The position numbers were made by a program, and so were the translations under genes. A DNA stretch of 64,000 nucleotides, taken from NCBI GenBank assembly GCA_963678315.1, contig OY782781.1:960001-1024000 (forward strand). Reading direction: 5' to 3'. Below, one piece after another: positions 1-64,000 of the stretch. Every line of letters begins with the position of its first letter. Positions within the stretch are counted from its first letter, which is position 1. This DNA comes from Candidatus Cloacimonadales bacterium. Its GTDB lineage: Bacteria; Cloacimonadota; Cloacimonadia; Cloacimonadales; JAFGVF01. The notes beneath the pieces are model-generated. The model was not told the origin of the DNA and did no database searches. It saw only the letters and a program-made list of their open reading frames with translations.

Positions 1-2
1 TT

Positions 3-1010
3 GTTTCTGGCGATAGCTATGTTTATAAAGAAGTCTTAAAATCTATTTCACAGAATAAGATTTCAAGCATTGAACTTAATAATTTTGTTCAGGATAAGAA
101 AACAAATACAAGTCCTCAGCTCTATAGGGGAGAGATTCTTTATAATTCTAATCCTGAGAGAGTATTCTATAAAGAACTTTCAGACAGTCTATATTGCTAC
201 TTCCAACTTAATGATTTAAAAAAGGCTTCTAGATCAGAGTGGTCTTATAACTATACAATCACAGTCCGTGATTCTAATGGCGAAAAGCTTTTTACAGAAG
301 ATAGACTTTCTGAGTCTAACAGTGAAATAGCTTCTATTGTGCATGGAATAGGAATCCAAAATCTCGACAATGGATTATATACAATTACTGTTGAAAATAC
401 TGAATATGCAGAAAATAATATCAGCAGAACCGATTTCTCAATATCTGATTTTGCAGGAGAAATGATTTCCATGCTGAATGACCCAGAAGAAGAGTTCTTC
501 TTAATTAAGTACTTCGGCTATGATGAAACTTCAAGAAGATGGGAAAACTTTCCTAGAAGTAGAAAGATTAAAGAGATAAATAAGTTCTGGAATATCTATT
601 CAACTAAAATGAATATGTCAGTAAATTCATTAGACGAAATTCTAAAAGAAAGAATTGAATATGCTAACCTTAAATTCTCTTCAAAAACACCTGGTTGGAA
701 GTCTGACAGAGGTAAAGTCTATATTCTATATGGCGCTCCAGATGATATAGATAAGTATCTTGTTGGTGAAATGGATGCAACAGATCAAAGTGACCTTGAT
801 TCACAAATCAATAGAGCTGCAGTCTTTAACGATAGAGAATATGAAATTTGGCGATATACTTCTAGTAGAATTGCTAGCTATACTTTCTTTGATACACGAC
901 TAGATAATAGCCACAAATTAATCTACATCTATAATGACCCAAATATGGAAACTTCGGCTGATTATAAGTTCTATCTGGGACAAGACTTTGATGAGGATGT
1001 GCTAAAGTAG
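3..1010 (+). CDS. GWxTD domain-containing protein (5' end outside window)
   Basis: Motif RIEYANLKFS..PGWKSDRGKVYILYGAPD and EIWRY. The frame is open from position 3, so the gene starts upstream of the window and not at 339. Confidence 0.85.
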   Translation, partial: VSGDSYVYKEVLKSISQNKISSIELNNFVQDKKTNTSPQLYRGEILYNSNPERVFYKELSDSLYCYFQLNDLKKASRSEWSYNYTITVRDSNGEKLFTEDRLSESNSEIASIVHGIGIQNLDNGLYTITVENTEYAENNISRTDFSISDFAGEMISMLNDPEEEFFLIKYFGYDETSRRWENFPRSRKIKEINKFWNIYSTKMNMSVNSLDEILKERIEYANLKFSSKTPGWKSDRGKVYILYGAPDDIDKYLVGEMDATDQSDLDSQINRAAVFNDREYEIWRYTSSRIASYTFFDTRLDNSHKLIYIYNDPNMETSADYKFYLGQDFDEDVLK

Positions 1011-1042
1011 TAGCATATAATTGGCAGTTGTCAATATTTTTC

Positions 1043-1136
1043 GTAGGGCGTAATGCATACGCCCATAAGTGTGGAATGTTGTCTTCGTAGGGGCGTATGG
1101 TATACTCCGACAAGGGTGCCAGCATCACACCCCTAC
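1043..1136. repeat. Cluster of three GTAG-type REP-like hairpins
   Basis: GTAGGGCGTAatgcaTACGCCC (1043-1064), GTAGGGGCGTAtggtaTACTCC (1087-1108) and an inverted copy GGGTG..CACCCCTAC (1114-1136). Confidence 0.6.
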
Positions 1137-1209
1137 TTTGGGTTTTTAAGGATAACATTAAGGTCTATATATATTATTTGTTACTCCCAAGTCTATCAAT
1201 CCTTTCTTG

Positions 1210-1243
1210 CTTCTTGCATTAAATTACGATTTAATGCAGGAGG
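1210..1243. repeat. 34-bp palindrome, copy 1 (related copy at 62621-62654)
   Basis: CTTCTTGCATTAAAT-TACG-ATTTAATGCAGGAGG; the last 14 nt are identical to copy 2. Confidence 0.7.
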
Positions 1244-1386
1244 GGCAAGGGCAATAAGGCTGTTAGGAGTTATAAATCTTAATTTTTCCACAACTATTCA
1301 CTAATAAAATCACAAACAAAAAATCAAAAAAAACTTGACCTTTCTATCTACAATTTGAATATTAAAAAAAGATTCAAGGAAGAGGT

Positions 1387-1731
1387 ATGCGAAAATTTCT
1401 AATATTTCTGTTATTTTTATCAATAACAATAAGTTTGGTTGGAAACGAATTTCAAGTAACAGCTAAAGCTAAATTAAATCTTGCCCACATGGGCTTACAA
1501 ATGCTAGATGATAGTCAGAAATATGATAACAATGGAGACTTATGTGCTTTGCTAATCGTACGTTGTGGCTTGGAAGAAATAAATTTCTCAAACACTGCTA
1601 GCAAAGTTGCCCAGATAGACAAAGAAGGTGAATACTATATCACTATGAAAAAGGGTGCTCGCTACATAGTGATGAAAAAGGCTGGCTTTGGTTCTTTTAA
1701 AGAATACTTTGAAAGCCCTCTTAAAAGTTGA
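1387..1731 (+). pseudogene. Truncated exported protein resembling the N-terminus of PEGA-domain proteins
   Basis: RBS, signal peptide and DNNGDLCALLIV motif. Ends at PLKS-TGA where a Gly (GGA) would be expected; no room for downstream domains before yraN. Confidence 0.5.
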
Positions 1732-1792
1732 ATAAGTATTTAAGCCCAAGAGTATTATGAGGGATAGGGGAAATTACTCGCTAATCTAGTAC

Positions 1793-2194
1793 TTACTGAA
1801 TATATTCATGACCAAACACAGGGTCGAAAACATCTATGTAGTGATTAATAGAATATTCATCGAAATATTTATGTTTAGTTATAGTTATAGCATCGAATCT
1901 TTTGGGGTAGATATCATATTCGGGATATGTGTTAAGAAAATTTAATGTAGCTTTTGTTATTCTTGCTCTTTTTTTATAAGTAATAGTTTCAAGAGCTTGG
2001 TCTGTATCTAGTTTGTTGCGTAGTTTTACTTCAACAATAACCAATTCATCCCTGTCTAAAGCAATTATATCAATTTCACCTTGCCGACATAGGTAATTTG
2101 TTTGCACAATTTTATAGCCTTTCTTACACAAATAGGAAGCGGCTAATTGCTCTCCAAGACTACCTAATTCAATGTTTTTTTGTTTTTTATTCAT
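1793..2194 (-). CDS. yraN: YraN family PD-(D/E)XK endonuclease-like protein
   Basis: GEQLAASYL..GY.I...N....GEIDIIA....LVIVEVK.R and RFD motifs. Confidence 0.92.
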   Translation of the reverse strand: MNKKQKNIELGSLGEQLAASYLCKKGYKIVQTNYLCRQGEIDIIALDRDELVIVEVKLRNKLDTDQALETITYKKRARITKATLNFLNTYPEYDIYPKRFDAITITKHKYFDEYSINHYIDVFDPVFGHEYIQ

Positions 2195-2211
2195 AAATTT
2201 AAAGAAAAAAC

Positions 2212-2239
2212 TTGACTAGTAGCTGTCAACGTCTAAAAT
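2212..2239 (+). promoter_or_regulatory. Candidate sigma70 promoter for the envelope operon
   Basis: TTGACT-N16-TAAAAT after an A-tract, 57 nt before the ATG at 2297, which has an AAGGAG RBS. Confidence 0.45.
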
Positions 2240-2296
2240 TAGAAAGGTATAGAAAATAAAAAAAACTAACATAAGTATACTTAATAAGGAGAGGGA

Positions 2297-3310
2297 ATGC
2301 GAAAAGTTAAGTTATTGTTTTTGATTTTAATGTTGTTATTGGTTAATGTTATAAGTGCATTACCGTTTGGAACTTTGGGTAATATAGATGTTCCTGATGG
2401 TTTTGTTAGTCCTGCAAATAGAATTCAAGTGAACTTTGCCTCATATTTAAGAGATGGTAAAGTTGATTTTAATGATGAAAATGCAGATTATGAATATAAC
2501 TATGTTATTCAAGCTCGCTATGGTTTATTTGATAGAGCTGATATTGGTTTTGTATATACTGGAGATGAAGTATTTTACGCTAATTTAAAATTCAAGTTAA
2601 TTGAAGAAAATGATGAATATCCTGGTATTTGTATTGGTGTTGATAACTTATTCTCAAAAGTTGATACTGATTATAAAAAACAATTAGAAGAACATCCAGA
2701 AGAATTGGAAGATATCCAAGATGCTGATACTTATGAAAGAAATTCTTTCTATGTTACTGCTTCTAAAGCATGGGCATTTACTGGTGTACCTGTCTTTGAT
2801 GAAATGCAAACATATGTAACATTAGGTATGGGTGTTAACCGTTTTGTAGGCCAAAGAGATTTAGCTAAAGATTTTAACGGTTTATTCGGTTCTGTTGAAT
2901 TCCGTCCAAACGATTCATATAGTTTCTTTACTGAACAATCAGGTCACGCTATAAATATTGGTGCTCGTTATTCTTGGAATAATTTTGATTTCCAATACTC
3001 AATATTAGAAATAGAAGAATTTATTAAAGAGAATGATGATAACCTCAAAATGGCTTTAAATATCAACTTTAACATTAATAACTGGGTTAAAGAAGATACT
3101 GGTAAAAGATTTGATAATCGTACAGGTGCAAGATCTGTTGGTAGAAGAACTTCTGAATTTAAGGATAGTCAATTACGTGGCCAAAGCATCTTAGATAGAA
3201 TTAATGCCTTGAAACAACAAGAACAATCTTTAGATAAAGCAAATGATGTAGATACTATTGTCGATGAAGAGGATATTGATGATTTAATCAATGAAATGAT
3301 TGAAGAATAG
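2297..3310 (+). CDS. Outer-membrane beta-barrel protein, YjbH-like, with coiled-coil/acidic C-terminal tail
   Basis: Signal peptide; N-terminal GTLGNIDVPDG like the YjbH G.TG.I..P.A motif; alternating aromatic strands (FGSVEF, NIGARY). Confidence 0.6.
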   Translation: MRKVKLLFLILMLLLVNVISALPFGTLGNIDVPDGFVSPANRIQVNFASYLRDGKVDFNDENADYEYNYVIQARYGLFDRADIGFVYTGDEVFYANLKFKLIEENDEYPGICIGVDNLFSKVDTDYKKQLEEHPEELEDIQDADTYERNSFYVTASKAWAFTGVPVFDEMQTYVTLGMGVNRFVGQRDLAKDFNGLFGSVEFRPNDSYSFFTEQSGHAINIGARYSWNNFDFQYSILEIEEFIKENDDNLKMALNINFNINNWVKEDTGKRFDNRTGARSVGRRTSEFKDSQLRGQSILDRINALKQQEQSLDKANDVDTIVDEEDIDDLINEMIEE

Positions 3311-3337
3311 ATTGTAATATAAAAATAAGTAGGAAAT

Positions 3338-6300
3338 ATGTATAATAAAAAGAAGATTATTCTTGTTCTTCTTGCAGTAGTCTCTATTATATTTTTATAT
3401 TCTCAAGATAACCAAGCTTCTGATATAAATGTTGATTCTGAACTACAACAGAAGAAAAAAATAGAAAAAGATAGAATAGAAAAAGTTAATCAGCTATTAA
3501 ATTCAAGCCAGATTGCTGAAGTAGATTCTTTATATAAAGAAGATGAAAGAATATACTTTAGTTTAATAAGAAGTGGAGATAAACAATTAGCAAATTTCTA
3601 TAAAGATATGATGAATAAAGCATATCGTAATGTTAGAGCTTTGCAAGATGATCTATATTATCTTGACTGTTTTTCATATATTCTTACTAAAAAATGGGAA
3701 TTGGCTGAAGTAAAAACTGCTGATTTTCTAAAGCAATATCCACAGAGTAATGTAACAACAAATATTTTGAAGTTTAGAAAGAAAGCTCTTTTTGAATTAG
3801 GAAGATATGAAGATTATGTTACCCTAGTTGAAGCATCATCATTAGCAACATCTGCGGGTGCAAAGTTTGAATATGCTCAAGCTTTATATAATCTTGAGCG
3901 TTATGATGCTGCTCAACAATTATTAGAAGCGGTAGTAGCTGCTGACGATGTTAAGTATAAATTACGAGCTTTAGCTACTATGGGTTTAATCTCTGCTGCT
4001 AAAGGTAAGTACCAAGAAGCTATTGGAATTTTCACCGTTATTGAACAAGAATTCCCTATAGATACAAAGTATATGGACTTTGTGATTTTATCACAAGCAC
4101 GTCTACATGCACAGATTGGTGAAAATACTTTTGCGACTGAGTATTATAGAGCATATAACGAGCTTACTCAAGGTCAAGATGCAAAAGTTTTATACGAACT
4201 GGCAGTTCTACAAAGAAAAAATGGCAATTTAGATAAGGCTAAAGCTGCGTTTGAAAAAGTTTTAACTCTAAATACAGGTAAAGCTTATTATACTCCTGCT
4301 ATATACAATTTAGTTTTAATTGATCAAGAGCTTAATAATGGGGCTCAATCCTCTAATATTATTTCTAGTTATCAAACAAGAGTTGATAATTACTTTAATT
4401 TAGTAATTCAAAATAGAAACTTAGTTAGCGAAATCCAATCACTAAGGAATAAAGCTTTAGCTGAAGCTGATACTTTACAACTTAAGAATTTAAAGGATAA
4501 GATTGCTGAAAAAAGTATCGCATTGATGGAGAATCAAGATCAGCTTGTTGCTCAAAAAGGTTATGTCTCAAATAGAGATCTTGTATTAATCAAGAGAATT
4601 GAAGAAAAGTTTATTACTCGCAACAGTATATATGTTGAAAGAAAAGAACTAAATGAGCTTATCAGAGACTTCCCTAAAGATGAATTAATCCTAAAGGCAG
4701 ATTATAATCGCGAAAAAGCTGAGATATTTAATATTGCTGAACTTGCAGAAATATTCTTATCAGATATAGAAGAGCCAACTATACAACAGGAAGATAGTGC
4801 ATTATACTTCTCGGAAGAACTATATAATTATATGGTAACTATTGCATTTTTAGAAGAAGATTTACTTGATAACACTCTCTCTAGTAATGAAAAAGCTCAA
4901 ATTAGTAATTTAGTAAAAACTAATAGTGATAGTCTTGTAACATTAAAACTTCGAGGTAAGGTAGAATTAGCTGATATCCCAAATATGGAAGAGAAGTTAG
5001 CTCAGTTCGAAACAAGAGCGGAAGAACTAATTTTCCAAGAAATGGATAAAGAAGAAAAGCGCCAAATTGTTATTGACGGGTATTATGATTTCAAGGCTAA
5101 CAAAGAAAATACTAGCTTATTGGCAAGTGTAGATAACTATGACGAAAAACGTGTAAATAAGTTTAAAAGAGCTTTTAATAAATACAATAAGCAAAAACTT
5201 AATATTGAAGAATATCTCCAATTTGTTTCATTAGAATCAGAATTCCAAAAAATTACAAAATCCTATAATGATAAATTTGCCCAAATGCAAATTGACACGA
5301 CAATTGTAATAAATCGTGAACAAGAGTATGCTATTAGGGAAAATCTATATAATAGAATAAATAGATTTATTTACCAGCATGAAGATTTTGAGAATAACTA
5401 TAAACTATATTTCAATATGGCAGAATTAAGTGCTTTCTTTGATGTTAATAATTACCAATTAAATTACAACAATTATAAAAAAGTGTTAGATCTTAAACCT
5501 GATTTTGCTCTCAAAGATGTTGTTATTTATAACTTAGCATTTAACAAACAAGCCTTGATTGATAGAGAAATAGGAAGAAAAAAAGAAGAGTTGATGAAAA
5601 GTCCAAATTACTTCACATCTGCTCTACCAAATGAGGTAAAGAAAACAGCTGAAAAATATAGCGAAGTAATCAAAAATTATTCTGAAATAGTTAAGGATAA
5701 AGATTCTACATACCGAGTAGAGGCAGTTTTCAGACTAGCAGACTTGTATTATGATTTAGCTGTTGACTCAGACGATATTCTTAAGTATATAGACAAATCA
5801 ATAACTTTGTTTACTATAGCAATGAAAATTGGTGACCAAAAACAACAATTAGAAGCATTATATCAAAGAGCTTGGCATTATATGGCCAAAAGTGAATATG
5901 ATAATGCTATGCTAGATTTAAGAGTATTGCTAGAAAACAAAGACCTATATTCTGAAGATGAAGAGTACAAATATACTTCAGCTTATGATGTTGCGGCATA
6001 TTCATTGAATCAAATTGGGATGTATAATGATACTTTAAGAACAGTTTCATCATATATGAAAGATAAACTTTTTCCAAATTTCGACAAGAACGATGCTTCA
6101 ATAATTTATAATAAAGTTCTTAACTCAAAGAAAAGTACAGACGAGTTCCTACAGGTTATTGACCTTTATAAACTCTATACAGAAGTTCATCCTTTAGATA
6201 TTGTTAACCCTACTTTCTGTGATTCTATAGTTTATGAATACCAAACTCACACACCTGAGATTGGAGGAATCGATTCCTTAAAAGCTAAAAGTAGATTGGT

Positions 6301-9300
6301 TTATCTTGAATCTGTCGAAAGATATGGTTATAATTCAGAATGGTATGATTTTAACAAAGAAGATCCTAAAATAGTTGATTACACAAAATCTGTTAAAAAA
6401 GGATATGAAGGTTATATTTTCCCTGAACTGATTAAACTTATTCAAGAAAATCCTTCTCAAGAAGATATTAGTCAGTATAATGATATGATAGAAGAATATG
6501 CTAATTATCAAGGTGTTACCATTGAGGAAAGAAATAAGTTCTTACCTCTTGTAAAAGAAAATAGTATGGCCTTAGTTAATACTTATGTTGCTAGTAAGAA
6601 CGATACATTAGCTTACGCATGGGGTCAGAATGAAATATACAAATATTTAGAAGTTAATCCTGAAGACAAGCAAAGAGATGTTCTGGAACAAAATGCTTAT
6701 TCTTACGCTGCTAAATATAGGGCTTATGTAGATACAGTAGCTTTTGATAGCTTGCAATATAGTCCACAAGATGTGGAAAATATTAAACTTAATACCAAAA
6801 GAAATTATATTTTAGCTGCTAATAGATATATTGAATATAACACTAAAAACAATATTACTCAAAAAGATGATAAAATATATAACATTTTGTATTTCAGAGG
6901 TCTTGCTAAAGTTGATATTGGAGATATTGAGGGAGCTAGAAATGATTTTCTTAAATGTGATAGCTTAAATATCTCAAATGAAGATAAAAAGAATATTTAT
7001 ACTCAGTTGGCTTTAATATACAAAGATAGAGATGAAATAGATACATCTAATGATTATTTTGCTAGAGCATCTAGATATGCTTCTCTTGAAGAGAAAGAAG
7101 AATATGAAAAAGCAATCTATTCTAATAGAAAAGAAAAAGTTAAGCTTCTAGAAGAAAAGGGTGATCAAGTTGCTGCAGCGAAAGAGTTAGAAATTATGGC
7201 TAATTCAAGTGTTGCTACAGAAGAAGATAAATCCCTAATCAAGCAGGCTGCTAGATCAAAATATCTTGAGGCTGGTGATTATGAAACAGCCATTACCAGA
7301 TTAGTCGAAGAATTTAACAAACAAAATGAAGTAGATGGTGCTTGGGAATATATGGGACAAGCTATTTATATAGCCGACTCTCTTAAGGTTATGGACAAAA
7401 AAATAGAACTTGAAGATATGTTTATCTCTAAGTTCCCATACGATTTACAAACATTTGTTTTCAAACAAAATAGAATCAATGAAGTAAAAGAGGAAGGATC
7501 TACAAAATATAACCCTGATTTAGTGGCTTCAAGATACATGGAACTATATGATCTTGCTACTAAGGATGGTGATAAATTAGATATAGGGGAAAATAAAGCC
7601 CTTGATTTCTATTATTTCTCAATTTCTTATAAAGTCAAGTCTATGTCTGATGAAGATAAGGCTGAAGAATGGCTTAGATTCATTGATAGATTCCCTAACT
7701 ACACCTACACAACATCAACTGGTGCTCTTGTAAATAGTATTGCAATACAAAGTTTAGTATGCAAATTATACAAAGATAGTGGGAATACTGAGAAATATAT
7801 TGAAAATGCGAAGAAGCTATTTGAAATGGACCCTACATCAATTCTATATCTTCAATATGCTGCTGAGCAAATTCAAAAAGTTGATACTGATATCAGAAAG
7901 CTATATAGAAAAAGAGATTGGCAGCCAATGCTAGCTAAGATTGAAGAGTTTAACACTCTTTCTGACAAGTTCATTAATGAAGGTATCAAAGCAGATGATT
8001 TAACTATCAGTCAATTAGATGATGCTTATAATGGATTTGAAACTGACTACAGGAATGAACAGAAGAAAAAAGCTCTATTAGCTGAAATAGAAAGTAATTA
8101 TGAAGAATTTTTAACCTTTACAGATGTTGATTTTAATGAAAGAGTTAGAGTGTCAAATTTAACTACTTGGAATAGGCATCTTTATAAAGGAGAGAAGCGG
8201 ATTCCAACGTTTATTGAGCTTGTTGATTCTGAAATTGCCAAGATTACTGACGAAGTTTCTAAAATCGCTCAATCAGAACTATTAGATCCAGCTGAAAAGA
8301 AAGAAGCATTTTATAAATATTTCTATAACATATTTAATATTGAAAAATATGCATCTGAATTAATTAAAGCACAAGTCAATAAGTATGTCAACTTACCAGA
8401 AGGTCAGTTTAAGAAATATCAATTGAAGCTGGCTACAGACCCAACTACTACAATTGAAGAAAAAAGACAAAAGATCTTTGATTATCAGCAGAGTATAATT
8501 CCTTATGGTGACCAACTTTCATCTACATATTTTAGCAGATCTGTAGAAGATGCTAGATCAATATATACTAAATTTATTGATGGTTTTAGCTCAAAGTATC
8601 CAAAATCGGATGATATTGTTGATTACTTAGCTTCATTGAATGCTTATGAAGTTCAACCAAAGGAAATTGAAAGTTTGCTTCCAGATAGTTCATGGAGAAA
8701 AGACTATTCTGCTATAACTGAATCTACTTATAATGATTCTCTTAGAACATTTGCTGTTTATGGCATTGCTTCAATGGATACTTTAGTTGTTGAAAATGAT
8801 ATAAATTGTCCTATAGCTCCACTATTTGTGAGATATAGAATAATTACAGATGATGTTGATTTGATGGGGCAAAATATTGCAGATTTCCAAATATTTATTA
8901 ATGATAATCTTATCCAGTTTAATGAACCAGAATATGATGGTTTTATTGAAGATACCTTAGCTACTGTCCAATACTTAGACAGGTATTTAATTAATCATGC
9001 TAATATCAATCCTCAAAGCTATAGACCTGGCATCAATAAGATGAAAATAAAAGTACTAAATAGTAAAATGAGTAGTTTTAATGTTGGACTCCAGATGGAA
9101 GTAGTATATAACGAAGAAGAATTATTTATATATAATAACTCTCAATTAGTATCAATAGTTTCTGATGAAAGTTGGGTAGTATCAGATTCTGTATCTGCTT
9201 TAAACCCTGGATCAAATCTTTTTGAGAATGCTCAAGTAAGTAACTTTGAAGAGGATTATTACCAAATAGCATCCTTTAGTTCTTCAGTAGCTTTACCTAT

Positions 9301-9757
9301 TTGGAGTGCTAAGAAGATTGAAGAAGCTGCTTTAGATACACTATATGTTGTAAATGATTCTCTTAATGTCATGGCTGATTCACTTGTAGTTAATGTTGTT
9401 TCGGATTCTTTAATTGCACAAACTGATAGTCTGCAAGCAGATGAGACTGAGGACTTAACAGAAGAAGAAAAAACTTATGTAAAGATTTTCAAGAAAGAAT
9501 TTGATTTAACTGGTGAAGTTATTGAAGCAAATCTTTACTTCTTAGCTAAAAACATAGCTGACATTTATTTGAACGGTGAGCAGATTGGTTTTGAAGAATA
9601 CTATTATTGGGATGAAAACGAAGCTCCGTCTGTCTACATAGATCCAGCTCAACTTCTCGAAGGCAAAAATGAATTAATCTTTATTGTATATAGTCCTACT
9701 AAAGATAATGGGTTAGTTGTAGACTTCAAAATCAAAACAATAACTAATAGGAGATAA
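3338..9757 (+). CDS. Giant exported TPR protein (2139 aa) with C-terminal galactose-binding-like jelly-roll domain(s)
   Basis: Signal peptide; many TPR patterns (AQALYNLERYDAA, LYELAVLQRKNGNLDKAKAAFEKVL, ALYQRAWHY); C-terminal FKKEF...ADIYLNGEQIG...LLEGKNELIFIV. Confidence 0.8.
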   Translation: MYNKKKIILVLLAVVSIIFLYSQDNQASDINVDSELQQKKKIEKDRIEKVNQLLNSSQIAEVDSLYKEDERIYFSLIRSGDKQLANFYKDMMNKAYRNVRALQDDLYYLDCFSYILTKKWELAEVKTADFLKQYPQSNVTTNILKFRKKALFELGRYEDYVTLVEASSLATSAGAKFEYAQALYNLERYDAAQQLLEAVVAADDVKYKLRALATMGLISAAKGKYQEAIGIFTVIEQEFPIDTKYMDFVILSQARLHAQIGENTFATEYYRAYNELTQGQDAKVLYELAVLQRKNGNLDKAKAAFEKVLTLNTGKAYYTPAIYNLVLIDQELNNGAQSSNIISSYQTRVDNYFNLVIQNRNLVSEIQSLRNKALAEADTLQLKNLKDKIAEKSIALMENQDQLVAQKGYVSNRDLVLIKRIEEKFITRNSIYVERKELNELIRDFPKDELILKADYNREKAEIFNIAELAEIFLSDIEEPTIQQEDSALYFSEELYNYMVTIAFLEEDLLDNTLSSNEKAQISNLVKTNSDSLVTLKLRGKVELADIPNMEEKLAQFETRAEELIFQEMDKEEKRQIVIDGYYDFKANKENTSLLASVDNYDEKRVNKFKRAFNKYNKQKLNIEEYLQFVSLESEFQKITKSYNDKFAQMQIDTTIVINREQEYAIRENLYNRINRFIYQHEDFENNYKLYFNMAELSAFFDVNNYQLNYNNYKKVLDLKPDFALKDVVIYNLAFNKQALIDREIGRKKEELMKSPNYFTSALPNEVKKTAEKYSEVIKNYSEIVKDKDSTYRVEAVFRLADLYYDLAVDSDDILKYIDKSITLFTIAMKIGDQKQQLEALYQRAWHYMAKSEYDNAMLDLRVLLENKDLYSEDEEYKYTSAYDVAAYSLNQIGMYNDTLRTVSSYMKDKLFPNFDKNDASIIYNKVLNSKKSTDEFLQVIDLYKLYTEVHPLDIVNPTFCDSIVYEYQTHTPEIGGIDSLKAKSRLVYLESVERYGYNSEWYDFNKEDPKIVDYTKSVKKGYEGYIFPELIKLIQENPSQEDISQYNDMIEEYANYQGVTIEERNKFLPLVKENSMALVNTYVASKNDTLAYAWGQNEIYKYLEVNPEDKQRDVLEQNAYSYAAKYRAYVDTVAFDSLQYSPQDVENIKLNTKRNYILAANRYIEYNTKNNITQKDDKIYNILYFRGLAKVDIGDIEGARNDFLKCDSLNISNEDKKNIYTQLALIYKDRDEIDTSNDYFARASRYASLEEKEEYEKAIYSNRKEKVKLLEEKGDQVAAAKELEIMANSSVATEEDKSLIKQAARSKYLEAGDYETAITRLVEEFNKQNEVDGAWEYMGQAIYIADSLKVMDKKIELEDMFISKFPYDLQTFVFKQNRINEVKEEGSTKYNPDLVASRYMELYDLATKDGDKLDIGENKALDFYYFSISYKVKSMSDEDKAEEWLRFIDRFPNYTYTTSTGALVNSIAIQSLVCKLYKDSGNTEKYIENAKKLFEMDPTSILYLQYAAEQIQKVDTDIRKLYRKRDWQPMLAKIEEFNTLSDKFINEGIKADDLTISQLDDAYNGFETDYRNEQKKKALLAEIESNYEEFLTFTDVDFNERVRVSNLTTWNRHLYKGEKRIPTFIELVDSEIAKITDEVSKIAQSELLDPAEKKEAFYKYFYNIFNIEKYASELIKAQVNKYVNLPEGQFKKYQLKLATDPTTTIEEKRQKIFDYQQSIIPYGDQLSSTYFSRSVEDARSIYTKFIDGFSSKYPKSDDIVDYLASLNAYEVQPKEIESLLPDSSWRKDYSAITESTYNDSLRTFAVYGIASMDTLVVENDINCPIAPLFVRYRIITDDVDLMGQNIADFQIFINDNLIQFNEPEYDGFIEDTLATVQYLDRYLINHANINPQSYRPGINKMKIKVLNSKMSSFNVGLQMEVVYNEEELFIYNNSQLVSIVSDESWVVSDSVSALNPGSNLFENAQVSNFEEDYYQIASFSSSVALPIWSAKKIEEAALDTLYVVNDSLNVMADSLVVNVVSDSLIAQTDSLQADETEDLTEEEKTYVKIFKKEFDLTGEVIEANLYFLAKNIADIYLNGEQIGFEEYYYWDENEAPSVYIDPAQLLEGKNELIFIVYSPTKDNGLVVDFKIKTITNRR

Positions 9758-9758
9758 T

Positions 9759-10022
9759 ATGAAAAAGTCAATTTTAATCTTACTTTTATTAACTATCTTA
9801 GCTATTTCATTTCTTAATGCACAGACAACAGACAATGATAATGAAGGAAATACTAATGATGGAAGATATATTGTACAGACATCTGATGATGATATAATTA
9901 GATTTGGATTATTTTTCCCTGACAACGATATTGTTAGAGATAGAACACTTACCAAAGATGAATACATTTTCAAAACATACTTTTTAGATAAATTATTGAA
10001 ATCAAATAGAATTTTATATTAA
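9759..10022 (+). CDS. Small exported protein (positional analogue of GltF)
   Basis: GGAG RBS, signal peptide, starts 1 nt after the TPR gene stop. Confidence 0.65.
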   Translation: MKKSILILLLLTILAISFLNAQTTDNDNEGNTNDGRYIVQTSDDDIIRFGLFFPDNDIVRDRTLTKDEYIFKTYFLDKLLKSNRILY

Positions 10023-10036
10023 TATTAGGAGAAAAC

Positions 10037-10870
10037 ATGAAAAAACAAGCATTTTTAATTTTGTTGTTGGTTTTATTCAGTTTTAGTTTTTTGTTAGCTC
10101 AAACTGATGATGCAAAAGTAGGTAATGATACCGAAGAGGTTGTTGTTGGAACAGAACAAGGCGCTACTGATACTGCTAGTGAAAAAGTTGAAGGACAAGA
10201 TAAAGATGAAACTAGTCCTACAAACCTATTTAGAATTTATGATAATTCTGGTGTTTACGCTCACTTTATTTTAGCTGTATTCTTATTGGCTGTATTCTAT
10301 GGTCTGTATAGATTCTATATTCTATATATCAAAGAAAAATTAGATGTGGAAGCTTTCCATTTGAAACTTAAAGGACTTGTTAAGTCAGGTTCTATCAAAG
10401 AAGCTATTAATGCTGCTACACTTGTTAAAAGAACTACTTTAGGTCAAGTTTACCGCATTGGTTTGTTTGGATACAGAGATGCAAAAGAATCAGGTAAAAC
10501 TGGTGAAAGCTTGAAAGAAGAAGTTCAAAGAGCATTTAATGAAGCTGCTTATCAAACAATTCCTGTTATTGATAGAGGTTTAGGTTGGTTTGACTTGTTA
10601 GCTCAGGTTTCTACTTATCTTGGTCTACTTGGTACAATTATGGGTCTTATTGAAGCTTTCGGTGGCTTAGGTGGCGGAAACTCAGATAGTAATGCTTTGA
10701 CTGACGGTATTCAAAAATCAATGGGAACAACAGCGCTAGGTCTTATTGGTGCTATTATTATTCAATTTATCAAAGGTGCTCTAAGTGCACGTGCAGAAAA
10801 AATAATTAATGAAGTTGATGAAAAAAGCGTTAAAATAATGAACGTTATCAATAACCAAATCCAGGACTAG
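10037..10870 (+). CDS. MotA/TolQ/ExbB proton-channel subunit (AglR-like)
   Basis: STYLGLLGTIMGLIEAF and GIQKSMGTTALGL motifs; signal peptide followed by an acidic linker. Confidence 0.93.
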   Translation: MKKQAFLILLLVLFSFSFLLAQTDDAKVGNDTEEVVVGTEQGATDTASEKVEGQDKDETSPTNLFRIYDNSGVYAHFILAVFLLAVFYGLYRFYILYIKEKLDVEAFHLKLKGLVKSGSIKEAINAATLVKRTTLGQVYRIGLFGYRDAKESGKTGESLKEEVQRAFNEAAYQTIPVIDRGLGWFDLLAQVSTYLGLLGTIMGLIEAFGGLGGGNSDSNALTDGIQKSMGTTALGLIGAIIIQFIKGALSARAEKIINEVDEKSVKIMNVINNQIQD

Positions 10871-10874
10871 TACT

Positions 10875-11447
10875 ATGAGACGAACTCCTGCTGTTGGAAC
10901 AAAAAAGAAAACATATAGTCCTTCAGAAGGTAGAGCTAGACAAGGTGATCATGGTCATAAAGAAGTTGATTTAGTGCCAATAATGAACCTGTTTGTAACA
11001 ATAATTCCATTATTGCTACAGATGGTTGTTTTGGTAACCATTGCTTATGTTACACTAGATTTAACAACCCCTCAAGCTGGAGGTGGTACTGGCAGTGAAA
11101 GCAATGAAGAAGAGACTCCAAAAGAGATTACTGATCTGGAGCTAGTAATAAACGTTGGTGAAGATAACAAAGAGTTTTACAACTTTGTAAAAAATGGTGA
11201 AATTGATACTGACGTTGCTAATATACCTGTAGAAAATATGGATAAGTTAGCTGATGCATTAAGAAATTATAGAAGTATAATGTTCAATGATCTTTTTAAT
11301 GATAATGATGTTGATAAACATAAAGATAAACAGCTAACAATACAAGTTTTCCCGAAAGATTATGTGGAATTTGGAACATTCGTTAAAACAATGGACTTAT
11401 GTAAGAAATTGAATTTTGGCGATATTATTCTCAAAGAGATTAAATAA
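10875..11447 (+). CDS. ExbD/TolR family subunit 1
   Basis: EVDLVPIMNLFVTIIPLLL transmembrane segment; C-terminal VEFGTFVKTMD. Confidence 0.85.
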   Translation: MRRTPAVGTKKKTYSPSEGRARQGDHGHKEVDLVPIMNLFVTIIPLLLQMVVLVTIAYVTLDLTTPQAGGGTGSESNEEETPKEITDLELVINVGEDNKEFYNFVKNGEIDTDVANIPVENMDKLADALRNYRSIMFNDLFNDNDVDKHKDKQLTIQVFPKDYVEFGTFVKTMDLCKKLNFGDIILKEIK

Positions 11448-11459
11448 GGAGTGTGATAA

Positions 11460-12059
11460 ATGAGTGTAACTAGAAGACATAAAGGCTCTGCACAAATGAG
11501 TATCACCTCTTTGATAGATATTCTTACTATTCTATTGTTATTTGTTATGGTTAACGTTTCTTCTGACCCTGATTTTACACCTGATGATGTGGAGCTAGAA
11601 GAATCCATAATTAACGAAGAAATAGATGCAGAAAGCGAAGTGATTACTTTAAATGTAAGTTACACAGGCCTTGACAAAGGAGTTATAACTTACACAAATA
11701 AGGCAACTGGTGAGCCAATTGAGATTATGAGATTGGAAGAAATTAACAATACAAATGATGAAGAGTTTAAAAACTTGTTAAGCTCTAGTGTTATTGCTTT
11801 GGACGAGCAAATATATGCTGTTTTAGGTGATAATAATGAAAAACCAATTGTTGTGAAAATCAAAGCTCATAAGAAAGTTCCTTTCAAATATATAAATGTT
11901 GTAAAAACACTACTATTAGGTGTATGGAATGGTAGTGAAAACAAAGTACCAAACCTTTCTAAGGCTAATAACTTTGTTTTATATTTTGCTACTTCATTTA
12001 TTAAAGCAGAAACAGATCAGTACAGATCCGTTCTTTCTGATTATGGATTAGGAGGTTAG
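11460..12059 (+). CDS. ExbD/TolR family subunit 2
   Basis: MSITSLIDILTILLLFVM with the conserved Asp; C-terminal IKAHKKVPFKYI. Confidence 0.85.
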   Translation: MSVTRRHKGSAQMSITSLIDILTILLLFVMVNVSSDPDFTPDDVELEESIINEEIDAESEVITLNVSYTGLDKGVITYTNKATGEPIEIMRLEEINNTNDEEFKNLLSSSVIALDEQIYAVLGDNNEKPIVVKIKAHKKVPFKYINVVKTLLLGVWNGSENKVPNLSKANNFVLYFATSFIKAETDQYRSVLSDYGLGG

Positions 12060-12060
12060 A

Positions 12061-13566
12061 ATGCGATCAGATTTATTCTTAATTTATAATTATCGGGGTA
12101 AACAATTTGTTATCGCAAAAGACGATCCTGAAATTCACAGACTGTTTCGCTTAGGAAAGAAGCTTGTAATAGGCTCAGATGCCAAGAACTTATGGCAAAT
12201 TTATGATAATAAGTTCCCAAAGAAGTATGTTTTTGTAGAGAAAGGTCAAGATTCCTATTTTGTAAATCTACAAAAAAATATGTCTATTGTTGTCAGTGAT
12301 GGCAATAAGGAACTAACATTAGAAGAATTAAAATCTAAAGGCTTATTAAAGAATAACAAGCTATATCTTAAAGAAGGATATAGTGGTTCAGTTCATATAA
12401 ATGAAAACACTGAGATTAAATTTAGATTTGTTAGAGGAAGTGTTGCATTAACTGAAGACCAGAAGAGAATGGTAGCTAACTTTACCAAGAGACCTCCATT
12501 AGCCTCTGACCAAAAGATTACAAGAAGTCTTATCTTTATTGTGCTTATACTTGTTATTGCTTTTGCTTCATATATGAACTATGTTTATGAACCAGTGGTA
12601 AAAAAATCTGTTTTTGAACAAACAAGAGATAATCTAAAGCGTGAGATGACAGTTTCTGCTGAAGTTAAAGTTAATACTCCTACTAATGTTGCGACAGTTG
12701 AAAAAACAGGTGGTGAGGGAGAAAAGATTGACGAAACTCCTCAAGAAGTTACACCAACTGATGATCAAACTACTAATGCCAATACTATGAGTAATGCAGA
12801 TGCTTTAGCACTAATTAGTGCTACCCAAGTAGATTTAGTGAATCAAACAATGAGCACACAGAATACTCAAGTTGCGGGAATGCCTTCAGGAGGTGGAGGT
12901 GGTGGAGCAATTAGTGGAAGCCTTATTTCGAGTACAATGAGTGGACTTAAAGGTAACAATAATAGAAAAACCACAATTAACATTGGAAATGTTAGTACTT
13001 CAACAAGTATCGACGATAGAATTAATGCTCTAGCTGCAGGACGTGGTTTGGACACCGGTTTAGCTGCAGTGGGCGCAGGTGGAGAATCTGTTACAACTGT
13101 TGCTGAAGGTCGTGCAACTAATCTAATAGCATCTACAGACATAAATGCTATAAAAGATTATAATGCAAATGTTGGTAAGAATCCAGGTGGTGGTATTGAA
13201 GATACTGGAACTGCAAATGTTGCTGTGTCAGGACTTCCTAAGACAGTTGATCCTAAAGCTATTATTGAAGAACCTACTGTAACAGGTGAAACTGCACAGC
13301 AAAGTAGAGTTAAACAATGGTTCACAGGAACAATGGGACCTCAAATATCTGGTTTATACAATACTTATAAGTTAACTAAGCCGATACGTGGTTACTTAGA
13401 TTTTACATTTAAAATTGTGAAAGGAAAAGTTGTGAAAGTAACTATTACTGGTTCTATTAAAGATAAAAAATTCATTAATGAGTTAAGGAAAATTCTAAAT
13501 AAAAAAACTATCACAGGTTTAGTCGATTATGACAGTAAGCCAATTCGAAAGAACTTTGGTAATTAA
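12061..13566 (+). CDS. Single-pass TonB-like transducer (GltG/AgmX-PglI-like architecture)
   Basis: Beta-rich FHA-like N-domain (LVIGSDAKN), one TM helix, long Gly/Thr/Ser linker, C-terminal ISGLYN.Y....PIRGYLDFTFKIVKGKVVKV resembling a TonB_C/PglI domain. Confidence 0.65.
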   Translation: MRSDLFLIYNYRGKQFVIAKDDPEIHRLFRLGKKLVIGSDAKNLWQIYDNKFPKKYVFVEKGQDSYFVNLQKNMSIVVSDGNKELTLEELKSKGLLKNNKLYLKEGYSGSVHINENTEIKFRFVRGSVALTEDQKRMVANFTKRPPLASDQKITRSLIFIVLILVIAFASYMNYVYEPVVKKSVFEQTRDNLKREMTVSAEVKVNTPTNVATVEKTGGEGEKIDETPQEVTPTDDQTTNANTMSNADALALISATQVDLVNQTMSTQNTQVAGMPSGGGGGGAISGSLISSTMSGLKGNNNRKTTINIGNVSTSTSIDDRINALAAGRGLDTGLAAVGAGGESVTTVAEGRATNLIASTDINAIKDYNANVGKNPGGGIEDTGTANVAVSGLPKTVDPKAIIEEPTVTGETAQQSRVKQWFTGTMGPQISGLYNTYKLTKPIRGYLDFTFKIVKGKVVKVTITGSIKDKKFINELRKILNKKTITGLVDYDSKPIRKNFGN

Positions 13567-13600
13567 ACTTATTAATCAATAATAACAATATAACTTAACT

Positions 13601-13634
13601 AAGGGGATTTACTCGCAAGAGTAATCCCCTTTCC
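13601..13634 (+). terminator. Intrinsic terminator closing the envelope operon
   Basis: AAGGGGATT(T)ACTC-GCAA-GAGTAATCCCCTT followed by T-rich sequence. Confidence 0.8.
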
Positions 13635-13695
13635 CTTTTGATATTTCAAATCTTTTTTCTTGCCAATTATAATTAACTTTTGAATATACAATTCT

Positions 13696-16062
13696 ATGAA
13701 GCATTATATAATTAGTTTAAACATGGAGCTCGATAGAGAGTTCATCTATACTTCTAAAAAGGAATTAACATTAGGTTTACGGTGCATTGTTCCTTTTAGG
13801 AATTCTATACGTACAGGAATTGTTCAAAGTGAAGCAGTATCTGTTGATAATTCAATACAGTATAAAGAGATTTTAGAAGTTGTAGAAGACAAGCCTTTAC
13901 TCACTTTTGATTTGTGGAAATTAAGTTTCTGGATAGCTAATTATTATGCAACAAGTATTGGTAAGGTTTTATTTTCTATGCTACCTAAAGGTCTGTCCTT
14001 AGAAATATTTACTGATATTAGATTGAAAGGAGACCATAAAGAGCTAGGAAATAAGCTAGATTTATATGAGATGCTTAAAGATGAAGAATGGCATGAACTA
14101 AATTATATATTCAATCAGTTAGGAAGTAGGATTAGTTACAAATTAATTGAGGAGCTAGAGAAAGCAGGGATAATTGAAGTAAAAAGGCACTATGACAAGA
14201 AAGTAAAGGTAAAGAAAGCAAATTTTATTTTTGTAGAAGGCAATGATAAAGATGTGAAGTTATCTCCTAAGCAAAAAGAAGCCTTTGAACTTATAAGAAG
14301 CAGTGAAAAGATTCTCGCATTAACAGATATTGCTAAAGCTTTTTCATATTCAATTATTAGAGCCTTGCAGGAAAAGGGCTTAATCAAGATAATTCCCCTT
14401 GAAGTTAGTGATAATATTGATTTACTTCCTACAAGGAAAGAACGCAAAATCGTTACGTTAACAGATGAACAAGCTAGGGTAATCTCCAATATCGAAAAGG
14501 ATTTAGAATCATACAAGGTTCATTTACTTTACGGGATAACTGGTTCAGGTAAAACAGAAGTCTATATTAGGATAATGGAAAAAGTCTTGGCTAATGGTAA
14601 GAATGCCCTTTTGTTAGTCCCTGAAATATCCCTTACTCCTCAAACCGTTGACCGTTTCTACAGTGCTTTCGGAGAGAATATAGCCATTCTACATAGTAAT
14701 CTAACGGATAGAGAGCGTTTCCATGAATGGAAAAGAATCAAAGCTAATGAATGTAGAATAATCATCGGGGCTAGATCTGCTATATTTGCTCCCTTGCAAG
14801 ATATTGGACTTATCATAGTTGATGAAGAGCATGAGGGTTCTTATAAGCAGGAGAATAGTCCACGCTACAATGCTAGAGACTTAGCTGTTATGAGGGGAAA
14901 AATAAATGTATGCCCTGTTATTCTAGGTTCAGCTACTCCTTCCCTGGAATCTTGGTTAAACGCTTTAAATGGACGTTATATCCTCAATAAAATGTTAAAA
15001 CGACCTACAGGAATAACTCTTCCCACAGTTAAAATCATTGACTTGAAGAAAGAAAAGAATGACCTTTTACTATCGGAAGACCTGTTGAAAGCTATAAAGG
15101 ATAAACTAGAAAAGAAAGAACAGGTTATCCTCTTTCAAAATCGAAGAGGATATTCTAATTTTATGCAATGTAAAAGTTGTGGTGAGCTGATTAAATGTCC
15201 GCATTGTGATGTTAGCCTGCATTATCATAGTTATACAGAAGAAGTCATCTGTCATTATTGTGGTTATAAGAAACCTACTCCAAGAAAGTGTCCTTCCTGT
15301 GGAGGATATTCTTTCATGTATGGAGTAGGGGGAACTCAAAAGCTTGAAGAACAGGTTAGATCATGTTTTCCAACTGCTAAAGTTATGAGAATGGACTCTG
15401 ATACCACAAGCAAGAAGAGTTCTTATAATGACATGTTTGAAGCAATGTCGTCTAATTCTGTAGACATACTTCTAGGAACTCAGATGATATCTAAAGGCTT
15501 AGATTTCCCTAATGTGACCCTAGTTGGAGTTATCTTGGCTGATATATCTTTAGGCCTAGCTGATTTTAGAGCATCGGAAAGAACCTTCCAATTGTTAACG
15601 CAAGTGGCTGGACGTTCAGGAAGAGGTGATAAAGTTGGACAAGTTATAATACAGACTTATATGCCTGAGCACTATGCTATAGTTAATTCATCTAATCAAG
15701 ATTTCCTTAAAATGGCTGAAATGGAATTACACATGCGGGAAAGTTTATTTTATCCACCTCATTTTAGATTAGCTCGAATCTTATTCTCTCATCATACAGA
15801 GAAAACTTTATTAGAATCTTTTAATAAAAATAGAGAGTTCTTTCAGCAACTAAGCTCTATTTATTCATTCCAAGAATTAAAAGTATTGGGACCAGCTCCT
15901 GCCCCAATTCCTAGAATTAGTAATAAATTCCGCTATCACTTAATCTTCAAAGGTAAGGATGTAAGTGTTATCTCTTCTGTGATTAAATTCTTCAAATCAA
16001 ATTATAAGGCTAAATCCTCAATTAAAGTTGCTATCGATATTGACCCTATATCTCTCTTATAG
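13696..16062 (+). CDS. priA: Primosomal protein N' (replication restart helicase)
   Basis: GITGSGKTEVY, VPEISLTPQ, DEEH, two Cys4 zinc sites, KGLDFPNVTLV, QVAGRSGR. Confidence 0.97.
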   Translation: MKHYIISLNMELDREFIYTSKKELTLGLRCIVPFRNSIRTGIVQSEAVSVDNSIQYKEILEVVEDKPLLTFDLWKLSFWIANYYATSIGKVLFSMLPKGLSLEIFTDIRLKGDHKELGNKLDLYEMLKDEEWHELNYIFNQLGSRISYKLIEELEKAGIIEVKRHYDKKVKVKKANFIFVEGNDKDVKLSPKQKEAFELIRSSEKILALTDIAKAFSYSIIRALQEKGLIKIIPLEVSDNIDLLPTRKERKIVTLTDEQARVISNIEKDLESYKVHLLYGITGSGKTEVYIRIMEKVLANGKNALLLVPEISLTPQTVDRFYSAFGENIAILHSNLTDRERFHEWKRIKANECRIIIGARSAIFAPLQDIGLIIVDEEHEGSYKQENSPRYNARDLAVMRGKINVCPVILGSATPSLESWLNALNGRYILNKMLKRPTGITLPTVKIIDLKKEKNDLLLSEDLLKAIKDKLEKKEQVILFQNRRGYSNFMQCKSCGELIKCPHCDVSLHYHSYTEEVICHYCGYKKPTPRKCPSCGGYSFMYGVGGTQKLEEQVRSCFPTAKVMRMDSDTTSKKSSYNDMFEAMSSNSVDILLGTQMISKGLDFPNVTLVGVILADISLGLADFRASERTFQLLTQVAGRSGRGDKVGQVIIQTYMPEHYAIVNSSNQDFLKMAEMELHMRESLFYPPHFRLARILFSHHTEKTLLESFNKNREFFQQLSSIYSFQELKVLGPAPAPIPRISNKFRYHLIFKGKDVSVISSVIKFFKSNYKAKSSIKVAIDIDPISLL

Positions 16063-17170
16063 TGACAAATTCTCTAAAGTTATTCCTATCAATGAATTTT
16101 GCTTGAACATTATATGTATCTGTGAAGGTGGAAGGAACTTTTTGTTTTTTTGTTTGCCATTTAAATTCATAACCAGATATTTTACCTGCGCTTTCTTCTA
16201 CAAAATCAACCTCCTGTTGTTGTTTTGTTCTCCAGAAGTAGATGTTTGCAAATGTTTTTTTATAGATGTTTTGTTTTTTGCGTTCGGAAACTAGAAAGTT
16301 CTCCCATAAAGCACCTTTATCAGGTCTTAAATCAATTCCTGTGAAGTTCCCAATAATTGTGTTTCTGATACCATTGTCATAGAAGTAGATCTTCCTACTT
16401 TGTTTAATCTCATTTCTTAGATTTCTACTAAAACTATTTAGCCTAAAAATCACATATCCATCTTCAAGAATTTGGATATACTTTTGGACAGTAGTCTTGT
16501 TGATTCCGACCAATGAAGAAAGCTCATTGTAGTTTACTTCATTACCTACTTGAAAGGCTAGAGCTTGCAATAATTTTTCTAATACTTCAGGTTTCCTGAT
16601 ATCTGAGAATGCTAGAAGGTCTTTATATAGATAACTATTAACTAAATTACTTAAAATTTCTTTTTCATCACCAGTATTATTCAAAACATCTGGGTAAAAT
16701 CCATAGATTAATCTATTATCTAATTGTTGCTCAGATTTAACATATCCAATACTAGTCTCAAATTCTTCCCAAGTTATTGGGTACAGCTGATATTCCCATT
16801 TCCTACCAGTTAAAGGCTCATTTATTTCGTTTGCTAGATTGAAAGCTGAAGAACCACTAACTAGCAATTGTACTCCTTTTAATTGATCAGTAACTATTTT
16901 TAAGGTTAATCCAATATTCTTTATACGTTGAGCTTCATCAATGAATACAATTTTATTAGATGCAATGATTGATTTTATTTTTTCAGTAGATGGATTAGTT
17001 AATAAACTTCTTGTTGTTGGATCATCTCCATCAAGAAAGAGATATTCTTCTTTATCTAAAATTTGTTTTATAAGAGTAGTTTTTCCAACCTGTCTTGCCC
17101 CATTTACTATTATTGCTTTGCCTGAAAATAGTCTTTTTTTTATCTTCTTTTCTAAATAACGTTTGAACAT
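16046..17170 (-). CDS. AAA+ ATPase with DUF4143 C-terminal domain
   Basis: GARQVGKTT, FIDEAQ, SGSS, LTGR, KIYFYDNG, YFWRT..QQEVDFV..EFKW. Confidence 0.92.
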   Translation of the reverse strand: MFKRYLEKKIKKRLFSGKAIIVNGARQVGKTTLIKQILDKEEYLFLDGDDPTTRSLLTNPSTEKIKSIIASNKIVFIDEAQRIKNIGLTLKIVTDQLKGVQLLVSGSSAFNLANEINEPLTGRKWEYQLYPITWEEFETSIGYVKSEQQLDNRLIYGFYPDVLNNTGDEKEILSNLVNSYLYKDLLAFSDIRKPEVLEKLLQALAFQVGNEVNYNELSSLVGINKTTVQKYIQILEDGYVIFRLNSFSRNLRNEIKQSRKIYFYDNGIRNTIIGNFTGIDLRPDKGALWENFLVSERKKQNIYKKTFANIYFWRTKQQQEVDFVEESAGKISGYEFKWQTKKQKVPSTFTDTYNVQAKFIDRNNFREFVTIREI

Positions 17171-17255
17171 TTTCCATCTCCAATTTGTTTTAAAATCTTT
17201 TATCTACTGTTATATATAATGTTAACGCTTGATTTGTCAAGATAAAAGTAAATCC

Positions 17256-17351
17256 TAATGACCAAAAGTTATAACTATTGGTCATTATAATGGCTAAAAG
17301 TTATAACTATTGGTCATTATAATAGCGAGAAGTTATAAATAAGGTTCATTC
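17256..17351. repeat. Three tandem 32-bp palindromic repeats
   Basis: TAATGACCAAAAGTTATAACTATTGGTCATTA (17256), TAATGGCTAAAAGTTATAACTATTGGTCATTA (17288), degenerate third copy (17320). Confidence 0.9.
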
Positions 17352-17494
17352 GTATGATCTTTTTCTTTGGAATATAATCTTGATTATTCTTCAACTTACA
17401 TCATCTTAACAAATGAAATAAAATTTATTTGACATTATAGCCCTATATCAAAATCTGTAAAAAAGATTATGTTAATAATATATTAGGAGATAAA

Positions 17495-18712
17495 ATGAAA
17501 ATACTTGTACTAAATTGTGGTTCATCTTCAATCAAATTTCAGTTAATTAATAGAGAAACTGAAATAGTTTTAGCAGAAGGTTCAATTGAACGTATTGGAG
17601 AAGAAATTTCTCTATTTACTTATAAGAGTGAAAGATATACAACTAAGAAACAAGAGTTGTTAATCCCAAATCATGAAGAAGGTTTAAAAGATGTAATTAA
17701 TCTTTTATTAGATTCAGAAAAAGGCTGTATTGCTTCTGCTGATGAAATTGATGCAGTTGGACACAGAGTTGTTCACGCTGGTGAATACTACTCAGGTTCA
17801 GTATATATCGATGATGCTGTTGTTCATGCTTTAAAAGAATGTACTCACCTTGCACCTCTTCACAATCCTGCTAATATCAAAGGTATTGAAGCTGTTGAAA
17901 AGTATCTCCCTGGTACTCCTCAATGTGGTGTGTTTGATACAGCTTTCCACCAAACAATGCCTGAAAAAGCATATCTATATGCAATTCCTTACGAACTTTA
18001 TGTTGAAAACAAAATCAGAAGATATGGTTTCCACGGAACTTCTCACAAGTATGTTTCATTAAAAGCTGCTGAATTCTTAGGTAAAGACGTAACTGAATTA
18101 AAAATGATTTCATGTCACATTGGTAATGGTGCTTCTATCACTGCTATCAATAAAGGTGAATCAGTTGATACTTCAATGGGTTTAACTCCTCTTGAAGGTC
18201 TTGTAATGGGAACACGTTGTGGCGATCTTGATCCTGCTATCCCTATCTTCTTACAAGAAAATCTAAAGATGTCTTCAGCAGAAGTTAATACTCTTCTTAA
18301 CAAAAAATCAGGTATGCTTGGTCTTTCTCAATTGTCAAATGATATGAGAGCTATCGAAGATGGTATCGTAAAAGATCATGACCACCGTGCTATCAGAGCT
18401 CACGATGTTTATGCTTATAGAATCAAGAAATACATCGGTGCTTATGCTGCAGCTATGAATGGGGTAGATGTAATCATCTTTACTGGTGGTGTTGGTGAAA
18501 ACATGCCTATCCTTCGTGAATTAGTATGTTCAGATATGGACTACTTAGGTGTTAAAATTGATCCTAAAGAAAACAACCAATGGGTTGGTGGAACTTTAGA
18601 TATTACTGCTAAAGATGGTAAAGTTAAAGTTCTTAAAGTTCAAACTAATGAAGAACTTATGATTGCTATCGAAACTCAAAAGATTATCAATAGCCGAAAG
18701 ATAGAAGACTAA
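17495..18712 (+). CDS. ackA: Acetate kinase
   Basis: LVLNCGSSSIK, GHRVVH, APLHNP, VFDTAFH, RRYGFHGTSH, TNEE. Confidence 0.97.
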   Translation: MKILVLNCGSSSIKFQLINRETEIVLAEGSIERIGEEISLFTYKSERYTTKKQELLIPNHEEGLKDVINLLLDSEKGCIASADEIDAVGHRVVHAGEYYSGSVYIDDAVVHALKECTHLAPLHNPANIKGIEAVEKYLPGTPQCGVFDTAFHQTMPEKAYLYAIPYELYVENKIRRYGFHGTSHKYVSLKAAEFLGKDVTELKMISCHIGNGASITAINKGESVDTSMGLTPLEGLVMGTRCGDLDPAIPIFLQENLKMSSAEVNTLLNKKSGMLGLSQLSNDMRAIEDGIVKDHDHRAIRAHDVYAYRIKKYIGAYAAAMNGVDVIIFTGGVGENMPILRELVCSDMDYLGVKIDPKENNQWVGGTLDITAKDGKVKVLKVQTNEELMIAIETQKIINSRKIED

Positions 18713-18737
18713 ATCTTACTATTGACCAAATATATTG

Positions 18738-18764
18738 AAGCCTGCAGATTTTCTGTAGGCTTTG
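18738..18764. terminator. Hairpin terminator between ackA and the convergent gene
   Basis: AAGCCTGCAGA-TTT-TCTGTAGGCTT. Confidence 0.7.
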
Positions 18765-18779
18765 CTTTATATTGTAATT

Positions 18780-20177
18780 CTATTTATCTCTATTTAGAAT
18801 GTAATGAGTCTTAGGACCATTACCTTTTTTAATAATCTGTCCCTTTGATATCATTTCTGCAATTAACTCAGCAGCTCTAGAAGTTTTAATACCAAGCAAT
18901 TGTTCAGATTTCTTTCTAGTTATAGATTTGTTTATTTCTAAGTAGCTAATTACCTTTTTGTATTCTTCTGTGATAGAATCAAATTTATCTTCCGGTATCT
19001 TCCGGTACCTTCCGGTATCTTCCGGTATCTTCCATTTTGCTTCCGTTTTTTTTCTAAAAAGATTGACCTCAACAAAATCGTTCTTTTCTATGATTTCAGG
19101 TCTTCTTAAATCCATCTCTTGGCATGAATCAAGAATTCGATTTATTCCACTACCCCATTTTTCAATTAAATCAAGCTCTTTCATAACTTTGGCAACAACC
19201 TTGTTACGAATTTCACTTCTACCACTAAATAAATCTTCGTAAGATAGCTTAGGAGGTAATGAGCCAGGTGAAAGAATTCTTACATAGTCGTCAAAAACAC
19301 TTACCTTAATATCTCTACCAGAATTAGTATAATCTCTATGAATCAAAGCATTGGTTATAGCTTCTCTTATAGCTACTATTGGGATTTCTGGGATGTCTTT
19401 TCTTTGAAGTCCTTTAATCTCTGCTGAAATATTGATGTGGTTTAGAATAAAACCTTCAACATTCTCTAATTGAGAGAATATATTACTAGTATACTCTTTC
19501 TTATCACTGAAAGTCGCCATGCTTGAACCTCTAAATCTTGCACATTTAACCTCACAATGATCATAGATACCTAAAAGAATTAAGAGCCCTCTAGTTGGGA
19601 CTATCTTGTCATTTATTTTAAATACAAGCTTCAAATTGAGCATTTTGTTTAAAGTAAGTTCTTTATTTACTTTCTTGAACATATTTTTTAATGGGATTAT
19701 ATCAATATCTTCAAAACCATAATCATAGTCGGGTTCTTCATCAAAGCTAAGGTTATGATTTTGTCGTTCTAAATCAACTATAGTTTGAAAGTCGGCTAGT
19801 CTATTGGTTGCTCCTAGCCTAAAGTAAACTCCCTTATCTCTACCTAAACTTTTAAGATAATAAGGTAGTCTTCTTCCTCTAGGAACATCTATTACTAAAA
19901 CAGTTTTATCATCAATATTAACAGTATATATATCAAAAAAAATTATTGGTGCTATCGTATCATAAATAATTGAACTTACTTGGTCTTTAGTATTAAATAT
20001 ATCTAAGTCATTTATACCAATAACATTTAGATTATCTGTAACTCCAATAATAAGTTTTCCTCCAGAAGTGTTAGCAAAAGCACATATAGCTTTAGCTAGC
20101 TTCTTGTTAGAAGGAATTTTTTCTTTTAATTCAAGAGTTTTACTTTCTCCATTTTCTATTAGTTTTTTGTAATCCAT
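18780..20177 (-). CDS. AlbA_2 (Schlafen-like) + RecG-C/HATPase_c_4 + C-terminal HTH protein
   Basis: GESKTLELK, ICAFANTSGGKLIIGV, AIREAITNALIHRDY, RNK....EKWGSGI, winged HTH ending GNGPKTHY. Confidence 0.9.
   Translation of the reverse strand: MDYKKLIENGESKTLELKEKIPSNKKLAKAICAFANTSGGKLIIGVTDNLNVIGINDLDIFNTKDQVSSIIYDTIAPIIFFDIYTVNIDDKTVLVIDVPRGRRLPYYLKSLGRDKGVYFRLGATNRLADFQTIVDLERQNHNLSFDEEPDYDYGFEDIDIIPLKNMFKKVNKELTLNKMLNLKLVFKINDKIVPTRGLLILLGIYDHCEVKCARFRGSSMATFSDKKEYTSNIFSQLENVEGFILNHINISAEIKGLQRKDIPEIPIVAIREAITNALIHRDYTNSGRDIKVSVFDDYVRILSPGSLPPKLSYEDLFSGRSEIRNKVVAKVMKELDLIEKWGSGINRILDSCQEMDLRRPEIIEKNDFVEVNLFRKKTEAKWKIPEDTGRYRKIPEDKFDSITEEYKKVISYLEINKSITRKKSEQLLGIKTSRAAELIAEMISKGQIIKKGNGPKTHYILNRDK
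18986..19033. repeat. 10-bp tandem repeat (TCCGGTATCT, ~4.8 units) inside the AlbA_2 gene
   Basis: tatct tccggtatct tccggtacct tccggtatct tccggtatct tcc. Confidence 0.9.
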
Positions 20178-20362
20178 GATAACTCCAAATTAATTCTAGC
20201 TATACTTATTACATCATGGAAGTCTCATTCTATTTGTCAAGAAGCTTCCCCAAAAAAATATTACCAACTACCACCCTCTTGTTTTCTTCATTTGCTCTTG
20301 ATTAAATTTCTCTCTTCTTTCTGCTTCTCCTTTTCTGTTAACAGCACTTTTTTATCTCCTCA

Positions 20363-20382
20363 CCTAGGTTTGAAAACCTAGG
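20363..20382. terminator. Hairpin downstream of the ABC operon
   Basis: CCTAGGTTT-GA-AAACCTAGG. Confidence 0.45.
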
Positions 20383-20437
20383 CTTGGAAAATAAATACAT
20401 TTGGGATAGATATTGAGAGATGGTTCAACTTGCTTCC

Positions 20438-21292
20438 TTATTTCTCAGAATAGATTTGATTATAGATATGATCAAGAGAGATTTTATTCTCTGATATAGA
20501 AAGAATATGATTATTCTCAAGTTCTTTTAATTTACTGTAAAGCTCTTTTTCATCCTTTACTACAATCATTTTCTCATGAGAATTATCTAAATATGAAATA
20601 TTGAAACTCTTATCAATCTTATATTTTTCAACTAAGTTTTTTAGGGAGTCAGAAAGAATCAATTTACCATCTTTCATAATGGTTATCTTTTCTGAAACAG
20701 CTTCTATTTCACTTAGATTATGAGATGAGAGAATAATAGTTTTATTTCCTTGGTGAATATAATTCTTCATGATAGTTGAAATCTCTTTTACAATAACTGG
20801 ATCTAAACCTGCAAAAGGCTCATCTAAAAAGAGAATATCTGGATCATTCAGGAAGGTAGTACAAATCACAGTTTTCTTATACATACCTGTTGAAAGTTTT
20901 GATATTTTTTTCTTGAGAAATTCTCCTAAATCAAACTGTTCAATTAAGCTAGCTATCTTTTTCTTTTTGTCTTTTATTCCGTAAATATCAGCAAAAAAAG
21001 ATAGTGTTTCTATAACATTTAACTCATCGTATAGTTTTAATTTTTCTGTGAGAAAACCTGTTTTCTGAATTTGACTTTTAGACATCTTCTTTATATCTTT
21101 ATCTCTAAAAAATACCTTTCCATCATTAAAGGGAATAACCTTGTTAGCAATCATAAATGCAGTAGTTTTTCCTGCCCCATTATGTCCTAAAAGAGCTTGA
21201 ATTTTACCTTCTTCTATCTCCCATGAAAAATCATCTAAAGCTTTCTGTTTCTTATAGGATTTAGTAACATTTTCAAATTTAAATAAAGCCAT
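20438..21292 (-). CDS. ABC exporter ATP-binding protein
   Basis: GHNGAGKTT, LSTGM signature variant, FLDEPFAGLD, SSH switch. Confidence 0.93.
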   Translation of the reverse strand: MALFKFENVTKSYKKQKALDDFSWEIEEGKIQALLGHNGAGKTTAFMIANKVIPFNDGKVFFRDKDIKKMSKSQIQKTGFLTEKLKLYDELNVIETLSFFADIYGIKDKKKKIASLIEQFDLGEFLKKKISKLSTGMYKKTVICTTFLNDPDILFLDEPFAGLDPVIVKEISTIMKNYIHQGNKTIILSSHNLSEIEAVSEKITIMKDGKLILSDSLKNLVEKYKIDKSFNISYLDNSHEKMIVVKDEKELYSKLKELENNHILSISENKISLDHIYNQIYSEK

Positions 21293-21300
21293 AATACCTC

Positions 21301-22305
21301 CTACATTGACCTAATAATTGTTCTCTTCATGAAGAAAATACTCAAGAAGAAAAACACGATACTTATAGCTGAAATAGTAGCTAATAATTGCATTGAAACA
21401 TCATTTCTAATAATCTGCTCTATCAGTTCTGTGACTAATATAAGAGGATTAATCTTTAGAATATTTGCAGTTATAGGTGAAATACTATCTTTTATTGCTC
21501 CATAAAAAATCGATGGAAACCAGAATATCATTGGTAAAATACTCTTCAAACTTTCATTAGCTGTCATTGAAGAGAAGAATATCCCTAGCATAGCTGTTGG
21601 AAAAATAATGAAAGGTAAGTAGCAAATCATAGTAATATTTAAGCTTAACTGCTTTGTTAAAATAGCAACTATATAAAAGACAGTGAATGTAAGAATCTGC
21701 ATTACAAATACACCAAGCAATTTACTAACTATTAATTCTGCTTTACTTATGCCTGATTTTAACAAAATCAAAATATTATGCTTTTTAATCTCAAGATTTA
21801 ACAAGGCTGAACCGTAATTTAAAGAAGAAAAAACTAAAAGGAAGTTGAAAACCATCGACAGGAGAGCATAATTCATTGAGAATTTTTTCTTTAGGTTAAA
21901 ATGTTTGCTTACAATAGGATTAAACTTATTTCTGATTAAATGATAAACTAAAGTAGATTTGTTTTTGTTCATATTCAAATATAGGGTTTTCTGACCATCT
22001 TCTAGGTAATAGATGACTGGTAGTTGTCCCTTGTCAAAATCCACTAGCATGTCTTCTTTATCCATATACTCAATATTAACGGGTATCTTTTCTTCTAAGT
22101 ATTCGAAATAATCAACATCTTTGTCTTCAAATTCGTAAGCCAACTCTTTATCAACCCACACCTTTAGATTATTGGATGAAGACTTTTCCATATAACCAAA
22201 AAGGAACAAGTATAGTAGTGGTAAGCCTAAGGAAAATATCAGCATAATTGGACTTTTGTACTGAATCTTAAAATCTTTGATTATCAAGGCAAAAAACTTT
22301 TTCAT
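21301..22305 (-). CDS. ABC-2 type permease
   Basis: N-terminal TM, soluble loop, five C-terminal TMs; directly upstream of the ABC ATPase. Confidence 0.85.
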   Translation of the reverse strand: MKKFFALIIKDFKIQYKSPIMLIFSLGLPLLYLFLFGYMEKSSSNNLKVWVDKELAYEFEDKDVDYFEYLEEKIPVNIEYMDKEDMLVDFDKGQLPVIYYLEDGQKTLYLNMNKNKSTLVYHLIRNKFNPIVSKHFNLKKKFSMNYALLSMVFNFLLVFSSLNYGSALLNLEIKKHNILILLKSGISKAELIVSKLLGVFVMQILTFTVFYIVAILTKQLSLNITMICYLPFIIFPTAMLGIFFSSMTANESLKSILPMIFWFPSIFYGAIKDSISPITANILKINPLILVTELIEQIIRNDVSMQLLATISAISIVFFFLSIFFMKRTIIRSM

Positions 22306-22660
22306 CTCTCCTCACAATATATTAATCATTAAGATATATAGTCTGTAATTTTGTCTTACAAATAACTTAATATCCATAATTCATTTTTAATAAATCAATC
22401 TTGTCATGACCTCTTCTATTTACAGGATGTTCATGTACTCAAGATGCTTACAATTTAAATATTGACAAGGCAAAAGTCAACATTTTTAATTAGAGTTAAG
22501 AAAGGAGCTTATATGGATTAACACAGATAAAAAGAAAAAATGGCCACAAATGACACGAATCTTCACGAATAAGATTTAAAGCAAGATTGTTACTTTCTTC
22601 ATGCTCGCTTAAAGCTTTAATATAGTGTGCTTTTTCTTAAAGCTTAATGCATCATCCGGG

Positions 22661-24567
22661 GTGCGTCACGAGGTGGTGTGCCGTCAACTGGTGAAAATCC
22701 AGTCTGGTTAATTTTCTGTTCAACCAGAAGTGAAAAAGACAAACTAATACAGTAATGTTTAGTTTGAAGCTCTTTGAATCGGTAAGTAAGCCGTAGCGTA
22801 AGCGAACAGGTAGCTTCGTTAGGCAATTGTAATCGGTTAATCTTTCCCAGAGGATGAAACCTGCTATTTGATAGGAAGAAACAGAAGTATGCACTATCAA
22901 AGATTACCGGAGTTATAACTGGTGGCGTGCTTATAAACGATTGCACATTAAACGTGAGAGAGCCTATTTAATAAGAGGTGACAACCCTAAATGGATTTCT
23001 ATAAGACGGTGTCGAAGTGAAATCCAGTTATTTAGGCAGTCGGAGATGCCCATAGTAGTGATGATATTTGAGACAACATAACTCAAAAGTAGCGAAGGGG
23101 CATTACTTCAAAGAAATTTACAAGATAAGGAGAAAGTTGTGATTGATGAAAATCTAACAAGCAAACGAAAGGCTGATTTAACAGCTGAAGAAAGAGTTCG
23201 AATTTTTCAACGTAAATTATATTCTAAAGCCAAACATGAAAAGGATTTTCGTTTTTATGTATTGTATGATAAGTTAACAGTGGGATATTTTCTAACAGAA
23301 GCTTGGAGAAGGGTGAAGTTGAACAATGGGATTGCAGGATATGATAAGAAGAGTTTCTCTGATATTGAAGAATATGGAGTAACAGACTTTCTCTTTGAAA
23401 TTCAACAAGAACTAAAAGATGCAACTTATAAACCATCTCCAATACTTCGAGTATATATTCCAAAAGCAAATGGTAAAATGAGACCATTAGGAATTCCAAC
23501 TATCAAAGATAGAGTTGTTCAGATGTGTTGTAAACTAATAATAGAACCAATCTTTGAAGCAGACTTTGAAGATTGTTCTCATGGTTTCAGACCAAAGCGT
23601 TCAGCACATGGAGCTATAAAGGAAATTAAGTCTAATCTAAAGGCTGGAAAAACAGAAGTATATGATGCTGATTTATCAGGTTATTTCGATAATATTCCAC
23701 ACGATAAACTGATGTATCTTGTTGAAAGAAGAATAACAGATAAAAGAGTATTAAAACTTATTAAAATGTGGTTAAAAGCACCATACTTTGAAAAGAATAA
23801 ATTGCACAAGAGTAAAAAGGGAACACCTCAAGGAGGCGTTATTTCTCCTTTACTAGCAAATATATACTTAAATCTTGTTGATAAAGCTGTCAATAGAGAA
23901 GATGGATTTTTTCGCTAAAAGAGGCATAAAAATAGTTCGTTATGCTGATGACTTTATCCTAATGGGAAATAAAATACCTAAAGAATGCTTATCGTATTTA
24001 CACAGAATACTAGAGAAAATGGAATTAACCATTAACATGGAAAAAACGAAACACTTGAATGCAACAAAGCTATCCTTTGACTTTTTAGGTTTTACTTTTA
24101 GGTTTGATAAATCTTTTTACAATTGGTATGGTTATTACTGGAATGTTATTCCAAGTAAAAAGAGTGTCAAAAAGTTCAAGGCAAATATAAAACATTGTCT
24201 TATGAATAATGGACACTCATCTAATTATACTTTAGTAAAGAAACTCAATCCCATATTAAGAGGTTGGGTTAACTACTTCACAATACCAAAAGTAAGCTAC
24301 CCAGCTAAAGCCAAAGATAGTGTTAATACATATCTCTTTTTTAGTTTAAAGAGGTATTACAAACGCAAGAGTCAGAAGAGCTGTAAGCTTTATCGTCAAA
24401 ATGCTCATGCCAAGTTAATTAGGTATTATGGTCTATATAACTTAGCATACAGAACACCCTGACAAACTTGTGAAAGCTTAGAAAGAACTTTGTCGGTAAG
24501 CCGTGTGCGGGAAAACCGCATGCACGGTTTGAAGAGGGGGGCAGGTGAAAACCTGTCTCTACTCTAC
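22661..24567 (+). mobile_element. Group II intron (AGC-triad domain V, no endonuclease domain)
   Basis: 5' GTGCG at 22661; domain V AAGCCGTGTGCGGGAAAACCGCATGCACGGTTT near 24498-24530; domain VI ending CTACTCTAC at 24567; internal RT-maturase ORF. Confidence 0.92.
23139..24462 (+). pseudogene. ltrA: Group II intron reverse transcriptase/maturase, frameshifted at the T6 run 23907-23912
   Basis: First ORF has RPLGIPTIKDR, GFRP, DADLSGYFD, GTPQGGVISPLLANIYL; second has VRYADDF, FDFLGF, LNPILRGWVNYF. Removing one T fuses them (..DGFFAKRG..). Confidence 0.9.
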
Positions 24568-24674
24568 TTTAACAGTTAGTTTATCTTCGATTGCATGTAT
24601 TCTAAGCTTGGTCAATAAATCGTCTGGTAGTTCTACAGTAAGTCTTGCAAAAGTGAACTTTTCTCAGTTTTCAT
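24568..24674 (-). pseudogene. Ribbon-helix-helix (CopG/ParG-like) gene fragment abutting the intron
   Basis: GGAG RBS and ATG at 24674. After a one-base shift in an A4 run it reads FARLTVELPDDLLTKLRIHAIEDKLTVK up to the intron boundary. Confidence 0.55.
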
Positions 24675-24789
24675 CAAATTACTCCATAGACTTGCTTTTT
24701 ATTGACAAAAAGCATATTTTTCTTGACTTAATGAGATATTGACAACTAATTAGTAAATAATTGATCATACATAAATATTGAGGTTTTTG

Positions 24790-27700
24790 ATGAACGTTAA
24801 GGTTATAGATAATAAACAAAATGGTTTACTTGGACATGAATTAAATAATATCATAAATGATGATGCAACTATTTCTATTACAACATCATACTTGACTATA
24901 TATGCACTAGAAGAACTGCATAAAAAACTAGCTAAGTCATCTAAATTAAGATTACTATTAGACAAGAATCCTTTTGTAGATAATGATAAATTAATTTCAC
25001 CAACCATTTACTTTGGTGACAATTCAGAGCTTTCATTGAAGAATAAACTAAACATTGCCTATCTTTCAAAGAAATGTTCCGAGTTACTGGAAAACAAAGC
25101 TGATATAAAAGCTATTAATCCTGGTATTGCTGGAAGCCCAATAACTCATATTATTGATAAGCAAGGTTCTCATACACTTTTACCATCTCCAACATTCTAT
25201 AATTCTCAATCTTTAGGTTATCTACCATCTAAACAACTCTCAATATTCAACCTTACATCTTTTAACAAGGATGAAGAAAACCCTTACAGTACATATTTTG
25301 AGACTTTGTGGTCAGATAAGAATAACACTGTCGATATTAAGAATGATATTCTAAAGCAATTAGATAGAGGATACAAAGACTATACTCCCCAAGAATTATA
25401 CTATTTTACATTGTACCATATATTCAAAGATAGTCTAGATGGTGTTGATGAAGATAAAGTAGTTAAATCAAAGACTGGTTTTAAAGATACAATTGTCTGG
25501 AATAAACTTTATAACTTTCAGAAGGATGGTGTACTTGGTGCTATTGATAAAATTGAAAAGCACAACGGCTGCATCATAGCTGATAGTGTAGGACTAGGTA
25601 AAACTTTCGAAGCACTTGCTGTGATAAAATACTACGAACTAAGAAATCATAGAGTACTTGTTTTATGTCCTAAGAAGCTGAGAGATAATTGGACTGTTTA
25701 TACTTTAAATGACACTCGTAATACTCTTTTGAAAGATAGATTTAATTATGATGTTTTGAATCATACTGATTTAACCAGAGAGTCTGGTTTTTCTGGTGAA
25801 ATGAACCTTGAAACTATCAACTGGAGTAATTATGATTTGGTTGTTATTGATGAATCCCACAACTTCAGGAATGGCTTCGCTAGATCTTCAGCAATAAAGA
25901 TAACAAGATATAGTCGATTAATGGACCAAATTATTAAATCAGGTGTTAGAACTAAAGTACTAATGCTGTCAGCAACACCCGTAAATAGTCGAATGAATGA
26001 TTTAAAAAACCAAGTAGCTTTCATTACTGAAGGTGATGAATTAGCTTTTGAAGACTATGGAGTTAATAATATTTCCTCTGTTATGAAACAAGCTCAAGGT
26101 CAGTTCAATAAATGGCTGAAGGAAAAGAAAGATAATAAGGATGTAGCTTCTAGTAAGTCTTTGCTTGAATCTATTGATGCACGCTACTTCAAATTGCTAG
26201 ATCTACTAACTATTGCTCGTTCACGTAAACATATAGAAAAATACTATGATGTTACTCGAATAGGTAAGTTTCCTGAAAGATTGAAGCCAATAAACATAAA
26301 ATCTGATATTGATTTAGATAATAGTTTTCCAGAATTAAAAGAGATTAATCGTAAAATTAGAAAGTTGAATTTATCGGCTTACTCTCCGATTAAATATGTT
26401 AGACCAGAAAAGCAAGATGAGTATAAAAGAAGATATGACCTAAAACTTGCAAAAGGTAGTGTATTTAGGCAAATCGACCGTGAACAGAGTCTTATTCAGT
26501 TAATGCGTGTGAACATGTTCAAACGTATGGAAAGCTCTATAAATTCATTTACTTTAACTCTCAAGAAGTTCTTAAAACAGGTAAATGCTATGTTAGAAAA
26601 GATTGATAATCATGCTGAGTTATACCAATCTGACCTAAACATAGAAGAGATTGATTTTGATGATACAAGTGTTGAGAGTTATCTGATAGGAAACAAGGTT
26701 AAAGTACTTATCCAAGATATGGATATTATCAAATGGAAACAGGATCTTAGAGAAGATAAAGAAAAACTATCTCATCTACTAAATGAAGCTCAAAAAATAA
26801 CATCTGCTAGAGATGCTAAACTAGGAGATTTAAAAGACATTATTCGCAATAAAATCAAAAACCCTATTAATGCTTCAAATAGAAAGATAATAGTCTTTAC
26901 TGCTTTTGCTGATACAGCTTCTTATCTTTACGATAATCTTGCTGAATGGGCACTTTCTGAGCTTGATATCAACTCAGCTGTAGTTAGTGGTTCAAAAGCT
27001 CTAAAAACTAATCTACAGGGTGTTAAATCAAGATATAATGATATTCTAACAAACTTCTCTCCTATTTCTAAAGAGAGGGTATTAAAAAACTCTGAGACAG
27101 ATAAAGAAATAGATCTACTTATTGCTACTGATTGTATTTCTGAAGGACAAAACTTACAGGATTGTGACTACCTTATAAACTATGATATTCACTGGAATCC
27201 AGTAAGGATTATCCAGAGATTTGGTCGTATTGATAGAATTGGTTCTAAGAACAATCAGATTCAATTAGTTAATTTCTGGGCTAATATGGAACTGGATGAA
27301 TACATAAACCTAGAAGCTAGGGTTAGTGGTAGAATGAAGCTTTTAGATATTTCAGCTACAGGCGAAGAAAATGTAATAGAGTCGAATCCTGAAATGAATG
27401 ATTTAGCTTACAGAAGAAAGCAACTTGAACAGCTTCAGAGTAAAGTCATAGATTTAGAAGATATTCAAGGTGGAATATCTATAACAGACTTAACATTCAA
27501 TGATTTTAAGGTTGAGCTTTTGGACTATCTGAGACATAATCAAGATGAGTTAGAAAGAACCCCTACTTCAATTCATGCTATTACTAAATTAAATAGCTCC
27601 GAGATTCCTCCAGGTGCAATATTCTGTTTGAAACAGATAACAGGTTCAACTGATAAAAACAAAGCTTATAATGCTCTTGAACCATACTACTTAGTCTATA

Positions 27701-28026
27701 TAGATTATGATGGTAATATCAAGTTCACTCTAGCACAGAGTAAGCAGATACTAGACTATTTCCAGAAGCTATGTTCAGGAAGTAAGGAAATTTACCAGGA
27801 CTTACTTAAAAGCTTCTCGAGAGATACGAAAAAGGGAAAGGATATGTCTTGTTACACTGAGATGCTAGAGTATGCGGTAGATAATATATTAGGAATTAAA
27901 CGTGAAAAAGGATTGGCAAGCTTGTTTAAGACAGGAGGAATAAATCTAACTAAAAAAGATAATTCATGGATAAAAGACTTTGAAGTAATATCGTTTCTCG
28001 TCATCGAGAAAGAAATTACTAATTGA
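24790..28026 (+). CDS. SNF2-family helicase with degenerate PLD-like N-terminal domain
   Basis: ADSVGLGKT, IDESHNFRN, LSATP, ATDCISEGQNLQ, WNPVRIIQRFGRIDRIG. No intact HxK motif seen in the N-domain. Start placed at the ATG after GAGG. Confidence 0.9.
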   Translation: MNVKVIDNKQNGLLGHELNNIINDDATISITTSYLTIYALEELHKKLAKSSKLRLLLDKNPFVDNDKLISPTIYFGDNSELSLKNKLNIAYLSKKCSELLENKADIKAINPGIAGSPITHIIDKQGSHTLLPSPTFYNSQSLGYLPSKQLSIFNLTSFNKDEENPYSTYFETLWSDKNNTVDIKNDILKQLDRGYKDYTPQELYYFTLYHIFKDSLDGVDEDKVVKSKTGFKDTIVWNKLYNFQKDGVLGAIDKIEKHNGCIIADSVGLGKTFEALAVIKYYELRNHRVLVLCPKKLRDNWTVYTLNDTRNTLLKDRFNYDVLNHTDLTRESGFSGEMNLETINWSNYDLVVIDESHNFRNGFARSSAIKITRYSRLMDQIIKSGVRTKVLMLSATPVNSRMNDLKNQVAFITEGDELAFEDYGVNNISSVMKQAQGQFNKWLKEKKDNKDVASSKSLLESIDARYFKLLDLLTIARSRKHIEKYYDVTRIGKFPERLKPINIKSDIDLDNSFPELKEINRKIRKLNLSAYSPIKYVRPEKQDEYKRRYDLKLAKGSVFRQIDREQSLIQLMRVNMFKRMESSINSFTLTLKKFLKQVNAMLEKIDNHAELYQSDLNIEEIDFDDTSVESYLIGNKVKVLIQDMDIIKWKQDLREDKEKLSHLLNEAQKITSARDAKLGDLKDIIRNKIKNPINASNRKIIVFTAFADTASYLYDNLAEWALSELDINSAVVSGSKALKTNLQGVKSRYNDILTNFSPISKERVLKNSETDKEIDLLIATDCISEGQNLQDCDYLINYDIHWNPVRIIQRFGRIDRIGSKNNQIQLVNFWANMELDEYINLEARVSGRMKLLDISATGEENVIESNPEMNDLAYRRKQLEQLQSKVIDLEDIQGGISITDLTFNDFKVELLDYLRHNQDELERTPTSIHAITKLNSSEIPPGAIFCLKQITGSTDKNKAYNALEPYYLVYIDYDGNIKFTLAQSKQILDYFQKLCSGSKEIYQDLLKSFSRDTKKGKDMSCYTEMLEYAVDNILGIKREKGLASLFKTGGINLTKKDNSWIKDFEVISFLVIEKEITN

Positions 28027-28078
28027 GAATTGATAATAACCTGTTTGCCGACCGGCAGGGAATGGATAATGGATAATT
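28021..28078 (+). repeat. Heptamer array A (AATKGAK orientation) with embedded GC-rich mini-hairpin
   Basis: aattgag aattgat aat[aacctgtttgccgaccggcaggg]aatggat aatggat aatt. Confidence 0.8.
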
Positions 28079-28108
28079 TCTTGCTTAAAAGATATTAAGG
28101 AAGTGTTG

Positions 28109-28939
28109 ATGAAAATAAATAAACAGATAAGTGTTGAGGGTATAACAGTATCAATGTTTAATAATAACAACAATGATTACATATCATTGACTGATATTGC
28201 TAAGAGTAAAGAGGGAGATTCAAGGGCTGCAGATATTATTAAAAACTGGATTAGAAATAGAAGCACTTTGGAGTTTATAGGTACTTGGGAGCTTATTCAT
28301 AATCCTGAATTTAAAGTGGTAGAATTCGACCACTTTAGATTAAATTCTGGTTTAACCTCTTTTGTACTTAGTCCAGGTAAATGGATTGAGTCAACTAATG
28401 CCATAGGAATAGTTGTTAAAAAAGGAAGATATGGTGGAACTTATGCTCATAAAGATATAGCATTAGAATTTTGTTCTGCTATTAGTCCTATTTTTAAGTT
28501 ATATTTGATTAAAGAGTTTCAGCGCTTAAAAGATGAAGAGCAAAAACTATTAGGCTGGACTACTAAACGACTTCTAACAAAAGTTAATTATCAGATTCAT
28601 ACAGATGCAATAAAAGAAAAATTGATACCTGATTATCTAACACCAAAGCAAGTATCATTTGTTTATGCTTCTGAAGCTGATGTTTTGAACATGGCTCTTT
28701 ATGGCAAAACAGCAAAACAATGGAAATTGGAAAACCCAGATAGTAAAGGTAACTTACGTGACTTTTCAAGTATTGAGCAATTAGTATGTTTGGCTAATCT
28801 AGAAAATTTGAATGCACTATTTATAAAAGAAGGTCTTACTCAAGCTCAAAGATTGATAAAACTAAATCATATTGCTATCCAACAGCTACACATCTTATCA
28901 AAAAATAAGAAGAGACTAGTTGAAATTAATAAAGAATAG
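28109..28939 (+). CDS. KilA-N domain DNA-binding protein
   Basis: DYISLTDIAK, IKNWIRNRSTLEFIG.WE, GRYGGTYAHKDIALEF, NY.IHTDAIKE. Confidence 0.92.
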   Translation: MKINKQISVEGITVSMFNNNNNDYISLTDIAKSKEGDSRAADIIKNWIRNRSTLEFIGTWELIHNPEFKVVEFDHFRLNSGLTSFVLSPGKWIESTNAIGIVVKKGRYGGTYAHKDIALEFCSAISPIFKLYLIKEFQRLKDEEQKLLGWTTKRLLTKVNYQIHTDAIKEKLIPDYLTPKQVSFVYASEADVLNMALYGKTAKQWKLENPDSKGNLRDFSSIEQLVCLANLENLNALFIKEGLTQAQRLIKLNHIAIQQLHILSKNKKRLVEINKE

Positions 28940-28974
28940 TTTCGTGTTTTTTGTGGTTAAATAATAGGAGTTAT

Positions 28975-29004
28975 TATTGAATTCTGAATTATCAATTATC
29001 AATT
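28975..29004 (-). repeat. Heptamer array B (inverse orientation) overlapping the DUF4391 start
   Basis: tattg aattctg aattatc aattatc aatt; translated as NSELSIIN. Confidence 0.75.
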
Positions 29005-29744
29005 TACTAAAGATCCCGGAAAGATCAATTCAAAATCAAAAGCTTACTAAGAAAAGTATTCTAGAGAATGCTAATCTTAAAGCTTCATCTAAGAAAGTAA
29101 TTAGAGATGATATAGACGAGATGCTAATAGTAGCTTTAGTAGACCCTAAGTCTTCTAACATTAATGCTTATGAAGATGATAACTATAGCATTGATGCTAT
29201 TCTACTGATTCAAGTTCTTCTTAAGAAGAGAGAGTCCTTGACCAAAGTTGCAGAGATTCTTCACACAGTTATTCCCTATCAGTTGCTAATTGTATTTTCT
29301 TACCAAGATGAGCTAAGCTTCAATATTGCCGATAAGAGAATTAATCAAGTAGATAAAGATAAGCGTATTATAGGTAATTATACTTTTACTGAATGGTTAA
29401 AAACAGGAGATGATAAGCTTAACAAGTTTATTGATAGTATTGCCTTTTCAAACTTGTCTCACCTTAATCTGAAGGCTTTCTATGATGATATAAGAACCAG
29501 GATATATAATCTAAAGACATCATTGATTAATGGAGAATTTCAAGCAAAGTCTATTGAGGAAAGTCAAGATGATATTATATTATTACGAAAGATAAAAGAA
29601 ATTAATGCTGAAATATTAAAACTAAAGAATACTTATAAGAAAGAGATTAACTTTAATGCTAAAGTTAAGTTAAATGTAGAAATAAAGAAGTTAGAAAAAG
29701 AAAAAGAATTTTTATTCAGTAACTTTAAATATTCAGAACACTAG
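28977..29744 (+). CDS. DUF4391 family protein
   Basis: ILHTVIPYQLLIVF, ADKRINQ, C-terminal coiled coil KKEINFNAKVKLN; usual position between the SNF2 helicase and type III mod. Confidence 0.8.
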   Translation: MNSELSIINLLKIPERSIQNQKLTKKSILENANLKASSKKVIRDDIDEMLIVALVDPKSSNINAYEDDNYSIDAILLIQVLLKKRESLTKVAEILHTVIPYQLLIVFSYQDELSFNIADKRINQVDKDKRIIGNYTFTEWLKTGDDKLNKFIDSIAFSNLSHLNLKAFYDDIRTRIYNLKTSLINGEFQAKSIEESQDDIILLRKIKEINAEILKLKNTYKKEINFNAKVKLNVEIKKLEKEKEFLFSNFKYSEH

Positions 29745-29766
29745 CAATTATACATTTGGAGATAAA

Positions 29767-31152
29767 ATGCAATACATAACAAATGGCATTGAACATAGTC
29801 TAAGGTTATCAAAAGAAGAGCTTGAAGAATTATTAGGTTCTAAAGAAAAAATATCTGATACTTCAGAATTTAGGGTTGTTAAATTACTAAAATACATACT
29901 TCATAGCACTAAAGAAGATATTTACCAATGGGAAGAGGGGGATTTGAAGCAAGATTTATTGAGCTTCTTTGAAGATCATGATATATCGACCATAAACAAA
30001 GCTTTTATCAATCACAAATTACGGAAATTTTATTCAGATATAAGGGAAAAGATTGCACCACTAATATATTCGGACAATCTTAGTATTCTTATGAGCAATG
30101 GATGTTCAATGGTTGCGGGTTCAAAAGGTATTAATTGTGGAATAAATAATGAGCTATCTGAGATTTTAGAAAAATTTAAACATCGAAGTAATAAACTCAG
30201 TAATAACATTAAGTCCTTCAAAAATTTATCCCCTGAAAAAGTTCTAGATAAACTATACCAGATAAAATCATATTTTGAGATTATTCTTCAGAATGACAAA
30301 GATACCTATAAAATAAATAATTTGATTAATGAATATCGGGAAGTATTATTAAAAAGTTATGTTTTAGGTATTGATTATAGTAAAATAGACATTCACAAGA
30401 ATTTATTAATGAAATTAATGGGAATTAAAAACAAAAGAACTACACTGTTTACATTAAATTATGATTTGCTTATTGAGAAGGCATCCGAAGAACTAAATAT
30501 ACAATTAAATAATGGTTTTAGAGGTTTTCATTTTCGTAAGTTCAACCCATCAAATTTTAATTATCAAAATTATATTGAGACTTCCAGCCATGAAAAACTT
30601 TCAACAAAATCTTTCAACTTAGTAAAACTACATGGTTCTCTATCTTGGCAATATTCTGAAGATGAGCCTGTATATAGTATTGTTGAGAAACAGCTATGTT
30701 TCAATAACGACAATAAGATATCTTTTGAAAGTATCTCTAATGAAGCAATTATTTATCCTGTGCAAACTAAGAAATCACAATCTTTAGATTTACCTTATAG
30801 TGAAATGTTTAGGCAACTAAATGAAACATTAAACAAAAGAAATACAACACTAATTGTTGTAGGATATAGCTTTTTAGATGAACATGTTAATGATATTATA
30901 AATAATGCTTTATCAAATCCATACTTTAACTTAGTTATATTTTCATACACTTCTTTAGACGAAATCAAAGAAGATGATAAATCTGAATTGTATAAATATT
31001 ATAACCAAGCCAAGAATGATAATAGAATTTCGATTTTTTCCGGTAATATATTAGGAGATTTTGCTACTGTTACGAATGATTTAATCCCAACAGAGCCCCC
31101 TAAGAATATTCTTAGAGAACTTGAAACAATTATTAAAAAAAATAGGACGTAA
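29767..31152 (+). CDS. SIR2-like NADase effector of a Sir2-HerA system
   Basis: FTLNYDLLIE, KLHGSLSW, IIYP..K, PYSEMFR, VVGYSFLDEHVN. Confidence 0.9.
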   Translation: MQYITNGIEHSLRLSKEELEELLGSKEKISDTSEFRVVKLLKYILHSTKEDIYQWEEGDLKQDLLSFFEDHDISTINKAFINHKLRKFYSDIREKIAPLIYSDNLSILMSNGCSMVAGSKGINCGINNELSEILEKFKHRSNKLSNNIKSFKNLSPEKVLDKLYQIKSYFEIILQNDKDTYKINNLINEYREVLLKSYVLGIDYSKIDIHKNLLMKLMGIKNKRTTLFTLNYDLLIEKASEELNIQLNNGFRGFHFRKFNPSNFNYQNYIETSSHEKLSTKSFNLVKLHGSLSWQYSEDEPVYSIVEKQLCFNNDNKISFESISNEAIIYPVQTKKSQSLDLPYSEMFRQLNETLNKRNTTLIVVGYSFLDEHVNDIINNALSNPYFNLVIFSYTSLDEIKEDDKSELYKYYNQAKNDNRISIFSGNILGDFATVTNDLIPTEPPKNILRELETIIKKNRT

Positions 31153-31154
31153 AG

Positions 31155-32696
31155 ATGGAAAGAGTTAGAATTGGTAAAGTAGTTCAAATGGATGCTGATT
31201 CAGTTATTGTTGAGGTTATAGATAATTCATATGTAGACAAAGTAAATTTTAGTATAGGTATTTCAGTTGTTCCTGTGGTAATAAATAAGCTTATATCAGT
31301 AAAACTACTAAATAGTAAAGAAGTAGTATTAAAAATCAACAAGATATACGATAAAAATCACTTTATTAATAGAGATGATTTTAAAGTACATAATAGTAAA
31401 ATATTTCTAGAAGCAACTCCTTTAGGTATTTATGATAGTTATTTATATAAATTTGACGAAGGAATCAACAATTACCCATTAATCAATACAGAAGTTTACT
31501 CTATCTCAAGTGAAACAAAAAAGAGTATTATTAATATTTCATCCACATACAAGTTACAGGTTGGAAATTCTTTTGGAAATGATGATTTAGTAAATGAAGC
31601 AAATCCTGATATTCTTTTAGGTAAACATCTAGGCGTTTTTGGAAATACTGGATCAGGTAAAAGTTGTACTGTGACTTCTATCATACAGGGATTAAAGAGA
31701 AGGTTATATACCAGTTCAGGTACAGATGTAAGTATAAAACCTAAAATTATAATATTTGATTCAAATGATGAATATGCTCAAGCTTTTAATGATACAGAAT
31801 TTCGTTATAAGAAAATATCTAAGTCAAAATTGAAATTGTCACATACTAAATTATCTGATAGTGAATACTTTAAATTTTTTGGTGCAAGTCAAGGGGTACA
31901 AGCTCCATTATTAAAACAAGCTCTTACCAAACTAAGACCTAATGGATTCTTTTCGCTGCAAGATATAATAAACATGATAAACGACCTAATATCAACGAAC
32001 AGCAGGGAACTTGATAGAAATGGTAATAAAACTAGAAGTAATTTTAGTTTTAATCAATGGACTAATTGGACTAACACTATGATAAATAGAATTGAAAGGA
32101 TAATTGAGAATAATGAGCTAAAACTAATAATTGATGATCATGCAGTAAATACAATCGATCAAATCTTTGATGATAATTCTAACGAGATCTTTCTTATTGA
32201 TTCAGACTTTGATAGAGAAGAATTAGATATTGTTATGTTTCTATTCGCAAAGCTTGTATACAAAAAGTATCAAACAGATGGTCCAAACATTATACTTGTG
32301 TTAGAAGAAGCTCATAGATATATAAATGATTATGACAATAAAGACTACAAATTAGGAAATTATTATATTGAGAAAATTGCAAGAGAAGGTAGGAAATTTG
32401 GGATAAGTTTAGTTATATCAAGTCAAAGACCTTCTGAATTGTCCAAGACAGTAATTTCTCAATGTAACTCTTATATAATTCATAAGCTTACTAATAAACA
32501 TGATATAGAGATTGTTAGTAGATTTCTTAGTTATAACAGCCGTGAATATGTCAATTCATTAACAAGTCTTGAAAGACAACACGCACTAATTTGTGGAGAA
32601 GCATTTGGTTTCCCTGATATTACTAGAATTTTTAATGCCAGTCCAACACCTAATAGTAATGATCCTGAGATTGTCAAGAACTGGCTAGAAGATTAG
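31155..32696 (+). CDS. herA: HerA/FtsK-family ATPase (DUF87)
   Basis: KHLGVFGNTGSGKS, VLEEAHRY, IAREGRKFG, SQRPSELS. Confidence 0.92.
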   Translation: MERVRIGKVVQMDADSVIVEVIDNSYVDKVNFSIGISVVPVVINKLISVKLLNSKEVVLKINKIYDKNHFINRDDFKVHNSKIFLEATPLGIYDSYLYKFDEGINNYPLINTEVYSISSETKKSIINISSTYKLQVGNSFGNDDLVNEANPDILLGKHLGVFGNTGSGKSCTVTSIIQGLKRRLYTSSGTDVSIKPKIIIFDSNDEYAQAFNDTEFRYKKISKSKLKLSHTKLSDSEYFKFFGASQGVQAPLLKQALTKLRPNGFFSLQDIINMINDLISTNSRELDRNGNKTRSNFSFNQWTNWTNTMINRIERIIENNELKLIIDDHAVNTIDQIFDDNSNEIFLIDSDFDREELDIVMFLFAKLVYKKYQTDGPNIILVLEEAHRYINDYDNKDYKLGNYYIEKIAREGRKFGISLVISSQRPSELSKTVISQCNSYIIHKLTNKHDIEIVSRFLSYNSREYVNSLTSLERQHALICGEAFGFPDITRIFNASPTPNSNDPEIVKNWLED

Positions 32697-32917
32697 TGAT
32701 TAAAAAGCTTAATAAAATTATGAGAATGAAACGCTATTGGGAATGTCTAAAAAGAGCCTAATATATTGTACAAGAAGAGGTTCTAAAACTAGATGGATCT
32801 TATCTACTTCTCGGCTCACACAATGATAAATAATTATAATTAGCCGAGAAATGAGCCGAGAATCAAGACACGATATCAGTTTTTTTAAATCTGAAATATA
32901 TATATATAAATGTCACC

Positions 32918-32947
32918 TGTGAAAGACCTTTTCGAAAGGTCTCTACA
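32918..32947. terminator. Hairpin downstream of herA
   Basis: TGTGAAAGACCTTT-TCG-AAAGGTCTCTACA. Confidence 0.5.
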
Positions 32948-33033
32948 CCCTTACTTGCCACCGTAAAAAATCGGCTTTTTTTCAAAGAGGCGCATGGGCA
33001 AGCACTAATAACGGCTTATTATTATCAAAATAA

Positions 33034-33114
33034 CATTATCAATTGACAATTATGCATTGTTCATTAACAATTGTGAATTATGCATTATTAATTATGTATT
33101 GTTAATTATAAATT
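33034..33114 (-). repeat. Heptamer array C (11 units, inverse orientation) just before the mod RBS
   Basis: cattatc aattgac aattatg cattgtt cattaac aattgtg aattatg cattatt aattatg tattgtt aattata aatt. Confidence 0.9.
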
Positions 33115-33129
33115 AAAAATGGAGCATAT

Positions 33130-35121
33130 ATGGAAAAATTAAAGGGTACTAGTAAAGATTTACTAGCTGAAAATATAAATGAACTAAGAAAGCTTTTCCC
33201 TGAAGCTTTTACTGAAGATAAAATAGATTTTGAAACTCTGAAAGAAGTTTTAGGGGAATATGTAGAGAAAGATAAAGAACGCTACTCTTTCAATTGGGCT
33301 GGTAAGCAACAAGCACGCAGAGAAGCTCAAAAAGTATCTACAGGAACACTTAGACCTTGTAAAGAAGAGTCTGTTAACTTTGATGATACAGAAAATCTAT
33401 ATATCGAAGGTGATAACCTAGAAGTTCTTAAACTCCTGCAAAAGTCTTATCATAATTCTATCAAGATGATTTATATTGATCCTCCTTATAACACAGGTAA
33501 GGACTTTGTTTATAAAGATAACTATCATGATAATCTTAAAAACTATAAGCAAGTAACAGGACAAGTAGACTCTGAAGGCAATAAATTATCGACTAACAGT
33601 GATTCAGCTGGACGTTACCACTCTAATTGGCTTAACATGATGTACCCACGTCTAAAACTTGCTCGTAATCTGCTGAAGGATGATGGGGTGATTTTTATAT
33701 CGATTGATGATATCGAGGTTGGAAATCTTCGAAAAATATGTGACGAGATTTTTGGAGAAGAAAATTTACTTTCAGAATTAATTTGGCATTTATCTAGCGG
33801 GACTCAAGCAGGTCATTTTACACGTGCAAATGAAGCTATTCTGTGTTACTCAAAAAACAAAAAAGTGTTGTCTTTTTTTGAAGATAAGTCAGGTGGAACT
33901 ATTAAACATGGTGCTTTAAAAAAAATTTCTTTAGTTAATCCTAGAAGTAGAGTTTTGTTTAAAAAAGGTTCAATTACTTATGAAGGTCATAATGCTGTAT
34001 TTAATGGAGAATTAGGAGGATCAGAAAGACAATTTATAATTAGTGAAAAAATGCTATTTAAAGATGGTCTTTTAGATCAAGATGTCGAAGTAGAAGCAGG
34101 ATGGGCTATGAAAAACCAGTTGTTGTCATGGCTTGATGGTAAAGAAACTTATGATACAAAAGGTCAAAAAGTAATCCGCTTCTATTTTAATTCACAAGGA
34201 ATACTTTTTTATGAAAAAGAAAGAGGAACAGTTCATCCTAAAACCGTTTTACCAAGTTTTGTAGGGAATACTAAGTCAGGTTCAAATGAGATAAAAAAGT
34301 TATTTGACAGTAAAATTATGGATTATCCCAAACCATCGTCTCTCATTAAGTATTTATCGAAAGTTGTAACAAATAACGATGATATCATCTTAGACTTCTT
34401 CTCAGGTTCAGCGACAACAGCCCATGCAGTATTAGATTTAAACAAAGAAGATGGTGGAAACCGTAAATTTATTATGGTTCAACTTCCTGAACCCACAGCA
34501 GAGAAAAGCGAAGCTTTCAAGGCTGGCTATAAGACTATTGCAGAAATAGGCAAAGAACGAATACGTCGGGTAATTCATAAAATGCATAATTCAGAATGCA
34601 TAATTAATAATCAAAATACAGAAGAAGGGAATTCTCAATTATCCATTAACAATCCGTCTAAGCCGGACTTACGTTCTGAATTAGACCTTGGATTCAAGGT
34701 CTTCAAGCTTGATTCTTCTAATATCAAAGCATGGGATTCTCAACCTGAAGACTTAACAACACAATTAAAGGCATTTGTTAATAATATAAAAGAAGATAGA
34801 ACAGAAGATGATATCCTTTATGAGATACTTCTTAAGTACGGACTTGAACTTACAGTTCCAATTGAGAATTCAGAATGCATAATTGAGAATGGAAAGAGAA
34901 AAGTTAATATCTATAATATAGCAATGGGTGAAATCATTGCTTGTTTAGATGATAGTATTACTCTTCAAGTAGTAGAGCATATCGCAAAGATGAAGGATGA
35001 ATTTAATCCAGAGAGTTGTCGTGTTGTCTTTATGGATAATGGCTTTAAGAATGATGTGGTAAAGACCAATGCTATGCAGATATTGGCGAAGCATGGAATT
35101 GAGGAAATACGCTCTATTTAA
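33130..35121 (+). CDS. mod: Type III R-M methyltransferase subunit
   Basis: IEGDNLEVLKLL, IYIDPPYNTG, HSNWLNMMYPRL, PKP, ILDFFSGSATT, GFKVFKL. Confidence 0.95.
   Translation: MEKLKGTSKDLLAENINELRKLFPEAFTEDKIDFETLKEVLGEYVEKDKERYSFNWAGKQQARREAQKVSTGTLRPCKEESVNFDDTENLYIEGDNLEVLKLLQKSYHNSIKMIYIDPPYNTGKDFVYKDNYHDNLKNYKQVTGQVDSEGNKLSTNSDSAGRYHSNWLNMMYPRLKLARNLLKDDGVIFISIDDIEVGNLRKICDEIFGEENLLSELIWHLSSGTQAGHFTRANEAILCYSKNKKVLSFFEDKSGGTIKHGALKKISLVNPRSRVLFKKGSITYEGHNAVFNGELGGSERQFIISEKMLFKDGLLDQDVEVEAGWAMKNQLLSWLDGKETYDTKGQKVIRFYFNSQGILFYEKERGTVHPKTVLPSFVGNTKSGSNEIKKLFDSKIMDYPKPSSLIKYLSKVVTNNDDIILDFFSGSATTAHAVLDLNKEDGGNRKFIMVQLPEPTAEKSEAFKAGYKTIAEIGKERIRRVIHKMHNSECIINNQNTEEGNSQLSINNPSKPDLRSELDLGFKVFKLDSSNIKAWDSQPEDLTTQLKAFVNNIKEDRTEDDILYEILLKYGLELTVPIENSECIIENGKRKVNIYNIAMGEIIACLDDSITLQVVEHIAKMKDEFNPESCRVVFMDNGFKNDVVKTNAMQILAKHGIEEIRSI
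34572..34894. repeat. In-frame heptamer arrays D and E inside mod
   Basis: aatgcat aattcag aatgcat aattaat (34581-34608); inverse aattctc aattatc cattaac (34630-34650); aattgag aattcag aatgcat aattgag aatggaa (34860-34894). Confidence 0.85.
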
Positions 35122-35261
35122 TTGATAATGGATAATTGATAATGGATAACTGAGGAAACTGGGAACGCCGGCGTCCCTGCCGGCTTTAGCATGTAAGTAC
35201 ATGCTAAAAAATATTATATAATTGATAATTGATAATTCATAATGGAGAATTGACAATGAGA
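35120..35261 (+). repeat. Heptamer arrays F1/F2 enclosing two hairpins, upstream of the four-helix-bundle gene
   Basis: aattgat aatggat aattgat aatggat aactgag; GCCGGC-gtccct-GCCGGC and TTTAGCATGT-aagt-ACATGCTAAA hairpins; aattgat aattgat aattcat aatggag aattgac aATG. Confidence 0.88.
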
Positions 35262-35648
35262 AGAAATATAGTCTTAGATAAAAGTTTTAAGTTTGCAGTA
35301 AGGATTATTAAATTATCTCAGTTTTTACAGAAAGAAAAACACGAATTTATTCTTTCAAAGCAAATTTTAAGAAGTGGAACATCCATTGGAGCATTAATTA
35401 GGGAATCTCAACATGCAGAGTCTTCTAAAGATTTTATCCATAAAATGAATATTGCTTTAAAAGAAGCAAATGAAACAGAATATTGGCTATTGCTACTTAA
35501 AGAGGGAAATTATATTTCACTGAAAGAGTTTGAAAGTATTAAGCCAGATATAGAAGAATTGCTAAAGCTGTTAATTTCTATAATTAAGTCGACAAAATCG
35601 AATAATAATCTAAGTGAAGAGTTTACAGGTTATGAAACTAATTCGTAA
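35256..35648 (+). CDS. Four-helix-bundle protein (23S rRNA IVP / bAvd-like family)
   Basis: KSFKFAVRIIKL, LSKQILRSGTSIGA..RE, S.KDFIHK..IALKEANETEYWL. The GGAG RBS and ATG are both supplied by repeat units. Confidence 0.93.
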   Translation: MRRNIVLDKSFKFAVRIIKLSQFLQKEKHEFILSKQILRSGTSIGALIRESQHAESSKDFIHKMNIALKEANETEYWLLLLKEGNYISLKEFESIKPDIEELLKLLISIIKSTKSNNNLSEEFTGYETNS

Positions 35649-35681
35649 TCATTAATTGTTAATTATGAATTATCAATTAAC
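35640..35681 (-). repeat. Heptamer array G (inverse orientation) after the four-helix-bundle gene
   Basis: aattcgt aatcatt aattgtt aattatg aattatc aattaac. Confidence 0.85.
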
Positions 35682-35701
35682 AACTATACTTTGGAAAAAC
35701 T

Positions 35702-36811
35702 ATGGATAAAAAAGAAAATTTATTAAATATCGAAGATTCTTTGTTTAACAGTATTACTGAAATTATAAATACAGCCAAGCAAAATATAATACGCTCTGTT
35801 AATATTAATATGGTTGTAGCTTATTGGTTAATAGGTAAAGAAATTGTCTTGTCTATCCAAAAAGGTTCAGAACGTGCCGAATATGGACAAGAGATTTTAA
35901 AAAATTTGTCTAAAAGATTAAATGATAAATTTGGTTCTGGTTTTTCTGATGCAAACTTAAAGAATTTCAGACAATTTTATCTTGTTTTTAGAGATAGACA
36001 AAAAAGCTACCCAGTGGGTAGCGAATTCGATTTATCAAAAAGCTACCCATTGGGTGACGAATTGATTCCAACTTTTCATCCTAACCTTTCTTGGTCTCAT
36101 TACCGTGCTTTGATGCGTGTTCAAAATGATGAGGCAAGAGATTTTTATGAAGTAGAATCAATAAAGGCTGGTTGGAATAAAAGAGAATTAGAACGTCAAA
36201 TCCATAGTTTTTACTATCAGAGAATGCTTAAAAGTAAAAATCCTGAGAAATTTATCACAAAAGTAAAAAATGATAAATTACAAAACATTGAAGATATTCT
36301 AACTTCCCCCAATGTGCTTGAATTTTTAAATATTCCTGATAGTACAAAACTATATGAATCTGATCTTGAAAATGCAATTATAAACAATCTTCAAAAGTTC
36401 TTATTAGAAATAGGAAAAGGATTTTCTTTTGTGGCACGTCAAAAAAGGCTTAAATATGAAGATGAAGATTTCTTTGTTGATCTTGTCTTTTTTAATTATA
36501 TTCTCAACTGCTTTGTCTTAATTGACTTAAAAATAGGAAAACTTACCCATAAAGATGTTGGACAGATGGACAGTTATGTAAGAATGTATGAAGATTTATA
36601 TAAAGTTCAAGGAAGTAATCCAACAATTGGAATTATTCTTTGTTCTGAAAAAAATGAAGCAGTCGCTAAATATTCTGTCTTAAACGAATATAAAAATATC
36701 TTTGCGAATAAATATATGTTGCATCTTCCAACAGAAGAACAATTAGCAAATGAGATAAGAAAGGAAAGAAAACTTATTGAAATGAAGAAAAATAATTTAA
36801 TTGAGAATTAA
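35702..36811 (+). CDS. DUF1016/YhcG family PD-(D/E)XK nuclease
   Basis: YWLIG..I, RAEYG, GFS..NL..FRQFY, LSWSHY, FLLEIGKGFSFVARQ, VDLVFF..LIDLK, DVGQM..Y. Confidence 0.93.
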   Translation: MDKKENLLNIEDSLFNSITEIINTAKQNIIRSVNINMVVAYWLIGKEIVLSIQKGSERAEYGQEILKNLSKRLNDKFGSGFSDANLKNFRQFYLVFRDRQKSYPVGSEFDLSKSYPLGDELIPTFHPNLSWSHYRALMRVQNDEARDFYEVESIKAGWNKRELERQIHSFYYQRMLKSKNPEKFITKVKNDKLQNIEDILTSPNVLEFLNIPDSTKLYESDLENAIINNLQKFLLEIGKGFSFVARQKRLKYEDEDFFVDLVFFNYILNCFVLIDLKIGKLTHKDVGQMDSYVRMYEDLYKVQGSNPTIGIILCSEKNEAVAKYSVLNEYKNIFANKYMLHLPTEEQLANEIRKERKLIEMKKNNLIEN

Positions 36812-36819
36812 GAAGTATT

Positions 36820-36866
36820 TTTCGTGTTGTTTCGTGTATTTAGTGGTAAAAATGTATTTCGAGGTT
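36820..36866. repeat. TTCGTG-type short repeats (also at 28940-28958, and inverted at 22544-22570)
   Basis: tttcgtgttg tttcgtgta tttagtggt..tttcgaggtt; tttcgtgttt tttgtggtt; ccacaaatga cacgaatctt cacgaat. Confidence 0.65.
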
Positions 36867-36884
36867 AAAAAAGAGGTATTAAAA

Positions 36885-39842
36885 TTGAAAATAAAATTTG
36901 ATAGTAATTTAGAGTTTCAAAAAGAAGCAATTGCTTCAATAACAGGTATCTTTGAAGGGCAAGAAGTATGTAAAGATAATTTCTCTGTTCTTGCCCCAAC
37001 TGAGATAACTATTGAAAATGTTAATATTGAAGATAAAGGTGGTTTTATCCCAGGATATAGTAATAAATTAGATATTCTTGAAGAGGAGCTTCTTGACAAT
37101 GTGAGGAAGATACAGTTAAGAAATGGGCTTAAACAATCTTCTTCAATAAATAAAAAGGACCTTAACTTCACTGTTGAAATGGAGACAGGTACAGGTAAAA
37201 CTTATGTATATTTAAGAACAATCTTTGAAATGAATAAACTATATGGATTTACTAAATTTATTATTGTAGTGCCTTCTATTGCTATCAAAGAGGGAACGAA
37301 TAAGTCTCTTGATATAACTAAAGAACATTTTAAAGCTTTATATGATAATACTCGCTATGACTATTTTACGTACGAATCAAAGAAGTTAGAGCAAGTAAGA
37401 TCTTTTGCTACTAACGATTATATTCAGATAATGGTGACAACAGTGCAGGCTTTTAATAAGGATGCAAATATTATTAATAGATACAATGATAAGCTAGGAG
37501 GACTACCGTTACATCTTATACAGCAAACCAACCCTATAGTAATAATAGATGAACCTCAAAGTGTTGATAGTGCTGATAAATCAAAGGAAGCGATAAAATC
37601 ATTGAATCCCTTATGTTGTTTAAGATATTCAGCTACTCATAAAGAGAAATACAACTTGATGTATAAACTTGATTCTGTTGATGCTTATGAGAAGAAATTA
37701 GTTAAACAGATAGAAGTATCATCGTTAGAAGTTACAAACTTCCAGAATAATGCTTATATCAAGCTTGTAAGTGTTAGTAATAATAACAACTCTATAACAG
37801 CAAGACTTGAAGTTGATGTTATGGAAAAGGGCAAAACCAAGAGAAAAACCATAACAGTTAAGCAAAATACTGATCTAGTAGATAAGACTAAAAGAAATAT
37901 CTATAGTGGCTACATTGTTAAAGATATTGCTTGCCTTCCAGATAATGAGTTTATTGATTTTACTTCTAAGCCTGAAACAATAAGACTTGGAATGTCTATT
38001 GGCTCTATTGATGATAATGTTATTAAGAGAAGTCAAATTGCTACTACTATAAGAAAACACTTAGATAAAGAGCTTATCCTAAATCCTAAAGGTATTAAAG
38101 TTTTAAGTCTATTCTTTATTGATAAAGTTGCAAATTATAGATTCTACGATGATCAAGGCAATCCTCAACAAGGTAAATATGCTATTATGTTTGAAGAAGA
38201 GTATTCTAAAATAGCTAGTGGTGAGAAATATAAGAACTTGTTCAAACATATTAAAGATATAGGTGAAGAGGCTGAAGTGGTCCATAATGGTTATTTTTCA
38301 GCAGATAAAAAAGGTAAGCTAAAAGATACTAAAGGAACTACCCTTGCTGATGATGATACCTACTCTTTGATTATGAAAGATAAAGAGAGACTGTTAAGCT
38401 TTGATTCTAAACTTAGATTTATCTTCTCACATTCAGCACTCAAAGAAGGCTGGGATAATCCTAATGTATTTCAAATATGTACTCTCAACGAAACTAAAGC
38501 AGAGATGAAGAAACGCCAAGAGATTGGTAGAGGACTTAGGCTATGCGTTAACCAAGATGGAGAGAGAATTCACGGCTTTGATGTTAATACCTTAACTGTT
38601 ATGGCTAATGAATCATATAATGACTTTGTAACTAAGCTTCAAAAGGAAATTGAAAAGGATACAGGTATCAGGTTTGGAATTCTTGATAGTCACAACTTTG
38701 CAAATATTATTACTGGAATGGAAAATAATAAACCTATGTATCTAGGAGAACAGAAATCAGAAGAGCTTTATAACTTCTGCATCATGAAAGGATATGTTGA
38801 TAAGAGGAACAATAAAGTCAATGATCTACTAAGAACACACCTAAGAGAAAACACAGTAGTTATTCCTGATGAATTTGAAGCAGTAAAAGGACAAGTGTTG
38901 AAACAGCTTAGAAGAGTTGCTGGTAATCTTAACATCAAAGATGCTAGCGAAAAGAAAAAAATAGAAACAAATAAAGAAGTTCTTATTAGTGAAGAATTTA
39001 AGAATCTTTGGGATAAAGTTAAATACAAGACTACTTTTTCTGTTGATTTTGATTCGGAAAAGCTTGTTGAAAAGTGTGCTGAAGATATAAAGTATAATTT
39101 ATTTGTAAAAGAAGCTAAACTAACAGAAACTTCAAGAAAAATTAAACAAACTCGTGGCGGAATTCTTTCTGCTGATACACAAGATTACTCAACTACTGTG
39201 AAAGTAGGAAAAATCAAACTTCCTGATATTGTTGGTTATCTTCAAAATGAAACTAACCTCACCAGAAAGTCTATAGTTGATATCTTACTTAAGAGTGAAA
39301 AGCTTCAACATTTTAAGACTAATCCTCAAAAGTTTATTGATGGAACAATTGATATAATCAAAACACAGATGCGTCATTTTATTGTAGATGGTATAAAGTA
39401 CCAAAAAATAGGTGATGATTACTTCTATGCTCAAGAACTTTTTGAAAATCAAGAGCTGTATGGTCATTTAAAGCAAGATATGGTAGAAAGTAGTAAATCG
39501 CCTTATGAGTACGTGAAATACGACTCTAATATTGAATCTGAAATGGCTCAAAGCTTCGAGAAAAGTAACAATGTGAAAGTATATGCTAAGCTACCTGCTT
39601 GGTTCAAAATTGATACACCACTGGGATCATATAATCCTGATTGGGCTATACTGTGGGAGCACAACGGACAAGAAAAGTTATACTTTGTCGTTGAGACTAA
39701 AGGAACTCTCTCCTGGGAATTCTTACGTCCAACAGAAAAAGGTAAAATTGAATGTGGTAAGAAACACTTCCAAGCTCTTGGAAATGACGTAAGCTTAAAG
39801 GTTGCAGATAGTTTTGAGAGTTTAAGAGAGAGGATTAAGTAA
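36885..39842 (+). CDS. res: Type III R-M restriction subunit
   Basis: EMETGTGKTYVY, IIDEPQ, RYSAT, SALKEGWDNPNVFQIC, QEIGRGLRL, YNPDW...VETKG. Start placed at the TTG after GAGG. Confidence 0.95.
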   Translation: MKIKFDSNLEFQKEAIASITGIFEGQEVCKDNFSVLAPTEITIENVNIEDKGGFIPGYSNKLDILEEELLDNVRKIQLRNGLKQSSSINKKDLNFTVEMETGTGKTYVYLRTIFEMNKLYGFTKFIIVVPSIAIKEGTNKSLDITKEHFKALYDNTRYDYFTYESKKLEQVRSFATNDYIQIMVTTVQAFNKDANIINRYNDKLGGLPLHLIQQTNPIVIIDEPQSVDSADKSKEAIKSLNPLCCLRYSATHKEKYNLMYKLDSVDAYEKKLVKQIEVSSLEVTNFQNNAYIKLVSVSNNNNSITARLEVDVMEKGKTKRKTITVKQNTDLVDKTKRNIYSGYIVKDIACLPDNEFIDFTSKPETIRLGMSIGSIDDNVIKRSQIATTIRKHLDKELILNPKGIKVLSLFFIDKVANYRFYDDQGNPQQGKYAIMFEEEYSKIASGEKYKNLFKHIKDIGEEAEVVHNGYFSADKKGKLKDTKGTTLADDDTYSLIMKDKERLLSFDSKLRFIFSHSALKEGWDNPNVFQICTLNETKAEMKKRQEIGRGLRLCVNQDGERIHGFDVNTLTVMANESYNDFVTKLQKEIEKDTGIRFGILDSHNFANIITGMENNKPMYLGEQKSEELYNFCIMKGYVDKRNNKVNDLLRTHLRENTVVIPDEFEAVKGQVLKQLRRVAGNLNIKDASEKKKIETNKEVLISEEFKNLWDKVKYKTTFSVDFDSEKLVEKCAEDIKYNLFVKEAKLTETSRKIKQTRGGILSADTQDYSTTVKVGKIKLPDIVGYLQNETNLTRKSIVDILLKSEKLQHFKTNPQKFIDGTIDIIKTQMRHFIVDGIKYQKIGDDYFYAQELFENQELYGHLKQDMVESSKSPYEYVKYDSNIESEMAQSFEKSNNVKVYAKLPAWFKIDTPLGSYNPDWAILWEHNGQEKLYFVVETKGTLSWEFLRPTEKGKIECGKKHFQALGNDVSLKVADSFESLRERIK

Positions 39843-39848
39843 AAAATC

Positions 39849-39880
39849 AAAAAGTGTGCCTAAATCATAAAAAGTGTGCC
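39849..39880 (+). repeat. Direct repeat AAAAAGTGTGCC x2 (20-bp period) at the island's right edge
   Basis: Copies at 39849-39860 and 39869-39880. Confidence 0.7.
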
Positions 39881-40247
39881 CATATAGTTTATGAGGGATA
39901 TAAATTTAGGAGGGCATTTAGATATCTTAGATCATATAACAATTGCTGATATAGATGTAGAATATTTGGATAAAAATTGGAAGCAGATTGAAATGTAAAT
40001 ATGTCATTGCTAAAAATAAACTTGACATTCCGAAAATATAACGAGAAAATTAAATACTTAAATATTATTAAACCCAAATAATGCACTAGGACTTGAAAAA
40101 TAGCACTATATTATTTGGCAATAATAACTTTCATAATCTCAACTAGAATATATATTATTCAAGCTTCGATTCTGTAAGATATTTTGCTGAAATAATCTGC
40201 ACTATTTTCGTCAAACCTAATACATCATCTGGGTTAAAGGAATGTAT

Positions 40248-41354
40248 ATGAAAAAACTGTTTTTGTTACTATTGTTAGTGTTATCCTTGGTGGTAGTTAA
40301 TGGTAATGAAATATCAGCAGTTTGGGTTTTGCCATGGAGTATATCAACTCCAGAAGATATTGATGAGATGCTTGAAAATTTATCCGAGAATAATTACAAT
40401 ACCATTATGGCAGAAGTTAGATACAGGGCAGACGCATTATATATTCCTAATAAGACAGATTCTACCTTTATCAACATAGAATCAAGATCACACGTAATGA
40501 AGGGAAGTGATTTTGATGCTTTAGAATATTTACTTGAAAAGGCTACTTCTTACAACATAGATGTTCATGCTTGGATGACTATGATGGTCATGACTCCTCA
40601 CAATCTTGAAGCATTACCTGCTGACCATATTTATAAAGACAAATCGGGATGGATTACTACTGATGCATTTGGAAAGAAGATGGATAGGTATGACGCTGAA
40701 GGCTATTTTTGGGATGCGGGTATTCCTGAAGTTAGAGACTATTTAGTTAATCTTGTGAGTGATGTAGTAGTCAATTATCCTGGCTTAAGAGGAATTCACC
40801 TTGATTATATCAGGTATCCTTCTCAGGACCTAGGTTTTCATAATGATTCTATGCGTGAATTTAATAGAAAAGGTTATGAAGATAATTATGCTAATTTAAT
40901 GATGTGGAAAGAGGATAACATAAACACATTAGTAAAGGCAATTTATGATAGGGTAAAAGAATTAGATTCGCAGATGATATTGTCTGCAGCTGTAATTTCA
41001 GATAGATTTAAAGCAAGATCTAACTATTCCCAAAATTGGATAGATTGGTTGGAAAATGATTATATAGATTATGTCTTCTTAATGTCTTATACAAAGAAAG
41101 ATGATGTAATTGAAAAAATGTTAAAAGAGAAGAAAAGCAGTCCATATAAATCAAAAATAGTTGTAGGTTTACGAGCCTGGAATGATTCCCAAAAACCATA
41201 TCCGGTAGAACAGATATTCTCTAAAATTCAGAAGGTTAGGGAGTATGGTTTTGCAGGAACATGCTTGTTTAACTATTCTGGATTGGTAAAACATAAATAT
41301 CTTGATGGGCTGGGAATGTTATTATATAAACTAAGTGAAAATGCAAAAATATAA
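40248..41354 (+). CDS. Exported GHL10 (DUF187/YddW-like) glycoside hydrolase
   Basis: AVWV, VRYRADALY, FDAL..L, DVHAW, GIHLDYIRYP, SQNW..W....IDY...MSY. Confidence 0.85.
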   Translation: MKKLFLLLLLVLSLVVVNGNEISAVWVLPWSISTPEDIDEMLENLSENNYNTIMAEVRYRADALYIPNKTDSTFINIESRSHVMKGSDFDALEYLLEKATSYNIDVHAWMTMMVMTPHNLEALPADHIYKDKSGWITTDAFGKKMDRYDAEGYFWDAGIPEVRDYLVNLVSDVVVNYPGLRGIHLDYIRYPSQDLGFHNDSMREFNRKGYEDNYANLMMWKEDNINTLVKAIYDRVKELDSQMILSAAVISDRFKARSNYSQNWIDWLENDYIDYVFLMSYTKKDDVIEKMLKEKKSSPYKSKIVVGLRAWNDSQKPYPVEQIFSKIQKVREYGFAGTCLFNYSGLVKHKYLDGLGMLLYKLSENAKI

Positions 41355-41366
41355 TTAGGAGAGAGA

Positions 41367-44138
41367 ATGAGAAAGAAGGTCTTTCTGATTGATGGAACAG
41401 CTCTATTTTATAGAGCTCATTTTGCTTTTATAAGGAACCCATTAATAAACAAGAATGGTTTTGAGATAAGCGCAATTTATGGAGTTATAAACTCTTTTTT
41501 GAAAGTACTGGAGAAATATAGTCCTGATTATATACTAGTCTCTTTTGATAGAAAAGAGAAGACATTTAGGCATGAAATGGATGAGAATTATAAAGCTAAT
41601 CGTCCGCCAATGCCAGTGGAACTTGTCGCACAGATTGAACCAGTCAAGAAGTTTTTTGAGTTGATAGGGATACCTGAAATATCAAAAGCTGGTTATGAAG
41701 CAGACGATGTGATAGGTACTTTAGCTGATAAATTGAAGTCAGAAAATGATATATATATTGTAAGTGGAGATAAAGATTTTGCTCAGTTAGTGTATGAAGG
41801 GGTCTACTTACTAAATCCATTTAAGGATGAGTTATTAGGGCAAGCAGAGATTGAAAATAAATATGGAATAAAGACTTCACAGTTTATTGACTACTTGGCT
41901 ATTGTTGGTGATACAGCTGATAATATTCCTGGGGTGAAGGGAGTGGGACCTAAAGGAGCCGAGAAGCTTCTCAATGAATTTGAGTCATTAGAAGATATAT
42001 ACAATAATCTAGATAGTTTCAAAGGTGCAACATTAAAGAAATTGGAAGCAAGTAAAGAAAACGCTTTTATGTCATATAAACTAGCTCGAATAGAGACTGA
42101 GGTTCCTGTAGAAAATCCTAATATTAAAGATTTCGTGATAGAATTAACTGACTTCAGTAAGTTAGATGAATATTTTGAGCAATACGATATGCCAAATCTA
42201 GCATCGAAAGTTAAAAAGATGTTTCTTGTTGAAAGTAAAGAAATTGAAGAAAAGCTTTTTGAAGAAGTAGGGGATGATCAACAATTAGAGTTGTTTGCAG
42301 AATATAATGATATGACTAAAGAAGATAAAAAGATAAGTGCAGAGTTTGAATCTAAACTAATAAGCACTTTGGAAGAATTAGAGACCATACTCGCTAGTAA
42401 TGAAGAAAGTTTCTTAGCCTTAGATACAGAAACAACTTCTTTAGATGTCTATGATGCAGAGTTAGTTGGTATATCATTCTGCTTTAACGAAAAAATAGCT
42501 TATTATGTGCCAGTTGGGCATTTTGCAAGTGATAATTTGGCTAAAGATAAGGTTCTAGATTCACTAAGAAAGCACATTCAAGATAAGCTATTAATAGGTC
42601 ACAACTTAAAATATGACTTAGAGATATTAGAAAATCAAGGTTTAACAATTAATAATAAGTTATTTGATACAATGATTGCTTCTTTTGTCCTTGATCCTAC
42701 TGCTGGAGGAGTTAAGCTGGATAAGTGTATGGAGAGAGAATTTGATTATCAGATGAAGGCAATAGTTGATTTAATCGGTAAAGGTAAGAAGCAAATCACC
42801 TTTGATATGGTAAATGTTGATCAAGCTTGTTTTTACGCAGCAGAAGATGCTTGGGCGACTTTTAAACTTTATAATCTGTATGCAGAAAAGATTAATATTT
42901 CACAGTTAACAAATCTCTATGAGAATATTGAGTTACCATTGATTTATTCTCTTAAGAAGATGGAACTTAATGGAGCTTATATAGATAAAGATTTCTTGCA
43001 TGAACTTTCAGTAAAGAATAGCAAGCGATTAGATGAATTAGTTGCGGAAATATATAAAATAGCTGGTTATGAATTTAATATTAATTCTCCAAAACAACTA
43101 GGAAATCTTCTTTTTGAAGACATGGGAATTCCTCCAATCAAAAAGACAAAAACAGGCTATTCTACAGATGCTTCTGTTCTAGAAGCATTAGCCTTAGAAC
43201 ATGATATTGCTAGATTAATAGTTGATTATCGACAGATAGCTAAACTAGAATCTACATACATTAAAGCATTACCTCTTTTGATTTCACATGTTACCGGAAG
43301 AGTACATTCATCGTTTAATCAAATAGGAGCTTCTACAGGCAGACTTTCTTCTAACAATCCTAACCTGCAAAACATACCGATTAGAAGTGATTTAGGTAAG
43401 GAAATTAGGAAAGCCTTCACTGTTCAAGACAAAGGGAATATAATTGTTGCTGCTGATTATTCTCAGATAGAATTGAGGCTTTTAGCTATATTCTCGGAAG
43501 ACGCAACATTAGTTAAATCATTTAACTCAGGTGGAGATATTCATAGAGAAACGGCTGGTCTTATATTTGATAAACCGGTTCAAGAAGTTACTAGTGATGA
43601 AAGACGTTCTGCAAAGACAATCAACTTTGGAATAATCTATGGTATGGGTCCACAAAAGCTCTCTAAGGAACTGAATATAAGTCTTAAAGAAGCGAAAGAG
43701 TTTATACAGTCTTATTTTGAAAAATTCCCAACGATAAAAGACTTCATGAATAGAATGGTTTTGAAAGCTAAGGAAAATGGTTACTGTGAGACTATTTCCA
43801 ATAGACGATTATTCTTACCTGGAATTAATTCTTCTAATAAGAGATTAATTAGTGAAGCTGAAAGAGTAGCTGTAAATATGCCAATTCAAGGTTCAGCTGC
43901 TGATATAATAAAGATTGCTATGAATAAATTACATACAAGATTTGAAAATAGAAATGATGTTAAGATGATAATCCAGGTTCATGATGAACTTGTATTTGAA
44001 GTAAAAGAGGAGTCAAAAGACGAGATAATTGCTATTATTAAAGAAGAAATGGAAGGTGCTTTACCGGAACAATATAGTAAAATAGTGAAGATGTCAGTTG
44101 ATGTAGGAATAGGAGAGAACTGGCTAGAAGCACATTAA
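41367..44138 (+). CDS. polA: DNA polymerase I
   Basis: LIDG..YKANR, EADD, DTET exonuclease motif, ADYSQIELR, AKTINFGIIYG, QVHDEL. Confidence 0.98.
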   Translation: MRKKVFLIDGTALFYRAHFAFIRNPLINKNGFEISAIYGVINSFLKVLEKYSPDYILVSFDRKEKTFRHEMDENYKANRPPMPVELVAQIEPVKKFFELIGIPEISKAGYEADDVIGTLADKLKSENDIYIVSGDKDFAQLVYEGVYLLNPFKDELLGQAEIENKYGIKTSQFIDYLAIVGDTADNIPGVKGVGPKGAEKLLNEFESLEDIYNNLDSFKGATLKKLEASKENAFMSYKLARIETEVPVENPNIKDFVIELTDFSKLDEYFEQYDMPNLASKVKKMFLVESKEIEEKLFEEVGDDQQLELFAEYNDMTKEDKKISAEFESKLISTLEELETILASNEESFLALDTETTSLDVYDAELVGISFCFNEKIAYYVPVGHFASDNLAKDKVLDSLRKHIQDKLLIGHNLKYDLEILENQGLTINNKLFDTMIASFVLDPTAGGVKLDKCMEREFDYQMKAIVDLIGKGKKQITFDMVNVDQACFYAAEDAWATFKLYNLYAEKINISQLTNLYENIELPLIYSLKKMELNGAYIDKDFLHELSVKNSKRLDELVAEIYKIAGYEFNINSPKQLGNLLFEDMGIPPIKKTKTGYSTDASVLEALALEHDIARLIVDYRQIAKLESTYIKALPLLISHVTGRVHSSFNQIGASTGRLSSNNPNLQNIPIRSDLGKEIRKAFTVQDKGNIIVAADYSQIELRLLAIFSEDATLVKSFNSGGDIHRETAGLIFDKPVQEVTSDERRSAKTINFGIIYGMGPQKLSKELNISLKEAKEFIQSYFEKFPTIKDFMNRMVLKAKENGYCETISNRRLFLPGINSSNKRLISEAERVAVNMPIQGSAADIIKIAMNKLHTRFENRNDVKMIIQVHDELVFEVKEESKDEIIAIIKEEMEGALPEQYSKIVKMSVDVGIGENWLEAH

Positions 44139-44228
44139 TAATCGTTAAGTAAAAAAAAACTTTACGAAAAATATAAGATAAACATTTATACATTGATAAG
44201 AATTATAAATAACTTTAGTGGAGGAAGA

Positions 44229-46475
44229 ATGCCTCAAACATTGAGGAAGTTATTATTAATAATTGTATTATTAGTAGTAAATTCAGTACTTATAGCCCAA
44301 ACTCAATTAATTAGAAATGTACGAGTAACTGGCAATGAAAATATAGATGAATCGATGATTACAACAGTTTCTAAGGTCAAAATTGGTGACTACTTAGATC
44401 CGCAAAATGTTGCAGAAACAATAGAAAGTTTATACAAACTAGAAGTTTTTAATGATATCAAAATTGAAAGTAACTTTATTTCTAACGGATTAGAGATTGT
44501 TATAGTTGTTGATGAATATCCTGTAGTAAATTCTGTAGATTTCAAGGGCAACAAAAAATATAGTGATTCTGCTCTAGAAGAGTTTGTTTATCTAAAAGAG
44601 GGTTCTTATTATTCTCCATTCTTGAGAAACAAAGTAAGTCGTCAGATTAAAGATAAATATATTGATAAAGGTTATAACGCTGTTGAAATCAACTATGATG
44701 TTGTTGATTTGGGAGATAACAATGTTGATATCGTTGTTAATATCAAAGATGGAAATAAAATAAGAATAAATAAGATTACTTTCCATGGTAACAAGCAAAT
44801 AGAATCTAAGAAACTTCGTTCTAAAATGAAGACAAAGACTACTAATTTATTTAGATCTGGTAAGTTTGACCAAGAACAGTTTGAGCTTGATTTAGATGAT
44901 ATAATTGCTTACTACAATGAATTAGGCTATATAAATGCTAAGATTTCTTCTTATGAAAACAACTTAGTTGATAACAAATATATTCAATTAGATATCTATT
45001 TAGATGAAGGTCAACAATATAAATATGGTGATGTCTTCTTATCTGGAAACAACTTCTTTACTGATGAAGAGATTTTTGAAATATTAGACTTTGAACAAAA
45101 CGAACCTTTCAATATGGAAGAGTTTAATCAAAGAAAGAATGAGATAAAAGAGAAGTATTCTGAGGAAGGTTTTATCTATAGTTCTGTGGAACCTAACTTG
45201 ATAATGACTGATGATAAAGTAGACATTCAAGTTAACATTACAGAACATACACGTGCAAAAATTAGAAAGATATTTATCAACGGTAATAGAGGAACCAAAG
45301 AGAAGATTATTAGACGTCAACTCTCTATTCATCCAGGTGATTATTTTAAACGTTCTCAAATCATAAGAACCCAGCAAAATATTTATAATTTGGGATTCTT
45401 TGAGGCAAACATTGGTATTGAACCGAAACCTATTAATCAAAATGGCGATATTGATGTCTATTTTGATGTTGAAGATAAAACTTCAGGTTCAGCTAATGGT
45501 GGTGTTGGTTATAATAGTGCAGATGGATTTGTAGGACAGTTATCACTTTCTCATAATAATATCATGGGCAATAACTGGCAGTCAAAAGTTATGTGGGAGT
45601 TTGGTGGAACTAAACAGAATGTCGAATTCTCTTTTACTAATCCATATACTTTAGATTCAAATGTTCTAACAGGTTTTAGTGTTTATAATACAGAGAAAGA
45701 GTGGGAAGATTATTACTATGAAATATTTACACGAGGTGGATCAGTAAAAGTTGGTAAACCTCTAAGCTTTATTAATAGATCTAAAGCAATATTAAGCTAT
45801 TCACTCTATTCAAAAAAATATAATATTACTGATTTAGATGAAGTAGAAGCCGATAATAATGAATCATTAATAGAGCTTGATACTTTAGGTTGGAGAAACA
45901 CTAGTGCTCTTGGATTAACTCTGTCTAGAGATTCTAGAAACAATGTTTTCTTCCCAACAACAGGTTCTCAAATTACGCTTTATAATGAGTTTGCAGGTGG
46001 TCCACTAGGTGGTCACTTCGATTATTATAAGTTTATTTCACAAGTTAGCTGGTATACAGAAACATATTACAAATTCGTACTTAGATCTAAATGGCGTTTC
46101 GGTTATGTAACTTCATTTGGTCAGTCTTCAGAAGTACCACCAGATGAAAGATTCTACTTGGGTGGAACAGGTCCTGATGGTATAAGAGGCTATGATGATA
46201 GGGAAATTGGTCCTGATGATGGTGGAACTAGAGAAATCTTATTCTCTACAGAATTAGCCTATCCAATTGGTGGCGATCAACTGATCCTATTGACGTTTCT
46301 TGATGCTGGTAATAGTTATAATTCTTTAAATGAATTTAACTTCTTGGAAATGAAGAAAGGTGGGGGATTGGGATTAAGAATTCGAACTCCAATGGGTTTA
46401 ATTGGATTTGACTATGCTTGGAACTTCGATAGAGAAGAATGGCAACCACACTTCCAATTCGGTACTACTTTCTAA
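44229..46475 (+). CDS. bamA: Outer-membrane protein assembly factor BamA
   Basis: POTRA repeats, FYLGG....IRGY, C-terminal FQFGTTF. Start placed at the ATG after GGAGG. Confidence 0.95.
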   Translation: MPQTLRKLLLIIVLLVVNSVLIAQTQLIRNVRVTGNENIDESMITTVSKVKIGDYLDPQNVAETIESLYKLEVFNDIKIESNFISNGLEIVIVVDEYPVVNSVDFKGNKKYSDSALEEFVYLKEGSYYSPFLRNKVSRQIKDKYIDKGYNAVEINYDVVDLGDNNVDIVVNIKDGNKIRINKITFHGNKQIESKKLRSKMKTKTTNLFRSGKFDQEQFELDLDDIIAYYNELGYINAKISSYENNLVDNKYIQLDIYLDEGQQYKYGDVFLSGNNFFTDEEIFEILDFEQNEPFNMEEFNQRKNEIKEKYSEEGFIYSSVEPNLIMTDDKVDIQVNITEHTRAKIRKIFINGNRGTKEKIIRRQLSIHPGDYFKRSQIIRTQQNIYNLGFFEANIGIEPKPINQNGDIDVYFDVEDKTSGSANGGVGYNSADGFVGQLSLSHNNIMGNNWQSKVMWEFGGTKQNVEFSFTNPYTLDSNVLTGFSVYNTEKEWEDYYYEIFTRGGSVKVGKPLSFINRSKAILSYSLYSKKYNITDLDEVEADNNESLIELDTLGWRNTSALGLTLSRDSRNNVFFPTTGSQITLYNEFAGGPLGGHFDYYKFISQVSWYTETYYKFVLRSKWRFGYVTSFGQSSEVPPDERFYLGGTGPDGIRGYDDREIGPDDGGTREILFSTELAYPIGGDQLILLTFLDAGNSYNSLNEFNFLEMKKGGGLGLRIRTPMGLIGFDYAWNFDREEWQPHFQFGTTF

Positions 46476-46487
46476 AAGGATTCGATA

Positions 46488-47459
46488 ATGAAATATAAGC
46501 ATTTATTTGGACCAGTTATTTCAAGGAGATTAGGAATCTCCTTAGGAGTTGATGTTGTTCCTTACAAATACTGTACTATGGACTGTGTATATTGTGAAGT
46601 CGGTAGAACAGATCATTTAGTTAATGAACAACTTGATTTAATTGACTATGATGCACTAGTTGCAGAATTAGATGATTTTTTAAGCACTAACCCGAAGCTT
46701 GATTATATAACATTCTCTGGAGCTGGAGAACCTTTGATTTATAGTCATATTGGGGAGTTGATTAACTATATAAAAGATAATTATAGTCAATATAAACTTG
46801 CTTTGATAACTAATAGCACTTTCCTTGGTGAGATTAGTATAGTGAATGATTTACTCAAACTAGACTTAATCATGCCTTCAATGGATGCAGTTGATGATGA
46901 AAACTTTGAAAAGATAAATCGACCTCATAGTGATATCACTGTTGATGATGTTCTCTCTAATCTTATAACTTTCAATAGTTATTTCCATGGTGAGATGTGG
47001 CTGGAAATATTCTTTGTTCCTGGTTTGAATGATAACCCTGAATCTCTTATCTCTATGGCTGATATGATAAGTCGTATTCAACCTACTAGAGTTCAACTTA
47101 ACAGTCTCGACAGACCTGGCACTGAATCATGGGTAAAAAAAGCAGAATTTGAGCAGTTAGAAAGAATAAAGAGAGAGTTTGAAAGCTCTTTATCAGACTA
47201 TGATATCAAAATTGAGATAATTAAGAAAGTAGATAAAGACCTCTATGATCAGAATGAAACCAGCATAGAAGCTGAAGAAAAGATTCTGTCAACTATCAAC
47301 CGTAGACCTTGTACAGCCCAGGACTTGAGTCAGATGTTGAATATTCACATCAATGCTATCAATAAGGTTCTGCATAAACTAATAGCAGAAAAAGTTATTG
47401 TGGGAGTTGAAGAGGATCGAGGTATTTTCTATAAGTTATTGAAGGCTAATGATAACTAG
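46488..47459 (+). CDS. Radical SAM protein (TYW1-related COG0731 type) with C-terminal HTH
   Basis: FGPVISRRLGISLGV, CTMDCVYC, ITFSGAGEP. Confidence 0.88.
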   Translation: MKYKHLFGPVISRRLGISLGVDVVPYKYCTMDCVYCEVGRTDHLVNEQLDLIDYDALVAELDDFLSTNPKLDYITFSGAGEPLIYSHIGELINYIKDNYSQYKLALITNSTFLGEISIVNDLLKLDLIMPSMDAVDDENFEKINRPHSDITVDDVLSNLITFNSYFHGEMWLEIFFVPGLNDNPESLISMADMISRIQPTRVQLNSLDRPGTESWVKKAEFEQLERIKREFESSLSDYDIKIEIIKKVDKDLYDQNETSIEAEEKILSTINRRPCTAQDLSQMLNIHINAINKVLHKLIAEKVIVGVEEDRGIFYKLLKANDN

Positions 47460-48147
47460 TGTGATAATTACTGCTGGAGGTTCTGGTAAAAGACTTCCAG
47501 GTAAAGTAAAAAAGCAATTTCTAGAAATAAATAGACTACCTATATTGTATCATACAATATCTAGGTTCTTATCTATTGCTATAGTGAATGAGATTATTGT
47601 TTCTCTTCCTAAAGATGATTATGAAGCTGTTTCTAGAAATATAGATGATTACTTCAAATCTAGCTTGATTAAGTTTGTGATAGGTGGTAAGGAAAGACAA
47701 GAGTCTGTCTTTAATGCCTTGAAAGCTTGTTCAAAAGCATGTGATTGTGTCTTTATTCATGATGGAGTAAGACCCTATTTCTCTAAAGATGTAATCAGTA
47801 AATCATTAGAATTGGTTGCAGATAAGCTAGGTGTTATTCCTGCAAGTAAAGTTAAATATACGATAAAAGAGATAAATGATTCTAAAGTAGTTTCAACTGT
47901 GCCAAGAGAATATTTGTATAATGTGCATACACCACAGTGTTTCTTATATAAGAATATTCTTGAATTGCACAGAAAGGCTGATTTAGAAGGCAAATTATAT
48001 ACTGATGATGCAGCACTTTTTGAAATGGCAGGTTATCAAGTAATGATTGTTGAAGAGAATGACAAGAATTTGAAGGTAACAACCCAAGAGGATTTAGAAT
48101 TAGTGGAGTTTTATTTAAAGAAAGAAAGTATTCAGGAGAATAAATGA
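47449..48147 (+). CDS. ispD: 2-C-methyl-D-erythritol 4-phosphate cytidylyltransferase
   Basis: AGGSGKR....KQF, GGKERQESV, IHDGVRP, TPQ, TDD, N.KVT..EDL. Confidence 0.95.
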   Translation: MITSVIITAGGSGKRLPGKVKKQFLEINRLPILYHTISRFLSIAIVNEIIVSLPKDDYEAVSRNIDDYFKSSLIKFVIGGKERQESVFNALKACSKACDCVFIHDGVRPYFSKDVISKSLELVADKLGVIPASKVKYTIKEINDSKVVSTVPREYLYNVHTPQCFLYKNILELHRKADLEGKLYTDDAALFEMAGYQVMIVEENDKNLKVTTQEDLELVEFYLKKESIQENK

Positions 48148-50870
48148 AAAGATTTGTTAGCAAAATAAAGGATTCAAAGTTAAATATTCCTGTTCCTATT
48201 TTTGGTGTAGGTTGTGGAGTTTTAGGACTTAGTTTAAAGAAAATATCAGTTAATATTGGACAATATGCTTCGACATTGTTAAGAGCACTAGAATATAGGG
48301 GATATGACTCTACAGGTGCAGCAATTCAGAATAAAAAGAAGATAACACTTCTAAAAGATGTGGGTGCTCCAAGTACCCTTGTTAAAACCTTAGGGATCGA
48401 GAATCAAGAAGGTAAGCTCTTTTGTGGCCAAGTAAGATGGGCAACTTTTGGACAAGTAGATAAAGTTAATGCTCAACCTCACTGGGTTAAATGTAAAAGA
48501 GAAATCTATGGTGCTCACAACGGTAATATCACTAATACAAGAGACCTAAGGGAATTCCTTTTAGCAGAAGGTCATAATGTGAAATCTGATAATGATGGTG
48601 AAATGCTAGTTCATACAGTTGAGCATTATTTTGATATTGAATTGGATAAATTATCAAAGACAAAGCAAAATTCTGCTGATGAAAGAAGATTAGCAATGCG
48701 TAAGGCTATTGTTTCAGCAGCAGCTAAATGTGTTGGTTCTTATGCAGCTGTAATAGTTGACCCAGTAACTGAAATATCATGGTCAATTAAAGCTGGCTCA
48801 AGTCTATATTTTGGTATGGGTGAAATTGATGGAAATAGCTTTGGCTTAGCTTCTTCTGACCTTACAGCTGTTCTTAGATTTACTAAAATGTTAGTTAATC
48901 TTAGAGAAGGTGAATTTGTTGAATATGATTCTGATTCTTATCAAGTATATGCTTTAAGAAGCTGTTGTTTTAAGAAAGCTGGCTTAAAAGATGAATGTTA
49001 TAATCCTTGCGATAAAATAGAAAAAGAACTTGTTCGTTCTAAGTTAAGAGCAGAAGATACAGAACTTCTTCCTCAATATAAATACTTCATGGAACAAGAA
49101 ATATATTCCCAACCAGAATCTACTGGTAAGTTGATAAAAATCTATCAAGGTGGCTCTAATACAGGCCGTAGAATGATAGAATTTCTTAAAAGAGAAGATA
49201 TATATTCTGCAGTAGATAAGCTTGCTAATGATATAGCTAGCGTTGAAGAGTTTGATAAGAAGAAAGAATTCTTTGATAAGTTCTTGAAGGATAAAAAATC
49301 TGATGAATATTATAACAAAGCAAAAGAAGGTTATAAATCATTGTATGATGTTCTTGTAAAAGAAGATTTTGAAAATAAATACCTCTTCTCTGAAGAGAAG
49401 AATATGCTTATAGAACTTATGAATGGTGGTTTCTCACGTAAGAATCTACTTACTATTAAAGCTTTAGATAGTTACTATGAAAAGATAGAAACAGACCTTT
49501 ATCATAAGAATGTTAATGATTTTATAAAGATTGTTGAAAACACTAAGAAGAACCGTGGTGTAACTTATACAATTGCTTGTGGTACTTCTTATAATGCAAC
49601 AAAAGTTGCTGCTCAATTCTTCAATGAAATAGCAGGAATTGAGATTATTCCTATTCTACCTGGAGATTTCAGAGGAGAGTATTCCAACAGTTTGAAAGAC
49701 CATGATCTAATTATTGGTGTATCTCAAAGTGGTGAAACTAAAGATTTGATAGATATCTTCAATGATATTGATGCTTCAGGACTGAATATTAGTAAGGTTG
49801 TGGTTGTTAACAACATGAACTCAACTCTTGGACAAGAGAAGAGTGATGTAGCTATTCCTATTCATTGTGGACCTGAAATTGCTGTTCCTGCCACTAAGAG
49901 CTTTATGAATCAGCTAACAGTATTCTACTACTTAGCAATAAGAACAGCTGAAAGTCTTCTTGAAATGCATAAAGCAGACATGGATAAAGCCCAAGTATGG
50001 GAAAAAGAGCATACTATAGCTTATCGTAAGAAGACTCTAAACGATATTCCACTTCTTCTTAAAGAGACTATTTCTACAACTAAAGAATCTATTAGCTATG
50101 TTGCAAGCAAGGTTTATATGGAACCTTCAATGCACTTATTGGCTACGAAGATATCTGGTGTAGCTCTTGAAGGTTCTCTTAAGATTAGAGAGACAGTTCT
50201 CAACCATACTGAAGGTAGAGAAGCTTCTGAATTTAAGCATGGACCTAATACTATTCTTGGTAAGAACACAGTCTTTGGATTAAAAAATGTTAAAAAGCTT
50301 CTCAAGAAGATAAATCATGTTCATGATTTGATAGCTTCACGTGCTGATGAATTTAATTTAATTCCTGATGATACAGTAGCTTTAAACAAAGCTGTTACAA
50401 GTTATATCTTTGATAGAACTTTCCCATTTAACCTAAGTGCTAATGCAACTAAGTTGTTCAAGGTTCTTATCAATGAGGTTGATTTCTTTGATGAACTTTA
50501 TAGAAATTATCCACTAGTTTATATTACAGGTCCGGATGATCGTGATATTAATCTTACTATTTCACAAATAAACACACATAAGATTCGTGGAGCTGATACT
50601 TTCGTTATAGCTGAAGAGAATGATAAATTGCTCAACAATGCTAGATTAAACCCATTTGGCGATGGTAAGTATTATGGTTGGGGATATATTACTCTACCTA
50701 AAACAGGTGATACTCTAATGACTTGCTTCTCCGCGTCAATAGCCCTGCAATTGCTTTCATTAAGAATGAGTGTAAAGAAGATGGAGTATTTAGATAAACT
50801 AGGAGTTGTTGAACATGGTGTTCATCCTGATGTTCCTAAAAATGTGTCTAAATCAATTACTGTTGATTAA
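48144..50870 (+). CDS. glmS: Divergent, enlarged glutamine-fructose-6-phosphate transaminase (GlmS-like)
   Basis: CG, LEYRGYDS, RWAT, HNGNI, ACGTSY, SQSGET, GPEIAVPATKSF, ALEGSLK..E, KHGP, PKNVSKSITVD. Confidence 0.88.
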   Translation: MKRFVSKIKDSKLNIPVPIFGVGCGVLGLSLKKISVNIGQYASTLLRALEYRGYDSTGAAIQNKKKITLLKDVGAPSTLVKTLGIENQEGKLFCGQVRWATFGQVDKVNAQPHWVKCKREIYGAHNGNITNTRDLREFLLAEGHNVKSDNDGEMLVHTVEHYFDIELDKLSKTKQNSADERRLAMRKAIVSAAAKCVGSYAAVIVDPVTEISWSIKAGSSLYFGMGEIDGNSFGLASSDLTAVLRFTKMLVNLREGEFVEYDSDSYQVYALRSCCFKKAGLKDECYNPCDKIEKELVRSKLRAEDTELLPQYKYFMEQEIYSQPESTGKLIKIYQGGSNTGRRMIEFLKREDIYSAVDKLANDIASVEEFDKKKEFFDKFLKDKKSDEYYNKAKEGYKSLYDVLVKEDFENKYLFSEEKNMLIELMNGGFSRKNLLTIKALDSYYEKIETDLYHKNVNDFIKIVENTKKNRGVTYTIACGTSYNATKVAAQFFNEIAGIEIIPILPGDFRGEYSNSLKDHDLIIGVSQSGETKDLIDIFNDIDASGLNISKVVVVNNMNSTLGQEKSDVAIPIHCGPEIAVPATKSFMNQLTVFYYLAIRTAESLLEMHKADMDKAQVWEKEHTIAYRKKTLNDIPLLLKETISTTKESISYVASKVYMEPSMHLLATKISGVALEGSLKIRETVLNHTEGREASEFKHGPNTILGKNTVFGLKNVKKLLKKINHVHDLIASRADEFNLIPDDTVALNKAVTSYIFDRTFPFNLSANATKLFKVLINEVDFFDELYRNYPLVYITGPDDRDINLTISQINTHKIRGADTFVIAEENDKLLNNARLNPFGDGKYYGWGYITLPKTGDTLMTCFSASIALQLLSLRMSVKKMEYLDKLGVVEHGVHPDVPKNVSKSITVD

Positions 50871-50899
50871 TAGAATAAACTAGTATTATATATATTTTT

Positions 50900-51150
50900 G
50901 AGACCATCGAAAGATGGTCTCTGACTTTTGACAAAGAGTTTAGTGTTGAAAATTACATACTAAAAGATAAAATGGCTTGTCTATTGAGATTCGACATATC
51001 TTAGCTAAATCTTTAGCATTCGAAGTATTACAATACGTCTTCGGCAAAAGATTCAGCTAAGCTATTGTCGATTTGTTTTTGTAAAAACAAAGCAAAAACA
51101 AAGAGTCTTGACTTTATCAAGACTCTCAAACCATCCAAAGATGGTCTCAA
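50900..51150. mobile_element. ~250-bp non-coding MITE-like/IS remnant flanked by a duplicated hairpin
   Basis: Hairpin GAGACCATC-gaaa-GATGGTCTC at left, ACCATC-caaa-GATGGTCTC at right; imperfect inverted ends GACTTTTGACAAAG and CTTTATCAAGACTC. Confidence 0.55.
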
Positions 51151-51169
51151 TTATTTTTTTCCCTTACAA

Positions 51170-52081
51170 TTATCTTAGCTTAGCTATAGCTTCCCAAATC
51201 TTATTTTCATCAAATTCTAATCCGATAAGTTCTTCTTCTGCATCTTTCCAGTCAGTAAGCAAGCTATCAGTGTATATCTTTGCTGTAGTTATTTGATTGT
51301 TTTTAAGATTGAGATTAAGTTTAATAATTCCAAAAGGGAATCTCTTTTCAATTTCGATTTGATACTTAGGTGTTTTAGAATAAATCCACTCATCCGAGCT
51401 TATAAATGAAGAAAGTTCTTTGTCGATATTATCAATAGTAACATCCTCTACAGGCATAGACTGGCCATAAACATCTTCAAAGCCTTTATAAAGAGCTTCT
51501 CTTAGCTTATCCATAGTTAGAGAACTATCGACTTCACTAAGATTAATAACTCGTGATTTTACAGATTTAATACCTTTTGATTCTAGCTTAAGTTTAGAGG
51601 GGGTTAAGCATTTAGAAAGTCTGGTCATGTCAGCATTAAGAAGTAGAGTCCCATGAAGAACATACATGTCTTTATGAGCGAAATAGGCTTGTCCGGAAAA
51701 CTTTGCACCATTGATTGTCATATCATTTCTTCCAGAGAATTCAACTTCCAGTTTTAGGTGTTCAAAAGCTTTGAATAAAAACTGTTTAGCTACTTCTAAA
51801 TCGTACTTGTCAGCTTTCATTACAAGAGTATAGTTAATATTCCCTAAATCATGAAATACAGCTCCTCCACCAGAGAATCTCCTTGCTAAAAGAATATTAT
51901 GCTCTTTTAAATACTCAAGATTACATTCTACAAGAGGATTCTGGTTTCTTCCTATTACAACAGCTGGACTGTTTTGCCATAAAAAGAGACTTACATCATC
52001 ATTAGTATTTTGGCTAAGTTGACGTTCAAAAGCGATGTTGTAATGCACATTATTTATTTTAGAATCGTATATTTTATTCAT
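51170..52081 (-). CDS. lplA: Lipoate-protein ligase
   Basis: LWQN...VIGRNQNP, RRFSGGGAVFHDLGN, GRND...KFSGQA, HGTLL, KGIKSVKSRV.NL. Confidence 0.95.
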   Translation of the reverse strand: MNKIYDSKINNVHYNIAFERQLSQNTNDDVSLFLWQNSPAVVIGRNQNPLVECNLEYLKEHNILLARRFSGGGAVFHDLGNINYTLVMKADKYDLEVAKQFLFKAFEHLKLEVEFSGRNDMTINGAKFSGQAYFAHKDMYVLHGTLLLNADMTRLSKCLTPSKLKLESKGIKSVKSRVINLSEVDSSLTMDKLREALYKGFEDVYGQSMPVEDVTIDNIDKELSSFISSDEWIYSKTPKYQIEIEKRFPFGIIKLNLNLKNNQITTAKIYTDSLLTDWKDAEEELIGLEFDENKIWEAIAKLR

Positions 52082-52091
52082 CTTATCTCAC

Positions 52092-53111
52092 TTATTCATT
52101 CTTTTCATTAATTCGAAGTTTTACACCTTCTCCACAGTTTCTGCAAATTTCTATAGCCTTACGGTTCTTTAGAATTGCATTTCTCATTCTTTGGAAAGCA
52201 TCTCCATGCCAGATTGAGAGTAGAGATTGGTCTTTTACATTACCAACAGGGAATTCTATGTCTTTATCGAAACAGCATATTGCCACTTGACCATTCCAGT
52301 TAACAACAGGTTGTTGCCACATTCTTCGACACTTATTCTCCATCTTAAACTTAATCTCAAAGTCATTTCCCGAAATATTGTATCTTCTATACTTCGGATT
52401 ATCAGGTAAGAAAGCAATATCTTCTTTAGTATAAATCTGAACTGTTTTTAAGCTTAGCTGGTCCACTTCATACTCTTTAGCCATCTTCTCTATCTCTTCG
52501 ATTTCATGTTCATTATGTTTCATAACTAGGAACTGCCAGCGAATAATAGGAGTCTTTGATTTAAGTCTTTTCTTAGCTTCTACAAGCTTCTTCACATTAT
52601 CAAGAACTTTGGAAAGCTGACCATTCACTCGATACTTGTTATAAGTTTCCTGAGTAGCACCATCTAAAGATACTATCATGGAATCAATACCTGATTTAAC
52701 AACTTCATCAGCATCAATATCAGCGTTTAAGTTAGTTGAAACAAGTGTAAATAATCCTTGATCTGTAGCATACTTAACCATTTTATTCATATCTTTATTA
52801 AGATAAGGTTCTCCTTGATTCCAGAGAATTATCATGGTTACATAGTCTTTTACTTCATCAATTACTTTCTTAAAAAGCTCGAAGGACATATATCCTTTGG
52901 CTCGTTTCAAGGTCCCATTCCCGGAAGGACAAAGCGGACATTTTAAATTACAAATATTGGTAGGTTCAATCATAACAGCAGTTGGGTAGCCCCACACAAG
53001 ACTCTTATGAGTAAAATTAGAAATATATCTTGAAACATTACTTAACACTAAATTATTGATTTTAGTTAAATTAAGGTTTTTTTCGACAATTCGTTTATTT
53101 TGTTTTAGCAT
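52092..53111 (-). CDS. Radical SAM protein with SPASM/twitch domain
   Basis: EPTNICNLKCPLC, GEP, C-terminal C...W...V..NG.V.ICC.D and C..C. Confidence 0.9.
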   Translation of the reverse strand: MLKQNKRIVEKNLNLTKINNLVLSNVSRYISNFTHKSLVWGYPTAVMIEPTNICNLKCPLCPSGNGTLKRAKGYMSFELFKKVIDEVKDYVTMIILWNQGEPYLNKDMNKMVKYATDQGLFTLVSTNLNADIDADEVVKSGIDSMIVSLDGATQETYNKYRVNGQLSKVLDNVKKLVEAKKRLKSKTPIIRWQFLVMKHNEHEIEEIEKMAKEYEVDQLSLKTVQIYTKEDIAFLPDNPKYRRYNISGNDFEIKFKMENKCRRMWQQPVVNWNGQVAICCFDKDIEFPVGNVKDQSLLSIWHGDAFQRMRNAILKNRKAIEICRNCGEGVKLRINEKNE

Positions 53112-53114
53112 ATT

Positions 53115-56100
53115 TTATTTATCCATTATTATAAATTTCTCGCGATGAGTAATTGTTTTTTCTTCAGTAGAAGCTTTGATGATATAGAAGTAAGTATTAT
53201 TAGCTAGTTTATCTCCATGCTTATCTCTTCCGTTCCAAAGAATCTTATTAAATCCCTTAGTCACATACTGTGAAATAGATTGAATCTTTTTACCTGTAAT
53301 AGTATATATATCAATAGCTACATTAGCATCATTATTTATGATGAAGGTAAAGTAACCCCCATTTTTAGGCATTGGGTTAGGATATGGTAAGATATTAGTA
53401 AGAGCTAAAGAACTAGATTCAGTAACCTTGAAGTTAATGCTTTTAACAGAAGGTCTATTGAGATTATCAAAAGCTAATATTTTAAGCACATGGTCACCAA
53501 CTGATAAGTCAGTAATCTGATATTCAACTTTACCTTTTTGATAAGAGTCTATATCAAAGGCAAAATATTCAGTAATATCAATAGGATTAAAGTCATCATC
53601 AATAATTAAGCTAAGCTTATGACCTGTAGAACCAAGTACGTTTATTCCGTTTTCATCTTCGATATTAGCTATAAGAAGTGGATTCTGTGAAACTGTATCA
53701 CCTTCTCTGAAATCATAGGATTCTAGCCAAATATCAATATTAGGAGCAGATTGATTATCTACAAAGAAGTCATGTCCAGCTAATTCAAGAGGATAATAGT
53801 AATCTAAATGTTCTTCTTTTGTGGCTTCATCATAACCATAAACAAGAACTTTTCCTTTAGGTCCATCAATGATATCTTCAGGAACCACAAAAGCAAGGTC
53901 ATAGTTGCCAGCATTTACAGAAGTCTTTCCATCAAAGATTTTATTTCCTTGCTTTGCTACATAGACTGTATCGTATGGAGTTACCAAACTATCTAATTGA
54001 GCTGAATCAAAAGCAATAACCATTGCTTCATCTAGATTGAAATTATTGATACTTCCTTGCATGAAAACTGTTTCTTTGGCTTGATAAGAAGGATCATGAT
54101 CGACCAATGAAGCATTAGTAGTTCTAGCTGGTGGAACTGCTTGTACATGAGGGTCTCCAAAGAGTACAAACTTCTCATTGTTAAAGGAAGAAGATGTGTT
54201 TCTAGCTTTAGCAAACATTAGGGCTGTTCCAACATCATTTCTATTCTCAAGAGCTTCATATACGATGTCTCCTGCTAGACTATTATTTGATGGTGAAACA
54301 CAGAGTCTTGTAGAACCAATACTATTGATTGCACCTCCATCTTCACTAAGCATTACATCAGTAGATAAACAATCAAATTCTGGACTATCAAACTGAGATA
54401 CGTCACAAGCTGCAGTAATCAAGACTGTTCTACGTTTATCATTAGTTAAACGCTCAGTATCTATATCACGTCTGAAAAATGCTTCAGTACCAAGTTGGTC
54501 ATAACTACCGTGACCTGCATAATATGTGTAAATGTTTCCACGATTAATTTCAGTTATGAGATCTTCTCTAACATTTGGTTTTTTACCTAATTCATCAGGC
54601 TCATAGAGATGAGCATGAAGTTTGTTTAAAATTACTCCACTTGGTAAATTTGTAATATTCATTTCCATATCTTCAACATGGTAATCTTCCCATAAAGTAG
54701 TACCATTTTCTAAATCGTCAGTTAAGAAAAGTGCTCTATTTCGCCACCAACCAAAATCAAATTCTTTGTTAGAATACTCTTCAAACTTATCAATCATTAG
54801 GTCTAGTTCATTAGTATTCTTGGCAGGATATCTAGCTATAGCAAGATCTGGTTTATTAATTTGGTTGATATAAACAAAGAAGTCATCGGAATTTGTATTA
54901 TCGCTATTAGTTGAACTAGGATTCAGATAGACTATCATCTTGTTTTTTACAGCAGAACCTGATTTATTATTTCTCCAATCATAAGTACCACTACCAAGAA
55001 GAATAACATATTCAGGTCTTTCAGAAGACTCATTATACACATATCTTATGTAGTTTCTAATAGCTGTTGGGTCTACCATGCCACCATTGAAAGTATTATA
55101 TATGTCTTCTGCTTTAGCAATGTAAGTTGACTGCCCATATAATGAAGCATACAAAGATGCAAGTCTCTCAGCTTGAGGATAGAAGTCATCAGGTGTGATA
55201 ATCAAGTTAGTCTTATCAAGACTATTAACCAGAATATCATTACCATAGAATTCTTCAATACTAGCTATTGAGTAATAATCATTGTCTGTAATATAGAATT
55301 GTTCAATTAAGTCTTCATTATCGTTTTCATCTTCATCAACAAATACCTTTCCTACAAAGGATAAGCTATTATTAGAGCTTTCAAAGTCAAGAAGTGATAC
55401 ATCATAAAGGTCAGGAGTTGCAAAAACAAGAGTATTGTTGCTAAAGCTACCTGTGAAATCATATTTTACAGGTGTATTTATATCTTCTATAAAGTAGTTA
55501 ACTCCATATTGTTTGCCCGATCTTTTTAAGTTCTTTTTGAGATAGTAAAGCTGAATCCAATCTAAATAAATGTTATCTTTTCCTGTACGTTCAATTGTTA
55601 CGGTTACTTCATTATTACCTTCATTGAAAGTAAGCTCATCTTCCTCAACAATTACATAGGTAGAACCAGTCCATGATTTAGAGTCTACCACAACTTCATC
55701 ATTTAAAGATATTGATGCATAATGTCGAGAAGAAGTTCCCGAAGATCTCTTCTCTTCAATCATAGATATTCTAAAATAGTTATAGTTCCCGTTGCTAACA
55801 GGATCAAGGTCTTCGATATCTAAATCAAAGTTGTAGTTAGAAGTAGAAGACCCTGCTAAATAATTAGAGAACCAGAAATAGTTAGTTTGAAGACGTTTAT
55901 AGAAGTCTCTCTCATAATGACTGGCATTAGGGTTGTTTGTTCTTGATATAGTTGCTATTTCAGAGTTATTCTCTTGCATAATACGTCTAGGTTGATCGTT
56001 GATGTTAGCATCATAAGTTAGCCAATAAACACCATTATCCGAGAAAGGATTATTCTTAATTTGGCTTGATATATTGCTAGTATAATCATAGTCATTTCTA

Positions 56101-56999
56101 TCCCTAGCATAGAAGATTATTTTGTCAGAAGTATCAAAGTTAGAATCGTCTTCTCCTGTCACAAGCAATGGAATCTCTGCAAAAGGGTTTCCAGTGTCGA
56201 GATTACGACCTTTTAGTTTATTACCTTTAGCAGTAAACATTCTAAAGTTATGAGGGTCAATATCACTTAAAGTCATAAGACTATTAAGTTGATTATAGCC
56301 TATTGAGAATATACCGTCTTTATCAACTTCAATCTTGTACCAGTGGTTAGCAATATCAAAGTTAGCATATTCAACCTCATAACGTTTTGGATTGATAGTG
56401 AACAAATTTTCTTTGTTAACAAATGCAGATGCAAAGTCTCTTTCTAGTCTATCAAAAACAGATGATTTAGTATTTGATTTTTCTAAGCTAAAATATATGT
56501 TTATCTTCTTAAAGACTTCTAGTGTATTGGAAGCATAATCATATTTAAATGGTCTAATAATTAAATCAGCATAGCTCAAATTTCTAAATGATTGCTTCTC
56601 TCCAAACTGAACCAAATCATAGTTATTTTCATATTTAGAAGAATCTATCTCATATATATATTCATCAACTTGATTTCCTCTTACAACTTGTGGGAAAGGA
56701 ATTAAAGCCTTCTCAAGAGTGATAGTTTCAGACTCTATCACACTATAATGAAGATTTGCTACAAATCCTTCTGGAACTGAGAACTGTTGTATGTATAAGG
56801 GTATTTGAGGACCATTTTCATCAACAATATATGATGCAGAATCAAACAAAATCCTAGAATATTCATCCTTATTATTAATTCTATAGTTTTCAAGAGTAAA
56901 AGAGATTTGCTCTTGATTAGATACTCGATTTCTAGTAATACTAACAGCAGATAAAACTGTTGTAACACAGAGTAATAGCAATATTATTGCTTTCTTCAT
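53115..56999 (-). CDS. porU: PorU-like C25 peptidase (T9SS sortase-type) with C-terminal sorting domain
   Basis: WYKIEVDKDGIF, IIFYA, YWLT, IY..F.GG..DPTAIR, YAGHG (His) and AACD (Cys), LFGDP, AFDNLN, PYPNP..IYTITGK..WNGRD. Confidence 0.8.
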   Translation of the reverse strand: MKKAIILLLLCVTTVLSAVSITRNRVSNQEQISFTLENYRINNKDEYSRILFDSASYIVDENGPQIPLYIQQFSVPEGFVANLHYSVIESETITLEKALIPFPQVVRGNQVDEYIYEIDSSKYENNYDLVQFGEKQSFRNLSYADLIIRPFKYDYASNTLEVFKKINIYFSLEKSNTKSSVFDRLERDFASAFVNKENLFTINPKRYEVEYANFDIANHWYKIEVDKDGIFSIGYNQLNSLMTLSDIDPHNFRMFTAKGNKLKGRNLDTGNPFAEIPLLVTGEDDSNFDTSDKIIFYARDRNDYDYTSNISSQIKNNPFSDNGVYWLTYDANINDQPRRIMQENNSEIATISRTNNPNASHYERDFYKRLQTNYFWFSNYLAGSSTSNYNFDLDIEDLDPVSNGNYNYFRISMIEEKRSSGTSSRHYASISLNDEVVVDSKSWTGSTYVIVEEDELTFNEGNNEVTVTIERTGKDNIYLDWIQLYYLKKNLKRSGKQYGVNYFIEDINTPVKYDFTGSFSNNTLVFATPDLYDVSLLDFESSNNSLSFVGKVFVDEDENDNEDLIEQFYITDNDYYSIASIEEFYGNDILVNSLDKTNLIITPDDFYPQAERLASLYASLYGQSTYIAKAEDIYNTFNGGMVDPTAIRNYIRYVYNESSERPEYVILLGSGTYDWRNNKSGSAVKNKMIVYLNPSSTNSDNTNSDDFFVYINQINKPDLAIARYPAKNTNELDLMIDKFEEYSNKEFDFGWWRNRALFLTDDLENGTTLWEDYHVEDMEMNITNLPSGVILNKLHAHLYEPDELGKKPNVREDLITEINRGNIYTYYAGHGSYDQLGTEAFFRRDIDTERLTNDKRRTVLITAACDVSQFDSPEFDCLSTDVMLSEDGGAINSIGSTRLCVSPSNNSLAGDIVYEALENRNDVGTALMFAKARNTSSSFNNEKFVLFGDPHVQAVPPARTTNASLVDHDPSYQAKETVFMQGSINNFNLDEAMVIAFDSAQLDSLVTPYDTVYVAKQGNKIFDGKTSVNAGNYDLAFVVPEDIIDGPKGKVLVYGYDEATKEEHLDYYYPLELAGHDFFVDNQSAPNIDIWLESYDFREGDTVSQNPLLIANIEDENGINVLGSTGHKLSLIIDDDFNPIDITEYFAFDIDSYQKGKVEYQITDLSVGDHVLKILAFDNLNRPSVKSINFKVTESSSLALTNILPYPNPMPKNGGYFTFIINNDANVAIDIYTITGKKIQSISQYVTKGFNKILWNGRDKHGDKLANNTYFYIIKASTEEKTITHREKFIIMDK

Positions 57000-57021
57000 T
57001 AAGCCTCCGATATCAATAATA

Positions 57022-58677
57022 TTAATTTATCATAACAACCTTTTTATAGTAGTGGTTGTTACCTACTTTAATCTTCAATAAATAAGTGCCACTAGGTATA
57101 TTATAAAGCAATTTACTTAAATTTGCCTCCTTAATTTTCCCAGAATATTTAATTTCATTAACTTTCTGACCTTTTATATTATATATAGAAATAATTTCAA
57201 GGGAATTCTGTCCATTATTAATTTTAACTTCTGAGTCTAAACTAATAGGATTAGGGAAAATGTCTAGTATAGAACTATTAGGAAGTTCAATACTTTGAAA
57301 ATTATCTTCTCCCGAATAATGGATAAATGATATAGCCTCTGAAAAACAGGATTCAGTGTTTGTATATAATGCTTCAATCCAAAGATATCCATTATCTTGG
57401 AGCTCGTGTAATGAGTAACTTGAAGTAGCTAGATTGTTTTCAATTAGTTCATGATTAATTCTTATAGAATTAGCTAAGTCATCATTCCTAGAATAATAGA
57501 TATTGAAGCCAATTATGTTATAGCTATTTGATAATGACCACTCTATATATTGAGCATTATTATTATTACTTACTATGTTGTAGCTAAAATTAAGCACCGG
57601 AAGTGTTTCATTAAGTTCAAATTCACCTGGAGCCGATTCATTAAGCTGATTTACCTGATAGTAAATCCAATCATCAGAACTCGATGTTTCTTGAGTAGAT
57701 TGATTTCCTGATTGTCTTACGATATATCCTTCATTAAAGTTAACACCCACAACTCTATCTATAATTTCTCGCTTATCATTATCTACTAGTTGAGCACCAT
57801 CTTTATTTAATCCATCCCATAACCAGCTTTTTCTATGCCAATCATAAGTAGAAATCTTGTTAGCTTCTATATTATTATCAAAATCACCAACAACAATAGA
57901 TTCACCTGGTACAATCAAACCAGTCAGTTCCCAAGAGTAAAAAGTACGATTATAATAAATAGCCTCCATCGTTATTGTAGATAAATCAATGATTTTATCA
58001 CCAATATTGCTTATTTGAATGTATTTTTCAGTATCATTATTGTTGTTGGGAATACACATTTTTGAAATAATTAGACCATTGTTATTTGTTGATTTTTCAC
58101 CTTGGTATAAGCTTACTTTTTTAATACGATAATATTCATTTTCCGCAGAGCAATCTATTTCTAAACAAATTTTACATTCAGAAGTGTTGTTTATCCTTCC
58201 AGAAAGTTTGTTTCTACCAAACGCCCCTTGAAACTCATCCACTAAAATAACATTGTCTAGATTATCTAAATAGTAGCATTTCACATAATCTTCAGAAGAG
58301 CAGGGAGAAGAATAATCATCACATTCGCTAGAACTCTCAAGTTCGATATCCAGATAATAGCTGTCTTCTGCATCTAAGGTGATTGTTTCGCTTTGCCAGA
58401 TAAAACCTTGATTGATGTCATTCAACTGGTAGGAACATTCTAAATCTCTAGCCTCTAATACTCCATCTATTACCCTAAAATAGTCAGGAGAAGTATCATT
58501 CTCTAATGAAACATTTCTGTTGTCTATAGACCAGTCATTATCAGGATTTAAGAACACATCACCAGTAAAACCATAGCCTTCTTGAGAAGGAAAATTTGTT
58601 GACCATATCACTTCAATAGAAAATAAATTACACACTATTGATACATACACTATCAAAGATAAAATCATATTTTTCAT
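57022..58677 (-). CDS. Secreted lamin-tail-like domain protein with T9SS-type C-terminal domain
   Basis: LIISKM....EKYIQISN....IDLS, TLPV linker, IFPNP..IYNIKGQKV..SGTYLLKI. Confidence 0.7.
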   Translation of the reverse strand: MKNMILSLIVYVSIVCNLFSIEVIWSTNFPSQEGYGFTGDVFLNPDNDWSIDNRNVSLENDTSPDYFRVIDGVLEARDLECSYQLNDINQGFIWQSETITLDAEDSYYLDIELESSSECDDYSSPCSSEDYVKCYYLDNLDNVILVDEFQGAFGRNKLSGRINNTSECKICLEIDCSAENEYYRIKKVSLYQGEKSTNNNGLIISKMCIPNNNNDTEKYIQISNIGDKIIDLSTITMEAIYYNRTFYSWELTGLIVPGESIVVGDFDNNIEANKISTYDWHRKSWLWDGLNKDGAQLVDNDKREIIDRVVGVNFNEGYIVRQSGNQSTQETSSSDDWIYYQVNQLNESAPGEFELNETLPVLNFSYNIVSNNNNAQYIEWSLSNSYNIIGFNIYYSRNDDLANSIRINHELIENNLATSSYSLHELQDNGYLWIEALYTNTESCFSEAISFIHYSGEDNFQSIELPNSSILDIFPNPISLDSEVKINNGQNSLEIISIYNIKGQKVNEIKYSGKIKEANLSKLLYNIPSGTYLLKIKVGNNHYYKKVVMIN

Positions 58678-58956
58678 GCCGACTCCTTAGACCACCTTTT
58701 GTATTATGTAAACAATTAAGTCCATAATAGTTGGGTATGTCAAGAAATTTGTAGTAAAGAGCTAAATTATACCATTTTATAGCATTATAATATATTAGAT
58801 ATTGTCACTTGTATAAAAAAGCAACTAATGGTTACATTTCATTTAAGCTAAGTATATTTTGTTATTAATTTAAATACTGCCATACAGTATTCATAATTTG
58901 CCTTTTAGAAACAATTATATGCAATTCAATGCAGATAGATATGAGATATCATTAAG

Positions 58957-58972
58957 TGGAACCAAACTTGCA
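58957..58972 (+). promoter_or_regulatory. Sigma54 (-24/-12) promoter candidate
   Basis: TGGAAC-CAAAC-TTGCA (GG-N10-GC), 32 nt upstream of the ATG at 59005. Confidence 0.65.
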
Positions 58973-59004
58973 CTTAATACTGTTAAAATCTTTTTGGAGG
59001 TTAC

Positions 59005-62000
59005 ATGAAAAGGATAATAATCATACTTTTCATAGCTTTTGTTGTTAATCTATCAGGAATTCAATTTAATGTTGATACTGAAAAAGGAATGGATGTTACA
59101 GTTTCTTGGGATATTGAAGAATATACAATAAACGACAGTGATAATGGACGTTTATTGCAACTAGATTCAAAGAATAATGAGGATTTAATCTCATGGAATA
59201 ATTATGGTTACGATTTACCTCAGGTAAGTAAATTAGTAATCGTACCATCAGGTTATGAACCCAAGCTAAATGTAACAGATGTTTACACAACAGATATTAA
59301 AGGGATTGATTTAGATAACTATAGAAAGGATTCTTCTTTGTTATTACCTGAAAAATCTGTAAGCATTTCTGAGGTCTATAAATATAGAGGACTCAGATTC
59401 TGTTCGATTGCAATAAATCCTGTAACCAAAGATGCAAAAAGCAAATCCATAAAGATTTTTGATAGGGCTAAAATAAATATAACTTTTTCAGAGACATCTG
59501 AAGAGTTAGTAAGTGAACTAAAACTTAGTAAAAGTGATATTCGAATGTTCGAGGATATTGTGATAAATCGTAATATGCTCGAACAAGAGAATATTCAAGA
59601 AGATGGTTATTTCGTTATTATATACAATTGCGATGACTCAGATGTTATTTTTCAAAATACAATAAATAAACTAAAAAACTGGAAAGAGAAGCTTGGTTGT
59701 AAGGTAATGACTCAAAACTTTCATGGTTCCAATGATTTTAGTAACATTAAAAGCTATCTTGTAGATGGATATAATAATTGGGATATGCCTCCTAAATGGA
59801 TATGTTTAGTTGGAGATACTGATGCATGTATAATACCAACAGATTACGAGAACTTTTCCTTCAGCATGGTTGCAGGTGATTATCAATATACACTTTTAGA
59901 AGAAGATGATAACTTCCCTGATGCCTATATTGGACGTCTTCCTATAAGAAGCTCTTCTGAATTGATGGCTGTGGTTAATAAGATAATTGGCTATGAAAAC
60001 AGTCAGTTTTCTCCTGATTCTTCTTATTTAAGCAATTCACTATTAGTTGGTGATCCAACTGACTCTGGTGTAGGAACTATTGTTGCTACTGATTACATCA
60101 AAGACTATATTGAAACTTATGATCCTAATCACACAGTAGACCAATATACATCAGGCTCTTTCGTAAATCAAATGACAACTTCTATAAATACTGGAATTTC
60201 TACTTTGTATTATAGAGGTTTTGCAGGAATTTCCGGTTTTGATATAGATGAAGTTAATTCTTTATATAATATAAAAAAGCCTTTCTTTGGAGCTTTTATA
60301 ACATGTCATACTAACGTTTTTAATGATTATTATACTCCTGCTTCTGTATGTGAAAAATTGGTTACTACAGGTTCAGCAGCTTCTCCTAAAGGGGCTATCG
60401 GAACAATAGGTTCATCTTCAGAGACTCATACCTGCACTAACAATCTTCTTATTGAAGCTATTGCTGAAGCTATGTATCTAAAAGATTTAAATGCCATGGG
60501 CGAAGCTCTTCATTATGCTAAACTACAAATGGTCAGAAACTATCCTGGAGACCCTAATCAGCTAACCTCTCAATACCTTCAATGTATGAATTTAATGGGA
60601 GACCCTAGTGTGAGAATTCAGAGATCTGCATTAAAATCTCTTGAGGTTGAATCATTAACTGAAAACATGTACCTTACAGATGATTACCTTTCATTTAGAA
60701 TCATAGATACAGATACACAAAACCCTATTGAAGGCGCTAAAGTTTCTCTCAATAGCTCAACAACTATTATTAATGATGTAAGTGATAATCAAGGTTATGT
60801 TACTTTTGAAATAGCTAATATAGATGAAAATGAACTTTATCTACTTGTCTATAAAGATGAATACACTACTTTATCACATTCCTTTGTATTATCTACTGAT
60901 TCTAGTGATTATGACTTCACTTTCCAGCAAACTAGTCCACTTATATGTGGTGGTACAGAGTTTGCTTTAACAACTAATTTCATGAATTATTCTCAAAACG
61001 ATATCGAGAACGCTACTATTAGACTTTATGGTGATAATATTGCCCAAGAAGTAGTAATTAATGATGTACAAATTCCTGCTATAGAAAGTGGGGATAGTGA
61101 TTTCTTAATCAGTGATATCAACATAGCTTTAGATAATAATGTAAGATATGAAGAAAGAGTTAAATTTTTTTATGAAATCACTGCAAATAATGTTAATCTA
61201 ACTTATCCTATTGTAGTTCAAGACAACTCATTTGAATTAGAAATCAGCGAAAAAGAAACCAATAACGCAGGCTACATTTCACAAGCAGTTGAAACTGAGC
61301 TTTCTTTGTATTTGAATGCTTGTGTAACAAATAGCTTTAGTGATTTACAAGTTGAATTAGTTGAAGATCATGGAATAATTTCTATCTCTAACCCCGTTCA
61401 AACTTTCTCATTAACAGAAGGAACAGAAGAACTTGTATTTGACTTCAATTTTGATTGTGCTCCTAGTGCAATACCTGGAACAATTCTTCCTCTTAATTTA
61501 CGAATCACTGACCCAGACAGTAATCTTGAAAGAAACTATCCTTTTAATCTTCAAATATACAACAACTGGTTAGATTATCCAACAGGTCCAGATAACTTTG
61601 GTTACCTTTGCTATTCAAGTATGGATGCAGATGAGCTTGCTCCAAGTTACCAATGGATAGATATTGATCCAAGCTCTTTAGAAGATTCAAATGTTCTTGA
61701 TGTCTTAGACAATAGTTATGATGGTGGCGGTGATTATGAAACTATATCTCTACCTTTCGAGTTTAGATATTATGGAGAAACATTTGACCAACTTACTATC
61801 TGCTCTAATGGCATGGTAATTGTTGGAGAAACAGCTAACATAGACTGGATGAATTCTGCTATTCCTGGTCCAGGTGCTCCTCATGGTATGATTGCTCCTT
61901 TCTGGGATGACCTAGTTTATCCTTATGCAAGCACAGATGTTTTCTACTATTATGACCAAGCAAATGATAGATTTATTGTTCAATGGGACGCAAAACTAAG

Positions 62001-62583
62001 ATATAACGGTTCTGCAGAGAAATTCCAGTTGGTTATTTTAAATTCTGACGAAGATAATCACCAATTCCTTTTTAACTATCAAACCATAAACAATGTTGAT
62101 ATGGGATCTTATGATGGCTTTTACGTACACCATGGTGAATATGCTACAGTAGGTATTACTTCTCCAGATGGAAATGACGGTATTCAATACACTTACAGCA
62201 ATAGATATCCATCTACAGCTCATGCAATCCAGAATGATTTTTCTCTGCTATTTACACCTATTCTTACTGAGTTCACACCTAATGCAGAAGAAGATGTTGA
62301 GCTTGCCTCTAGCCAACTAATAGGGAATTACCCAAATCCATTCAATCCTGAAACAACAATATCGTTCAACCTCGCTAATGATTCTATTGCCAAATTAGCC
62401 ATCTATAATGTGAAAGGACAGTTAGTTAAAACGCTTATTAATGACACATTGACAAAAGGTAATCATAAACTAGTCTGGAATGGAAGAGATAACAAGAACA
62501 AGAAAGTATCTTCTGGAATTTACTACTATAAATTATCTACTGATAACTATAAATCAACTAAGAAAATGATATTGATGAAGTAA
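59005..62583 (+). CDS. C25 (gingipain-like) family protein with propeptide and FlgD-Ig/T9SS-type C-terminal domain
   Basis: CLVGD, D..Y..LE.DD.FPD..IGRL, KII.YE, NLMGDPS, GPD.FGY, IAPFWDDL, NYPNPFNPET..IYNVKGQLV..WNGRD. Confidence 0.88.
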   Translation: MKRIIIILFIAFVVNLSGIQFNVDTEKGMDVTVSWDIEEYTINDSDNGRLLQLDSKNNEDLISWNNYGYDLPQVSKLVIVPSGYEPKLNVTDVYTTDIKGIDLDNYRKDSSLLLPEKSVSISEVYKYRGLRFCSIAINPVTKDAKSKSIKIFDRAKINITFSETSEELVSELKLSKSDIRMFEDIVINRNMLEQENIQEDGYFVIIYNCDDSDVIFQNTINKLKNWKEKLGCKVMTQNFHGSNDFSNIKSYLVDGYNNWDMPPKWICLVGDTDACIIPTDYENFSFSMVAGDYQYTLLEEDDNFPDAYIGRLPIRSSSELMAVVNKIIGYENSQFSPDSSYLSNSLLVGDPTDSGVGTIVATDYIKDYIETYDPNHTVDQYTSGSFVNQMTTSINTGISTLYYRGFAGISGFDIDEVNSLYNIKKPFFGAFITCHTNVFNDYYTPASVCEKLVTTGSAASPKGAIGTIGSSSETHTCTNNLLIEAIAEAMYLKDLNAMGEALHYAKLQMVRNYPGDPNQLTSQYLQCMNLMGDPSVRIQRSALKSLEVESLTENMYLTDDYLSFRIIDTDTQNPIEGAKVSLNSSTTIINDVSDNQGYVTFEIANIDENELYLLVYKDEYTTLSHSFVLSTDSSDYDFTFQQTSPLICGGTEFALTTNFMNYSQNDIENATIRLYGDNIAQEVVINDVQIPAIESGDSDFLISDINIALDNNVRYEERVKFFYEITANNVNLTYPIVVQDNSFELEISEKETNNAGYISQAVETELSLYLNACVTNSFSDLQVELVEDHGIISISNPVQTFSLTEGTEELVFDFNFDCAPSAIPGTILPLNLRITDPDSNLERNYPFNLQIYNNWLDYPTGPDNFGYLCYSSMDADELAPSYQWIDIDPSSLEDSNVLDVLDNSYDGGGDYETISLPFEFRYYGETFDQLTICSNGMVIVGETANIDWMNSAIPGPGAPHGMIAPFWDDLVYPYASTDVFYYYDQANDRFIVQWDAKLRYNGSAEKFQLVILNSDEDNHQFLFNYQTINNVDMGSYDGFYVHHGEYATVGITSPDGNDGIQYTYSNRYPSTAHAIQNDFSLLFTPILTEFTPNAEEDVELASSQLIGNYPNPFNPETTISFNLANDSIAKLAIYNVKGQLVKTLINDTLTKGNHKLVWNGRDNKNKKVSSGIYYYKLSTDNYKSTKKMILMK

Positions 62584-62620
62584 ATCGGAATTACAGCCTA
62601 CAATACTACAACTCTTTTAG

Positions 62621-62654
62621 CCTCCTGCATAAATACACATTTTAATGCAGGAGG
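62621..62654. repeat. 34-bp palindrome, copy 2; probably a terminator between convergent genes
   Basis: CCTCCTGCAT-AAATACACATTTTA-ATGCAGGAGG. Confidence 0.7.
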
Positions 62655-62736
62655 TAAATAATAGCAGATAATGCACTAAGACTTGGGATATAGTACTATT
62701 CTAAAAGTTCTACTGTATTAGAGGGTTTATAATGAA

Positions 62737-63654
62737 CTATATAAAGTATGAATAAACAGTTATAAAGACCAGGGCTAATATAAGGCTGAAGGAGACAATA
62801 GTTGCTGCGAATTCTTTATCTAATCCTTCAAGTTCTGAGAAAATAAGAGTATTGAACCCTACTGGGGCTGTAGAACATATTAAGACTATATGGTTTACTG
62901 GAGCTTGGAGCTTAAAAATAGATATTATAAGTAGACCTAGGATTGCCCCCAAACCCATTCTTAAACTTAGAGCAGTGATTGATAGCTTTAGATTCTTTAT
63001 TCTAGGATGGAAGTAGATTCCTAATGAAAAAATGATTAAAGGCATTGTTGGAAGGCTGATATAGTTAAGAGTTTCTGATAGTACAATAGGCAGTTTAACA
63101 GATAATAAATTGATTACTAGACCAACAATGATTCCCCATATTGGTGGTAGAGTTAACATCTTGATGATAGGCAATTGAGATTTTTCTTTTGAGCTGTATC
63201 TGATAGCTTGATAATAAGCAAAGAAGTAAATCATGATAGAGTTACCTAAATCGAAAAGAGAATAGTAACCAAATCCTTCTCTACCGAAGATTGCATAAAT
63301 AAATGTGGAAACAAAACCCGTATTTATAATCAAAGATCCAACTAGAAAAGCTCCTTTAGTAGCTTTATTAGTCTTAAGCTTAGATGTAATCAAGTTAGAT
63401 AAGAAAAATGTTGTTACTACAATCATAATAGGGAATAAGATAATGATGAAAAGAGAAGAGCTTAACTTCATTTCACTTAATGATATAACTGTTAGTGCAG
63501 GCAAGGTGATATTCAGCACTAAATGTAGAAATCTATCAGCATCTTGACTTTTAAATAAGTTAATTTTCTTTGAAACAAACCCTAATACGAACATGATAAT
63601 TACAGGAATAATCTTAGTGAAATAGACAGGCATTAATTCTCCAAACTTATACAA
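62737..63654 (-). CDS. AEC (auxin efflux carrier) family transporter
   Basis: About 10 TMs; ITLPAL, NTGF, PPIWGI, PL..F.LG, AP.GFN motifs. Confidence 0.88.
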   Translation of the reverse strand: MYKFGELMPVYFTKIIPVIIMFVLGFVSKKINLFKSQDADRFLHLVLNITLPALTVISLSEMKLSSSLFIIILFPIMIVVTTFFLSNLITSKLKTNKATKGAFLVGSLIINTGFVSTFIYAIFGREGFGYYSLFDLGNSIMIYFFAYYQAIRYSSKEKSQLPIIKMLTLPPIWGIIVGLVINLLSVKLPIVLSETLNYISLPTMPLIIFSLGIYFHPRIKNLKLSITALSLRMGLGAILGLLIISIFKLQAPVNHIVLICSTAPVGFNTLIFSELEGLDKEFAATIVSFSLILALVFITVYSYFI

Positions 63655-63974
63655 TATTTTAAAATTATAGTCTTTGCTTACTATCTTCTATTGCACAGAA
63701 ATATTTTTAATAAATATTCACAATAAATTTCTTTACTAATTTTACATTATAGAATAGTGTATTTTAACACTTGATTAGTAGAAATCTATTAAGTGCAACA
63801 AGTTATTTTATTGTGTAGTGCTTAAAATAACAATGTTACTCAACTTAAATATGTAACTTCTTTTATAACAAAAGAATGAGCTCTCTAAAAATAGTAAAGT
63901 TTTTTATTTACAAGAAAGTAATTTAATAAAAAACGGTATATAAATAAAACATAAAAAATAATCCTGGAGGATTA

Positions 63975-64000
63975 ATGAGCATAAAAAAGCAAATTACTGA
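63975..64000 (+). CDS. Start of a gene running off the window (MSIKKQIT...)
   Basis: GGAGG RBS then ATG after a long AT-rich intergenic region. Confidence 0.5.

Follow-up and report, generated by a model that had tools for sequence, protein, structure and literature searches.

A Glt-type core operon in Cloacimonadota, a probable proton-motive-force-driven machine of the cell envelope

In the part of their report that treats it, Luciano et al. (2011, PLoS Genet; PMC3169522) describe an Agl-Glt core complex made up of the Group B genes aglR, aglQ, aglS, gltC, gltD, gltE and gltG, and call its function unknown. The same part reports the core from Delta-, Gamma- and Betaproteobacteria and from Fibrobacter, the sole non-proteobacterium, and mentions one extra gene in the non-myxobacterial cores. 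In Myxococcus xanthus, according to the sections of a later study that deal with the machine (PMC11761067), an AglR5-AglQ-AglS-type stator has a heterodimeric plug, GltC connects to outer-membrane barrels, and the small GltF bridges parts with its C-terminal helix. In the AlphaFold models of those sections, GltG rests with its C-domain and linker on GltD and with its membrane-proximal FHA domain on AglR, and GltF sits between GltG and GltC. A cluster of Fibrobacter succinogenes S85, FSU_2396-FSU_2403, was described by Raut et al. (2019; PMC6851124); as far as the text on this cluster goes, its proteins are commoner on cellulose and two belong to a vesicle cellulolytic complex. Here we describe a relative of the Glt core in an organism known from sequence alone, a member of an uncultured phylum.

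The window analysed, a stretch of 64,000 nucleotides, contains an operon of seven plus-strand genes at 2297-13566 with a hairpin at its 3' end. The open reading frames encode, in order, an outer-membrane barrel (2297-3310, 337 aa), a giant TPR scaffold (3338-9757, 2139 aa), a small exported protein (9759-10022, 87 aa), a TolQ/ExbB/AglR-like proton-channel subunit (10037-10870, 277 aa), a first and a second TolR/ExbD-like subunit (10875-11447, 190 aa, and 11460-12059, 199 aa) and a GltG-like transducer (12061-13566, 501 aa), separated by 27, 1, 14, 4, 12 and 1 nt. AAGGAGAGGG is found immediately 5' of the first ATG. A consensus scan returned a promoter-like -35/-10 pair (TTGACT-16-TAAAAT, 10/12 matches) at 2212-2239 on the plus strand, which should be read as a lead only, promoter-like sites across the whole region being no commoner than in shuffles. 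Folding of the RNA of 13560-13700 gave a terminator-like hairpin of 13 pairs with a GCAA loop and a U-rich tail (13601-13646, plus strand), in which a GC-rich hairpin at 13601-13631 is followed by UCCCUUUUGAUAUUU (z -3.14; equal stability in 1 of 200 shuffles); the consensus terminator scan gave zero sites 3' of the last operon gene. The neighbours are yraN upstream, on the opposite strand (1793-2194), and downstream priA (13696-16062), which is unrelated to the operon. The tight operon with gaps of 1-27 nt and the single terminator proposed in an earlier note on this DNA are thus both borne out, the latter by a strong hairpin. As that note had also stated, no TonB-dependent receptor, TolB or Pal was found among the seven proteins with Pfam and NCBIfam; the 337-, 87- and 501-aa proteins matched zero Pfam families.

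Homology of the transducer to GltG, the scores of the motor subunit and a shared gene order support the earlier identification of the locus as Agl-Glt-core-like, and we regard it as very probable that the operon is homologous to the Glt-type core. First, the AF2 model of the 501-aa transducer displays an FHA-fold domain (aa 1-125) on the cytoplasmic side, a transmembrane helix at about 149-175, a disordered linker rich in Thr, Gly, Ser and Asn (199-407) and, preceded by a helix, a TonB-type C-domain (409-501). The FHA fold had 5a8i as its best Foldseek match (E 4.5e-4; VIA Z 9.0, rmsd 2.8, 91 aligned), and the C-domain matched the TonB-CTD fold of 1xx3 (Z 6.4, rmsd 2.7, 81/89 aligned), with matches spanning Z 5.8-6.4, a range where chance arrangements occur. 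At the profile level the AgmX/PglI C-domain NF033768 was detected in 11 of 15 orthologues and the generic tonB_Cterm in 2 of 15, so that the FHA-like and TonB_C-like labels given to this protein from its sequence hold by structure and profile. Aligned with GltG-like proteins by hhalign, the family shows full-length homology (99.9%, E 4.6e-36, 407 columns), and among 1.84 billion proteins its nearest relatives outside the family are GltG-like; all 25 distant matches match NF033760 gliding_GltG (E 1e-14 to 1e-59), and NF033768 too. The window's own protein falls below every NCBIfam and Pfam model of GltG, AgmX/PglI and TonB_C, and the link to GltG consequently runs through orthologues and profiles. 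Where GltG has two FHA domains the transducer has one, aligned with the membrane-proximal stretch (positions about 200-650) of the GltG model.

Secondly, the 277-aa motor subunit (Pfam MotA_ExbB PF01618, E 2.9e-21) is closer to Glt-type motors than to canonical TolQ/ExbB. Its HMM scored 109-156 bits on TolQ-like genes of Glt-type clusters in Myxococcota, compared with 63-69 on true TolQ, which occurs together with such clusters in Myxococcota genomes, and 78, 39 and 19 on the other three paralogues of the window's genome. In the tree, 15 motor orthologues group with GltG-adjacent Myxococcota genes, apart from the TolQ/ExbB clade (support 97); the clade uniting the Cloacimonadota and Myxococcota motors had an SH-aLRT of 82 in a quick tree with long branches. 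By bits, tree and synteny, the motor does not group with canonical ExbBD/TolQR and the gene order is conserved. Both TolR-like proteins match Pfam ExbD PF02472 (E 2.9e-7 for the 190-aa and 3.9e-7 for the 199-aa protein). In the first, Asn38 replaces the conserved, proton-binding membrane Asp, as Asn does in 15/15 orthologues and 14/16 Myxococcota matches, and in the second the Asp is kept (Asp20; 14/14 orthologues and 15/16 Myxococcota matches). Unlike the first subunit, the three ExbD/TolR proteins from the two canonical loci of this genome all have the Asp. Each HMM picks essentially only its positional counterpart in Myxococcota: that of the first subunit matches only the first TolR-like gene in the loci shown, and the two share 1 of 16 matches, a weak ORF in locus L047 (E 1.3e-4). 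Judged by these profiles, the two TolR-like genes represent distinct lineages.

Thirdly, the gene order parallels that of Glt-type clusters in Myxococcota MAGs, which reads GltC-like, GltD-like, GltE-like, small ORF, TolQ-like, TolR-like, TolR-like, GltG-like. NCBIfam Glt models score far below their equivalog cut-offs, in the Myxococcota MAGs as well, and this comparison set is for that reason best termed Glt-core-like and not taken as proven gliding genes. A gene-order survey found a common order in 14 of 14 relatives' loci, 13 of them with every large gene, and this order is that of the Myxococcota clusters. The operon is conserved in 33 of 41 relatives. Within the phylum, the profile of the transducer, the last gene, matches 156 of 201 genomes, or 119 of 151 if only those of high quality are counted. 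The system is near-universal among the small genomes of the phylum's main order; in family f7 the transducer profile matches 0/8 genomes and in family f15 1/15. Of the 52 homologues of the first gene, 4 carry source names that back the earlier attribution to a probable Cloacimonadota genome, among them 'Candidatus Cloacimonadales bacterium' at 55% identity.

The scaffold contains Pfam TPR (TPR_2 at aa 282-312) and can be divided into three parts. Its N-terminal module (aa 1 to about 660; 3338-5317, plus strand) was assigned through hhalign and the pattern of split and fused genes. It is a separate gene of about 675 aa in 10 of 14 relatives, the split-form HMM matches Myxococcota proteins labelled gliding_GltC-like by NCBIfam, and hhalign gave 97.8% (E 6.7e-13) to GltC-like, 95.6% to GltD-like and 73.7% to GltE-like proteins; the GltC-like assignment exceeds a general TPR likeness by only a modest margin. 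The central helical/TPR module (aa about 661-1790; 5318-8704, plus strand) was assigned through hhalign of the split-form family, which matched Myxococcota GltD-like proteins at 99.6% (E 2.1e-24, 909 columns), compared with 8.5% for GltC-like and 19.5% for GltE-like. Fusion of the two modules occurs in 5 of 15 loci from two different families, with the split form found in a genus of the window's own family; this alternation is as expected of proteins that touch each other directly. The fused TPR scaffold of the earlier note therefore stands, but its GltD/E identity is replaced by GltC-like plus GltD-like, with no GltE-like part or gene found in the locus. The third part is a C-terminal beta-rich extension (8705-9754, plus strand), identified in an alignment of 15 orthologues, which closes with a conserved domain of ~110 aa containing invariant NG and G.N. 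Against PDB sequences its profile best matched the carbohydrate esterase 9h4u (E 0.0018), followed by a beta-galactosidase, an exo-glucosaminidase and a rhamnosidase (E 0.3-0.8), and atlas leads of 0.86-0.89 pointed to Bac_rhamnosid_N/BetaGal_ABD2 clusters. The domain may show a weak resemblance to galactose-binding-like jelly rolls, and the profile matches and leads lend slight backing to the lectin-like tips that had been suggested.

The product of the first gene comprises a signal peptide, a 12-strand beta-barrel (aa 43-260), a linker and a charged, conserved C-terminal helix (aa 298-336). The AF2 model (pLDDT 68.9, pTM 0.61, 12 strands) matched FapF best in Foldseek (E 1.5e-6), with VIA Z of 13.5 for the COG4313 channel 4rl8, 13.4 for FapF, 12.5 for KdgM and 11.6-11.8 for autotransporter barrels. 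The model agrees with the predicted outer-membrane barrel. The supposed YjbH likeness is weak: the window's own protein does not show it, and among 15 orthologues it appears in 6, with a best E of 3.8e-4. The barrel is the first gene in 14/14 relatives' loci, and every member of its family (n=52) is unnamed or 'hypothetical'. Its HMM, through which alone our comparison bears on the Group A parts (GltA, B, H, I, J, K and CglB), matched 0 of 80 Myxococcota loci. The 87-aa product consists of a signal peptide and ~60 aa ending in ...SN[KR]xLY; an ORF of 72-117 aa with the conserved C-terminal motif is present at this site in 14 of 15 loci, the position of the small ORF in the Myxococcota clusters. 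Position, size and signal peptide are what suggest its equivalence to GltF.

Like the core as outlined in PMC3169522, the operon combines a TolQ-like gene, two different TolR-like genes and an FHA-TM-TonB-like transducer, and its GltC-like (~675 aa) and GltD-like (~1300-1500 aa) parts approach the 673 and 1191 aa given there for M. xanthus; the genes likewise lie in a single operon, and the bacterium is not known as a glider. It differs in having no GltE-like gene, in the fusion of GltC-like and GltD-like in the window's genome, in the extra C-terminal beta domain of the GltD-like part and in a first gene whose 12-strand barrel product carries a C-terminal helix, and Cloacimonadota is not among the phyla listed in that account. 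The Fibrobacter cluster, from a neighbour phylum of the FCB group, can be likened by annotation only: its annotated order in the text on the cluster (OmpA-family outer-membrane protein, TPR, TPR, MotA/TolQ/ExbB, ExbD, ExbD, TonB-family; PMC6851124) equals that of the Cloacimonadota operon, whereas the first gene product in Cloacimonadota is a barrel that has no OmpA domain and ends in a coiled helix.

We consider it probable that the operon is the Cloacimonadota version of the Agl-Glt core and transduces force across the envelope at the expense of the proton-motive force, and we infer from the analogy that this force would be passed to an outer-membrane, glycan-binding scaffold. In a model drawn from TolQRA/ExbBD-TonB and the published Agl-Glt machines, proton flow through an inner-membrane stator of the TolQ/AglR-like and two TolR-like subunits would move the membrane helix of the transducer, whose FHA domain would anchor it at the cytoplasmic face of the stator. 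Its flexible linker of ~200 residues would span the peptidoglycan and its C-domain grip the GltD-like scaffold, and the GltC-like end, possibly together with the small protein, would tie the scaffold to the barrel, with the C-terminal helix of the latter placed in the periplasm. The output would be mechanical work at the outer membrane. Our favoured but more tentative reading is that the machine might move or hold a polymer or adhesin at the cell surface, much as spore-coat glycan is handled by Agl-Nfs and an adhesin by Agl-Glt. As far as the accounts of these M. xanthus systems in PMC11761067 and PMC3858216 extend, their working principle is likely shared by the Cloacimonadota machine; its locus differs in having no MglA/MglB-type polarity genes, and its system is known from genes alone, with neither motility nor sporulation implied.

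With TolQRA-Pal and ExbBD-TonB the operon shares the Pfam families MotA_ExbB and ExbD, a transducer that crosses the membrane once and has a TonB-type C-domain and, by homology, PMF-driven 5:2-type stators. It could be imagined as the phylum's Tol-Pal equivalent, with a TolQR-type motor, a TolA-like tether, a YbgF/CpoB-like TPR protein and a barrel anchor, which would keep the outer membrane attached and aid constriction at division. We think this unlikely. The motor gene does have tolQ as its best NCBIfam match (E 5e-15), the TPR protein matches tol_pal_ybgF (E 5.6e-5), Myxococcota GltD-like proteins being themselves built from YbgF-like repeats (E 1e-36 to 1e-58), and a system near-universal in the main order's small genomes and adjoining housekeeping priA would suit such a role. 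Moreover, TolB and Pal were not found at equivalog level in the window's genome, nor TolB in any of the 201 genomes, and the genome's other TolQR-like locus has no adjoining TolB or Pal. However, of the controls E. coli and Caulobacter alone bring the TolB model above its cut-off, and Bacteroides does not, so its silence in the phylum says little. Families f7 and f15 are nearly without the system (0/8 and 1/15) and also without TolB, and hence show no complementary pattern. At locus L028 the genome has another TolQ/TolR-like pair, accompanied by an unknown protein of 265 aa. The operon bears the marks of Glt-type clusters, namely an FHA domain, TolR-like subunits paired as Asn and Asp, a C-domain of AgmX/PglI type and the gene order.

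Specialised TonB-ExbBD uptake, in which the C-domain would open the 12-strand barrel or a remote receptor for oligosaccharides or other large solutes, appears very unlikely. The TonB-CTD fold, the ExbB/ExbD families and the barrel within the operon speak for it, as does the cellodextrin import that Raut et al., in the text on the cluster, propose for the similarly ordered FSU_2400-2403, which are commoner on cellulose (PMC6851124). Yet the barrel has no plug domain, Plug/TonB_dep_Rec families were not detected in it, the linker of the transducer is not proline-rich, one TolR-like subunit lacks the Asp, and 11/15 orthologues carry the AgmX/PglI subtype of C-domain as against tonB_Cterm in 2/15. 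The FHA domain, the Asn/Asp heterodimeric TolR pair, the giant scaffold and the lack of receptor, TolB and Pal set the operon apart from both canonical systems, and a 2139-aa periplasmic scaffold has no part in known TonB transport. The genome has a complete receptor-ExbB-ExbD-ExbD-TonB locus at another site, and the operon is thus not needed for ordinary TonB uptake.

That the operon energises the type IX translocon, and with it the secretion of CTD proteins as the earlier note had offered, is most improbable: the genome does have SprA (517 bits) as well as C25 peptidases that bear CTDs and a gene similar to PorV, in a phylum with many CTD cargo proteins, with GldM, GldL and GldN not found and GldK represented by domain-level matches only (GldM passes its cut-off in 0/201 genomes of the phylum), but Gld genes are absent from all 14 control genomes, so that these searches had no positive control and divergent GldLM may have been missed, the operon lies about 830 kb from sprA, and SprA is present in 8/8 f7 and 15/15 f15 genomes, 22 of these 23 without the operon, which argues against such a role.

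The seven open reading frames of the operon lie on the + strand at positions 2297-13566 of the window (960001-1024000 of C1, the one contig of a 2.99-Mb, 97.9% complete genome, G000) and are separated by gaps of 27, 1, 14, 4, 12 and 1 nt. A motif scan placed a promoter-like pair at 2212-2239 (+), and RNA folding revealed a hairpin of 13 pairs with a U-rich tail at 13601-13646 (+), which a simple terminator scan did not report. The flanking genes are unrelated, with yraN upstream on the opposite strand and priA downstream. Pfam recognizes MotA_ExbB in the 277-aa motor protein (E 2.9e-21), ExbD in the 190-aa and 199-aa TolR-like proteins (E about 3e-7 each), and TPR repeats at residues ~170-312 of the 2139-aa scaffold. 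The 337-aa barrel protein, the 87-aa protein and the 501-aa protein have no Pfam match, and neither Pfam nor NCBIfam finds a TonB-dependent receptor, TolB or Pal among the seven.

An earlier note on this DNA described the genes as one tightly coupled operon, and both the gaps of 1-27 nt and the comparison with relatives confirm this. Within the same order, 33 of 41 genomes encode a relative of the 501-aa protein, counting that of the window. In 14 relatives' loci, picked to cover families, the barrel, TPR, motor, first TolR-like and transducer genes follow one another in identical order without exception, and the second TolR-like gene was seen by BLASTP in 13; the remaining locus (L017) has no counterpart by BLASTP and a 570-nt space at that position. 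A metagenome scan (query P0074) recovered one further locus, L153, which has the operon in the same gene order but is cut off before the barrel gene. Of 52 homologues of the first gene, four have the source label 'Candidatus Cloacimonadota/Cloacimonetes/Cloacimonadales bacterium'. Across the phylum, a profile of 15 transducers matches 156 of 201 genomes (119 of the 151 of high quality), with no match in families f7 (0/8) and f14 (0/6) and a single one in f15 (1/15). The six f14 genomes, single contigs of ~1.6 Mb that are 97-99% complete, also yield no SprA (0/6), so that this lineage may have an envelope apparatus that is much reduced.

Profile comparisons and a predicted structure indicate that the 501-aa protein is a GltG-like transducer, with an FHA-fold domain, one transmembrane helix, a long linker and a TonB-like C-domain. 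In an AlphaFold2 model built from 15 orthologues (mean pLDDT 61), residues 1-125 form a beta sandwich (pLDDT about 88) and residues 409-501 a confidently predicted helix followed by strand-strand-helix-strand; a membrane helix (~149-175) and a disordered stretch (199-407) lie between them. Both folds that had been claimed for this protein are recovered. For the model as a whole the top Foldseek rows are almost all FHA domains, the best being that of ArnA (5a8i, E 4.5e-4), which is the sole match at E <= 0.001. With VIA, an aligner independent of Foldseek, residues 3-124 superpose on the Ki67 FHA domain with Z 9.0 and rmsd 2.8 over 91 residues. Gly-Arg and Ser-x-x-His are the canonical FHA motifs, and as far as the alignment shows the transducer domain is without them. 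Residues 411-501 match the E. coli TonB C-terminal domain (Z 6.4, rmsd 2.7, 81/89) and four further TonB-family C-domains (Z 5.8-6.4), where a Z of about 6 is insufficient on its own. Sequence profiles agree: nine TonB chains, including the top five, are among the 30 PDB matches listed for the transducer profile (best E 0.026), and NF033768, the AgmX/PglI C-terminal domain, is matched by 11 of 15 orthologues (best 3.6e-8), as are Pfam TonB_C by four and the generic tonB_Cterm model by two. The window's own transducer, from a divergent genus, matches none of these three models.

A single-sequence search with the 501-aa protein found only itself, and an exhaustive profile search was required; among 1.84 billion representatives it returned 408 matches at E <= 0.001, 75 of them at E <= 1e-30. 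Of 31 more distant matches, 22 have Pfam TonB_C (one of these is an FMN_bind protein and unrelated) and two have FHA or Yop-YscD_cpl. All 25 distant relatives run against NCBIfam match gliding_GltG (E 1e-14 to 1e-59, model positions ~200-650) as well as NF033768, in every case below the equivalog cut-off. Aligned with these 25 proteins by hhalign, the transducer set gave 99.9% (E 4.6e-36) across 407 columns that extend from the FHA domain as far as the C-terminus. From residue ~190 onward, GltG is described as a second FHA domain (on AglR), a membrane helix, a linker and a TonB-like C-domain (PMC11761067). Three genomes of the window's family (G003, G005 and G009, all of genus g2) encode an additional protein of 732-760 aa that matches the transducer C-domain only (residues ~405-492, E about 1e-8). 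Genus g2 may thus have another tail protein of the AgmX/PglI type, for which no equivalent was seen in G000.

A genome scan with four GltG-like proteins yielded 80 loci, titled as Myxococcota lineages or as unspecific proteobacterial or 'bacterium' MAGs. HMMs of the seven operon families, run on every ORF of these loci, matched the transducer in 72, the N-terminal TPR type in 48, the C-terminal TPR type in 25, the motor in 16, the first TolR-like protein in 15, the second in 16 and the barrel in none. Where contigs permit, the order in the Myxococcota loci is a TPR protein of 600-810 aa (gliding_GltC-like by NCBIfam, E 1e-14 to 1e-30), one of 1140-1260 aa with YbgF-like repeats in the GltD position, one of 490-595 aa (gliding_GltE-like, E 1e-19 to 1e-30), a small ORF, a TolQ-like gene, two TolR-like genes and a GltG-like gene. 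This shared cluster order, together with the GltG alignment, bears out the main inference of the earlier note, that the operon encodes a machine resembling the Agl-Glt core. In a Myxococcaceae MAG, a GltC/GltD/GltE/GltG-like cluster with no adjoining motor genes has an MglB-like gene (E 1.5e-25) and a small GTPase immediately upstream (L032:14-1092); MglB-like or small-GTPase polarity genes are absent from the Cloacimonadota operon.

The TPR scaffold is encoded by two genes (~675 aa and 1290-1510 aa) in ten of the 14 relatives' loci and by one gene in four, so that with the window it is fused in 5 of 15 loci, across two families; another genus of the window's own family has the split form. Compared with a GltD-like set, defined by position in five Myxococcota loci without a curated model, the C-terminal type scored 99.6% (hhalign, E 2.1e-24, 909 columns). 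The match is specific, since GltC-like and GltE-like proteins gave 8.5% and 19.5%. The N-terminal type resembles GltC-like proteins (97.8%, E 6.7e-13, 249 columns) in position and size as well, and its HMM matches ORFs that carry the NCBIfam label gliding_GltC-like; its specificity is modest, as it scored 95.6% to GltD-like and 73.7% to GltE-like proteins. No separate GltE-like gene exists at the locus, and neither module is specifically GltE-like. From these comparisons the giant protein corresponds to a fusion of GltC-like and GltD-like parts with no GltE counterpart; a single fused TPR scaffold had thus been correctly recognized, but its composition does not include GltE. That the two genes are fused repeatedly is consistent with a fixed contact of their products. 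The scaffold ends in a conserved domain of ~110 aa, which weakly matches beta-sandwich domains of carbohydrate-active enzymes by profile (best E 0.0018) and in the Atlas (0.86-0.89); the C-terminal 490 aa has no firm family in Pfam or Atlas. To that extent the proposed lectin-like tips find a weak echo in carbohydrate-active-enzyme domains, but not in a firm family.

G000 holds four MotA/ExbB-family genes. Besides the operon motor, one lies in a receptor-ExbB-ExbD-ExbD-TonB locus, one forms part of a TolQ/TolR-like pair, and the last is in a MotA/MotB-like pair within a polysaccharide locus. An HMM of 15 motor orthologues was scored on all 29 PF01618 genes of five Myxococcota genomes and on the three G000 paralogues. 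Five Myxococcota genes reached 109-156 bits, among them the two GltG-adjacent genes of loci L073 and L089; four true TolQ (above the tolQ equivalog cut-off) had 63-69 bits, and the rest had <=78 bits. In a quick maximum-likelihood tree of 61 rows, which has long branches and one misplaced MotA row, the 15 motor orthologues (support 100) group with 16 GltG-adjacent genes and three more Myxococcota paralogues. The joint Cloacimonadota-Myxococcota clade has an SH-aLRT of 82, which is not strong, and falls outside the TolQ/ExbB clade (support 97). By these measures the motor gene is closer to Glt-cluster motors than to canonical TolQ/ExbB, in agreement with the expectation that the motor subunits stand apart from canonical ExbBD/TolQR. 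The MotA-like gene of the polysaccharide locus (L029, G000:C1:1593000-1611000, genes at ~7228-10045 on the - strand) has flagellar MotP/PomA as its best NCBIfam matches, below cut-off. It is accompanied by a 461-aa FliG_C protein and a MotB/OmpA-like gene, and adjoins genes for an AAA protein, a Wzz/tyrosine-kinase-like protein, LytR and Wza-type polysaccharide export; a flagellar-type stator with a FliG-like partner within an exopolysaccharide locus is unusual.

Each TolR-like HMM matches almost nothing but its own positional counterpart in the Myxococcota loci; the two share one of 16 matches, an ORF of L047 that is weak for the first HMM (E 1.3e-4). The first TolR-like protein has Asn at the proton-binding Asp site in 15/15 orthologues and 14/16 Myxococcota matches, and the second keeps Asp in 14/14 and 15/16, respectively. 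The ExbD/TolR proteins of the canonical loci of G000 all retain Asp (3/3). This Asn/Asp pattern is an observation of the present analysis, not taken from the literature, in which AglQ/AglS is described as a heterodimeric plug (PMC11761067). A conserved Asn/Asp pair, common to the operon and Myxococcota, suggests an asymmetric stator with one proton-binding site.

The barrel protein is modeled with 12 strands (aa 43-260) and a C-terminal helix (298-336) that is conserved and highly charged in sequence. Its best structural matches are 12-strand barrels (4rl8, Z 13.5; FapF, 13.4; KdgM, 12.5; autotransporter translocators, 11.6-11.8). The likeness to YjbH in the earlier note is weak: six of the 15 orthologues match Pfam YjbH (PF06082) at E <= 1, with a best value of 3.8e-4 and, as far as shown, no score above the gathering threshold, and the window's own protein does not match. 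Prediction of a complex between the GltC-like module (aa 23-680) and the barrel (aa 22-337) gave a median of 0.31 against a mark of 0.32, with controls at 0.00, a result that speaks neither for nor against their binding. In 14 of 15 loci the scaffold and motor genes are separated by a small ORF of 72-117 aa; its product carries a signal peptide, ends in the conserved ...SN[KR]xLY, and by position and size may be called GltF-like.

The Agl-Glt core was defined as aglR, Q and S with gltC, D, E and G (Luciano et al. 2011, PMC3169522). The Cloacimonadota locus combines a TolQ/AglR-like channel, two TolR-like genes, a GltG-type transducer, and GltD-like and GltC-like parts in one operon; the GltE-like TPR lipoprotein is absent from it. 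None of the window's proteins matches the NCBIfam models GltG NF033760, GltC NF033756, GltE NF033758 or GltJ NF033761 at E <= 0.01, and GltJ is weakly matched by one of 15 transducer orthologues. Since all fall below the equivalog cut-offs, the operon proteins are not orthologues of the gliding genes themselves and, with GltE also missing, we class the operon as being of the Agl-Glt core kind and not as a gliding machine. It is set apart from the core by its phylum, a barrel with a C-terminal helix, the GltC-GltD fusion, a sugar-binding-like scaffold end and a single FHA domain.

According to Luciano et al. (2011, PMC3169522) the core is clustered, with unknown function, in non-gliding Gamma- and Betaproteobacteria, Geobacter and Fibrobacter succinogenes. 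In the latter, FSU_2396-2403 is annotated as an OmpA-family protein, two TPR proteins, MotA/TolQ/ExbB, two ExbD and a TonB-family protein; these proteins are more abundant on cellulose, and two are in a cellulolytic vesicle complex (Raut et al. 2019, PMC6851124). Compared by published annotation alone, the order is identical to that of the operon. With most subscription journals outside its coverage, our search found no publication on type IX secretion or gliding motility in Cloacimonadota that describes the system, and no later study of what the core does outside myxobacteria. Its ancestral role has been a question since 2011, and in myxobacteria it is hard to study owing to paralogous clusters and many added parts. 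Most genomes of the phylum Cloacimonadota, by contrast, carry it as one compact operon. Natural gene fusions indicate which proteins touch, an outer-membrane partner absent from myxobacteria is supplied, and seven proteins provide a minimal set for structural modeling or expression. Myxobacterial machines, the Fibrobacter cellulose-adhesion cluster and Cloacimonadota are thereby joined as one testable family.

The part list and its homology come from the comparisons themselves, and we infer the coupling between the parts by analogy with models of TolQRA, ExbBD-TonB and Agl-Glt. Proton flow via a five-subunit channel around the Asn/Asp TolR-like pair would drive the membrane helix of the transducer, which its FHA domain would hold beneath the stator. 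The linker would cross the periplasm, and the C-domain would grip the GltD-like scaffold, which in turn would contact the outer membrane via its GltC-like end, the small protein and the barrel. As to output, a surface polymer or adhesin that is moved or held is given a little less than an even chance.

A Tol-Pal-like envelope role is unlikely, if still a reading to be weighed. The 50 VIA matches listed for the 501-aa model include TonB chains for the C-domain but no TolA chain, a listing with which a TolA-like fold is still compatible. TolB and Pal are not found over cut-off in G000, nor TolB in any of 201 phylum genomes, but this neither helps nor hurts the Tol-like reading because the TolB model passes only in two proteobacterial controls and the families free of the system are also without TolB. 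That TolB replaces the system in those families was rejected on the same count (0/201, system-free families included). The absence of recognizable TolB/Pal and GldLM from these genomes raises the question of how they energize their envelope.

Import is very improbable. An ExbBD-TonB uptake system would share the ExbD family and a TonB-like C-domain with the operon, but no Plug or TonB_dep_Rec domain is encoded there and the barrel has 12 strands, where a TonB-dependent receptor has 22 along with a plug and a TonB box; Thr, Gly, Ser and Asn predominate in the transducer linker, whereas that of TonB is proline-rich, and a canonical locus with receptor exists elsewhere in G000.

SprA, of the type IX secretion system, is present in 191 of 201 genomes of the phylum, and the earlier note had suggested that the operon might energize secretion of the CTD proteins. 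This is not borne out: SprA occurs in 8/8 genomes of f7 and 15/15 of f15, where the transducer is found in 0/8 and 1/15, which speaks against an obligatory link. Co-variation of the system with SprA was rejected on the same families. The output is hardly to be sought in type IX secretion, the least credible of the named readings, and the rest of the probability falls to something else. Whether the genome has gldL and gldM had also been raised; by Pfam the operon motor belongs to MotA_ExbB and not to GldL, GldL, GldM and GldN were not found in G000, and GldM is over cut-off in 0/201 phylum genomes, in searches without a positive control. The type IX motor of the phylum is either very divergent or different. 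In G000 itself SprA is encoded at C1:135254-139513 (-; 2118 aa, 517 bits), along with a PorV-like gene and many CTD proteins, and GldK matches are at domain level only. CTD proteins do lie within the window, as had been noted, but 40 kb from the operon and with unrelated genes between: type IX sorting domains are found at 53115-56999 (-), 57022-58677 (-) and 59005-62583 (+), in two large C25-family peptidases and a lamin-tail-domain protein.

For the preferred reading, a surface polymer or adhesin moved or held, a more specific form can be proposed, which we regard as speculative and rather unlikely in its full extent. A pared-down Agl-Glt-type surface conveyor, made of one stator, a tether, a fused scaffold with a sugar-binding end, a small bridge protein and an outer-membrane barrel, might move or clamp a surface glycan or adhesin and so serve gliding, or active attachment to polysaccharide particles, in these uncultured anaerobes; it would represent the common ancestral module behind the Fibrobacter cellulose-adhesion complex, myxobacterial gliding and the spore-coat machines. 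If so, the seven-gene form would be the simplest natural version and would reveal the job of the unexplained 'core complex'.

Elsewhere in the window, the first ORF (3-1010, +) encodes a GWxTD-domain protein. At 23139-24462 (+) a group II intron reverse transcriptase/maturase is split into two overlapping ORFs, the first covering RVT_1 positions 1-143 and the second RVT_1 positions 139-205 with GIIM, which suggests a frameshift or sequencing error. A run of defense-type genes occupies 24778-39842 (+). It comprises an SNF2-like helicase (1082 aa), a KilA-N protein, DUF4391, a SIR2-like protein followed by a HerA-like ATPase (29767-32696), an N6/N4 DNA methylase, a 23S rRNA-intervening-sequence protein, a YhcG-type PDDEXK nuclease and a type III restriction-like helicase-endonuclease of 1013 aa.

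Follow-up and report, generated by a model that had tools for sequence, protein, structure and literature searches.

A Type III restriction-modification operon, made up of genes for a SNF2 helicase, DUF4391, Mod, and Res, is present in the 64,000-nt stretch of DNA analysed here (the window), and one complete intervening-sequence-type cassette lies in it in sense orientation at 35119-35688, between mod and yhcG. The preferred reading, to which a probability of about 0.5 was assigned, is that hairpin-forming heptamer elements of the TAATTGA family colonised permissive gene junctions of the operon and two tolerant linkers of Mod, and that RNA processing at these elements is probable. Ten TAATTGA-like heptamer arrays were located within 28021-35688, at stop codons, ribosome-binding sites (RBS), and start codons. 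Tandem Repeats Finder (TRF) gave period-7 arrays at 28061-28077, 28987-29004, 33034-33115, 34581-34623, 34860-34890, 35119-35153, 35218-35257, and 35661-35687; a scan with the motif [TGC]AA[TC][TG][GC]A, at least 3 units being required, added 34628-34648, and direct reading of the sequence added 28020-28041. The genes and repeats are as follows.

24778-28026, + strand: SNF2-type helicase, first core gene of the operon (Pfam Helicase_C and SNF2-rel_dom; PADLOC HKD+Snf2, 8.8e-130)
28020-28041, + strand: forward array TAATTGA GAATTGA TAATAAC (sequence reading; paired with 28968-29000 in MFE and centroid folds)
28042-28060, + strand: G+C-rich hairpin splitting the junction 1 forward array (inspection only, no statistic)
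28061-28077, + strand: forward array, AATGGAT x 2.4 (TRF, 100% matches)
28109-28939, + strand: KilA-N gene (PADLOC candidate PDC-S22), junction 1 cargo (Pfam KilA-N, 4.5e-21; PDC-S22, 8.5e-126)
28977-29744, + strand: DUF4391, core gene (Pfam DUF4391, 2.7e-51; TTG start at 28977)
28978-29005, - strand: reverse-type array, 4 units (TRF, motif scan)
29767-32696, + strand: SIR2 and HerA defence pair, junction 2 cargo (Pfam SIR2_2, DUF87; PADLOC SIR2, 1.4e-58, HerA, 1.7e-85)
32951-33003, + strand: degenerate copy of a hairpin repeat (blastn against the genome, 65 other matches)
33034-33115, - strand: reverse-type array, about 11 units (TRF, motif scan, sequence reading)
33130-35121, + strand: Type III methyltransferase Mod, core gene (Pfam N6_N4_Mtase; PADLOC MTase_III, 1.8e-204)
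34580-34648, + strand: in-frame forward array (34580-34607) and reverse array (34628-34648), Mod linker 1 (peptide KMHNSECIINN...)
34859-34893, + strand: in-frame forward array, 5 units, Mod linker 2 (TRF, motif scan, alignment)
35119-35153, + strand: outer forward array, 5 units (TRF, motif scan, sequence reading)
35156-35208, + strand: G+C-rich repeat element splitting the cassette forward arm (blastn against the genome, 10 other matches)
35218-35257, + strand: inner forward arm, 5.7 units (TRF, sequence reading)
35256-35648, + strand: PF05635 gene (23S rRNA intervening-sequence protein, four-helix bundle; Pfam, 1.8e-30)
35648-35688, - strand: cassette reverse arm (TRF, motif scan, complementarity, fold)
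35702-36811, + strand: YhcG/DUF1016 PD-(D/E)XK gene (PADLOC candidate PDC-S02), Mod-Res junction (Pfam, PADLOC)
36801-39842, + strand: Type III restriction subunit Res, core gene (Pfam ResIII and RE_endonuc; PADLOC REase_III, E 0)

Arrays of the forward type (TAATTGA/TAATGGA) lie 3' of the SNF2 and Mod stops and 5' of the four-helix-bundle gene, and those of the reverse-complement type lie at the DUF4391 start, 5' of the Mod RBS, and 3' of the four-helix-bundle gene. The reality of the period-7 arrays, their orientation, and their overlap with stops, RBSs, and starts, all described in an earlier note on this DNA, were confirmed by TRF, the motif scan, and sequence reading. The SNF2 stop codon (TGA, 28024-28026) is contained in the first unit of the array at 28020-28041, and the Mod stop codon (TAA, 35119-35121) forms the start of the first unit of the outer forward array. 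The array at the DUF4391 start occupies the first codons of that gene (peptide MNSELSIIN), and the pre-Mod array ends 15 nt upstream of the Mod ATG, with GGAG at 33121-33124. The hairpin at 28042-28060 contains CCGGCAGGG, the complement of CCCTGCCGG at 35176-35184 (by inspection only, with no statistic), and many genome copies of the hairpin repeat at 32951-33003 adjoin AACTCCT heptamer arrays.

The PF05635 gene of the cassette was the only match when its genome (G000) was searched, and its protein matched PDB 2RLD, an entry with 5 chains, at an E value of 1.2e-39. Both its GGAG (35244-35247) and its ATG (35256) lie inside the inner forward arm, in which 7 nt are missing at 35232 in one metagenome contig (run X5), and its stop codon (35646-35648) abuts the reverse arm. 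The arms at 35217-35251 and 35654-35688 are 86% complementary over 35 nt. The predicted fold of 35110-35710 had an energy of -129.8 kcal/mol (z -4.1, 0/20 shuffles), with 35118-35143 paired with 35655-35680 in both the MFE and the centroid structure; the arrays on either side of KilA-N were also predicted to pair in both structures, with no shuffle statistic.

Comparison across phyla was based on 77 loci with a PF05635 relative of 47-77% identity, which are not independent: several are nearly identical to one another, and L021 and L117 represent a single piece of DNA. Arrays of period 7, 14, or 21 were present within 400 nt of the gene in 74 of these loci, and ungapped arm pairing (forward array, gene, reverse-complement array) was found in 70/74 testable loci and in the window, with a mean length of 30 nt and Watson-Crick pairs at 1873/2136 positions. 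The units vary among loci (AATTGAC, AAAATTG, AGAGTTG, AGCAGTG, AAGTAGG, AACAGTG, and others), yet the two arms still match. The downstream arm measured 31-33 nt in 29/65 loci, the commonest length being 32 nt or 4.6 units, and the gene was co-oriented with both neighbours in 60/71 loci and opposed to both in 3. When KilA-N was used as a control, paired heptamer arrays occurred at 1/30 loci, the window's own, and at 0/29 same-order homologues. In many phyla the gene and its inverted, covarying heptamer arms are conserved together. Arm mismatches comprised 59 G-U and 71 A-C pairs (p 0.33); since G-U is not in excess, RNA-specific selection on the sense strand is unsupported, and constraint at the DNA level fits equally well. 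The proposal that the arrays pair in the mRNA is supported as a predicted structure across the four-helix-bundle and KilA-N genes.

Three arrays, absent from the earlier note, lie inside the Mod coding sequence. Those of linker 1 folded no better than shuffles in the window (z -0.04), and the homologous segment of sister operon L013 (10285-10425) gave z -4.0 and 0/200 shuffles. The array of linker 2 is an insertion relative to array-less orthologues in the alignment.

The genome lineage is rich in heptamer repeats. The TAATTGA unit family forms 23 arrays in the 2.99-Mb genome, compared with 2, 2, and 4 in three genomes generated by a second-order Markov model, and under a stricter score 33 arrays were obtained for period 7 and 2-11 for periods 5, 6, and 8-11. 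By motif scan, 8 of the 23 arrays fall within 28978-35679 of the window. Also absent from the earlier note are the heptamer arrays built from other units, of which this genome has well over 100 alongside a single PF05635 gene, a finding that does not bear out a dependence of arrays on the four-helix-bundle gene. Many arrays in G000 and L183 are solitary; pairing therefore cannot be their mode of action, and they count against the preferred reading.

In the orthologous operons L013 and L150 of two sister genomes, arrays were found at places homologous to those of the window, namely the same junctions and the two Mod linkers, with different cargo. The DUF4391-start array recurs at 5773-5806 of L013 and as a degenerate copy in L150; the pre-Mod array, of 11 units in the window, has 8 units in L013 (8765-8819) and about 3 in L150 (427-446); and the outer forward array corresponds to L013 10917-10954. 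Among the three close operons, junction 1 is filled by KilA-N, by SMODS, S_4TM, and DUF2513, or by DUF2513, and junction 2 by SIR2 and HerA, by an unknown 697-aa protein, or by Bro-N. Junction 1 was occupied in 3/3 array-bearing operons compared with 0/32 metagenomic relatives. Arrays adjoined Mod in only 3/80 more distant metagenomic operons, and cargo was present between Mod and Res in 22/50 relatives and between DUF4391 and Mod in 10/34. Because array-less relatives often carry cargo, arrays are unnecessary for cargo turnover in this operon family. The suggestion that cassettes are exchanged at the arrays agrees with the differing cargo at array-marked junctions of all three close operons. 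The yhcG gene also occupies the Mod-Res interval of L014, L019, and L020, there without arrays, and is an older resident of that junction. In sister genome G010, whose assembly is rated 99% complete and split into 350 contigs, the arrays keep the same operon positions and the best match to the window's PF05635 protein has 29% identity (E 2e-6), contrary to the idea that the arrays are centred on the four-helix-bundle gene or depend on it. In G011, arrays near the operon (AATTGCT/AGCAATT) have the same unit as the arms of a PF05635 cassette located on a different contig of that genome. The remaining 77/80 distant operons lack arrays near Mod, many of them carrying cargo; this, the G010 arrays, and the lack of a G-U excess all speak against a scaffold. 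The arrays outside the cassette are repeats of the same type that have come to lie at gene junctions, and so are probably not a scaffold purpose-built for the operon.

The cassette comprises a forward arm bearing the RBS and start codon, the PF05635 gene, and a reverse-complement arm that starts from the stop codon of this gene, and a second arm pair brackets the junction where KilA-N now lies. Under the preferred reading, the array preceding mod, the one at the DUF4391 start, and those within mod would be solitary or decayed arms dating from the common ancestor of the three sister operons. In the polycistronic RNA the arms could form duplexes of about 26-35 bp, and these might be cut by RNase III, for which G000 has a gene, by analogy with the Coxiella 23S rRNA intervening sequence (IVS) and its heptamer stem. 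Such cutting would render the insert harmless to the host transcript, which would be divided into segments at the junctions, and the arrays would be colonists of permissive sites, not an operon-organising device. Against RNA processing, a stem across KilA-N would leave the DUF4391 start buried or cut, and the mod mRNA would itself be cut at the hairpins within it, both costly-looking if processing is efficient; the window's in-frame Mod arrays, moreover, show no significant fold.

The inverted arrays might instead act in DNA, as terminal repeats or hairpin (cruciform) sites for the insertion, loss, and swapping of cassettes, possibly by homologous exchange between arms sharing one heptamer unit, with junction arrays driving cargo turnover. 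The lack of a G-U excess, the in-frame arrays within mod, where a role for RNA is hard to see, the differing cargo at each array-marked junction, the occupancy of junction 1, the changes by whole heptamers, and the small repeat elements inserted into or beside arrays would all fit; this explanation is nevertheless considered unlikely. Pfam annotation gave no recombinase or transposase in the cassette or operon, the sense bias would be unexpected for a symmetric DNA hairpin unless selection sees gene expression, and turnover is common in array-less relatives at both the DUF4391-Mod and Mod-Res junctions. Moreover, the three array-bearing operons share ancestry, and the junction 1 contrast may represent a single event.

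Equally doubtful is a binding-site code, in which tandem heptamers would be multivalent sites for a PF05635 oligomer or a host RNA-binding protein that controls translation or stability of genes whose RBS and start codons they overlap. Arrays do overlap or adjoin the ribosome-binding and start sites of three genes, namely PF05635, Mod, and DUF4391, about a third of the TAATTGA-family arrays (8/23) cluster around the only PF05635 gene, and the G011 arrays use the unit of its cassette. The commonest arm is close to five units, the 2RLD entry has five chains, and in a Beggiatoaceae genome TAACTGA repeats stand mostly just upstream of start codons (PMC4679880). However, the protein has no close homologue in G010, where the arrays persist, the more than 100 other-family arrays of G000 are accompanied by no second PF05635 gene, and the joint divergence of unit and protein is what simple common descent of a linked unit would give. 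Far less probable still are neutral, slippage-prone simple repeats with no role, kept recognisable by continual replication slippage and tolerated at junctions and linkers. In many bacterial genomes, long simple repeats are most often heptamers (Mrazek 2007, cited in PMC4679880), and the whole-unit difference in one contig, the unequal pre-Mod arrays, and the 77 related operons that work without arrays would be expected, but the reverse complementarity of upstream and downstream arrays despite unit change between lineages, the narrow range of downstream arm length, and the sense-orientation bias would be left unexplained.

Several known systems resemble parts of this arrangement. Rickettsia palindromic elements interrupt protein genes with palindromic repeats that keep the frame; the Mod linkers likewise hold hairpin-forming repeat DNA in frame in variable, tolerant segments, as in the significant L013 copy, but as much shorter tandem heptamers of the repeat family that also supplies the arms of the PF05635 cassette. 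The gene cassettes of integrons, with their attC sites, are promoter-less, co-oriented, and stacked, each bounded by an imperfect inverted repeat. The window also has promoter-less, co-oriented cassettes stacked between fixed genes with imperfect inverted repeats as bounds, but no integrase was annotated by Pfam in the operon, tandem heptamers stand at both ends, and cargo also turns over in related operons that have no such repeats. In phasevarions, Type III mod genes undergo phase variation through simple sequence repeats. Here too, a Type III mod has repeats within and 5' of it whose unit length is not divisible by three, but the units are imperfect and mixed, the mod frame is open, and among the metagenome contigs compared whole-unit length variation was seen only in the intergenic arm.

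Closest to the cassette is the helix-45 23S rRNA IVS of Coxiella burnetii, in which an S23p ORF is preceded by tandem heptameric repeats of strain-variable number, with a 28-bp terminal stem and an RNase III cut at the start of the first repeat (PMC4990558, which also cites ORF-bearing 23S rRNA IVS of Leptospira). Shared features are a PF05635/S23p ORF in the loop, a terminal inverted-repeat stem of about 28-35 bp, tandem heptamers of variable number directly 5' of the ORF start, and horizontal spread. In contrast, the window's cassette lies in the mRNA of a restriction-modification operon and not in 23S rRNA, its heptamer unit differs, its forward arm occurs twice, with a different repeat element between the copies, further same-unit arrays occur at other junctions and inside coding sequence, and its excision by RNase III is a prediction. 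Direct TAACTGA heptamer repeats were described in Beggiatoaceae, Cyanobacteria, and some Bacteroidetes, with a proposed host RNA-binding protein (MacGregor 2015, PMC4679880). No PF05635 link is reported in that paper, whose main text has 0 occurrences of 'four helix', of 'S23', and of 'intervening sequence', and almost no inverted pairs are described in it (one indirect repeat), unlike the inverted pairs around genes in the window. Both repeat sets consist of short tandem heptamers (2-6 or more), mostly intergenic and often directly 5' of starts or 3' of stops, mixed with related units and occasionally reversed inside ORFs. The window's units differ from TAACTGA by 1-2 bases, and the last unit of the outer forward array (35147-35153) is TAACTGA itself.

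The source genome (G000) is a single contig (C1) of 2.99 Mb with ~31% G+C, in which 126 T9SS sorting-domain matches were found; photosystem and flagellin matches were sought in it and none was found, a profile that suggests membership of the FCB group. The gene string at 24778-39842, in which all operon genes are co-directional, was obtained from the ORF listing together with Pfam and PADLOC searches.

Genes of the operon and the intron upstream of it
22661/22685-24567, group II intron upstream of the operon (Rfam D1-D4 and domain V-VI matches)
24778-28026, SNF2-type helicase
28109-28939, KilA-N, PADLOC candidate PDC-S22
28977-29744, DUF4391
29767-31152, SIR2 (PADLOC SIR2, 1.4e-58)
31155-32696, HerA (PADLOC HerA, 1.7e-85), followed by a gap of 430 nt to Mod
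33130-35121, Type III Mod (PADLOC MTase_III, 1.8e-204; Pfam)
35256-35648, PF05635 "23S rRNA intervening-sequence protein" (Pfam)
35702-36811, YhcG/DUF1016, PDC-S02
36801-39842, Type III Res (PADLOC REase_III, E 0; Pfam)

The Mod methyltransferase and Res helicase-nuclease subunits share one operon (PADLOC, Pfam), which assigns it to Type III restriction-modification, and the SIR2-domain and HerA-type ATPase genes, with 2 nt between them (PADLOC), constitute a SIR2-HerA defence system. The Rfam scan of the window returned parts of the group II intron only and no rRNA. The intron's reverse transcriptase/maturase is broken up over two ORFs that overlap (23139-23918 and 23875-24462), and an intron-less allele, in which 22660 is joined directly to 24568, is present in contigs of three metagenome runs. 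A link between the heptamer arrays and this intron was considered and dropped for want of support. Neither the promoter scan (90 versus 84.8 +/- 9.7 in shuffles) nor the terminator scan (7 versus 4.6 +/- 2.1) gave an excess, and promoter-like matches in the arrays were not used as evidence.

Ten tandem arrays of TAATTGA-like heptamers were located at 28020-35688 using TRF, reading of the sequence, and a motif scan.

TAATTGA-like arrays of the operon
28020-28041, forward, on the SNF2 stop
28061-28077, forward, second array past the SNF2 stop
28978-29005, reverse complement, in the first codons of DUF4391
33034-33115, reverse complement, ~11 units, ahead of the Mod ribosome-binding site
34580-34607, 34628-34648 and 34859-34893, three in-frame arrays within mod
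35119-35153, forward, on the Mod stop, final unit TAACTGA
35218-35257, forward, 5.7 units, before the PF05635 gene, containing GGAG (35244-35247) and ATG (35256)
35648-35688, reverse complement, from the PF05635 stop codon on

The oriented 7-base arrays reported in the earlier note are thus real, and the motif scan found 23 TAATTGA-like arrays in the genome, compared with counts of 2, 2, and 4 for three genomes simulated with a second-order Markov model. Period 7 also exceeds its neighbours, with 33 strong arrays compared with 2-11 for periods 5, 6, and 8-11. Of the 23 TAATTGA-like arrays, 8 fall in the operon. Most of the strong period-7 arrays belong to other unit families (AGGAGTT/AGGAGTG, AATGAAG, AAAAATG) scattered through intergenic regions. 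Phase variation of a Type III mod gene by simple sequence repeats was rejected because the units are imperfect (72-81% matches by TRF for the arrays in or before mod, with mixed units); no indels within the mod coding sequence were listed in metagenome contigs, at a depth of ~1-4.

The PF05635 gene matched the Pfam model 23S_rRNA_IVP (E 1.8e-30, 105.7 bits, cut-off 33.8) and its protein matched PDB entry 2RLD (E 1.2e-39). It lies between two arms of 35 nt, 35217-35251 and 35654-35688, which are 86% complementary. RNA folding of 35110-35710 gave -129.8 kcal/mol (z -4.1, none of 20 shuffles as good), and the MFE and centroid structures alike pair the outer forward array (35118-35143) with the reverse arm (35655-35680). 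Pairing of forward and reverse arrays around passenger genes, as first suggested from the sequence, is accordingly upheld at the PF05635 gene as a predicted fold.

The same design was sought at 77 loci from species-representative genomes carrying PF05635 relatives at 47-77% identity, which by label belong to many phyla. Since some of these loci are near-identical and one (L021) is the same DNA as another (L117), they are not 77 independent cases, and some MAG labels may be wrong; the identity of these two cassettes across two "phyla" was for that reason not accepted as transfer. Arrays of period 7, 14, or 21 lie within 400 nt of the gene at 74 of the 77 loci. The arm test could be applied to 74 loci, the flank being too short in the other three, and ungapped pairing between an upstream and a downstream arm was detected in 70 of them, in addition to the window. 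The pairings average 30 nt and are Watson-Crick at 1873 of 2136 positions, and the downstream arm measures 31-33 nt in 29 of 65 loci. The heptamer unit varies by locus (AATTGAC, AAAATTG, AGAGTTG, AGCAGTG, AAGTAGG, AACAGTG, and others) while both arms of a locus match, and the distance between units rises with the distance between PF05635 proteins, which is what common descent of gene and arms would predict. Within the window's own family, arrays are present at 9 of 11 loci with a PF05635 gene like that of the window, and arm-like arrays at none of 9 loci whose PF05635 gene belongs to a more remote subfamily. The control set consisted of 29 KilA-N homologues of the same order; none had paired arrays, so the idea that KilA-N carries arms of its own was discarded. 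The PF05635 gene within paired arrays is therefore a conserved unit of a widespread and barely described design; the literature searched on PF05635/S23 proteins, TAACTGA repeats, and heptamer intervening sequences yielded no description of heptamer-armed PF05635 cassettes in operons.

Variants of the cassette were seen elsewhere. Two sister genomes, G007 (locus L112) and G001 (locus L113), have PF05635 cassettes with (AAAAATG/AAAAGTG)n arms, and the source genome has orphan AAAAATG/AAAAGTG arrays with no matching gene (G000:C1 741730, 1120069, 2811517, and 2934500), which may be what remains of lost cassettes. In a further genome, a single pair of ATAGCCT/ACAGCCT arms encloses two PF05635 genes in tandem (L104/L109, G002:C4 ~488359-489111).

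The closest described anatomy is that of the S23p-type intervening sequence of 23S rRNA. According to Warrier et al. 2016 (PMC4990558), an intervening sequence with an S23p ORF occupies helix 45 of the Coxiella burnetii 23S rRNA, the inverted repeats at its ends make a 28-bp stem, three tandem heptamers (GACAGAT), whose number differs among strains, precede the start codon, and RNase III cuts in the stem, where the first repeat begins. The window cassette shares all of this anatomy: the loop ORF of the PF05635/S23p family, inverted repeats at both ends that are predicted to enclose this ORF in a long stem, and the tandem heptamers directly upstream of its start (35218-35257). Unlike the rRNA element, it is located in an mRNA, between mod and yhcG, rather than in an rRNA helix. 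The heptamers also resemble the TAACTGA direct repeats of Beggiatoaceae, Cyanobacteria, and five Bacteroidetes, which in MacGregor 2015 (PMC4679880) are placed mostly just upstream of start codons with no mechanism offered; four-helix, S23, or intervening-sequence proteins are not mentioned in the main text of that study. In the window the units read TAATTGA, TAATGGA, and GAATTGA, and TAACTGA itself occurs once (35147-35153). The array before the PF05635 gene reproduces the placement given there (forward, intergenic, just before a start), whereas the remaining arrays follow stops, precede starts in reverse orientation, or lie inside coding sequence.

Two other assignments were set aside. An integron cassette array was rejected on finding no integrase-family match among the 14 ORFs scanned at 21301-44138. 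The diversity-generating accessory protein bAvd, to which PMC10053308 likens the fold of PF05635-type proteins, was rejected for this locus on the ground that the only reverse transcriptase of the window is that of the group II intron; the PF05635 protein gave no match to bAvd by sequence at E 0.01. The putative ring-shaped assembly of the PF05635 protein is taken only from PDB entry 2RLD, which contains five chains, and from the literature.

The closest operon (L013) is in G010, a genome of another genus in the same family, with amino acid identities of 67% for SNF2, 66% for DUF4391, 59% for Mod, and 67% for Res. Its arrays have the window's unit and places: the DUF4391 start, before the Mod ribosome-binding site (8 units), both Mod linkers, and the Mod stop. 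In a third operon (L150, genome G011), the arrays ahead of Mod and at the start of DUF4391 are degenerate. The in-frame arrays of mod occupy two variable linkers, the second being an insertion relative to array-less orthologues. The first Mod linker of G010 folds as a hairpin (z -4.0, 0 of 200 shuffles as good), and hairpins in the window's own in-frame mod arrays were no better than shuffles. The cargo is unlike at each compared junction.

Cargo genes at the junctions of the three array-bearing operons
SNF2 to DUF4391: G000, KilA-N; G010, SMODS, S_4TM and DUF2513; G011, DUF2513
DUF4391 to Mod: G000, SIR2 and HerA; G010, unknown protein of 697 aa; G011, Bro-N
Mod to Res (G000 and G010 compared): G000, PF05635 and YhcG; G010, unknown protein of 213 aa

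In G010, whose assembly is in 350 contigs, the best match to the window's PF05635 protein has 29% identity (E 2e-6) and there is no close homologue, so the arrays do not depend on the window's PF05635 gene and are not a scaffold centred on it as had been claimed. TAATTGA-like 20-mers number 21 in G010, 10 of them on the operon contig; a reversed-pattern control gave 43, and for this reason the clustering alone was used and not the 20-mer count.

More distant orthologues in genomes (37-48% identity) have no arrays. Metagenomic relatives were found by Mod alignment (80 in total), a search with DUF4391 alone returning none. Period-7 arrays occur in the 200 nt upstream of Mod in only three of them (L170, L183, and L189), the one in L189 being weak and AT-rich, and none of the three loci has a PF05635 gene. 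L183 has arrays of AAAACTG/CTGACTC on both sides of Mod and ahead of Res, and thus another heptamer-rich host has done likewise with its own unit. More than 400 nt separate Mod from Res in 22 of 50 relatives and DUF4391 from Mod in 10 of 34, while the SNF2-DUF4391 junction is empty in all 32 and occupied in all three array-bearing operons, which share ancestry. Cargo differs at the array-marked junctions of the three close operons, but it also varies in relatives without arrays. Cargo genes move among junctions across the operon family: on metagenome contigs (L227, L165, L170, L236, and L237), SIR2, HerA, and YhcG lie between Mod and Res in some operons, and KilA-N is found at the SNF2-Mod, DUF4391-Mod, or Mod-Res junction. 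The larger proposal, a scaffold guiding regulation or cassette exchange for the operon, fails because the arrays are lineage-specific colonists, a trait of the host lineage and not a requirement of the operon family, and the family exchanges its cargo without them.

The elements are best read as hairpins of the intervening-sequence type that occupy permissive junctions and are probably subject to processing by RNase III, which would cut their stems in the mRNA (probability about 0.5). G000 has a gene for RNase III. Points in favour of an RNA role are the sense bias of the PF05635 gene (in the orientation of both neighbours in 60 of 71 loci, against both in 3 of 71), the predicted stems in the PF05635 and KilA-N regions, and the Coxiella precedent. 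Against a role in RNA only stand the arrays within coding sequence, the many solitary arrays, and the lack of a G-U excess, the wobble test for RNA-level selection on arm mismatches being negative (G-U 59, A-C 71).

A role at the DNA level, in insertion or exchange, would accommodate arrays within coding sequence and at junctions with unlike cargo; with array-less relatives exchanging cargo as well, it is considered unlikely. That the arrays form a protein-binding code is likewise unlikely, the G010 arrays occurring without a close PF05635 homologue. The number of units varies in nature, as indicated by one metagenome contig that is short of exactly 7 nt at 35232 in the forward arm; that the arrays are functionless slippage repeats is nevertheless very improbable given the pairing of arms across loci. 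A joint reading, held to be quite improbable, would make the heptamer arrays the cis code of a trans-acting system, in which stretches of some five heptamers, whether RNA or DNA, would be recognised by a PF05635 oligomer. Where defence-operon junctions carry arrays of the oligomer's own unit, DUF4391, Mod, and cargo would come under one small protein, and unit-sharing arms would let arm-flanked defence genes swap junctions by homologous exchange. If true, it would link the intervening sequences of rRNA with PF05635, a very large family, and with the heptamer repeats found in Beggiatoaceae, Cyanobacteria, and FCB-group genomes.

To our knowledge, no function has been assigned to the very large PF05635 family, no origin of the 23S rRNA intervening sequences has been found since their first description, and the heptamer repeat arrays of several phyla have no accepted role. 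At this locus the three come together in a hairpin cassette of the intervening-sequence type within an ordinary operon, with the arm repeat also at other junctions and in coding linkers and conserved between genera. If RNase III does process the stems, such elements would offer inserts a general means of residing harmlessly in transcripts, and defence islands would have an additional, concealed level of mRNA segmentation. For annotation, the arrays should be treated as repeat elements and not as operon-specific regulators, which corrects the first reading.

Further repeats were recorded. Forward TAATTGA arrays lie ~5-25 nt past the stops of several large genes ending in T9SS sorting domains (G000:C1 31963-31983, 251063-251083, 2512476-2512496, 2510878-2510907, and 1125224-1125241), placed like the arrays that follow the SNF2 and Mod stops. 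AGGAGTT/AGGAGTG arrays, ~40 in G000 and none associated with a PF05635 gene, are Shine-Dalgarno-like runs on one strand of up to ~150 nt (G000:C1 1783635-1783786, 868690-868838, 1990232-1990344, and 2754811-2754899). Five tandem copies of a ~260-nt unit at G000:C1 2076179-2077253 each contain an ATTCTTC heptamer array and are followed by a CTAACTC array, and paired like arrays 350-520 nt apart occur at G000:C1 1119279-1119831, 2623413-2623805, and 2934500-2934943.

A long hairpin repeat, CCTTACT..CCTTGAAAAATCGGCTTTTTTTCAAGG..AGTAAGG, at window 32951-33003 has 65 other matches in the genome (G000:C1 868839-868890, 1990188-1990232, and others), many of which adjoin (AACTCCT)n arrays and a second G+C-rich hairpin as composite intergenic elements. 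A G+C-rich repeat of ~53 nt (35156-35208) divides the forward arm of the cassette and has 10 other matches; three copies are in tandem at 74-nt spacing (G000:C1 1664653-1664851), and those at 250935-250976 and 942078-942109 also adjoin heptamer arrays. Joints in contigs of four metagenome runs (33115>40070, 35208>40074, and 28349>32934) were rejected as cassette loss and read as repeat artefacts, one side fitting over 29-39 nt only with multi-copy repeats adjacent. The ~170-nt repeat at 40066-40240 looks like a miniature mobile element: it is matched by >50 pieces at other sites of G000, among them several full-length copies (94-98% identity), and contigs of metagenome runs X2, X5, and X6 show an element-free site (40069 joined to 40237). 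Window repeats unrelated to the heptamers are a 32-nt tandem repeat at 17256-17338 (2.6 copies, 90% matches) and the 10-nt unit TATCTTCCGG, repeated 4.8 times at 18986-19033 (94% matches).
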